NCBI GenBank assembly: GCA_005223045.1
Contig: NJBM01000009.1
Location: 61,732 to 85,731 of the forward strand
Source of the DNA: Planctomycetes bacterium B3_Pla
GTDB lineage: Bacteria; Planctomycetota; Phycisphaerae; Sedimentisphaerales; Anaerobacaceae
Direction: 5' to 3'
Length of the DNA stretch: 24,000 nucleotides
Shown one piece after another: positions 1 to 24,000 of the stretch (positions are counted from its first letter, which is position 1; each line of letters opens with the position of its first letter). The position numbers and the translations under genes were made by a program. The notes under the pieces are model-generated. The model was given only the letters and a program-made list of their open reading frames with translations. It was not told the DNA's origin and made no database searches.

Positions 1-716
1 GTCCAGGGGCCTGTTGTGTCGAACTCGCGGTGCCATTTCAGGGTCCATAGCTCTTTGACGCCGATTGGCCGGCTGGACCAGTCCATGAAAACGCCGGTCA
101 CGAAACCATGGTGGCGGTTCATGCAGCAGGGCAGGGTGCTGTTCGTCCAGACATCCTCGAATTCGGGGGGACTGCCCATATTCGCCCGGCACGCCCACCA
201 ATAGACGCTGTCGGTCAGCATGGGGATGTTGCCCGCACCTTTGCCGGGAACGGTCTGCCAGTACCTGGCATCGGCATCGGGCCCCGGCACGGATTGGGCC
301 CATATATTCACGCCGTAGCTGCAATCGACCCGCACGCGGCTGGCCGTGCTGCGCAGGGACCAGGCGGCATAAGTGCTGCCGAGATGCCAATTGCTCGAGT
401 CGAGGAACTCGACGGCGGGTTTTTTCGCCGTAGGGCACATGAACAGGTCATTGGTATCGCGGTGGTGGGGCCAGAGATTTTGGAGCTGCTCCGGCCAGGG
501 TTCGGGCGAATCGAGCCAGCCGGGGAACTTTTCGTCGTTGTCGGCGGCGTAAATCGAGAAAATGAGGGTCCACTGCTTTAAGTTGGCCTGACAGCCGATA
601 GTCCTGGCCTGCTCTTTGACCCGCTGTAGCGCCGGCATCAAGATCGCCATCAGCAAAGCGATAATGGCGATCACTACCAGAAGCTCTATCAAGGTAAAGC
701 CGCTCCGTTTACTCAT
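1..716 (-). CDS. Prepilin-type N-terminal cleavage/methylation-domain protein of the DUF1559 / H-X9-DG class; 3' end runs off the window
   Basis: Absent from the ORF track because it stays open to the window edge. My reverse-strand translation from ATG 716..714 reads [49 protein letters not shown]... [10 protein letters not shown] is the classic pilin/pseudopilin processing motif. Near position 1 the same frame reads [39 protein letters not shown], a histidine-x9-Asp tail. There is no stop before position 1. Confidence 0.85.
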
Positions 717-923
717 TATGGCGACCCAATCTCTCTACCGGCACAGTTGCGAACCTACATCTGAGCATACATCGTTTGGGGCTGAAAATCAAGGGAAAGT
801 CTGCAAATCCCGATAAAGCCTTGCAAGCGACGCGAATCCTGATAACATAATGCAACGAGGTTGGGTTTCGGGCTATATGATTTGCCGTCTGTTGCTGCGG
901 TTAATCTTAATCAGGAGATCATT

Positions 924-2210
924 ATGAGAACAAAAGACTCAATAACGCGAAGGCAGTTCTTGAAAGGAACCGCGACCGTTGCGAGCGCGACGGTAGCTCT
1001 GCCGGCAATTGTCCCTGCGTCTGTCTTTGGCGCAGGCGCGCCGAGCAATCGAATCGTCATGGGGGCCATCGGCGTCGGCTCACAGGGGACCGGCGACATG
1101 CGGGGTTTCCTGAGCAAGTCGGAAGTGCAGATGGTGGCCGTCTGCGACGTGGACAAGAAACATCGCGACAGCGCCAAAAAGATAGTGGACCAGAAGTACG
1201 GCAACACCGACTGCAAGGCCTACCTCGACTTTCGTGAGTTGATCGGTCGCGGGGACCTCGACGCCGTGCAATTGGCGCTGCCCGATCAGTGGCACGCAAT
1301 CCCCTCTATAGAAGCGGCCCGGGCAGGCCTGGACATCCACGGGCAAAAACCGCTCGCCCGCTCCATCCGCGAAGGACGCGCAATATGCGACGCCGTCCAT
1401 CGTTACGGCAGAGTCTGGCAGACCGGAAGCCAGCAGCGTTCGGACTTCAAGTTCCGGCGGGCGTGTGAGCTGGTGCGAAACGGCCGCATCGGCAAAATCC
1501 TCAAGATAGAAGTGGGCCTGCCGACTGGCGGCGGCACAGACGTCAAACCCATCGTTGAAATTCCCGACGGTCTCGATTGGGACCTCTGGCTCGGCCCCGC
1601 CCCTTACGTTCCATACAGGGGCGTCGTCCACTGGAACTGGCGCTGGATCATGGACTACTCCGGCGGCCAGCTCACAGACTGGGCCGGGCACCATATTGAC
1701 ATCGCCCACTGGGGTATGGGCTGGGACCGCACGGGCCCGGTGGAAATCGAGGGCAAAGGTAACTACCCAAGCGAGGGACTCTATAACGTCGCCACCGAGT
1801 ACAAATTTACATGCAAGTACGCCGACGGCAGGGTAATGACGGTTGCCAACAACCAACAGCTCACGCAGGGCGCCAAATGGTACGGCGAGACCGGATGGAT
1901 ACACGTCAACCGCGGCGGGCTGCGGGCGTCGGATGAGAAGATTCTGAGAGAGGAAATCGGCCCCAACGAAACAAGGCTCTACGAGAGCAGGGACCACAAG
2001 CAAAACTTCCTCGATTGTGTCAAGAGCCGCAAGCTTACGATCTGTCCCGTTGAGGTGGGTCATCGCTCTATCAGCGTGGCTCTGCTCGGCGAGATTGCCA
2101 TGCTCACCGGACGCAAGATCAAATGGGACCCTGAAACAGAACAAATCGCGGGCGACGCCGAGGCAAGCGCACTGCTTGGGCGCTCCTATCGGGAGCCTTG
2201 GGTCCTGTGA
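924..2210 (+). CDS. Gfo/Idh/MocA-family NAD(P)-dependent oxidoreductase with twin-arginine (Tat) signal; ThuB-like or GH109-like
   Basis: ORF 861..2210. I place the start at ATG 924, which is preceded by AGGAG (914-918); the track start is an upstream TTG. The N-terminus MRTKDSITRRQFLKGTATVASATVALPA is a Tat signal. GAIGVGSQGTGDMRGF is a Rossmann GxGxxG motif. The size of about 428 aa is typical of the family. Confidence 0.85.
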   Translation: MRTKDSITRRQFLKGTATVASATVALPAIVPASVFGAGAPSNRIVMGAIGVGSQGTGDMRGFLSKSEVQMVAVCDVDKKHRDSAKKIVDQKYGNTDCKAYLDFRELIGRGDLDAVQLALPDQWHAIPSIEAARAGLDIHGQKPLARSIREGRAICDAVHRYGRVWQTGSQQRSDFKFRRACELVRNGRIGKILKIEVGLPTGGGTDVKPIVEIPDGLDWDLWLGPAPYVPYRGVVHWNWRWIMDYSGGQLTDWAGHHIDIAHWGMGWDRTGPVEIEGKGNYPSEGLYNVATEYKFTCKYADGRVMTVANNQQLTQGAKWYGETGWIHVNRGGLRASDEKILREEIGPNETRLYESRDHKQNFLDCVKSRKLTICPVEVGHRSISVALLGEIAMLTGRKIKWDPETEQIAGDAEASALLGRSYREPWVL

Positions 2211-2251
2211 GCGATACCGAGCAAACAAATCCGAATACAAGGAGCACCATA

Positions 2252-5200
2252 ATGAAAAGGTTCATAACGCTGTTACTCGTGTCCGGCATGGCTTGTATTT
2301 CGCTCTCAGGTGAAGCCTTTGGCGCCGATGAAAACTGGCAGAATCTCTTTGACGGTAAAACGCTCAAGGGCTGGGTCCAGCGCAACGGAAAGGCAAAGTA
2401 CGAAGTTGAAGACGGAATGATCGTCGGGACCACAGTTCTCAATACGCCGAACAGTTTTCTCTGCACAGAGAAGATGTACACCGACTTCATCCTGGAGTTG
2501 GAGTTTCTCGTGGAGCCGGACATGAATTCAGGTATTCAGGTCCGCAGCAACAGCTTCAAGCACTACAAGGACTACCGCGTCCACGGCTACCAGGTCGAAA
2601 TCGATCCGGGCACAGGGCCGTACAAGAAAAGCCCCAAGAACCTGCTGGCCGACGGCCGGCCCGCCCCGGAAACGGCCCCGCGATCCTGGTCTGGCGGTAT
2701 CTATGACGAAGCCCGTCGAGGTTGGCTCAACAACCTGACCGAGAAACCGGCAGCCCGGGCAGCTTTCAAGCAGTCCTTGGGACTCCCTACGGAGAAGCAG
2801 TGGAACCATTATCGCATCGAAGCTGTCGGCGACAGAATAGGGACATGGATCAACGGCATACCCGCAGCCGATTTGAAAGACGACATGACCTCGACAGGTT
2901 TCATTGCCCTTCAGGTTCACGGCTCCAAGAACGCCGGCAAGAAAATCAAGTGGCGCAACATCCGAATCCAGGACCTCACCGGCAAAGAGAAAAAGGAACC
3001 GCTGAAGGCCCTGATCGTTGACGGACAGAACAACCACAACTGGAAGGGCACCACGCCTGTTCTCAAGAGTCTGCTGGAGGAGACAGGCCTGTTCACGGTG
3101 GACGTGGCGACCTCGCCCGCTAAGAAACAGCCGATGGATTCATTCAAGCCGAATTTCGCAAAGTACAACGTAATCGTAGCCAACTACACCGGCGATGAGT
3201 GGCCCAAAGAAACGCAGGATGCACTGGTCGAGTATATGGAAAACGGCGGCGGGCTGGTTGTCTTCCACGCGGCGGACAACGCGTTCCCCAAGTGGAAGGA
3301 ATGGAACGAGATGATCGCCGTCGGTGGGTGGGGCGGCAGAAACGAGAAATCCGGCCCGAAGGTCCGCTACCGCGACGGCAAAGTCGTGCTCGACCCCTCT
3401 CCCGGCCGGGGCGGAAGCCACGGTCCACAGCACGAGTTTCAGATTGTCACCAGGGACCGTCATCATGGTATCACCGCGGGTCTGCCTGAAAAATGGATGC
3501 ATGCAAAGGACGAACTCTACAGCGAGCTGCGAGGCCCGGCTAAGAACATGAAGATTCTTGCAACCGCCTACGCCGACCCGGCAAAGAAAGGCACCGGCGA
3601 GCACGAGCCAATACTGTTCACCGTGCGCTACGGCAAAGGAAGGATCTTTCATACCGTCCTTGGGCACGGCCCCGAGCAGTTGCGCTGCATCGGATTCATC
3701 GTCACCTTCCAGCGCGGCGCCGAGTGGGCCGCCATGGGACGAGTAACCCAAAAGGACGTTCCCGAGGATTTCCCGACCGCCGACAAGGTCAGCCTGCACA
3801 CGGGTCTCTCGGCCGACTACGATGCTATCGAAAGCTACGACTTTGGTAAATCCCGCCGGGGTCTGGCTGCCATCGAAGAAGAAATTCGAAATGTCCCGCC
3901 CTCGTCGTTTCCGCATGTAGAAGAGAAATTACTCAAGGCCCTGGAATCTCCCAAAACAACCTTCGCCGGCAAACAATTCGTCTGCCGGATGCTGCGTCGC
4001 GTCGGCTCGGCCAAGTCTGTGCCCGCTCTGTCGCAGTTACTCGGCGATAAGAAGCTTTCCCACATGGCGCGGTTCGCGCTCCAGCACATGCCGGCGCCGC
4101 AAGCCGGAGTAGCTCTGCGTGCGGCATTGTCAAAGGTCAAGGGCGATCTTCAAATCGGCGTGATTGGATCTATCGGCCAACGGGGCGACCACCAGACAGT
4201 GCCGGCACTCGCAGAACTTGCGACCGGCAGCAATGCCCGTATCGCCCGTGTTGCAATTGACGCTTTGGGGAGAATCGGCGGCTCTCAGACGGCCGATGTA
4301 CTCGCAGAGATCAAAGTGCCGGCAGGGCTGAAGGCGGCGCGTGACAATGCCTACCTGATGTGTGCCGACTCAATGCTGGCCGAGGGACAGAAAAGCGAGG
4401 CCGTGGCGATCTATGGCGAAATGGCCTCGCCGGCCAACAGCACATGGATTCGGATCGCGGCGTACAGAGGCTTCGTCCAGGCCGGCAAAGACCAGGCAGT
4501 GCCTGTTGTCCTGGCCCTTCTCAAAGATAAAGACCTCGACCTGCAGCGCGCCGCGGGTAAGTTCATAACCGAAATGCCGGGCACGGCCGTCACCAAAGCT
4601 CTCGCCGAGCAATTCGGAAACCTCAGTGCCGACGCCCAGATTGTGCTGCTCAGTGCCCTTGAGGCGCGCGGCGATAAAACTGCTGCGCAGTACGTTGCAG
4701 AAGCTGTCACAAGAGGTAACGTGCCCGTTCGCCCTGCCGCGATAAAAGCGCTTGCGGTTCTCGGTGATGCTTCCAACGTCGAATTGCTCGCTACGGCGTC
4801 TGCCGCGGACGACGAAACGGGCAAGGCCGCGATGGACAGTTTAAGCCGGCTCTCCGGCCCGGGTGTTGCCGATGCGTTGGCGGCTGTCGCTGCGCGAAGT
4901 AGCGCCGAAGCGCCGGTCCGGGTTAATGTGATTGAGACACTTGTTAGTCGCGGCGACACCGAAGCGCTGCCAGTATTGTTCGACGTCGCAAAAGACGACA
5001 ACAAAGACATCCGTCAGGCTGCTTACAAGGCCTTGGGAGCATTATCCGGCCAGGATGAGCTTGCGAAAATGACATCAATACTCCTCACAGTCGAAAGCGG
5101 CGAGGACCGTTCCGGCATCGAACGGGCGATGATCGCGACTGTTACACGGCTCGAAGAACCGGACGCCTCTGACGTCATTTTTGGCCTGGGCAAGGCGGGT

Positions 5201-6034
5201 GACGCCGTCAAGCCTCATCTATTGGCCATACTCTCGCGCGTCGGGGGCCGGGAGGCTCTTGATGCTGCTCGCGGCCAACTACTCGTCGACAATGCTGATG
5301 TCAGAAAAGCCGCCATCCGTGCACTGGCCGATTGGCCCAGCGCCGAGCCACTGGCGGACCTGATGAAGATAGCCAAAACGAGCAAGGATTCGACCGAGCA
5401 TGTTCTGGCGCTTCGCGGTTACATCAAACTGCTGGGTATGCCGGCTAATCGCAGCGCGGCCGAGACCGTCGAATTGTTGACCGGTGCGATGGATACCGCA
5501 AGACGAGCCGACGAGAAAAAGGCCGTGCTTGCAGCCTTGTCCGGGTATCCCTGTGAACAGGGATTGGAGATCGCCGAGCGGTCGAAAAAGGATAGCGCCC
5601 TTTTGGCCGAAGCGGAACTGGCCTCAAAGCAGATCAAAGAGGCGCTGCTGAGCAAGAGCCTCAAAGCCACAGCTTCACGCAACAGCAACGCCGCACACCA
5701 AGCCCTGGACGGCAACCAGGCAAGCCGTTGGGATACCGGCAGGGTGATGAAGCCGGGGGATTGGTTCGTCCTGGATCTCGGCATCGAAAGCACGGTCAAA
5801 GGCTTGACTCTCGATACCAGGAATTCGTCAAATGACTACCCTCGCGGCTACGAAGTTTATGTCTCTTTTGACGGCGGCAGTTGGGGCAAATCCATTGTTA
5901 CCGGCAAGGGCGCCGAGCCAATCACAAAGATAAAATTCGACAAACCCGTGAAAACCAGATTCATCAAAATCCTCCAGACAGGCTCATCCGATAGTTGGCA
6001 CTGGTCAATCCATGAGCTGGCTGTCGATCTCTAA
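2252..6034 (+). CDS. Exported multidomain protein: signal peptide, DUF1080 (3-keto-disaccharide hydrolase-like lectin fold), ThuA-like domain, long HEAT/PBS-lyase-type repeat region, C-terminal F5/8 type C (discoidin, CBM32-like) domain
   Basis: ORF 2198..6034. Likely start is ATG 2252 after AAGGAG (2239-2244). Signal peptide: MKRFITLLLVSGMACISLSGEAFGA. DUF1080 hallmarks span about 2330-2980: WQNLFDGKTLKGW...GYQVEID...WNHYRIEAVGDRI...GFIALQVHG...IKWRNIRIQDL. The ThuA-like region spans about 3005-3745: KALIVDGQNNHNW...GGGLVVFHAADNAF...RYGKGRIFHTVLGHG...GAEWAA. An Ala/Leu-rich repeat region with repeated ALGRIGG / ALAVLGD / ALGALSG units spans about 3850-5600. The discoidin tail spans about 5660-6031: ALDGNQASRWDTG...WFVLDLG...YEVYVSFDGGSW...WSIHELAV. 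Confidence 0.85.
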   Translation: MKRFITLLLVSGMACISLSGEAFGADENWQNLFDGKTLKGWVQRNGKAKYEVEDGMIVGTTVLNTPNSFLCTEKMYTDFILELEFLVEPDMNSGIQVRSNSFKHYKDYRVHGYQVEIDPGTGPYKKSPKNLLADGRPAPETAPRSWSGGIYDEARRGWLNNLTEKPAARAAFKQSLGLPTEKQWNHYRIEAVGDRIGTWINGIPAADLKDDMTSTGFIALQVHGSKNAGKKIKWRNIRIQDLTGKEKKEPLKALIVDGQNNHNWKGTTPVLKSLLEETGLFTVDVATSPAKKQPMDSFKPNFAKYNVIVANYTGDEWPKETQDALVEYMENGGGLVVFHAADNAFPKWKEWNEMIAVGGWGGRNEKSGPKVRYRDGKVVLDPSPGRGGSHGPQHEFQIVTRDRHHGITAGLPEKWMHAKDELYSELRGPAKNMKILATAYADPAKKGTGEHEPILFTVRYGKGRIFHTVLGHGPEQLRCIGFIVTFQRGAEWAAMGRVTQKDVPEDFPTADKVSLHTGLSADYDAIESYDFGKSRRGLAAIEEEIRNVPPSSFPHVEEKLLKALESPKTTFAGKQFVCRMLRRVGSAKSVPALSQLLGDKKLSHMARFALQHMPAPQAGVALRAALSKVKGDLQIGVIGSIGQRGDHQTVPALAELATGSNARIARVAIDALGRIGGSQTADVLAEIKVPAGLKAARDNAYLMCADSMLAEGQKSEAVAIYGEMASPANSTWIRIAAYRGFVQAGKDQAVPVVLALLKDKDLDLQRAAGKFITEMPGTAVTKALAEQFGNLSADAQIVLLSALEARGDKTAAQYVAEAVTRGNVPVRPAAIKALAVLGDASNVELLATASAADDETGKAAMDSLSRLSGPGVADALAAVAARSSAEAPVRVNVIETLVSRGDTEALPVLFDVAKDDNKDIRQAAYKALGALSGQDELAKMTSILLTVESGEDRSGIERAMIATVTRLEEPDASDVIFGLGKAGDAVKPHLLAILSRVGGREALDAARGQLLVDNADVRKAAIRALADWPSAEPLADLMKIAKTSKDSTEHVLALRGYIKLLGMPANRSAAETVELLTGAMDTARRADEKKAVLAALSGYPCEQGLEIAERSKKDSALLAEAELASKQIKEALLSKSLKATASRNSNAAHQALDGNQASRWDTGRVMKPGDWFVLDLGIESTVKGLTLDTRNSSNDYPRGYEVYVSFDGGSWGKSIVTGKGAEPITKIKFDKPVKTRFIKILQTGSSDSWHWSIHELAVDL

Positions 6035-7431
6035 CCGGGGGCTCTGCCGTTTTTTTGCCGGGCGGCCCTGATGCTCCGCTTGTTGGCGACCACAAAGGCG
6101 ATGAGATTGCAGAATACGCCGATTGCCAGGCCTTCGATACCTGCCGGCGCTTTCAAGAGGTGGTTCCAAACCAGTGCTCCAATTGCGCCGGCTATTGTTC
6201 CGGCCATGAATCCTGCTCTGGTGACACCGAATCCCAGGAGCACTGCCGCCAGCGGAACGACTATGACCGGCGCCCAAAAGTCGTAGGCGTAAAATAAAAT
6301 GTCGAGGACAGAGTCAATCTTGATAGCGAAAACGACGGCGAGAATTCCTACAAAACAATTTGTGAGTTTGGCCAACAACAACTCTTGTTGCTCGGGCAGA
6401 GGATTCCTCCGTAAAGGTTTGACCAGGTCGTTAATGCCGCAGGTGGCTGCCGCGTTTAGAAAGGAGTCGGCCGAAGACATTACGACCGAGATTACTCCGG
6501 CGATGACGACGCCCCGAATCCCGGCAGGCAGCACCGTACGGATGACATAGGGCATAGACAGGTTGGGATCTAACTTCGGATCAAGCGTCAGAGCCACCAG
6601 TCCGATAGCGCCCGTAATCGCAAAGAACGGGATCGAAAAGAAACCGCTGAGCATCGTGCCGCGGGCCGTATGTCCGGCGTCCTTGCCGATGAACAGGCGT
6701 TGCACATAGGGGGGCACGAGTGTTTCGCCCAACAGAAACGTCAGGAACAGCGATACGAAAGCGCCGATTGTCATCGCCTCGCCTGGGATTGAGAAATGAG
6801 CCGGGGGCACGGCCGCCTTTATAGCGGAGAAGCCGCCCAGCTTAATTAAGCCAAAGACAAGCGCTGCCGGCAGCCCGACGGCAAGCACGCAGAATTGGAT
6901 GACGTCTGTCAGCACCACCGCTCTCATGCCGCCTACTGTTGAATAGGCGATAACGATGCCGCAGCCGATAAGGATGCCCCAGATCGGTTCGATGCCGAGA
7001 AATACGTTGAAGATGACTCCCATTGCTTTAACCTGGGCGCCAACAATCGCCGAACAAAGGAAGACCGAAAAGAACCCGGAGATAATTCTTGCCGCCTTTC
7101 CGTAGCCCCGCTCGATGATGTCACCCACTGAGATAAGGCCCGCGAAATTGTCCATCCTTGGCGCTATATATTTGGCGACGAGGATCTCTTTGAGGCTGAA
7201 TCCCCAAAGAGCAACGATGTTTACGATGCCGAAACGGAAGACTTTTTCTGCATTGCCTATTGAGAATCCTCCGCCGATGAACGATGCCGAAAGAGTGGCG
7301 AAAATCACTAACGAGCCGTACGATCTATGGGAGACAGAGAAGTCCCGCAGGCTTTTCATGCCCCTACCGCTCCACAATCCCACACAGAGGATCACGCTTA
7401 GGTAAAGGATGATTATCGCCGAATCCAACAT
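6031..7431 (-). CDS. Sodium:solute symporter (SSS) family transporter
   Basis: A 466-aa, highly hydrophobic ORF. The N-terminus MLDSAIIILYLSVILCVGLWSGRGMKSLRDFSVSHRSYGSLVIFATLSASFIGGGFSIG is typical of the SSS family. There are many predicted TM helices. Its ATG (7431..7429) overlaps the upstream gene's TAA by one base (TAATG). Confidence 0.85.
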   Translation of the reverse strand: MLDSAIIILYLSVILCVGLWSGRGMKSLRDFSVSHRSYGSLVIFATLSASFIGGGFSIGNAEKVFRFGIVNIVALWGFSLKEILVAKYIAPRMDNFAGLISVGDIIERGYGKAARIISGFFSVFLCSAIVGAQVKAMGVIFNVFLGIEPIWGILIGCGIVIAYSTVGGMRAVVLTDVIQFCVLAVGLPAALVFGLIKLGGFSAIKAAVPPAHFSIPGEAMTIGAFVSLFLTFLLGETLVPPYVQRLFIGKDAGHTARGTMLSGFFSIPFFAITGAIGLVALTLDPKLDPNLSMPYVIRTVLPAGIRGVVIAGVISVVMSSADSFLNAAATCGINDLVKPLRRNPLPEQQELLLAKLTNCFVGILAVVFAIKIDSVLDILFYAYDFWAPVIVVPLAAVLLGFGVTRAGFMAGTIAGAIGALVWNHLLKAPAGIEGLAIGVFCNLIAFVVANKRSIRAARQKNGRAPG

Positions 7432-8435
7432 TATCGAACCGCCGTCTCGGTGAAGAATGCAATCGGAGGAACGTCCCCCATAGTTTTCAGCCCGGGGGTG
7501 GCCTGCAGGACAGACCTTACTGCATTAAGAGTGATGGCGCATGTGGCGATGTCGCCATTGACACCTCCTGCGATTCTCGATTTAATTGCAGGCTCGCCGT
7601 CGATATGGACCTGGTCGTATGATTCGGGCTCGCCCACCGCGGCCCTGAAATTCAACGTGATGACTTCTCTATCGCCCACATAGCCCCTGCCGACCTGATG
7701 TACTCCACGCGCCATACCTTTGGAAATCGGCTTGTATCCGCTGTCGATTTGCGTCTCGGCAATTACCGGTTCGAGGGTCTCCTCGTTGCGATCGAGCTTC
7801 CAGCCGAGCCTGTCGGCGACAAAACTCACCGATTCTGGCAGACCTACGTGTCTCAGTGAGCCGTCATTCTTCCTGGCCTCGAATTCTTCCAGCGTCAGGC
7901 CGGCGCCTATTTTCTGCTGGAATGGAATTCGGCGGACAGAAGCATCCTGAACTCGCCAAACTTCTACTTTCTCGACGTTCTGGCACAGACCGGTCAGAAC
8001 TGTCGGAAGAAAGTCCATCAGGTATCCCGGATTGACACCTGTGCCAAGGCAGACGATGCCGTTAGCACGGCATATCTCGTCTATTCGCCCGGCGACTTCC
8101 GGATTCGTACTCCACGGGTAAGAGAGTTCTTCGCACGTGGAGACAATATTGAGCTTGGCCTCGGCAAGCTCCCGGACCTGGCTCTCGAGGGAGACAATGC
8201 TGCTGACGGTAGTAAGCAGCGCAGCCTCAACGGGCTTTCCCGCTGTTGCCTCGCCAGGGTTATCGCAAACGGTGACTCCGAGCGGATCGATGCCGCACAA
8301 TTCACCGAGATCTTTGCCCGCCTTGTCGGGATCGGTGTCGACAGCTCCGACGATGTTGAAACACCCTCGCTCTACTGCGTACCTGACGATCTTCTGTCCG
8401 AGCGGACCAATTCCTACGTGAACCGTATTTATCAT
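7431..8435 (-). CDS. DapB-like NAD(P)-binding dehydrogenase, resembling 2,4-diaminopentanoate dehydrogenase / native amine dehydrogenase family
   Basis: ORF 7431..8495. I place the start at ATG 8435 (MINTVHVGIGPLGQKIV...), preceded by AGGAAAGGA. The N-terminal GxGxxG Rossmann motif and the length of about 334 aa fit the dihydrodipicolinate-reductase-like amine dehydrogenase group. The subfamily call is from memory of that family, not from a search. Confidence 0.55.
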   Translation of the reverse strand: MINTVHVGIGPLGQKIVRYAVERGCFNIVGAVDTDPDKAGKDLGELCGIDPLGVTVCDNPGEATAGKPVEAALLTTVSSIVSLESQVRELAEAKLNIVSTCEELSYPWSTNPEVAGRIDEICRANGIVCLGTGVNPGYLMDFLPTVLTGLCQNVEKVEVWRVQDASVRRIPFQQKIGAGLTLEEFEARKNDGSLRHVGLPESVSFVADRLGWKLDRNEETLEPVIAETQIDSGYKPISKGMARGVHQVGRGYVGDREVITLNFRAAVGEPESYDQVHIDGEPAIKSRIAGGVNGDIATCAITLNAVRSVLQATPGLKTMGDVPPIAFFTETAVR

Positions 8436-8594
8436 TTGTGTAAGTCCTTTCCTGTTTTGAAACCGTATCGAGAACGTATAGTACCCGGCGGACATGGTCC
8501 GTGCAAGTCTCTTGCATTACTCCTTTGCAACAGTTACTATCGTACAGGATTTGTGTTTGTGGAAGTCCGGGGATCCTTATGAGTGTAGGCTAAA

Positions 8595-9971
8595 ATGAAG
8601 AGAAATGAGAGAGTTTGGGCCTTGTCCTTCTGCCTGTTGTTTGCAGCGGGCGGCACGGCTGCTTTGGCACAGGTTGGCAGCCGCGGGGGCGACAAGAAGG
8701 TAGTTTACAGGGAAATCGAGATATTTCCTCTTGTTAGTCAGCATGTGCACGGCTCGACAATCGTTGAGCTGCCGAACGGCGACTTGCTGGCGGCGTGGTT
8801 CCAGGGTTCCGGCGAGCGATGGGCCGACGACGTGGCGATCATGGGGGCGAGGCTCCGGGCCGGCAAAGAAAAGTGGACCAAGCCGTTTGTAATGGCGGAC
8901 GTCCCCGGGTTTCCTGACGTCAATCCAATTCTGTTCCTTGACCCACAGGATCGACTCTGGCTTATGTGGTACACGGTGATCGCCAACCAATGGGAGACAT
9001 CACTGCCCAAATACCGGATCAGCGAAAACTATATGACGCCGGACGGTCCGCCGGAATGGTCATGGCAGGATGTTTTGCACGTAAAACCGGGCGACCCGGC
9101 CGAACGCGGCATACAGCCCGGCGACCGCTTCGTCAAATCTGTCGAGAGACAAATCAGCGAGTATGCAGAGTACATTTCTAAGAACAGCAGGATGCCGGAG
9201 CAGGTTATGCTAAGCAGGATCGAGCGATGGAAAGAGGACCTGCTTGCCAAAGCTCGGGGGCAGAACATGATCCGGAAAGGCCGGCTTTACGATGCCGAAG
9301 GCCGATCCACTGAGAAGCAATTAGGTTATGCGTATTTTCGCCGGGTGGGCTGGCAGACCAAGAACAAAGCCGTGATCGTTGACAAAAACCGAATCATCGT
9401 GCCGCTTTACTCGGATGGATTCAGCTTTTCGCTGATGGCGATAACTGACAACGGCGGCAAAACCTGGCAGTTCAGCGAACCGCTCGTGGCACCCGGAAAT
9501 ATCCAGGCAAGTATTGCAAAAAAACGCGATGGGATGCTCGTTGCCTACATGCGGGACAACGGGCCTCCGCCCCAGCGTCTTCACGTGAGCACTTCCAAAG
9601 ACAAAGGTATGACGTGGAGCACGGTAAATGATTCCGAATTGCCCAATCCGGGATCGGGGGCCGATCTTGTCACCCTGAGAAACGGCCACTGGGTGCTGGC
9701 TTACAACGACACTGAAGACGGCAGACACAGCCTGGCTGTGTCGATTTCAACCGATGAGGGAAAGAGCTGGGAACATACCCGCCATCTCGAACTGGACACA
9801 CGCGACAGGGCGGTTGCAACCAGCAGCGCCTATCCGTCTATTATCCAGGGTCGTGACAAAACGTTGCACGTTGTTTACAGCTATCATCACAGGGACCGAG
9901 AGGGCGGTCCGCACAAGACCATCAAGTACGCGCAATTCAACGAAGCGTGGGTAATGCAAGGTGATAAATAA
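8595..9971 (+). CDS. Secreted BNR/Asp-box beta-propeller, sialidase-like (BNR_2 type)
   Basis: Signal peptide: MKRNERVWALSFCLLFAAGGTAALAQ. There are three Asp-box motifs (SxDxGxTW): TDNGGKTWQ, SKDKGMTWS, STDEGKSWE. HGSTIVELPNGDLLAAWFQGSGE is typical of BNR_2 sialidase-like proteins. I did not see a clear FRIP motif, so true sialidase activity is not established. Confidence 0.75.
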   Translation: MKRNERVWALSFCLLFAAGGTAALAQVGSRGGDKKVVYREIEIFPLVSQHVHGSTIVELPNGDLLAAWFQGSGERWADDVAIMGARLRAGKEKWTKPFVMADVPGFPDVNPILFLDPQDRLWLMWYTVIANQWETSLPKYRISENYMTPDGPPEWSWQDVLHVKPGDPAERGIQPGDRFVKSVERQISEYAEYISKNSRMPEQVMLSRIERWKEDLLAKARGQNMIRKGRLYDAEGRSTEKQLGYAYFRRVGWQTKNKAVIVDKNRIIVPLYSDGFSFSLMAITDNGGKTWQFSEPLVAPGNIQASIAKKRDGMLVAYMRDNGPPPQRLHVSTSKDKGMTWSTVNDSELPNPGSGADLVTLRNGHWVLAYNDTEDGRHSLAVSISTDEGKSWEHTRHLELDTRDRAVATSSAYPSIIQGRDKTLHVVYSYHHRDREGGPHKTIKYAQFNEAWVMQGDK

Positions 9972-9992
9972 TTGCAAAGAGGGAGCAGATTC

Positions 9993-11177
9993 ATGAGACG
10001 GCGGGAATTTATTAAGAACACTGCGGCTGGACTGGCGGCGTTTGGCTCGACCCGACCGAAGAGTGCCGGGGCGAAGGGCTCGAAATATAGAGTTGCGGTT
10101 ATCGGCAGGACCGGCAAAGGTAATTACGGTCACGGGCTGGATGTAGTCTGGAACGATGTAGAGCAGGCCGAAGTCGTAGCCGTTGCGGATGAAGATTCTA
10201 AAGGCCGTGCCGGAGCGGCCAAAAGGCTCAAAGCGCCGAAAGCTTATGCGGATTATCGCCGGATGCTTAAAGAGGAGCATCCGCAGATCGTCAGTGTCGC
10301 CCCCCGCTGGTTGGATTGTCATCGCGATATGGTGCTGGCCTGCGCTGAGTTTGACTGTCACGTATTTCTTGAAAAGCCTATGTGCCAGACACTCGATCAG
10401 GCCGACGAGATGATCGCCGCTCTTGAGAAGCGGAACCTGAAGCTCGCTATCGCCCACCAGACTCGTTACAGTCCGTCGCTGAGGCATGCGCAGCGAATCA
10501 TCGCCGATGGAGTATTAGGGGACATAGTCGAATTACGGGGCAGAGGCAAAGAAGATCGTCGGGGCGGCGGTGAGGACTTGATGGTGCTCGGCACGCACGT
10601 TATGGACCTGATGCGTCTGTTCGCGGGCGATCCACAATGGTGCTTTGCAAGTGTGAACGATGGCGGAAATCCTGTTACGAGCAATGAGGTGCGCGACGGA
10701 GCCGAAGGCATCGGCCCGCTTGCCGGGGATGAGATTCATGCGACGTATGCTTTTGGCGGTACGAAAATGGGCTATTTCTCGACACATCGCGCCCGGTATG
10801 GAGCGGCGAAACGCTTCGGGCTTCAGGTTCTTGGAACGAAGGGAATACTCACCATGACGACCGGTGTGCTGCCGGAGATTTGGTTCGTCGAAGATCCCTC
10901 CTGGCAGCCCGGGCGCAGCAAGGCCCAATGGAAGCGGGTAACCAGCGCCGGAATCGACAAGCCTGAAACGCTTGCTGATCGGGGCCACGCTCTCGGCAAT
11001 CGTCTGATAGCGCTCGACCTGATCCGGGCCATTGAGACGAACACACAGCCCAAGGGCAGCGCTTACGACGGTCGGGCCGCTCTGGAGATGATATTGGCCG
11101 TGTATGAATCGCACCGGCTCGGTGCGCCTGCAAGGCTGCCGCTCAAGAACCGCCGGCATCCTTTGAGTATGCTGTGA
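9993..11177 (+). CDS. Gfo/Idh/MocA-family oxidoreductase with Tat signal (second paralogue class)
   Basis: ORF 9972..11177. Likely start is ATG 9993 after GAGGGAG. The N-terminus MRRREFIKNTAAGLAAFGS is a Tat signal. VAVIGRTGKGNYGHG is the nucleotide-binding turn. It lies 21 nt downstream of the BNR gene. Confidence 0.85.
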   Translation: MRRREFIKNTAAGLAAFGSTRPKSAGAKGSKYRVAVIGRTGKGNYGHGLDVVWNDVEQAEVVAVADEDSKGRAGAAKRLKAPKAYADYRRMLKEEHPQIVSVAPRWLDCHRDMVLACAEFDCHVFLEKPMCQTLDQADEMIAALEKRNLKLAIAHQTRYSPSLRHAQRIIADGVLGDIVELRGRGKEDRRGGGEDLMVLGTHVMDLMRLFAGDPQWCFASVNDGGNPVTSNEVRDGAEGIGPLAGDEIHATYAFGGTKMGYFSTHRARYGAAKRFGLQVLGTKGILTMTTGVLPEIWFVEDPSWQPGRSKAQWKRVTSAGIDKPETLADRGHALGNRLIALDLIRAIETNTQPKGSAYDGRAALEMILAVYESHRLGAPARLPLKNRRHPLSML

Positions 11178-11182
11178 AAATC

Positions 11183-12148
11183 CTATTCGACGAGTGTGCC
11201 GGTACAACTGGAACCGGCCCCGGCAGTGCAGCAGAAACAGTGCTCGCCCGTAATCAGTTCAATGCCCTCGCTGAGAGATTGTTCCAGTCGCTCGATTGAG
11301 ACAACCCGCCCGCTGGAATCGATTATGGGCAGGCCGAGGGCCTGATTAAAATCACAGTTGTACGCTGCTCCGTCGTAACCGATGCTGATTAACGTTCGGC
11401 ACATGATATTGTCGGCAGCCTTGGGATTGAAATTGTCCACCAGCAGCTTCCGGTATCGTTCAAGCTGCCCGTTTGTCTCTAAGTGGCGTTTGAATCTGCC
11501 TATGGGTGCGTTGGTAATCGTAAGGAGCTTGTTGAACCGCACGTTGTATTTTTCGTAGAGTTCCCTCTTATAGTCAACTTCAAGCTGGTCCTGCCGCCCG
11601 GGCAGGAAATCTCCACCCGGATTGTAAACCAGATTCATCTCCAGTCGTCCGTTGACGCCGTAGCCCAGATCATTGAGCATCCTTAGCGCTGCGATGCTCT
11701 TGGTGAACGCACCGGCACCGCGTTGTCCATCGACATTTTCCGCTGTATAGCAGGGCAGGGAAACCATCAGCACCACCTTCTTTTCGCTGTACCAGTTAGG
11801 CGCCCAGCTCAGGTCCGGCTCGAAAAAGACGGTTACATTAGTTCGCACCATAAGACGCCGGGCCAGTTCACAAACGCCGTCAACAAAGAACTTGAAATCA
11901 GGATTTAGCTCGGGACAGCCGCCTGTAATATCTACGGTAAGTCCGGGACGCCTTCTCAAAAAATCAATAACCCTCTCCATCACCTCTTTCGGCATTACCT
12001 TCTTGCCGTTCGGGCCGGCCTGCACGTGGCAGTGTGCGCAACTCTGGTTGCATCTGTCGCCTAAGTTGACCTGCAATGTCTCAAGCTGATCGAGGCGCAA
12101 CAGCCGGGGGTCAATATTCTCAAGCTCTTTACTAAAGTCTATAATCAT
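11183..12148 (-). CDS. arsS: Arsenosugar biosynthesis radical SAM protein ArsS (radical SAM plus Cys-rich C-terminal domain)
   Basis: The radical SAM CxxxCxxC motif appears in LGDRCNQSCAHCHVQAG. Overall similarity from MIIDFSKELE...TGGCPELNP onward matches the rSAM/Cys-rich family, which I recall as TIGR04167. The Cys-rich tail reads GEHCFCCTAGAGSSCTGTLVE. It sits directly downstream of an ArsM-like methyltransferase, as in Synechocystis. Confidence 0.8.
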   Translation of the reverse strand: MIIDFSKELENIDPRLLRLDQLETLQVNLGDRCNQSCAHCHVQAGPNGKKVMPKEVMERVIDFLRRRPGLTVDITGGCPELNPDFKFFVDGVCELARRLMVRTNVTVFFEPDLSWAPNWYSEKKVVLMVSLPCYTAENVDGQRGAGAFTKSIAALRMLNDLGYGVNGRLEMNLVYNPGGDFLPGRQDQLEVDYKRELYEKYNVRFNKLLTITNAPIGRFKRHLETNGQLERYRKLLVDNFNPKAADNIMCRTLISIGYDGAAYNCDFNQALGLPIIDSSGRVVSIERLEQSLSEGIELITGEHCFCCTAGAGSSCTGTLVE

Positions 12149-12175
12149 TTTCTCTCTGCTTTCTTAGCCGGTGCA

Positions 12176-13243
12176 TTAACAACAGGGAGGATTACCAAGC
12201 TCACTTTGACTATGGCGTTCAATGTTTGTGTGGGCCTCGAATTTTCCTAAATGCTCTTTGAAACTGCCCGATACCTCAAAGTGCTTCTTGAATCTGGTTT
12301 GACAAAGCATAATGGCCGTATTACCACATACATTTTCCGACTTATTCTTATCGAATACGTGCCCGGCATCAAGCTCGAATCTGAGCGGGGACCCGGGAAT
12401 CTGTCCGTTGTAAACAGCGATGTGACCGTAATCTTCACAGCCGTCTTCCAAATCTTCGAGTTTCCACAGGCGGTAGGTAATGGAATAGAACTTTATGTTC
12501 CCTACGAGGTTTTGAATCTCCTTATTGCTTACGTCAATTGTCCGTTTTGAGACAATGCGAGGGTCTGAGAAACCGACCTTCCCGGCTATTCTCTCAAAGT
12601 CTCGCTGGTACAAAGCGCCGCCGAGACATTCACCGCGCAAAACCGGATCTTCGGACATCTCTTTCGGCACTCTTCTGTCGGTATAGACATCCGAAAAATA
12701 CATCTCTCCTCCAAACTTCAGTATTTGATAAACGCTCCTCAGGATGGCCTCCTTGTCTTCGGTAAGATTGATCACACAATTAGACGTGACCACGTCCAGT
12801 GATTCTCTCTCGAAATATTCCGGGATATTCTCGATATAGTCGAAGATGAATTTGACATTTGGCACGCTGTAGCCAAACACTTTGGCCTGTGCCTCAACGT
12901 GCTTTTTAGCGACGGATATTTGATTCTCCGTCATATCTATGCCGTGGACGAATCCCCTTTCGCCGACCAGCTTTGACATCACGTAGCAGTCTCTTCCTGT
13001 CCCACAGCCGAGATCGAGCACCTTGAGGTTCTCCAGACACATCGGAATCGGTGAGCCGCAACCGTAATACTTGTCTTTAATTTCCGCGTTTATGAGAGGC
13101 AGGACCTCTGCCAGGTGATGGGGGATTTTCTGGGTGCTGCAGCATGCCTCTGTCTTCAAATCAGAAGTTTTTTGCACCACCTTCCCGTAATACTCTTTCA
13201 CAGAATCATAACTGTGGTCGGATTGTAGTACGTCACTATTCAT
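12176..13243 (-). CDS. arsM: As(III) S-adenosylmethionine methyltransferase, ArsM-like
   Basis: ORF 12176..13402. The start is moved to ATG 13243 (MNSDVLQSDH...) because the longer ORF overlaps the upstream GT2 gene; GGAGG lies about 12 nt upstream. SAM motif: VLDLGCGTGRD. All four ArsM-type cysteine contexts are present: EACCS, YYGCGSP, SNCVINL, GECLGGAL. The protein ends in vicinal Cys-Cys (PPCC). Confidence 0.75.
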   Translation of the reverse strand: MNSDVLQSDHSYDSVKEYYGKVVQKTSDLKTEACCSTQKIPHHLAEVLPLINAEIKDKYYGCGSPIPMCLENLKVLDLGCGTGRDCYVMSKLVGERGFVHGIDMTENQISVAKKHVEAQAKVFGYSVPNVKFIFDYIENIPEYFERESLDVVTSNCVINLTEDKEAILRSVYQILKFGGEMYFSDVYTDRRVPKEMSEDPVLRGECLGGALYQRDFERIAGKVGFSDPRIVSKRTIDVSNKEIQNLVGNIKFYSITYRLWKLEDLEDGCEDYGHIAVYNGQIPGSPLRFELDAGHVFDKNKSENVCGNTAIMLCQTRFKKHFEVSGSFKEHLGKFEAHTNIERHSQSELGNPPCC

Positions 13244-13245
13244 AG

Positions 13246-14007
13246 TTATTGCGATTGCCTCCAATAATGTTTTGCGAGCCAACCCGGACTGACACCGAGA
13301 CGGAACAGGGCCACCAGCACCTGATTCCTCAACGTAGTGCAGATAGCTCCATCGCGTTCCCATCTTCGTGCCGAAGTCACTACTTTGTCCGGCAGTATGC
13401 AAATCTTTCTTCCATCTTTTTTTATACGGCGCATCAGCTCCACATCTTCCATCAGCGGAATATCTTTGAATCCGCCGATCTGATCGAAGTATTTCTTCCT
13501 CAAGAAAATCGCCTGGTCTCCGTATGGGATTCTATTCCACCGGGAACGAATACTGGCGCGGACCGAGATATATCTCAAAAAGAACCTGTCCGAATCTATT
13601 TTAAGATCAAAAGCCCCTCCGACATAATCGGAGTCTTCCATGACCCGGTGGATTTTCTCCGGAGCGCCGTGCGGCAACGTCGTGTCGGCGTGCAGGAAAA
13701 TCAGTATTTCTCCACTCGCCGCTGCGGCGCCGGCGTTCATCTGCCTGCCTCGGCCCTTGCTCGCCGTAATGGCGATCACATCCTTGTCTCGTAGAACCCC
13801 GACCGTGCCGCCCTGTGGATCGCCGTCAACAACAATAACTTCGCAAAACGATTTAAGGTCCTGATTGCGCAGATTATCGATAAGCGAGTTGATCCGATCT
13901 GCCTCATCCAGAACAGGGACTATTATTGAAAAGTAGCATTGGCTTGATTCCCTCCGCCTATTTGTGTCACAGGTTGTCAAATTACCATTGCTCATTCTGT
14001 ATCGCAT
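13246..14007 (-). CDS. Family 2 glycosyltransferase of the rSAM-associated / arsenosugar-biosynthesis type (recalled as TIGR04283-like)
   Basis: The GT-A fold motifs FSIIVPVLDEADRI, VIVVDGDPQGGT and ILIFLHADT are present. The C-terminal half, YGDQAIFLRKKYFDQIGGF...PLMEDVELMRRI...ARRWERDG, matches that family. Its stop is 2 nt before the ArsM start. The start is ambiguous: ATG 14007, ATG 13995, or TTG 14028, which has AAGGA 6 nt upstream. The track start 14034 is another TTG. Confidence 0.7.
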   Translation of the reverse strand: MRYRMSNGNLTTCDTNRRRESSQCYFSIIVPVLDEADRINSLIDNLRNQDLKSFCEVIVVDGDPQGGTVGVLRDKDVIAITASKGRGRQMNAGAAAASGEILIFLHADTTLPHGAPEKIHRVMEDSDYVGGAFDLKIDSDRFFLRYISVRASIRSRWNRIPYGDQAIFLRKKYFDQIGGFKDIPLMEDVELMRRIKKDGRKICILPDKVVTSARRWERDGAICTTLRNQVLVALFRLGVSPGWLAKHYWRQSQ

Positions 14008-14037
14008 AAACAAACATATCCACGACAAGGGCAATCC

Positions 14038-14670
14038 TTAAAAATTAGCGGCTATTTCCTTCGCCCGGTCGAGAGCTTCCTGCCGTTTTGCTTTTGCAAC
14101 ATCCGGGCCACCCTGCAAAGTAGGCTCGACAACTACGGACCGTATGTCCTTGAAACCCATGAAGCCAAAGATCAACTCGATGTATTTGGTTTGCAGGTCG
14201 AACGCTTCAGCCCCGCCGCCGACGGGATATTCCCCGCCGCGGGCGCAGACGGCCAGCAATGGTTTTCCAACGACAAGGCCCTCATACCCTTTGTCTTCGC
14301 TATAGCTGAATGTGTAGCCGGGCTGAACCAGAATGTCAATGTACTGCTTGAGCCTGTACGGAATGCCGAAATTCCACATCGGCACGGCAAACACATACTT
14401 ATCCGCCGCGGTGAACTGCTCGATCACCCGCTCAACATTCTTCCATGCCTGCTGTTCCTCCTGCGTATGCGCCTGCCCGTGCAAGATCGTATATTTGGCC
14501 TGCACGGCGAGACCATCAAAATTTGGGAGCGGCGCATCGAACAAGTTCAAAGCCACAATCTCATCGTCCGGATGCGCTCGTTGGTACTCTCCGACGAACG
14601 CATCGGCAACGGCAATCGAGTGTGATCTTTGAATTCTCGGGGAAGCCTGAATATATAGAAGTTTGCTCAT
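14038..14670 (-). CDS. azoR: FMN-dependent NADH-azoreductase / quinone reductase (AzoR family)
   Basis: MSKLLYIQASPRIQRSHSIAVADAF...VPMWNFGIPYRLKQYIDILVQPGYTF is the characteristic AzoR (AcpD-like flavodoxin fold) sequence. AAGGAAG lies upstream of ATG 14670. Confidence 0.8.
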   Translation of the reverse strand: MSKLLYIQASPRIQRSHSIAVADAFVGEYQRAHPDDEIVALNLFDAPLPNFDGLAVQAKYTILHGQAHTQEEQQAWKNVERVIEQFTAADKYVFAVPMWNFGIPYRLKQYIDILVQPGYTFSYSEDKGYEGLVVGKPLLAVCARGGEYPVGGGAEAFDLQTKYIELIFGFMGFKDIRSVVVEPTLQGGPDVAKAKRQEALDRAKEIAANF

Positions 14671-14700
14671 GGCTTTCTTCCTTTCTGAACTTCACTGGCG

Positions 14701-15129
14701 CTATTTGCCAAGGGCCTGTCTCAGATCCATGGCATGCTCCTGCTCGGTGGCAAGGATGTTTCTGAGCTGCTGCGCCAGCGCGAACTCCTTGAGCTGCTCA
14801 GCCTGTTCTATTCTTATTTTGTATCTCTTTATTGCATCCTCTTCGCCGTCCAGATCCTGCCGCAGCATTTCATCGTTTTCCTCCGATGTCCTGATCTTGC
14901 CGACTACAACGGTGGGTGAGCCTCGGAGATAATCTATCTGGTCCGCCAGAACCATGGCGTGCTGAATTTCCTCGTTCGCGTGGATCTTAAGCTCCTTTAT
15001 GATGTCTCCGTAAGCCGCCCCGGTCATTACCGCCCCGTGATTTATGTACTGTATCGCGGCAGAGTACTCAAGCTCCAAATCCATATTCAGCAAATCAATC
15101 AGTTTTTCTGTTGTCACTTCCATTTTCAT
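14701..15129 (-). CDS. Ferritin-like diiron four-helix-bundle protein (bacterioferritin/Dps-like)
   Basis: Paired ligand motifs are present: ELEYSAA, then EEIQHA, and EEDAIKRY, then EQEHAMD (E...ExxH twice). The protein is about 140 aa. The second ATG (15123) has better spacing to GAGAGG, so the start may be 15123. Confidence 0.7.
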   Translation of the reverse strand: MKMEVTTEKLIDLLNMDLELEYSAAIQYINHGAVMTGAAYGDIIKELKIHANEEIQHAMVLADQIDYLRGSPTVVVGKIRTSEENDEMLRQDLDGEEDAIKRYKIRIEQAEQLKEFALAQQLRNILATEQEHAMDLRQALGK

Positions 15130-15148
15130 TGCCTCTCATATACATATA

Positions 15149-15709
15149 TCATTTTCCCGGTTTCCACTTTATGTTGCAGCCTATGCTCGGCTTTTGCTCT
15201 TCGGAGACCGGCTTTCCTTCCAGAACGGCATCAATCGCCGCGGAAAGGTCCGCTCCGGTGACAGGCAGGCCGTTGCCGGGCCGGCTGTCGTCCAACTGGC
15301 CCCGATAGACAAGCGTTCCTTCGCTGTCGAACAGAAAGAAATCCGGAGTGCAGGCGGCGCTGTATGACCTGGCAACTTCCTGCGTCTCGTCATAGAGATA
15401 GGGAAAAGTAAACCCAAATTCTCTTGCCGTCTCAGCCATCAGCTCGGGGCTGTCGTCCGGAAAATTTGCAACGTCATTTGAATTAATCCCGATGATTGCT
15501 ACTCCTTTTGCCTGATACTCTCCAGCCAACTCGACGAGAGGATTCAGAATATGTTTTACGAACGGACAATGGTTACACATAAAAATAACCAACAAAGCCG
15601 GTGCTTCGGCAAAGTCGCCCAGAGACACAGTGTTGCCCGTCGTATCGGGCAGGTTAAATTCGGGCGCCGATGTTCCAAGAGGAAGCATTTTTGATGCTGT
15701 AACAACCAT
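15149..15709 (-). CDS. Thioredoxin-fold protein, PRX-like/AhpC-TSA-like with CxxC (CNHCP)
   Basis: ORF 15149..15730; the track start is TTG. I prefer ATG 15709, which follows AAGGAG plus 6 nt. LPLGTSAPEFNLPDTTGNTVSLGDF...ALLVIFMCNHCPFVKH is typical of the PRX-like thioredoxin family. Confidence 0.75.
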   Translation of the reverse strand: MVVTASKMLPLGTSAPEFNLPDTTGNTVSLGDFAEAPALLVIFMCNHCPFVKHILNPLVELAGEYQAKGVAIIGINSNDVANFPDDSPELMAETAREFGFTFPYLYDETQEVARSYSAACTPDFFLFDSEGTLVYRGQLDDSRPGNGLPVTGADLSAAIDAVLEGKPVSEEQKPSIGCNIKWKPGK

Positions 15710-15746
15710 AAGAAACTCCTTATCTGTCAATCAGCCACTGACATAT

Positions 15747-16784
15747 TTACGTGGAAACTTGCAGAGCGATCTTTCCGAATTGTTCTGCCGCTTCCATTTT
15801 GCCCATGGCGTCGGTTACGTTTTCCAACGGCGAGACTGAGTCTAAGATGGGCCGAAGCTTTGCCGTTGTGACTGCCTTGACCATCTGGCGGAAGTCCTCA
15901 TTCGAGCCCATCGTCGAGCCCATGATCGTCAACTGGTTCCAGTAGAGTGCCCGCAAGTTCGTGACGGCTTCTGCGTCGGAAGTTACGCCGCATATTACTA
16001 CCTTGCCGCCGCGGCGCACCGCTGAAAAGTCGATAGGCCAGGTGGCCGCTCCGACGGTATCGACGGCAATATCGACGCCTGCGCCGGATGTGATATCCTT
16101 CACGCATTGCGCTACATCGTCCACAGTTCGGTAATTGATCTTGTGGTCGGCGCCTATTTTGTCGGCCCGATCCAGTTTTTCATCCGATGACGAGGTCACT
16201 ATAACCTCTGCGCCTGCAAGCTTAGCCAACTGCAGGGCGCAAAGAGCGACGCCGCCGCCTATGCCGTGTATCAAAACCGTCTGTCCCGGCCTAAGCCGGG
16301 CTCGCATCATTAGCATTCGCCAGGCGGTGAGGTATGCCAATACAAACGCTCCGGCTTCGTTGAAGCTCATGTGAGAAGGTTTCGGAAACACGTTGCGGGC
16401 CGGCACAGCCACCTGCTCTGCAAACGTCCCCTGGCTGCTCAGCCCTACAATCCCGAATGACGTGCACTCGCTCTGCTCGCCGCGATTGCAATATTCACAG
16501 CGGCCGCAACTGAGACCCGGATTTAAAATCACTTCGTCGCCGACAGTTACGGCACTGACCTTCGCACCGGCGGCCGCTACTATCCCTGCGGCGTCGGAGC
16601 CGAGAATATGCGGCTCAGACAGTTTGAGCCCACTCCGGCCTTTTCTCACCCATATATCCAGATGGTTGAGTCCGGCCGAACGAACGTCCAAAACAACTTC
16701 GTCTTCGGACGGCTCAGGTTCAGGGACGTGCTCGACTTTGAGCCGATCCAGCCCACCATGTTCTCGAATAAACGCTGCTTTCAT
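15747..16784 (-). CDS. Zinc-type medium-chain alcohol dehydrogenase/reductase (MDR family)
   Basis: ORF 15747..16808; likely start is ATG 16784 (MKAAFIREHGG). The structural-zinc Cys cluster is GLSCGRCEYCNRGEQSEC. The nucleotide-binding motif is VLIHGIGGGVALCALQLAKLAG. Confidence 0.8.
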   Translation of the reverse strand: MKAAFIREHGGLDRLKVEHVPEPEPSEDEVVLDVRSAGLNHLDIWVRKGRSGLKLSEPHILGSDAAGIVAAAGAKVSAVTVGDEVILNPGLSCGRCEYCNRGEQSECTSFGIVGLSSQGTFAEQVAVPARNVFPKPSHMSFNEAGAFVLAYLTAWRMLMMRARLRPGQTVLIHGIGGGVALCALQLAKLAGAEVIVTSSSDEKLDRADKIGADHKINYRTVDDVAQCVKDITSGAGVDIAVDTVGAATWPIDFSAVRRGGKVVICGVTSDAEAVTNLRALYWNQLTIMGSTMGSNEDFRQMVKAVTTAKLRPILDSVSPLENVTDAMGKMEAAEQFGKIALQVST

Positions 16785-16829
16785 TACACATACCCCAAAA
16801 AGTAACAACCCCCGCCGATGTGATTCAAC

Positions 16830-17021
16830 TCATTCTTCAATTGCGATTGCCGCCGTAGGGCAATCCTCCGCTGCTTCCATGCAGGCTTCGTACAGCTCTT
16901 CGGGAACATCGTCCATTCTTACCACAGCTATCCCCTCTTCATTTAACTCGAAAGCCTCCGGGCAAACGTCAACACAAGGACCGCACCCGCAACAAAGTTC
17001 AGGATCAACATGGACTTTCAT
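16830..17021 (-). CDS. Small single-cluster [4Fe-4S]/[3Fe-4S] ferredoxin (63 aa)
   Basis: MKVHVDPELCCGCGPCVDVCPEAF...EDCPTAAIAIEE gives the Cx2Cx2Cx3CP pattern plus a distal CP. A strong SD, AAAGGAGAGACAAAATG, precedes ATG 17021. The 115-aa track ORF (to 17177) is an N-terminal over-extension. Confidence 0.8.
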   Translation of the reverse strand: MKVHVDPELCCGCGPCVDVCPEAFELNEEGIAVVRMDDVPEELYEACMEAAEDCPTAAIAIEE

Positions 17022-17222
17022 TTTGTCTCTCCTTTCAGTTTGATTTTTGGTTCTCAGCACTCTGAAATCTCTGCTGCGTACCCCTGCCGGACCAGAGCAA
17101 AAGCTGCTACCGAATCTCCTTATCAACCATCGAGTATAATTGCTGTTAGATTTCAATGCTAAAAAAGCATTACCCAAAGCTATTCAAGGCATACGCTACC
17201 CTTCTTTGAAAAGTTCAAACTC

Positions 17223-17378
17223 TTTAAGATAACCTCCGCCACCTACACAAGAGCCATTCCGAACGATCCGGGACCGTGCCGTCGTCGTAGAAGAAACCGC
17301 CGCTGACACTGCTCGTTAGCGACACACTTAGTTTCGTCGCCGTGGCTGCAAACATTGACTCCTGCCTTTTTTTTATCA
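17223..17378 (-). CDS. Unannotated 51-codon ORF, hypothetical small protein (below the ORF-track size cutoff)
   Basis: My translation is MIKKRQESMFAATATKLSVSLTSSVSGGFFYDDGTVPDRSEWLLCRWRRLS, with stop TAA at 17225..17223. GGAGAAAGGGAG lies immediately upstream of ATG 17378. An internal ATG (17354) also follows AGGCAGGAG. I recognise no family. Coding status is unproven. Confidence 0.3.
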
Positions 17379-17392
17379 TCTCCCTTTCTCCG

Positions 17393-17449
17393 AACTACAA
17401 CTTTACGAGGTGGCAGTGTCAATCATAACGCGATCCGATGCACAGGCAA
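17393..17449 (-). promoter_or_regulatory. Candidate sigma70-like promoters upstream of the small ORF and redox/arsenic gene array
   Basis: On the minus strand there are two candidates. One is TTGCCT (17449..17444), 16 nt, TATGAT (17427..17422). The other is a perfect TTGACA (17422..17417), 18 nt, TGTAGT (17398..17393). This is hexamer matching only, and the promoter consensus for this lineage is unknown. Confidence 0.3.
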
Positions 17450-17550
17450 GTTTTTTTGAGATGTTAAATTGGGAAAAAAGTCTTCAAAGGCGGCTGTCTG
17501 CTCCTGAAACTCTAAACAGAGGCACAAATTCAAGGCAAAAGGAAAAAGGT

Positions 17551-17567
17551 AAAAGCTTTTGGCTTTT
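17551..17567 (-). terminator. Weak hairpin plus T-rich tract downstream of the response-regulator gene
   Basis: The minus strand reads AAAAGC-CAAAA-GCTTTT, followed by ACCTTTTTCCTTTTGCC, starting 10 nt after the stop at 17578. The stem is only 6 bp and AT-rich, so this is a marginal intrinsic terminator. Confidence 0.25.
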
Positions 17568-17577
17568 TACTTTATGA

Positions 17578-18297
17578 CTATCCGCTGTTGCCGGAACTGC
17601 TTGCCCATTGGATGGCGTGCTGAAGCAGCTCGGCAGCGTCCGTCAGATCCAACTTGTCCTTGATATGCGCCCTGTAGGTCTCGATCGTTTTTACACTCAG
17701 GTGCAGGCGCTCGGAAATCTGGCGAGTCCCGTAGCCCCTGCCGATTAAATGAAACACTTCCAATTCACGGTCGCTCAGGCGCTCAACCGGAGAGGCCGTT
17801 GTCTCTGTTTGGCCTGTGACCAATTTGCGCACCATTCTCGTAGCCATTCTATCGCTGACGTATATCTCGCCGCCCAGGATCCTGCGCATTGCCACGATAA
17901 CATTTTCTGTGGCTTCCTGTTTCATGATATACCCCATGGCCCCGGCGCGGAGAGCACGCTCGGCATACAACGACTCATCGTGCATAGAGAGCGCCAGAAC
18001 CGGCAGGTTGGGGTGCTGCGAATTGATATCTTTTATCAGTTCCAGGCCGCTTGTCTCTTTGAGGGAAATGTCAACAACAGCCATGTTGGGCTTCATTTCC
18101 TTGATCGCTTTCATTGCCTGATGGGCATCCTCTGCTTGTCCACAGACTTCAAGGTCGCTCTCGTGATTGACAAGCTCTGCAAGGCCCTGCCTAACGATAG
18201 GATGGTCATCCACAATGAGGATCTTAGCTCTATTCTCAGTTGTCTTGTCTGACTGTTTTTTTTGAGCCATAATTTGCCTTTGCGTTGTAGTTAGCAT
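17578..18297 (-). CDS. NarL/FixJ-type response regulator (REC plus LuxR/GerE HTH)
   Basis: The receiver domain is KILIVDDHPIVRQGL...MAVVDISL...PVLALSMH. The HTH is LSDRELEVFHLIGRGYGTRQISERLHLSVKTIETYRAHIKDKL. ATG 18297 overlaps the kinase stop (ATGCTAA). The alternative start ATG 18270 (MAQKKQ) is equally possible. Confidence 0.85.
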   Translation of the reverse strand: MLTTTQRQIMAQKKQSDKTTENRAKILIVDDHPIVRQGLAELVNHESDLEVCGQAEDAHQAMKAIKEMKPNMAVVDISLKETSGLELIKDINSQHPNLPVLALSMHDESLYAERALRAGAMGYIMKQEATENVIVAMRRILGGEIYVSDRMATRMVRKLVTGQTETTASPVERLSDRELEVFHLIGRGYGTRQISERLHLSVKTIETYRAHIKDKLDLTDAAELLQHAIQWASSSGNSG

Positions 18298-21200
18298 CTC
18301 TTGTCCGGAAACGAACAGATCACCATTGTGCCGCCCTCAACTCTTTTGTGAACATCGAGCGAAGCGCCGATTATGTCGGCACGGTGATCCATGATCTGCA
18401 GCCCCATACCCGTGCCTCTGGCCTCTAATTCCGCCGGAAAATCCAGTCCGTCATTTTGGACTGTGAGGACAAGATCATCTTTTCGACGAGCCAATTCTAC
18501 CGCGATGCTATTTGTCTTGCCGTGTTTGATCGCGTTGGTGATGGCTTCCTGGGTGATGCGATAAAGATGCGTTGCCACTTCGGTATCATCTATTGGAACG
18601 GGCCCGTCACATTTGAAAACACAATCGATTCCGAACAGCTTCTTTGTAGTTGCGGCAAGCTCCTGCAATGCAACCGTTAAGCTGCCGGCATCCAGGTCTA
18701 TAGGATGAAGTCCCTTCGCAAGACCTCGTGTCTGGTCCATCGCCTCGTTGACAAGATTCTTGATTTCCGTGGCATCGGTCGCTTCACCCGGCAACTTGCC
18801 GGCGAGCTTCTGCTCCAGGGCCTTCGTCATAAAGGCGATGCCGGTAAACTGCTGGCCGATGCTGTCGTGCAGCTCCCGCCCTATTCGGCGCTGCTCCCGC
18901 TCACTGATATTCAGGATCTCCTTCTCCAGGCGCTTTCGCTGTTCGATTTGCTGCAGCAGCCTCTCGTTTGCCTGGGTCAATTCTGCTGTTCGCGTCTGAA
19001 CCAGCTCTTCGAGGTGACTTCGATATTCCCGGAGATCTTCTTCGGCATGCTTGCGGTCGGTAATATCCATGCCATAGACATTGATATATTCGGCGCCGAC
19101 AATATGTGCCATTATCAGAGAAAAGATTCTGTCTTTGCACGGGGCTTCAAGGGTTTTGCTCAGGCCCGATTCAAATATCGACAAAACGTATCGGCGCCAA
19201 TGTTCGGGCGCCGGTCCGCCGACTTTGCAGCCCCAGTTTTCCAAGAGTTCGGAACCGGCGGTGTTCGCATAAAGCACCGTACCGTCTTTGGTAATGCGCA
19301 GGACTGGGTGCGGATTCTCAGAAGGAAACTTTGCTATGTTCTCTACCTCACGCTCGGCCCGGATCCTTGCCATGCCTATGCCGATGCTGGCGCCGATTTC
19401 CTCAAAAGACCGTACCATCTCGGGCGTAAAACGTCCCGGTCGAGTGTCATTGAGCTGTAACAATCCCACAATCTCCTCGCCCGAACGCAGCGCGATCAAG
19501 GCTACCGATTCATATCCGGCCCGGTTACACTGGTTTCGTATGGAACCCTGGATAGCTTCTTGTGGGTCGCAGGCCACCAATTCTGTAGTGTTGTTGGTCC
19601 AAAAACTTCCACCTTCTGTGAAAAACGGCAAAGTCGCGTCGGCGCGACCGGTCAAAACGTTGCCGCACACACACTCAATGACCGGGCGCCCCGACGAATC
19701 GTAAGTCAGCTCGCCGGCTTCGTCGCGGCAACAGAGGTAATTCTCGGCTTTGATAAAATCGTCCGAAAAACCGTCCACCGCAAGATATGGAAAATCATCG
19801 CCCTGGCGATGGCGAATCCCAACGGCGTCAAGATCGGTGGACTCCTTAATAAGCCTGAGAACATCACGGACCAAATCAACTTCTTCACTTTCACGGTTGA
19901 GACACTCGAGGATTTGCCCGGCTAATTGCTGGTGTGTTTCTATTTCTTTGCGTTCGCTGATGTCACGAACTATGGCCAGCAGGCACTTGCGGCCCTCGAT
20001 GACCGCCAGCCTGAGATTGATTTCCGTCCAGAATTTGCTGCCTGTCTTACGTTTACTGAGCGTCTCGAAAAGCTGTGGCTCTTCGGCGACTACCTCTTTT
20101 ACACGTTGCAGCGCGCTTTCCTGTGTGGGTGCCGGTACATCTGCGGTGAGATCCGGCACCGTAATTTTCTCGAACTCCTGCTGAGTGTAGCCAAACATTT
20201 GACATGCTTTACGGTTGACGCTGAGTATTCTCAGAGTCTCGACATCATGAACGAGTATAGCATCGTTTGCACTGTTGAAGATGGCCCTATAGTTGGCTTC
20301 GGATTTCTGAAGGGCCTCCTCGGCGCGTTTGCGCCCGAGCAACCGCCACGTATCACTCATCATTGATGTAACCGCGCGGACGTCCGATTCGTCGTAATCG
20401 CTCACCTTGTTCGCGATCCCTACTACGGCAACGATAAGATCCCCATCAAAAACAGGAACACCTAAGAATCGCTCGATCGGAATGTGCCCTTGCGGAAAAC
20501 CTCTTTTCGCAGGATGAGGGGCATCATAGTCGTTGACAATGACAGGTTTTCTCTGCCGAACGGGCTCTCCCCACAGGCCCGCCTCAGCTATGGGAAACCG
20601 CATTGGCTGTTCGGCAATAGCGCATTGCTCCATCGTCTCGACCGACCAGTTGTCCACACTCATTATCGATTCGTCGTCGTTCATAAAGCCGACGAACGCA
20701 AAGCGACTTCGGGTAATCTTAATTACCTGTTCCCGCACAAAGTCCAGAATCTTCCGCTGAGAGGCTTCCGCCATTTTGTTGAGATCCAGCAAGGCTTGCA
20801 GTCTCATCTCATGGATCTTCAGCACCTTATCCGCCTTCTCTCGATCGGAGCTCTCGATGACTTTCCACTCACCGTTCTTCTTGATAAGGGCGAACTGATG
20901 ATTGCTCACCACATCTATGATTTCTGAAGTGGTGCATTTATCGAGAGAATAGGTACAAATGCCCAACATTCTATATTTGCCCACGCCATTGTTTGCAACT
21001 GATTCATAATGAGCGAACTTCTCCCAATCTTTATTCTCGAGCCAAAAGGCGTTTCCCGTAAAGCGAAGTCCGTCAAATCCTCTTTCCAGGGCGTGCCTCT
21101 CTTTGTCAATCCACGCCTGCAACACCCTGTCACAATCAAGACGTCCTGACTTCATGTACCACTGATCGTGACCAATTATTTCTATCTGGCCTTTCTTAAC

Positions 21201-21431
21201 GTAATCGTCTAAGTCTCTTACCTTCTTTTTTAAGGCAACATGGGCATCCTCAGCGCCGAGCGGCTCCGAAGCAACCCATATACATAATTCATTATTCTCC
21301 AATCCCGCCTTGAAATAAGGAACCAGAACGTCGATAAGGTCCTCTTTGGTCCTGTAGAACTGACAGAAGTGTGTGCCCCAGGGAACGTTACCCACAGCGC
21401 CTATTGCCGTTTTTCTTGTTTCTGCTCCCAT
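18291..21431 (-). CDS. Soluble hybrid-architecture sensor histidine kinase: MEDS, GAF, PAS, GAF, PAS-like, HisKA_3, HATPase_c
   Basis: The N-terminus GTHFCQFYRTKEDLIDVLVPYFKAGLENNELCIWV...GLRFTGNAFWL...ICTYSL matches the MEDS domain. The PAS region includes ANYRAIFNSANDAILVHD...RDISERKE. The PAS-like region is FPSENPHPVLRITKDGTVLYANTAG...MDITDRKHAE. The H-box of HisKA_3 type is EREQRRIGRELHDSIGQQ. The ATPase region includes ITNAIKHG...NDGLDF...GTGMGLQIM. I saw no hydrophobic TM segment. Confidence 0.85.
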   Translation of the reverse strand: MGAETRKTAIGAVGNVPWGTHFCQFYRTKEDLIDVLVPYFKAGLENNELCIWVASEPLGAEDAHVALKKKVRDLDDYVKKGQIEIIGHDQWYMKSGRLDCDRVLQAWIDKERHALERGFDGLRFTGNAFWLENKDWEKFAHYESVANNGVGKYRMLGICTYSLDKCTTSEIIDVVSNHQFALIKKNGEWKVIESSDREKADKVLKIHEMRLQALLDLNKMAEASQRKILDFVREQVIKITRSRFAFVGFMNDDESIMSVDNWSVETMEQCAIAEQPMRFPIAEAGLWGEPVRQRKPVIVNDYDAPHPAKRGFPQGHIPIERFLGVPVFDGDLIVAVVGIANKVSDYDESDVRAVTSMMSDTWRLLGRKRAEEALQKSEANYRAIFNSANDAILVHDVETLRILSVNRKACQMFGYTQQEFEKITVPDLTADVPAPTQESALQRVKEVVAEEPQLFETLSKRKTGSKFWTEINLRLAVIEGRKCLLAIVRDISERKEIETHQQLAGQILECLNRESEEVDLVRDVLRLIKESTDLDAVGIRHRQGDDFPYLAVDGFSDDFIKAENYLCCRDEAGELTYDSSGRPVIECVCGNVLTGRADATLPFFTEGGSFWTNNTTELVACDPQEAIQGSIRNQCNRAGYESVALIALRSGEEIVGLLQLNDTRPGRFTPEMVRSFEEIGASIGIGMARIRAEREVENIAKFPSENPHPVLRITKDGTVLYANTAGSELLENWGCKVGGPAPEHWRRYVLSIFESGLSKTLEAPCKDRIFSLIMAHIVGAEYINVYGMDITDRKHAEEDLREYRSHLEELVQTRTAELTQANERLLQQIEQRKRLEKEILNISEREQRRIGRELHDSIGQQFTGIAFMTKALEQKLAGKLPGEATDATEIKNLVNEAMDQTRGLAKGLHPIDLDAGSLTVALQELAATTKKLFGIDCVFKCDGPVPIDDTEVATHLYRITQEAITNAIKHGKTNSIAVELARRKDDLVLTVQNDGLDFPAELEARGTGMGLQIMDHRADIIGASLDVHKRVEGGTMVICSFPDKRC

Positions 21432-21480
21432 GTCCCCTTGACCCCGGATAGCTTTCTCATCATTTTAATATAACCACCCC

Positions 21481-21509
21481 ATAATAGACTACCGTCCGGC
21501 AAAAATCAA
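21481..21509 (-). promoter_or_regulatory. Candidate sigma70-like promoter for the kinase/regulator pair
   Basis: On the minus strand: TTGATT (21509..21504), 17 nt, TATTAT (21486..21481). This lies about 50 nt upstream of ATG 21431, which is preceded by AAGGGG. Hexamer matching only. Confidence 0.3.
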
Positions 21510-21534
21510 CTGAATTTGCCTCGTGCCGTAACGT

Positions 21535-23865
21535 TCATTTGCCCTGCTTCGTCATTGACAGCGGGGCCGCCCTGGGTGTGCTGCCCCACTGTTTGTTTGG
21601 ATTTGGGCCCATTTGCAGAACTAATCTGCCGCCATCGGCAAGCTGGCGATGGTAAAACCACGGCTTGTTCAAAGCCTTGCCGTCAAGCGTCGCCGACTGG
21701 ATGAATACATTGTTCTTTGAGTTGTTCTTAGCTTCGATTACAAACTGCTCGCCCTTGTAGTATCTGCCGTCCAGGTAAATAGTTATCTTGTCGAATATAG
21801 GGCCGGAGACCTCGTAAGTTGGCTCGGTCGCTGCGCCACCGTCCATCTCGAACAGCCCCATGGCGCTCATCACATACCAGGCTCCCATCTGGCCCTGGTC
21901 CTCGTCGCCCGGGTAGCCGTCAATCGGACCGGTCCCGTAGTAGTTTTCCGCTATCTGGCGGACCCACTTCTGGGTCAGCCAGGGAGCGTCCGAGAAGTTG
22001 AAAAGCCAAGCCGACTGCATGTTCGGCTGATTCCCGTGGTTGATTGGAAAATCCGCAAAACGATCGTTAGTTGCATTGAAGTTGCTTCCTCGAGATTTCT
22101 CCAGGCCATCCCTCAATCTTCTGTTGAATTCATCGCGCCCGAGCAAATCCACAAGACCCTTTACATCGTGGGGGGCAAACCATGTGAACTGCCACGAATT
22201 GCCCTCCACAAAGCCTTTACCGGAGAACGGAGAAAAGTCCTTGACCCACGAGCCATCCCGGTGCCTCTGGCGCATATATCCTACCGAAGGATCGAACACA
22301 TTCTGGTAGTTGGCCGCTCTCCTCATAAAATGCTCGGCGTCGTCTTGCTTGCCTAAGGCTTTCGCCATCTGAGCTACGCACCAGTCATCGTATGCATATT
22401 CCAACGTATTGGATACGGGGCCTTTCTCCACGGGCACATATCCAAGCTCCATATAAGATTTCAACTGGCGATTACCAACGTAACCGCCGCCTTCGTGAGG
22501 TCTGCCGGGCGTGGTTTGAATGTGCCGTATTGCCTTGTAAGCTTTCTCGACGTCGAAATTGCGGATGCCCTTTTGATAAGCGCTTACAATCAGAGCAATC
22601 TCGTGCGATGCAACCATGATGCTGGAGTATTCGATGCCGGCGGGACCTTTCGCCAGCCATCCGCCCCGATCATATATCTCCAGCAGGGACTCGACCCATT
22701 TGTTGGCGATGTCAGGCGTGACCAATGTCCACAACTGATTGAGGTTCCAGAAGGTGTTCCAGAAAGCGTCACAGCCGTAAACAGGCGAATCCGGATCTTC
22801 CAGTTGCTGCACGTTTTCATACATGTCCACGTACTTTCCGTTTACGTCGCTCAGGATCGTCCGCGCACAATAAGAACGGTACAGATTCGTGTAGAACTTT
22901 ACTCTGTCGGCTTCGGTGCCTCCTTCGATTCTTATCTTGCTCAACAGATCGTTCCACGTGCTGCGGGCCTGATTCCTGACCGCGTCGAAGTCCCACCCGA
23001 ATCGGGACATCTCGGTTTGCAGATTCAGCCGGGCCTGTTCGATACTCACCAGCGAAATGCCGGCCTTTATCTTGATAAGTTCGTCTTTTGCTGTGGAATA
23101 ACCCACAAAAGCGCCGATATCTCCCTGCCCGGAAATCTTATCTACGTCCCGGTGGATCGTCTCGCCCGTCCAACCTCCGAACGACTCAAAAGGCTTGCTG
23201 AACTTTACTACGAAGTGGATGGTGTACTCATTCCATTTTGCGTACCTGCCGGCCTGCTGTTTGGAGTAGCCCACAATTTCAGTGTCACTTATCTTGTCGA
23301 TGCGAGCATCGTGAACTTCGAAGCCATACTCTGTGGGGAATTTGAGGTCTAAGAGGATATAGGCTTCGTCTGCTTTGGGAAACGTATATCGCTGGAAGCC
23401 TGCTCTGGTCGTCGAAGTCAGTTCGGCGCGGATACCGTAATCAGCGAGAGTCACAGCGTAATATCCCGGCGATGCAACTTCCGTATCGTGGCTGAATCTC
23501 GATCTGTAGCCTCCGTCCGGATCGTTTTCCGCTCCCGGGATTGTCTTGAGTTTGCCCGTAACAGGCATGGTCAAAAGGCCGGCCATCGTCCACGAGTGAA
23601 GATGGCTAAAGCCGGCGATGTTTTCAATCGTATATTCATACCCGGCTTTCCAGCTTTGCTTTTGATTATCGGGGCTGAGCTTTACCATACTAAAGGGTGT
23701 GCTCGGGCCGGGATATAACATCCACCGTGAGCTGGCTGTCCCAAGCAACGTATCCACCCAATCGACAGGCTGTTTCTTTTCAGCCGCGAGAAGGCTGGAC
23801 GAATTCCCTGCTGTCAACGAAAGCATCAATACGACAAACAATAAAGACGCATATCTTCCAGACAT
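21535..23865 (-). CDS. Secreted glycoside hydrolase family 92 (exo-alpha-mannosidase)
   Basis: ORF 21535..23943. The start is moved to ATG 23865 (MSGRYASLLFVVLMLSLTAGNSSS, a signal peptide) after GGAAGGAGAGAGAA, because the longer ORF overlaps the stop of the upstream paralogue. GH92 signatures are present: GYEYTIENIAGFSHLH, GGWLAKGP, LEYAYDDWCVAQMA, EGNSWQFTWFAPHD, GNQPNMQSAWLFN, YPGDEDQGQMGAWYVMSAMGLF. Confidence 0.9.
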   Translation of the reverse strand: MSGRYASLLFVVLMLSLTAGNSSSLLAAEKKQPVDWVDTLLGTASSRWMLYPGPSTPFSMVKLSPDNQKQSWKAGYEYTIENIAGFSHLHSWTMAGLLTMPVTGKLKTIPGAENDPDGGYRSRFSHDTEVASPGYYAVTLADYGIRAELTSTTRAGFQRYTFPKADEAYILLDLKFPTEYGFEVHDARIDKISDTEIVGYSKQQAGRYAKWNEYTIHFVVKFSKPFESFGGWTGETIHRDVDKISGQGDIGAFVGYSTAKDELIKIKAGISLVSIEQARLNLQTEMSRFGWDFDAVRNQARSTWNDLLSKIRIEGGTEADRVKFYTNLYRSYCARTILSDVNGKYVDMYENVQQLEDPDSPVYGCDAFWNTFWNLNQLWTLVTPDIANKWVESLLEIYDRGGWLAKGPAGIEYSSIMVASHEIALIVSAYQKGIRNFDVEKAYKAIRHIQTTPGRPHEGGGYVGNRQLKSYMELGYVPVEKGPVSNTLEYAYDDWCVAQMAKALGKQDDAEHFMRRAANYQNVFDPSVGYMRQRHRDGSWVKDFSPFSGKGFVEGNSWQFTWFAPHDVKGLVDLLGRDEFNRRLRDGLEKSRGSNFNATNDRFADFPINHGNQPNMQSAWLFNFSDAPWLTQKWVRQIAENYYGTGPIDGYPGDEDQGQMGAWYVMSAMGLFEMDGGAATEPTYEVSGPIFDKITIYLDGRYYKGEQFVIEAKNNSKNNVFIQSATLDGKALNKPWFYHRQLADGGRLVLQMGPNPNKQWGSTPRAAPLSMTKQGK
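21551..21646 (-). repeat. Copy A of the conserved 3'-coding segment shared by the tandem GH92 genes
   Basis: An ungapped by-eye alignment with 23905..24000 gives 76 of 96 identical bases. Confidence 0.8.
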
Positions 23866-23897
23866 TTCTCTCTCCTTCCAAATTATATTTACTGACT

Positions 23898-24000
23898 CTA
23901 CTTTGTCATCGACGGTGGAGCCGCTCCGGGGGCGCTGCCCCATTTCTTGTTTGGCTCCTGGCCCATTTGCAGAATTAGCTTGCCACCATCGGCAAGCTGG
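23898..24000 (-). CDS. C-terminal 33 codons of a second GH92 paralogue (5' part lies beyond the window)
   Basis: My reverse-strand translation is QLADGGKLILQMGQEPNKKWGSAPGAAPPSMTK with stop TAG at 23900..23898. It aligns with QLADGGRLVLQMGPNPNKQWGSTPRAAPLSMTK at the C-terminus of the 21535..23865 gene. Confidence 0.7.
   Translation of the reverse strand, partial: QLADGGKLILQMGQEPNKKWGSAPGAAPPSMTK
23905..24000 (-). repeat. Copy B of the conserved 3'-coding segment shared by the tandem GH92 genes
   Basis: An ungapped by-eye alignment with 21551..21646 gives 76 of 96 identical bases. The similarity presumably continues beyond the window edge. Confidence 0.8.

What the first reader, a model, noticed from the sequence alone, without database searches (positions are those of the whole stretch)
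924..6034. ThuB-like Tat oxidoreductase followed by one exported protein fusing DUF1080, ThuA, HEAT repeats and a discoidin domain
Seen: a Tat-signal Gfo/Idh/MocA gene ends 41 nt before a 1261-aa Sec-signal protein. That protein contains, in order, a DUF1080 domain, a ThuA-like domain, about 600 aa of HEAT-type repeats and an F5/8 type C carbohydrate-binding-like domain. Established: in rhizobia and Agrobacterium, ThuA together with the Gfo/Idh/MocA protein ThuB converts trehalose to 3-keto-trehalose. The DUF1080 family (Pfam PF06439) has been renamed 3-keto-disaccharide hydrolase after genetic work in Bacteroides thetaiotaomicron. Inference: all three activities of an oxidise-then-cleave glycoside route are gathered in two adjacent exported genes: the dehydrogenase, its ThuA partner, and a 3-keto-glycoside hydrolase. 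Two of them are covalently fused and tethered to a glycan-binding module and a scaffold-like HEAT array. This looks like a periplasmic or cell-surface oxidative glycan-cleavage machine. Its fusion architecture and substrate are, to my knowledge, uncharacterised.
Basis: partly seen in the sequence, partly recalled or inferred. Interest (0 to 1): 0.62.

Follow-up and report, generated by a model that had tools for sequence, protein, structure and literature searches.

The report
Exported sugar dehydrogenase with scaffold partner
Two adjacent genes in an uncultured planctomycete encode an exported sugar-oxidising enzyme and a very large exported partner protein; the pairing is widespread but has never been studied, and it most likely cuts sugar linkages by the "oxidise first, then eliminate" route described in gut bacteria in 2024.

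Summary
Gene A (924-2210, 428 aa) is a Tat-signal Gfo/Idh/MocA oxidoreductase. After 41 nt comes gene B (2252-6034, 1260 aa, Sec signal), with DUF1080, ThuA, about 600 aa of HEAT solenoid and an F5/8 type C domain.

The fusion is not unique. More than 100 90%-identity protein clusters from Phycisphaerae-type Planctomycetota share the full architecture. In every full-length locus with upstream DNA, a gene A orthologue (69-87% identical) sits directly upstream.

- **Conserved core:** It is the Tat-Gfo gene followed by a HEAT-array protein, usually with ThuA. DUF1080 and the sugar-binding domain are accessories.
- **Own genome:** 6 of 7 HEAT-array genes directly follow a Gfo gene. One island carries the same parts unfused, plus a TIM-barrel lyase-like gene.
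- **Interpretation:** partly supported. DUF1080 enzymes are now known as 3-keto-glycoside lyase/hydratases, not hydrolases. Rhizobial ThuA and ThuB are cytoplasmic and are not orthologues.
- **Open points:** ThuA's chemistry and the substrate remain unknown.

This scan has already noted the same kind of module in other genomes. I rate it a new variant of a known kind.

The parts
924..2210 (+). Gene A (GfoA): a Tat-exported Gfo/Idh/MocA oxidoreductase of 428 aa. Key residues are the twin-arginine R9-R10, the NAD motif G50-x-G-x-x-G55, K142 (in Q-K-P) and D252...H256.
   Evidence: ORF and translation come, and Pfam/NCBIfam matches. The alignment to the AL3 structure 8tdf keeps the AL3 catalytic Asp248/His252 equivalents and the NAD-contacting Gln. 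It lacks the AL3 Arg192/Trp195 sugar-binding loop. Orthologues are 80-100% identical in the 120 best clusters.
2211..2251 (+). A 41-nt intergenic spacer carrying the ribosome-binding site AGGAG (2240-2244). The two genes are probably co-transcribed.
   Evidence: The sequence is. No terminator-like site lies in the gap. The same tight spacing occurs in relatives.
2252..6034 (+). Gene B: a 1260-aa Sec-exported multidomain protein with the order DUF1080, ThuA, HEAT solenoid, F5/8 type C.
   Evidence: Full-length homologues are 51-94% identical in more than 100 clusters.
2252..2323 (+). Sec (type I) signal peptide, residues 1-24. There is no lipobox.
   Evidence: Read directly from the translation. 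The Cys at position 14 is not conserved in the homologue consensus.
2336..2971 (+). DUF1080 / 3keto-disac_hyd domain (residues 29-240), a predicted 3-keto-glycoside 1,2-lyase/hydratase. Its motifs are N92-S-G, Y113-Q-V-E116, Y151 and L-Q221-V-H223.
   Evidence: Pfam gives E 6.4e-42. The closest structure is 4jqt (2e-60). A profile of this domain plus own-genome paralogues reaches BT2 (8tda/8tde) at 3e-31. The usual E-x-Q motif is replaced by Q-x-E in this subfamily.
3005..3730 (+). ThuA-like domain (residues 252-493, glutamine-amidotransferase-like fold). Its chemistry is unknown. Invariant His, Asp and Glu residues include H262, H339, H390, H405, H417, D420, E421, E452 and H472.
   Evidence: Pfam gives 108.8 bits. 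The match to PDB 4e5v has E 6.5e-93, and Foldseek gives TM 0.88 at 52% identity. It is not orthologous to rhizobial ThuA.
3794..4096 (+). Conserved junction, the N-terminal cap of the HEAT module (residues ~515-615; YDFGKSR...FVCRML...SHMARFALQ). I propose it as the docking element for the Gfo partner.
   Evidence: It is strongly invariant among homologues. It is the only HEAT part kept in the Bacteroidales ThuA proteins that follow GfoA orthologues and in a 281-aa own-genome paralogue. It also opens every HEAT-only paralogue. The docking role itself is an inference.
3857..5650 (+). HEAT-type alpha-solenoid of about 20 repeats (residues ~536-1133), acting as a scaffold or adaptor.
   Evidence: Pfam HEAT_2 gives E 9.4e-35. 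In the AlphaFold2 model, helices 288-885 of the model have pLDDT mostly above 90. Foldseek finds only scaffold proteins such as importin beta, CAND1 and the PP2A A subunit. Six further paralogous arrays occur in the own genome.
5666..6010 (+). F5/8 type C (CBM32-like) beta-sandwich, a putative glycan-binding module (residues 1139-1253).
   Evidence: Pfam gives 66.5 bits, and NedA-like 45.8 bits. PDB matches are the galactose-binding domains of sialidase, galactose oxidase and hexosaminidase. An Armatimonadota relative has DUF5077 in its place, and some paralogues have no such domain.

Best explanation
Genes A and B form an autonomous two-gene operon for a periplasmic enzyme assembly of the 3-keto (oxidation, elimination, hydration) type of glycoside processing.

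**Gene A.** GfoA is folded with a tightly bound NAD(P) and exported by Tat. It oxidises a ring hydroxyl of a glycoside, most likely at C3.

**Gene B.** It is exported by Sec and acts as the dehydrogenase's dedicated adaptor:
- The N-terminal part of its HEAT solenoid, next to ThuA, docks the dehydrogenase.
- The DUF1080 domain carries out the 1,2-elimination that breaks the glycosidic bond, then hydrates the resulting 2-hydroxyglucal.
- The CBM32-like domain holds the assembly on a glycan.

**Why a scaffold.** Keeping the lyase/hydratase beside the dehydrogenase would return the short-lived 3-keto-sugar to the enzyme. That would re-oxidise the buried NADH, so the cycle needs no outside electron acceptor. 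This fits an organism in which I found no cytochrome partner.

**What is shown and what is inferred.** The domain identities, export signals, conserved gene pairing and recurrent Gfo/HEAT/ThuA/DUF1080 linkage are shown. The site of oxidation, the physical docking, the channelling and the substrate are inferred. ThuA's role is unknown. It could be a second catalytic step on the keto-sugar or a structural partner of the dehydrogenase.
For: **Domain identities**
- All domain matches are far above threshold.
- GfoA's nearest solved relatives are AL3/BT3 glycoside 3-dehydrogenases. The catalytic Lys, Asp and His and the NAD-contacting Gln are retained.
- The DUF1080 profile reaches the characterised BT2 (8tda/8tde) at 3e-31. 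The N-S-G, Y and Q-x-H motifs are kept.

**Published biochemistry**
- The roles of AL3 (tightly bound NAD, recycled by reducing 3-ketoglucose) and of DUF1080 (lyase and hydratase) come from 10.1101/2024.03.25.586180.

**Synteny**
- A GfoA orthologue sits directly upstream in 11 of 11 full-length relatives that have upstream DNA: L001, L002, L008, L011, L081, L082 and L091-L095.
- The same holds for variants lacking DUF1080 (L005, L006, L083/84) and for loci in an Armatimonadota MAG (L010), an unassigned bacterial MAG (L012), Phycisphaerae (L013) and seven Bacteroidales/Prolixibacteraceae loci.
- Flanking genes are otherwise unrelated.

**Own genome**
- Six of 7 HEAT-array genes lie directly downstream of a GfoA-family gene. 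With about 69 such Gfo genes among roughly 5000 genes, chance expectation is below 1e-9 (my estimate).
- Unfused versions place DUF1080 directly after ThuA-HEAT (own genome C21; L013). In C21 an AL1-like TIM-barrel gene sits directly upstream.
- Two more DUF1080-ThuA fusions exist in the genome.

**Other**
- No terminator lies between A and B.
- The HEAT region models as a long solenoid resembling protein-protein scaffolds.
- No NapC-type cytochrome partner was found in the own genome.
Against: - No activity has been measured for any member of this module.
- GfoA scores only 149 bits against the BT_2158 equivalog model (cut-off 750), and only over its N-terminal half.
- GfoA lacks the AL3 Arg192/Trp195 loop that binds glucose O5/O6. 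The substrate, and even the oxidised position, may therefore differ.
- The DUF1080 domain has Q-x-E where most family members have E-x-Q.
- DUF1080 is absent, with none nearby, in many relatives (L006, L083, L010 and the Bacteroidales loci). Cleavage cannot be the function of the conserved core unless ThuA or another protein supplies it.
- GfoA is unusually conserved (80-88% across many MAGs) and sits in variable neighbourhoods. That pattern looks more like a housekeeping role than a substrate-specific glycan-degradation locus.
- In Bacteroidales the orthologous pair sits beside a NapC-FGE tetrahaem cytochrome and GT2/GT39-like genes. This hints at net oxidation or envelope-glycan work.
Confidence: 0.5

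Rival explanations
1. The pair is a net-oxidising periplasmic sugar or polyol dehydrogenase, not a bond-cleaving system. GfoA together with ThuA makes a keto-sugar, as ThuAB is reported to do. The reducing equivalents go to an external acceptor or the respiratory chain. DUF1080 and the CBM are lineage-specific add-ons.
For: - The invariant core is Gfo plus ThuA/HEAT, without DUF1080.
- In Bacteroidales MAGs the orthologous pair lies directly after a membrane-anchored NapC/NirT tetrahaem cytochrome fused to an FGE domain.
- Liu et al. class ThuAB among the 3-ketoglycoside dehydrogenases.
Against: - No cytochrome gene lies next to the pair in this window or in the Phycisphaerae relatives. The NapC part of the Bacteroidales cytochrome has no homologue in the own genome.
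- B has no CxxCH motif, and no redox cofactor is known for ThuA.
- DUF1080 is linked to the module repeatedly, both fused and unfused.
Confidence: 0.22
2. The module modifies or remodels the cell's own envelope glycans or glycoproteins, for example by oxidising a sugar on a periplasmic glycoconjugate. It does not feed on external glycans.
For: - Sequence conservation is very high and the genomic context is variable and not PUL-like.
- In Bacteroidales the pair is followed by a GT2 and a GT39/PMT-like TPR glycosyltransferase.
- In L082 it is followed by rml-type nucleotide-sugar genes and glycosyltransferases.
Against: - Those neighbours are not conserved across lineages.
- The closest characterised relatives of both catalytic domains are catabolic.
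- The own genome carries about 60 Tat-Gfo, 39 DUF1080 and 14 ThuA domains, many clustered with each other or with TIM-barrel lyase-like genes; in relatives the pair lies next to sulfatase and glycoside-hydrolase genes. That pattern is typical of glycan foraging.
Confidence: 0.1
3. The adjacency is incidental. In a genome crowded with these families, a Gfo gene simply happens to lie before an unrelated multidomain protein.
For: The own genome has about 60-70 Gfo genes of this type, 39 DUF1080 domains and 14 ThuA domains.
Against: - The pairing has the same order, strand and spacing in all full-length relatives with upstream DNA.
- It also holds in loci from at least three phyla and in 6 of 7 paralogous HEAT loci of the same genome.
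Confidence: 0.02

Closest known systems
Oxidative (non-Koshland) glycoside-cleavage clusters BT2156-BT2160 of Bacteroides thetaiotaomicron and AL1-AL5 of Alistipes (Liu et al. 2021, PMC8121099; Nasseri et al., bioRxiv 10.1101/2024.03.25.586180)
   Same: Both have a Tat-exported Gfo/Idh/MocA dehydrogenase with the GFO_IDH_MocA_C2 domain and the same catalytic Asp/His. Both have an exported DUF1080 protein and act in the periplasm.
   Different: - Here DUF1080 is fused to ThuA, a HEAT solenoid of about 600 aa and a CBM32-like domain. None of these occurs in the BT or AL clusters.
- This locus has no TIM-barrel lyase (AL1), no cytosolic reductase (AL4) and no regulator.
- GfoA lacks the AL3 glucose-binding Arg/Trp loop and falls far below the BT_2158 equivalog cut-off.
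ThuA/ThuB of Sinorhizobium meliloti and Agrobacterium (thuEFGKAB operon; formation of 3-keto-disaccharides, as cited in PMC8121099)
   Same: Both pair a PF06283 (ThuA) protein with a Gfo/Idh/MocA oxidoreductase encoded side by side.
   Different: - The rhizobial proteins have no signal peptides and follow an ABC importer, so they are cytoplasmic.
- The gene order is thuA then thuB.
- Sequence similarity to the ThuA domain here is marginal (28% over 71 aa, E 0.027). ThuB matches GfoA only over the Rossmann fold.
- There is no HEAT, DUF1080 or CBM domain.
PARMER_02418 (PDB 4e5v), a stand-alone ThuA-like protein of Parabacteroides merdae, and its relatives
   Same: It is 52% identical to the ThuA domain here and has the same fold (TM 0.88).
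   Different: - It is a single-domain protein of about 280-300 aa with no described function.
- Its close relatives in Bryobacterales, Pirellulales and Verrucomicrobiota mostly have no GfoA orthologue nearby.
Tat-Gfo plus secreted HEAT-repeat protein two-gene module
   Same: Both have the same gene order and the same family of HEAT array with a conserved N-terminal cap. I tested this independently in the own genome, where 6 of 7 arrays follow a Gfo gene.
   Different: This member carries the richest decoration: DUF1080 and ThuA at the N-terminus and an F5/8C domain at the C-terminus.

Membership tests
AL3/BT2158-type glycoside 3-dehydrogenase | Homology to the solved AL3/BT3 enzymes, plus a Tat signal and the GFO_IDH_MocA_C2 domain | tested here: met
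   8tdf matches at E 1.6e-31 and 8tdh at 5.2e-29. PF19051 scores 100 bits. The twin-arginine motif TRRQFLK is present.
AL3/BT2158-type glycoside 3-dehydrogenase | Reaches the NCBIfam equivalog cut-off (BT_2158_fam, 750 bits) | tested here: not met
   The score is 149.4 bits and covers profile positions 1-257 of 487 only.
AL3/BT2158-type glycoside 3-dehydrogenase | Catalytic and NAD residues: AL3 Gln161, Asp248, His252 and the Lys of E-K-P | tested here: met
   The aligned residues are Q in TGSQQ, D252, H256 and K142. The motif reads Q-K-P instead of E-K-P.
AL3/BT2158-type glycoside 3-dehydrogenase | Glucose-binding residues AL3 Arg192 and Trp195 | tested here: not met
   Both fall in insertions of AL3 that are absent from GfoA, whose loop reads GLPTGGG. 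Tyr349 lies outside the aligned region.
DUF1080 3-keto-glycoside lyase/hydratase (AL2/BT2157) | Membership of PF06439 and relatedness to the solved BT2 | tested here: met
   Pfam gives 144 bits, E 6.4e-42. The profile A2 matches 8tda/8tde at 3.2e-31.
DUF1080 3-keto-glycoside lyase/hydratase (AL2/BT2157) | Conserved channel residues reported for BT2: Glu/Asp103, Asn134, Glu164, Gln166, Tyr190, Lys245, Gln273 and His275 | tested here: inconclusive
   By motif, N92 (NSG), Y151, Q221 and H223 are kept. The E-x-Q motif reads Q114-x-E116. I could not obtain a residue-by-residue alignment to BT2, so Lys245 and Glu103 are unassigned.
BT/AL oxidative glycoside-cleavage cluster | A TIM-barrel 3-keto-beta-glucoside lyase (AL1/BT2156) in the same cluster | tested here: not met
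   No AP_endonuc_2 gene is among the window's ORFs. One lies directly upstream of the paralogous module at own-genome C21:85602-86609.
BT/AL oxidative glycoside-cleavage cluster | Demonstrated oxidation, elimination and hydration chemistry | not testable with these tools
   This needs enzyme assays.
Rhizobial ThuAB | ThuA domain (PF06283) present | tested here: met
   It scores 108.8 bits against a cut-off of 33.4.
Rhizobial ThuAB | Orthology to S. meliloti ThuA and ThuB | tested here: not met
   For ThuA, BLASTP gives E 0.027 and 28% over 71 aa. ThuB aligns only over 159 aa of the Rossmann fold at 26%. tblastn found no rhizobial plasmid hit at 1e-5.
Rhizobial ThuAB | Cytoplasmic location downstream of an ABC importer, with gene order thuA then thuB | tested here: not met
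   Here both proteins carry export signals and the Gfo gene comes first.
Tat-Gfo / HEAT-array two-gene module (uncharacterised) | A HEAT-array gene directly downstream of a GfoA-family gene on the same strand, with the conserved N-terminal cap motif | tested here: met
   This locus fits, as do 5 of 6 other HEAT-array loci in the own genome and more than 25 fetched loci.
CBM32 / F5_F8_type_C | Domain model match | tested here: met
   PF00754 scores 66.5 bits against 28.2, and PF22633 scores 45.8 bits. The model shows a beta-sandwich. The ligand cannot be tested here.

The most novel reading that the evidence does not exclude
The HEAT array is a dedicated periplasmic adaptor family for Tat-exported NAD-dehydrogenases. 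It assembles a 'keto-sugar metabolon' of dehydrogenase, lyase/hydratase, ThuA and a glycan-binding module, and it channels the labile 3-keto intermediate back to the enzyme to recycle its buried cofactor. Within this assembly the ThuA domain would be a new catalytic activity on keto-sugars. In lineages that lack DUF1080 and the TIM-barrel lyase, for example, it could be the missing lyase, hydratase or isomerase. That would finally give the large ThuA family (PF06283) a function.
Probability: 0.3. Interest if true: 0.72.

Novelty: new variant of a known kind. Interest (0 to 1): 0.5.

Why it matters
The oxidise-eliminate-hydrate route of glycoside cleavage was described only in 2024, in gut Bacteroidota. 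This locus suggests that environmental Planctomycetota build the same chemistry into a scaffolded, partly fused assembly.

- **Partner proteins.** The dehydrogenase of that route has an obligatory partner, a HEAT array that usually carries ThuA. The published systems lack it, and I found no paper describing it.
- **Testable questions.** Two become approachable. One is what ThuA domains do. They are widespread, have solved structures and have no known activity. The other is how a periplasmic enzyme with a non-exchangeable NAD is kept turning over.
- **Annotation.** Public records name these proteins 'family 16 glycoside hydrolase', which is probably wrong.

Tried and rejected
1. **Orthology to rhizobial ThuAB.** I fetched thuA and thuB from S. 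meliloti pSymB. Similarity is marginal and both lack signal peptides, so I rejected orthology.
2. **Aligning the DUF1080 domain to BT2.** The single-sequence PDB search found only 4jqt and weak hits. A profile reached BT2. It ranked too low for its residue alignment to be printed, so the residue mapping rests on motifs only.
3. **A cytochrome electron acceptor in the own genome.** Only FGE-domain paralogues matched the Bacteroidales NapC-FGE cytochrome. The haem part had no match.
4. **Conserved neighbours beyond the pair.** Flanking genes differ in every lineage examined. The symporter/DapB-like/BNR/Gfo block downstream in the window is therefore not part of the unit.
5. **Gfo-ThuA or Gfo-HEAT fusion proteins.** None appeared among the 120 best GfoA homologues.
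6. **Promoter and terminator scan.** It found no promoter-like site and no terminator in the gap, which says little.
7. **Literature on ThuA function.** No paper in the held library treats ThuA together with DUF1080 or 3-keto-glycoside terms. ThuA appears only as a structural neighbour or in gene lists.
8. **Fold search of the HEAT region.** It returned only generic eukaryotic scaffold proteins and no enzyme.
9. **Stand-alone 4e5v-like ThuA genes as a guide to function.** Their neighbourhoods are inconsistent.

Full report
**Observation**

Gene A runs from ATG 924 to TGA 2210 and encodes 428 aa. It has a good ribosome-binding site and the twin-arginine motif SITRRQFLK. Pfam finds the Gfo/Idh/MocA Rossmann domain and the GFO_IDH_MocA_C2 C-terminal domain (E 1.9e-28). 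The NCBIfam Tat-signal domain model is passed, and the Pfam one is just missed.

Gene B starts 41 nt later. AGGAG lies 7 nt upstream, and the protein opens with a Sec-type signal peptide. Pfam places these domains:
- DUF1080/3keto-disac_hyd at residues 29-240 (E 6.4e-42)
- ThuA at residues 252-493 (E 6e-31)
- five HEAT_2 stretches (E 9.4e-35)
- F5_F8_type_C at residues 1139-1253 (E 3.2e-18)

No terminator-like hairpin lies in the gap. An AlphaFold2 model of residues 249-1260, built from an 11-sequence alignment, has mean pLDDT 87.7. It shows a ThuA alpha/beta domain, an uninterrupted solenoid of about 40 helices and a terminal beta-sandwich. Foldseek matches the first part to the ThuA-like structure 4e5v (TM 0.88, 52% identity). 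It matches the solenoid only to protein-protein scaffolds such as importin beta, CAND1 and the PP2A A subunit.

**How common is the architecture?**

A search of about 5.8 billion proteins returned more than 100 90%-identity clusters. They have the same four Pfam families, full-length coverage and 51-94% identity. All named sources are Planctomycetota, Phycisphaerae or Sedimentisphaerales MAGs, and the names given are 'family 16 glycoside hydrolase' or 'DUF1080 domain-containing protein'. Shorter variants lack DUF1080 (about 1035-1043 aa) or lack ThuA (about 961-969 aa).

Among relatives of the window's genome, full-length orthologues (59-79% identical) occur in all four other genomes of the genus and in one other genus of the family. 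A variant without DUF1080 occurs in a third genus.

**Is the Gfo gene always there?**

Yes, wherever it can be checked. A gene A orthologue (69-87% identical) lies directly upstream, on the same strand, in all 11 full-length relatives with enough upstream DNA. These are L001, L002, L008, L011, L081, L082 and L091-L095.

The same holds for ThuA-HEAT proteins without DUF1080 (L005, L006, L083/L084), for an Armatimonadota locus whose C-terminal domain is DUF5077 instead of F5/8C (L010), and for L012 and L013. It also holds for seven Bacteroidales/Prolixibacteraceae loci. There the partner is only ThuA plus the first ~100-130 residues of the HEAT module.

Genes beyond the pair differ completely between loci. 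They include sulfatases, GH2, GH43, pilus/T2SS genes, rml genes and a helicase. The unit is therefore the pair, not the neighbouring symporter/DapB-like/BNR/Gfo block of this window.

Three contigs carry a DUF1080-ThuA reading frame without HEAT or an upstream Gfo gene (L007, L009, L014). L009 encodes a clean 494-aa protein. I did not resolve whether these are real truncated paralogues or assembly chimeras.

Gene A is more conserved than gene B. Its 120 best clusters are all 80-100% identical and 381-453 aa long (most of them 427-429 aa), and none is fused to another domain. Within B the order of conservation is ThuA, then DUF1080, then F5/8C, then HEAT.

**The real core**

The own genome (5.98 Mb in 47 contigs, 92.8% complete) is crowded with these families. 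It has 14 ThuA domains, 39 DUF1080 domains and about 60-70 Tat-type Gfo genes. Chance adjacency therefore had to be excluded, and two results exclude it.

The first result concerns the HEAT arrays. The genome has seven HEAT arrays homologous to B's, at 29-41% identity. Six of them lie immediately downstream of a GfoA-family gene on the same strand: C17, C21, C10, C29, C20 and C1. The seventh follows a Tat-like FG-GAP propeller. With about 1.4% of genes being such Gfo genes, I estimate the chance expectation at below 1e-9.

The second result is an island on contig C21 that carries the same parts unfused. Its gene order is:
- an AP_endonuc_2 TIM barrel, the family of the AL1/BT2156 lyase
- a Tat-Gfo gene
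- ThuA-HEAT
- the rest of the HEAT array
- DUF1080
- four more Tat-Gfo genes
- a double-DUF1080 protein

. A Phycisphaerae MAG (L013) likewise has Gfo, then ThuA-HEAT, then HEAT, then DUF1080. Two further DUF1080-ThuA fusions exist in the own genome.

So Gfo plus HEAT array is the invariant pair. ThuA is its most frequent N-terminal domain. DUF1080 and a C-terminal beta-sandwich are recurrent, optional additions.

The N-terminal cap of the HEAT module (B residues ~515-615) is strongly invariant. It is the only HEAT part kept in the Bacteroidales proteins and in a 281-aa own-genome paralogue. I infer that it is the contact with the dehydrogenase.

**Comparison with what is known**

*Gene A.* Its closest solved relatives are 8tdf and 8tdh (E 1.6e-31 and 5.2e-29). 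These are the dehydrogenases of the 'alternative broad-specificity pathway' of Nasseri et al. (bioRxiv 10.1101/2024.03.25.586180). That paper shows the following:
- The Tat-exported AL3/BT3 carries a tightly bound NAD and oxidises glycosides at C3.
- The NAD is probably recycled by reducing the 3-ketoglucose product, whose active form is lost by isomerisation.

.

In the alignment to AL3, gene A keeps the equivalents of Gln161, Asp248 and His252 and the catalytic Lys. These are Q in TGSQQ, D252, H256 and K142. It lacks the loop carrying Arg192 and Trp195, which bind glucose. It also scores far below the BT_2158 equivalog cut-off (149 against 750 bits). It is therefore a relative with the same catalytic machinery but a different substrate pocket.

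*The DUF1080 domain.* It is a clear PF06439 member. A profile of it with own-genome paralogues reaches BT2 (8tda/8tde) at 3e-31. The N-S-G, Tyr and Q-x-H motifs are kept, while the usual E-x-Q motif reads Q-x-E.

I fetched S. meliloti thuA and thuB from pSymB. Both lack signal peptides and follow the ABC-transporter ATPase gene. ThuA matches the domain here at 28% over 71 aa (E 0.027), and ThuB matches gene A only over the Rossmann fold. What is shared is the family-level principle that a ThuA protein pairs with a Gfo oxidoreductase.

No paper in the held library links ThuA with DUF1080 or 3-keto-glycoside terms, and none describes a HEAT partner.

**Most likely mechanism**

The steps below are inference unless a call is cited.
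1. GfoA is exported by Tat with its bound NAD(P) and oxidises a glycoside hydroxyl, probably at C3.
2. B is exported by Sec and docks GfoA on the cap of its solenoid, next to ThuA.
3. The DUF1080 domain eliminates the aglycone or the next sugar from the 3-keto-glycoside and hydrates the product.
4. The resulting 3-keto-sugar is reduced by the neighbouring GfoA, which closes a redox-neutral cycle.
5. The CBM32-like domain keeps the assembly on a glycan.

Holding the lyase/hydratase next to a dehydrogenase whose cofactor cannot exchange gives a rationale for the scaffold. This genome also has no homologue of the cytochrome partner seen in Bacteroidales. ThuA's role remains open. Its many invariant His, Asp and Glu residues suggest a metal or catalytic site.

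**Rival explanations**

- **Net-oxidising dehydrogenase.** This is the main rival. It is supported by the DUF1080-free core and by a NapC-FGE tetrahaem cytochrome next to the Bacteroidales orthologues.
- **Envelope-glycan modification.** It is supported by the GT2 and GT39-like neighbours in Bacteroidales and by the unusually high conservation.
- **Coincidental adjacency.** The synteny data exclude it.

**Earlier notes of this scan**

After reaching the synteny and paralogue results, I read earlier notes of this scan. Other windows, from Hydrogenedentes, Lentisphaerota, Verrucomicrobia and Planctomycetota, were already reported to carry Tat-Gfo plus HEAT or ThuA-HEAT modules with the same closest known system. 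My results agree with those notes. They add the four-domain Phycisphaerae form, the unfused C21 island and the minimal-cap argument.

**Verdict**

- The feature is a new variant of a known kind: the 3-keto glycoside-cleavage pathway in a scaffolded and partly fused form.
- ThuA's role and the substrate are the real unknowns.

Noticed in passing
own genome C21:70496-86609 (outside the window): A minus-strand island of exported enzymes. The gene order is: AP_endonuc_2 TIM barrel, Tat-Gfo (431 aa), ThuA-HEAT (550 aa), an in-frame TAA, HEAT (458 aa), DUF1080 (367 aa), four Tat-Gfo genes, a double-DUF1080 protein (724 aa) and another Gfo. It is an unfused counterpart of the finding.
   Followed up: partly
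L019:2675-11192 (Bacteroidales MAG); the Gfo-to-glycosyltransferase part is the same in L020, L038 and L041: A conserved cluster with this gene order: a NapC/NirT tetrahaem cytochrome fused to an FGE-sulfatase domain (seen in L019 only; the equivalent ORFs of L020, L038 and L041 were not scanned), a PF02894-type Gfo, a GfoA orthologue (53-59% identical), ThuA plus a short HEAT cap (about 400 aa), GT2, and a GT39/PMT-like TPR protein. It suggests electron transfer or envelope-glycan work in that lineage.
   Followed up: partly
L015-L080 (many loci): Stand-alone 4e5v-like ThuA proteins (about 285-300 aa) are 59-67% identical to the domain here. They occur across Bryobacterales (Acidobacteriota), Pirellulales, Verrucomicrobiota and others, usually with no Gfo orthologue nearby. 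That is unusually high cross-phylum conservation for a protein of unknown function.
   Followed up: partly
L081:7187-9951: In one relative, two tandem GfoA paralogues (78% and 80% identical to gene A) precede the B orthologue.
   Followed up: no
L009:6701-8185; also L007 and L014: These contigs carry a DUF1080-ThuA protein (494 aa in L009) that is 72-85% identical to B but ends before the HEAT array and has no Gfo gene upstream. They may be truncated paralogues or assembly chimeras.
   Followed up: partly
own genome C44:230288-234469: The one HEAT-array gene not preceded by a Gfo gene follows a Tat-like FG-GAP beta-propeller. It is itself followed by a prepilin-type N-methyl protein. A prepilin-type gene also lies divergently upstream of gene A in the window (3-716, minus strand).
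   Followed up: no
window 6031-11177: Convergent with gene B lies a pair made of an SSF symporter and a DapB-like/DAP_DH_C dehydrogenase. Next come a BNR_2 sialidase-like protein and a second Gfo/Idh/MocA gene of the PF02894 type. This block is not conserved next to the A-B pair in relatives.
   Followed up: partly
window 21535-23943 (minus strand): A GH92 alpha-mannosidase-family gene (Pfam E 3e-158) lies upstream of a MEDS-GAF-PAS histidine kinase and NarL-type regulator pair.
   Followed up: no

Follow-up and report, generated by a model that had tools for sequence, protein, structure and literature searches.

In a 24,000-nt stretch of the genome of Planctomycetes bacterium B3_Pla (the window), genes of arsenosugar type lie directly downstream of five redox genes on the same strand, which raises the question of whether the two sets serve one arsenic pathway or are merely neighbours. 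A preliminary description of this DNA had favoured the former. The array more probably consists of two functionally separate modules carried end to end by chance in this genome, as judged from comparison with related loci: the ars cluster would abut the redox block because a deletion of about 3 kb took out the genes between them, in which case their adjacency is no evidence of a new arsenic pathway.

Layout and transcription signals of the array

The ORF listing of the window contains eight intact ORFs between positions 11183 and 17021, all on the minus strand (Table 1), so that the contiguous array of the preliminary description stands, and Pfam and NCBIfam profiles match each ORF to the family originally named.

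Table 1. Features of the array and of the region upstream of it, with gene starts set by inspection of start codons and ribosome-binding sites (RBS)
Feature	Positions	Strand	Description
Fdx	16830-17021	-	63 aa; small single-cluster [4Fe-4S] ferredoxin; Pfam Fer4_15 and Fer4_13
MDR/ADH	15747-16784	-	345 aa; MDR-superfamily NAD(P)H oxidoreductase; Pfam ADH_N and ADH_zinc_N
Prx-like	15149-15709	-	186 aa; PRX-like CxxC thioredoxin-fold protein; Pfam AhpC-TSA and Redoxin
Ferritin-like (Ftn)	14701-15129	-	142 aa; bacterioferritin/Dps-like ferritin fold; PF00210, 70 bits
AzoR-like	14038-14670	-	210 aa; FMN-dependent NAD(P)H quinone/azo reductase; Flavodoxin_2, 168 bits
Predicted deletion scar	13996-14037	-	AzoR-Rbr spacer and first ~13 codons of lost rubrerythrin-like gene (Rbr), fused to GT2 start
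GT2	13246-13995 (first called 13246-14007)	-	TIGR04283 'arsenosugar biosynthesis glycosyltransferase'
ArsM	12176-13243	-	355 aa; As(III) S-adenosylmethionine methyltransferase
ArsS	11183-12148	-	321 aa; radical-SAM enzyme of arsenosugar type
Non-coding gap	17022-17577	.	556 nt, 5' of the array; likely promoter region
LuxR-type response regulator (RR)	17578-18297	-	Pfam assignment
MEDS-GAF-PAS histidine kinase (HK)	18291-21431	-	Pfam assignment

With the starts chosen originally, the intergenic gaps from Fdx (RBS AAAGGAGAG) to ArsS are 45, 37, 19, 30, 30, 2 and 27 nt, as first reported, except that the GT2 start is now placed at 13995, which widens the AzoR-GT2 gap to 42 nt. This ATG is supported by N-terminal homology (MSNGNLTTCD in the window, MSDGGLTDCD in the related locus L003), and the in-frame ATG at 14007 falls within the rubrerythrin remnant. 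Equally tight same-strand junctions occur elsewhere in the window (BNR/GFO, 0 nt; HK/RR, -7 nt; 861-2210/2198-6034, -13 nt), so short gaps are usual in this genome and do not set the array apart. The minus-strand run comprises 11 genes in all, continuing through RR, HK and a GH92 gene up to 23943, and the long non-coding gap noted earlier ahead of the array is the longest between called ORFs.

A terminator scan of the window found no terminator-like site at any of the array's junctions, the only minus-strand candidates being weak and lying within the Prx coding sequence. Promoter-like sites numbered 9, against 6.0 +/- 2.3 expected from shuffles, and are not above expectation; nor are two sigma-70-like minus-strand sites in the upstream gap (17449-17422 and 17162-17133) above chance. 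The gap has no match in an Rfam search and is not homologous to the corresponding region of relatives, which have a Cys-rich ORF of ~95 aa at the same position; homologues of RR and/or HK are syntenic upstream in L002, L003, L004, L081 and L085. Common strand, short gaps and the lack of intrinsic terminators at the junctions are features of an operon, although they make a weak test where other junctions in the window are as tight, and gene order is not kept across divergent genomes: it is confined to some members of a single Phycisphaerae group, where inserts of 0-10 kb and reciprocal deletions occur. The eight genes may well be co-transcribed, but such a transcript would be a product of dense packing and deletion rather than of co-adaptation into one pathway.

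A coupling at the level of regulation only, with redox proteins that do not act on arsenic compounds, would make the array a single transcript induced by stress, with the upstream MEDS-GAF-PAS kinase and LuxR regulator as possible controllers; arsenic methylation and adenosylation would be co-expressed with thiol, iron and quinone defences, given that trivalent methylarsenicals react with thiols and are labile to oxygen. The tight spacing without predicted terminators, the long upstream gap as the sole obvious promoter region, the RR/HK pair syntenic in several relatives and a same-strand order that persists in two sub-clades are consistent with such a transcript. We nevertheless consider it unlikely, since Pfam and NCBIfam profiles find neither an ArsR-type arsenic-responsive regulator nor other ars resistance genes in the window, unrelated genes (SpoIIE phosphatase, PAS kinase, phosphoribosyltransferase) are inserted within the string in relatives, the minus-strand run goes on through clearly unrelated genes, and promoters internal to coding sequence are possible.

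The arsenic core

ArsS scores 394.8 bits against TIGR04167 (NCBIfam cut-off 300) and contains the Pfam domains Radical_SAM and DUF3641 (PF12345, 165.5 bits), the latter Cys-rich and C-terminal; its CNQSCAHC cluster motif and C-terminal HCFCCTAGAGSSC motif are invariant among 22 homologues, and the protein is 100% identical to P0001, 'Planctomycetes bacterium B3_Pla'. GT2 likewise exceeds the NCBIfam cut-off of TIGR04283 (253.9 bits against 182). ArsM matches the solved structures 5EVJ (E=1.7e-94) and CmArsM 4FR0 (E=6.8e-86) and has four catalytic Cys motifs (TEACC, YYGCG, SNCVINL, GECLGGALY); it scores under every NCBIfam ArsM cut-off (159.7 against 263 for NF008823, 99.3 against 400 for the arsenosugar-specific NF038099). 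Motifs and structural homology thus mark it as a predicted AS3MT/CmArsM-type enzyme outside the curated arsenosugar subtype. With two members above curated cut-offs and all four Cys motifs in the third, the identity originally given to the core is upheld: by profile and motif, GT2-ArsM-ArsS is classed as a recognised arsenosugar-type cluster of an already known kind, combining an ArsS that has its motifs, an ArsM with four Cys 27 nt away and a TIGR04283 partner, and having neither an ArsM of NF038099 level nor a TIGR04282 (DUF2064) partner, a family for which Pfam and NCBIfam profiles find no protein in the window and of which a member may lie in another part of the genome.

The closest described system is that of the arsM-arsS arsenosugar genes of Synechocystis sp. 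PCC 6803 (Xue et al. 2017/2019 and Cheng et al. 2021, as cited in 10.1101/2022.09.23.509062, PMC12159101 and PMC13598754). The window resembles that system in having ArsM and radical-SAM ArsS adjacent on the same strand, an ArsS at the TIGR04167 equivalog level and an ArsM with four catalytic Cys motifs, and the chemistry expected is the same: As(III) to DMAs(III) to 5'-deoxy-5'-dimethylarsinoyl-adenosine. Unlike Synechocystis, this planctomycete MAG is of Phycisphaerae type, anaerobic and non-phototrophic; a gap of 2 nt puts its TIGR04283 GT2 in translational juxtaposition with ArsM, and its ArsM lies far under the NCBIfam 'AsSugarArsM' cut-off. The 'arsenosugar biosynthesis' neighbourhood of NCBIfam/TIGRFAM comprises TIGR04167 ArsS, TIGR04282, TIGR04283 and ArsM, to which DUF547, a MerA-like disulfide reductase and DedA/VTT are added empirically. 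The window shares with it two named families above cut-off and the canonical GT2-ArsM-ArsS order, also found in L005, L006, L008 and L011, and differs in having no TIGR04282, DUF547, disulfide reductase or DedA at its ars locus; a convergent GFO/BNR glycan gene pair sits where the usual downstream arsS partners would be.

The first of the two proposed modules (11183-13995) would then be a trimmed, otherwise standard arsenosugar-type cluster, in which ArsM would methylate As(III) to DMAs(III), ArsS would transfer a 5'-deoxyadenosyl group onto DMAs(III) to give dimethylarsinoyl-adenosine, and the TIGR04283 GT2 would act at some step; these activities are assigned by family membership, the enzymes so far tested being those of Synechocystis.

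Origin of the AzoR-GT2 junction

At the AzoR/GT2 junction lies a predicted deletion scar, in which ~13 codons from the start of a lost rubrerythrin-like gene survive. In a local alignment of the scar to positions 5980-6045 of L003, the window reads 'VDMFVYAIQNEQW*' and L003 'MNIFIYAMQMEKDG', and a segment of ~3.2 kb encoding Rbr, OFOR-alpha and OFOR-beta is present in L001 and L003 and absent from the window. Across the Phycisphaerae group that has the redox block, the distance between AzoR and GT2 ranges from 0 to ~10 kb, and the unrelated genes found there form a mosaic (DUF255-thioredoxin, Rbr, OFOR alpha/beta, a PAS kinase with two receivers, Ni-SOD). Redox, ars and flanking genes show uniform identity (64-90%), the pattern to be expected if a single syntenic region was inherited vertically. 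The ancestors of this Phycisphaerae lineage would have had both modules on the same strand, separated by rubrerythrin and 2-oxoacid:ferredoxin oxidoreductase genes and, in one sub-clade, also by a DUF255 thioredoxin-domain gene; the ~3.2-kb deletion would have removed the intervening genes and joined the spacer downstream of AzoR to the GT2 start.

Reciprocal natural deletions with the same flanks, at ~75% nucleotide identity, distinguish two further loci. In L084 (ADH-Prx-AzoR-[ArsS 3' remnant]-GFO) the ars core is gone and the redox block is for the most part retained; in L002 (ADH-Prx(5' part)-GT2-ArsS) it is GT2-ArsS that is retained, with Ftn and AzoR gone and Prx incomplete. Each module therefore persists without the other. 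Against two separate modules stand the common strand and order and the tight spacing in two Phycisphaerae sub-clades, whose ArsS is 67-81% identical to that of the window, and a redox-ars linkage that goes back further than that with the GFO/BNR flank, which could mean selection for linkage. Moreover, gaps of roughly 0-135 nt make even the undeleted array of L003 a compact one, the junctions of the window have no predicted terminator, and the universal arsS companions PNDR and DedA share a thiol/redox theme that makes redox partners conceivable in principle.

The redox genes and their neighbourhoods

The second proposed module (14038-17021) would be a generic thiol/iron/quinone stress-defence block of an anaerobe, with an MDR oxidoreductase, a CxxC PRX-like protein, a bacterioferritin-like protein, an AzoR-type quinone reductase and a lineage-specific ferredoxin. 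Oxidative-stress neighbourhoods of anaerobes contain rubrerythrin, peroxiredoxin or thioredoxin-fold proteins, ferritin/Dps, quinone reductases and SOD, and the five upstream genes resemble these, as do the Rbr, DUF255-thioredoxin and Ni-SOD genes of relatives at the same position. Generic or 'hypothetical' names are all that the nearest solved structures bear, for the Prx-like protein (2YWI, 3U5R, 2CVB) as for the MDR protein (2EIH). The Prx-like protein has a CNHC motif, and its closest solved relatives are uncharacterised (2YWI at 7e-74); the AzoR-like protein scores 150.2 bits against NF010075, under the cut-off of 188; the ferritin-like protein is closest to 2QQY, deposited as 'Sigma B operon', and then to bacterioferritins. 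The protein first called a Zn-ADH matches the Pfam ADH domains, with T. thermophilus MDR 2EIH as best PDB match (2.2e-86), and retains the structural Cys4 lobe; it has no catalytic zinc ligands (LNHLD and LGSD instead) and is better described as an MDR oxidoreductase.

Among 80 arsS loci from GTDB species representatives, 79 were scorable (58 distant and 21 close), with genes counted on the same strand within 6 kb of arsS. The 58 distant loci contain DedA in 37, PNDR in 30, TIGR04282 in 22, GT2 in 21, ArsM in 8, DUF547 in 4 and Prx in 1, and ADH, Ftn, AzoR and Fdx in none; disregarding strand, Prx homologues occur in 2 of the 58, both weak (E=5e-7 and 2e-8) and one on the opposite strand, absence in some loci covering 10 kb or less of fetched flank. 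The 21 close loci have GT2 (19), TIGR04282 (15), DUF547 (13), DedA (12), PNDR (11) and ArsM (8), and, of the redox genes, Prx (5), AzoR (3), Ftn (3) and ADH (2). Over the 79 loci, the recurrent companions of arsS are thus DedA, the MerA-like disulfide reductase, TIGR04282 (192.4 bits in L009, cut-off 134), TIGR04283, ArsM and DUF547, and the DUF2064-type companion first described as usual and absent here is indeed found in 37 of them as TIGR04282. Apart from the two weak Prx homologues, the five redox families do not recur beside arsS in the distant loci. In a neighbour-joining ArsS tree without support values, a redox block upstream of arsS is confined to a patchy Phycisphaerae subclade.

The reverse search, starting from confirmed Prx stretches (n=585), retained 80 metagenome loci whose Prx is 61-77% identical. 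This family is widespread, and arsS is absent from 78 of the 80 loci kept; the two that do show an ArsS signal are the contig of L003 itself and a locus with no more than a 77-nt remnant. Sub-blocks also stand on their own: the ADH-Prx pair in L089 and L095, and Fdx beside Prx and Ftn in L117 (5e-22), with a further Fdx homologue 4.3 kb upstream of Prx in L088. A search of the 80 arsS loci for Fdx gave no homologue, even with the threshold relaxed to E<10, and the ferredoxin at this position is specific to this genome or lineage.

These distributions bear on the proposal of a variant organoarsenical pathway to which the five redox proteins would belong as dedicated accessory enzymes, replacing the usual TIGR04282 and AhpD-like partners, and in which Fdx would reduce ArsS, Prx and AzoR would hold methylarsenicals trivalent, and the ADH and diiron protein would tailor the ribose. 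Eight contiguous same-strand genes that are never more than 45 nt apart, the lack of a predicted terminator, the absence of the usual partners from the window and a redox block upstream of arsS in several relatives would fit it. It is very unlikely, however, given the neighbourhood counts outside the one Phycisphaerae group, the patchiness within it, the scar that makes the AzoR-GT2 junction secondary, and L002 and L084, which each keep one module without the other. In L009, L013, L043 and L006, moreover, redox genes upstream and DUF547, TIGR04282, PNDR and DedA downstream flank the same arsS, so the redox set is not a replacement. The ferredoxin is found at this position in this genome only, and the ArsS reaction is described as redox-neutral (PMC13598754), so that a reductant supplied specially for it becomes harder to argue. 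The proposed tailoring roles sit poorly with a ferritin-like protein nearer bacterioferritins than tailoring oxygenases and an ADH without catalytic zinc ligands.

That the ars core is a decaying remnant without function here, leaving the array no pathway meaning, is the least credible reading: stepwise erosion is visible in the loss of DUF547, TIGR04282, PNDR and DedA from the window and L001-L004, of ArsM from these four closest relatives and of nearly the whole core from L084, but in the window none of the three core ORFs is disrupted or truncated, all invariant residues and catalytic motifs are kept, and ArsS is 79-81% identical to its relatives as protein against ~75% at the nucleotide level, consistent with purifying selection.

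Gene array and protein families

Eight ORFs between 11183 and 17177 are carried by the minus strand of the window (ORF calling), and the physical layout reported in the preliminary description (genes, common strand and gaps) is correct once gene boundaries are set from the start codons and ribosome-binding sites. The intergenic gaps of 45, 37, 19, 30, 30, 2 and 27 nt agree with its start calls, and the long upstream gap (17022-17577, 556 nt) is the longest non-coding gap between called ORFs. Consensus scans found no terminator-like site at any array junction, and promoter-like sites were not above shuffle expectation. Co-transcription of the eight genes in B3_Pla is plausible, and by itself would not show a shared pathway. 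As the minus-strand run extends past the array to a LuxR-type regulator, a MEDS-GAF-PAS histidine kinase and a GH92 gene, up to 23943, and other same-strand junctions in the window are as tight or overlapping, array spacing alone says little in this genome.

Coordinates of the array genes and of neighbouring features in the window and in related arsS loci (L-numbers)
Feature	Sequence	Position	Strand	Remarks
Ferredoxin (Fdx)	window	16830-17021	-	63 aa; AAAGGAGAG precedes start
MDR oxidoreductase (MDR/ADH)	window	15747-16784	-	
PRX-like thioredoxin-fold protein (Prx)	window	15149-15709	-	
Ferritin-like protein (Ftn)	window	14701-15129	-	
AzoR-like flavoprotein	window	14038-14670	-	
GT2	window	13246-14007	-	start/RBS call; start better at 13995
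ArsM	window	12176-13243	-	
ArsS	window	11183-12148	-	
51-aa ORF	window	17224-17379	-	inside the 556-nt gap
Cys-rich ~95-aa ORF	L001	2669-2971		also in L081, L082
Cys-rich ~95-aa ORF	L003	2594-2887		
Cys-rich ~95-aa ORF	L004	5279-5551		
Nickel superoxide dismutase	L006	874-1461		between AzoR fragment and OFOR genes
SpoIIE/PP2C-type phosphatase	L009	8335-9969		~540 aa

GT2-ArsM-ArsS (the ars core) is a trimmed member of a known arsenosugar-type cluster, in an anaerobic planctomycete of the Phycisphaerae type. ArsS scores 394.8 bits against TIGR04167 (cut-off 300) and GT2 253.9 bits against TIGR04283, 'arsenosugar biosynthesis glycosyltransferase' (cut-off 182), while ArsM, under all NCBIfam ArsM cut-offs, matches solved arsenite methyltransferases (E=1.7e-94 to 5EVJ, 6.8e-86 to 4FR0) and has the four catalytic cysteine motifs. 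As had been noted, neither a DUF2064-type (TIGR04282) nor an AhpD-like companion is present in the window, nor is any DUF547 or ars resistance gene, the remaining genes being for glycan utilisation. The ArsS sequence has 100% identity to a protein of 'Planctomycetes bacterium B3_Pla'. The protein previously called a Zn-ADH does belong to the MDR family (nearest, T. thermophilus 2EIH) and keeps the structural Cys4 lobe; its catalytic zinc ligands are absent. The PRX-like protein, of CxxC thioredoxin-fold type, has nearest solved relatives that are uncharacterised, and the ferritin-like protein is akin to bacterioferritins, its top match bearing the deposited molecule name 'Sigma B operon'.

ArsM and GT2 have a GC content of 0.47-0.50, against a window average of ~0.54. 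Horizontal acquisition of ArsM, considered for this reason, was rejected, as its identity to relatives (64-72%) runs parallel to the ArsS values (66-71%). A riboswitch or sRNA in the 556-nt gap was likewise rejected: the gap has no Rfam match, and the sole match in a scan of 10800-18400 (E<=1) is at chance level, within the ADH gene. The 51-aa ORF in this gap has a strong Shine-Dalgarno sequence (GGAGAAAGGGAG); it matches no Pfam family and is not homologous to anything in relatives. GC skew (window 11000-24000) becomes negative at ~11 kb, the very point at which the genes change over to the minus strand; this is coding-strand bias and no separate feature.

Distribution of the redox genes and of arsS

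Alignment of ArsS gave 80 arsS loci from species-representative genomes (L001-L080, up to 10 kb flank each), spanning Phycisphaerae/Sedimentisphaerales, Geobacterales/Desulfuromonadales, Omnitrophota and others, whose ORFs were searched with the window proteins and then also with annotated L009 proteins. L069 had no ArsS match in the ORF search, leaving 79 scorable loci, in which companions were counted on the same strand at <=6 kb from arsS. The 58 distant loci frequently carry DedA/VTT (37), a MerA-like disulfide reductase (PNDR, 30), TIGR04282 (22) and GT2 (21), and less often ArsM (8) and DUF547 (4). Recurrence of the redox families near arsS, expected of pathway partners, is not seen in these distant loci: ADH, Ftn, AzoR and Fdx are never found and Prx is found once, a second, weak Prx match lying on the opposite strand. 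The 21 closest loci hold the usual companions (GT2 19, TIGR04282 15, DUF547 13, DedA 12, PNDR 11, ArsM 8) and some redox genes (Prx 5, AzoR 3, Ftn 3, ADH 2).

No credible ferredoxin homologue was found across the 80 arsS loci, searched unfiltered at E<10. In Synechocystis, arsM and arsS share a transcript, and arsS supplies the enzyme of the first committed step towards arsenosugars (10.1101/2022.09.23.509062, citing Xue et al.); the mechanistic reference is Cheng et al. 2021, as cited in PMC12159101. ArsS converts DMAs(III) to DDMAA by adenosylation, in a reaction described as redox-neutral and independent of NADH (PMC13598754), which weakens the argument that the ferredoxin is a dedicated supply for ArsS. 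In the literature searched, neither planctomycetotal arsS neighbourhoods nor a partnership of ArsS with any of the five redox families was reported.

The reverse search started from a Prx alignment. Among the 80 metagenome loci kept from 585 confirmed stretches (61-77% identity), an ArsS signal occurs in only two: L081 and L003 are one contig, and L084 holds no more than a remnant. An ADH-Prx pair stands by itself in L089 and L095; L117 has Fdx-Prx-…-Ftn. In these loci, the redox genes associate among themselves, not with arsS.

Extended array and gene losses in Phycisphaerae

In four Phycisphaerae relatives (L009, L012, L013, L043), a same-strand string runs ADH-Prx-Ftn-AzoR-DUF255 thioredoxin-rubrerythrin-like (Rbr)-OFOR alpha-OFOR beta-GT2 (OFOR, 2-oxoacid:ferredoxin oxidoreductase) and continues GT2-ArsM-SpoIIE phosphatase-ArsS-DUF547-TIGR04282-PNDR-DedA. 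Redox genes and usual companions occur together in L006, L009, L013 and L043; the redox set thus coexists with these companions, and the reading that it replaces them was rejected. AzoR and GT2 are separated by 0 (window, L004), ~3 kb (L001, L003), ~6 kb (L009, L012, L013, L043) or ~10 kb (L006), and the relatives' string includes additional unrelated inserts (phosphoribosyltransferase, PAS kinase with two receivers, GlmS, Ni-SOD). In an ArsS tree (neighbour-joining, without support values) the redox-bearing loci fall in two sub-clades of one Phycisphaerae group, and L008, L010, L011 and L018, which sit between them, do not have the block although their upstream flank covers 9 kb.

The window has been shortened by deletion. 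The 42 nt past the AzoR stop (14037-13996) align to the AzoR-Rbr spacer of L003 and the first ~13 rubrerythrin-like codons (window 'VDMFVYAIQNEQW*' vs L003 'MNIFIYAMQMEKDG'), and the ATG directly following this scar, at 13995, opens a product (MSNGNLTTCD) that matches the L003 GT2 (MSDGGLTDCD). The window has thus lost ~3.2 kb (Rbr, OFOR alpha and OFOR beta), by which AzoR came to adjoin GT2. By the same homology, the earlier GT2 start at 14007 is better moved to 13995, giving an AzoR-GT2 gap of 42 nt and leaving the other gaps as called.

Further losses are seen in relatives. L084 and L002, with ~75% nucleotide identity and the same flank as the window (GFO/BNR, a convergent glycan gene pair), show opposite losses: L084 reads ADH-Prx-AzoR-[77-nt ArsS 3' remnant]-GFO, having lost Ftn along with the ars core, and L002 reads ADH-Prx(5' part)-GT2-ArsS, without Ftn, AzoR and part of Prx. 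Exactly the ArsM ORF is missing in L001-L004. As this natural deletion series (window, L001-L004, L084) shows, the ars core and the genes next to it can each be lost without the other. Per-gene identities are uniform over redox, ars and flanking genes, as expected from vertical inheritance of one syntenic region.

Several features of these loci can be added. Compared with L001-L004, the window alone in its closest sub-clade keeps ArsM between GT2 and ArsS; in L003 this ORF is cut out almost exactly (window 13230-12171 absent). The L006 nickel superoxide dismutase gene reinforces the oxidative-stress character of the region that precedes the ars core. The SpoIIE/PP2C-type gene lies between ArsM (or GT2) and ArsS, at an equivalent position in L012, L013, L014 and L020, in one Phycisphaerae sub-clade. 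The small ORFs that precede ADH in relatives were rejected as ferredoxins, being an unrelated, conserved Cys-rich protein with three CxxCG…C-x-P repeats and weak, sub-threshold zinc-ribbon matches, encoded between a response regulator and ADH, where the window has a non-homologous 556-nt gap and the ferredoxin.

Probable independent modules and ArsS companions

The redox block and the ars core are probably independent modules. The five redox genes are best seen as a generic stress-defence block, whose synteny with the ars core is lineage-specific and which the deletion placed flush against it. Regulatory coupling as the only link between the two, which the tight same-strand layout would allow, is unlikely. 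It is quite improbable that MDR-Prx-Ftn-AzoR-(DUF255-Trx-Rbr-OFOR)-GT2-ArsM-(SpoIIE)-ArsS-DUF547-TIGR04282-PNDR-DedA is one co-regulated unit and that the window is its minimised version in one Phycisphaerae lineage; if so, organoarsenical synthesis would be tied to redox homeostasis involving thiols, iron and ferredoxin, and in this naturally minimised form the upstream redox genes would supply the lost role of PNDR and DedA. An integrated variant organoarsenical pathway with the five redox genes as accessory set, as first proposed, is very doubtful, since the comparisons between loci speak against it; as true ArsS partners, these genes would be candidates for the later arsenosugar steps and for reductant supply in anaerobes. 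That the ars core is a decaying remnant is hardly credible.

The lesson for practice is corrective. Tight same-strand spacing in this densely packed genome should not be taken to mean a pathway. The ArsS companions worth testing are those recurrent across phyla: TIGR04282, TIGR04283, DUF547, the MerA-like disulfide reductase and DedA.

In Geobacterales/Desulfuromonadales, arsS lies in a bare same-strand trio of MerA-like disulfide reductase, DedA/VTT and ArsS (L032, L034, L036, L040, L048, L057, L064, L067, L068, L071, L076, L080), the partner genes being ~0.5-4 kb upstream of arsS (at ~10001). These loci are without ArsM, GT2 or TIGR04282 within 10 kb, which suggests a possible function of the ArsS family there other than arsenosugar synthesis.
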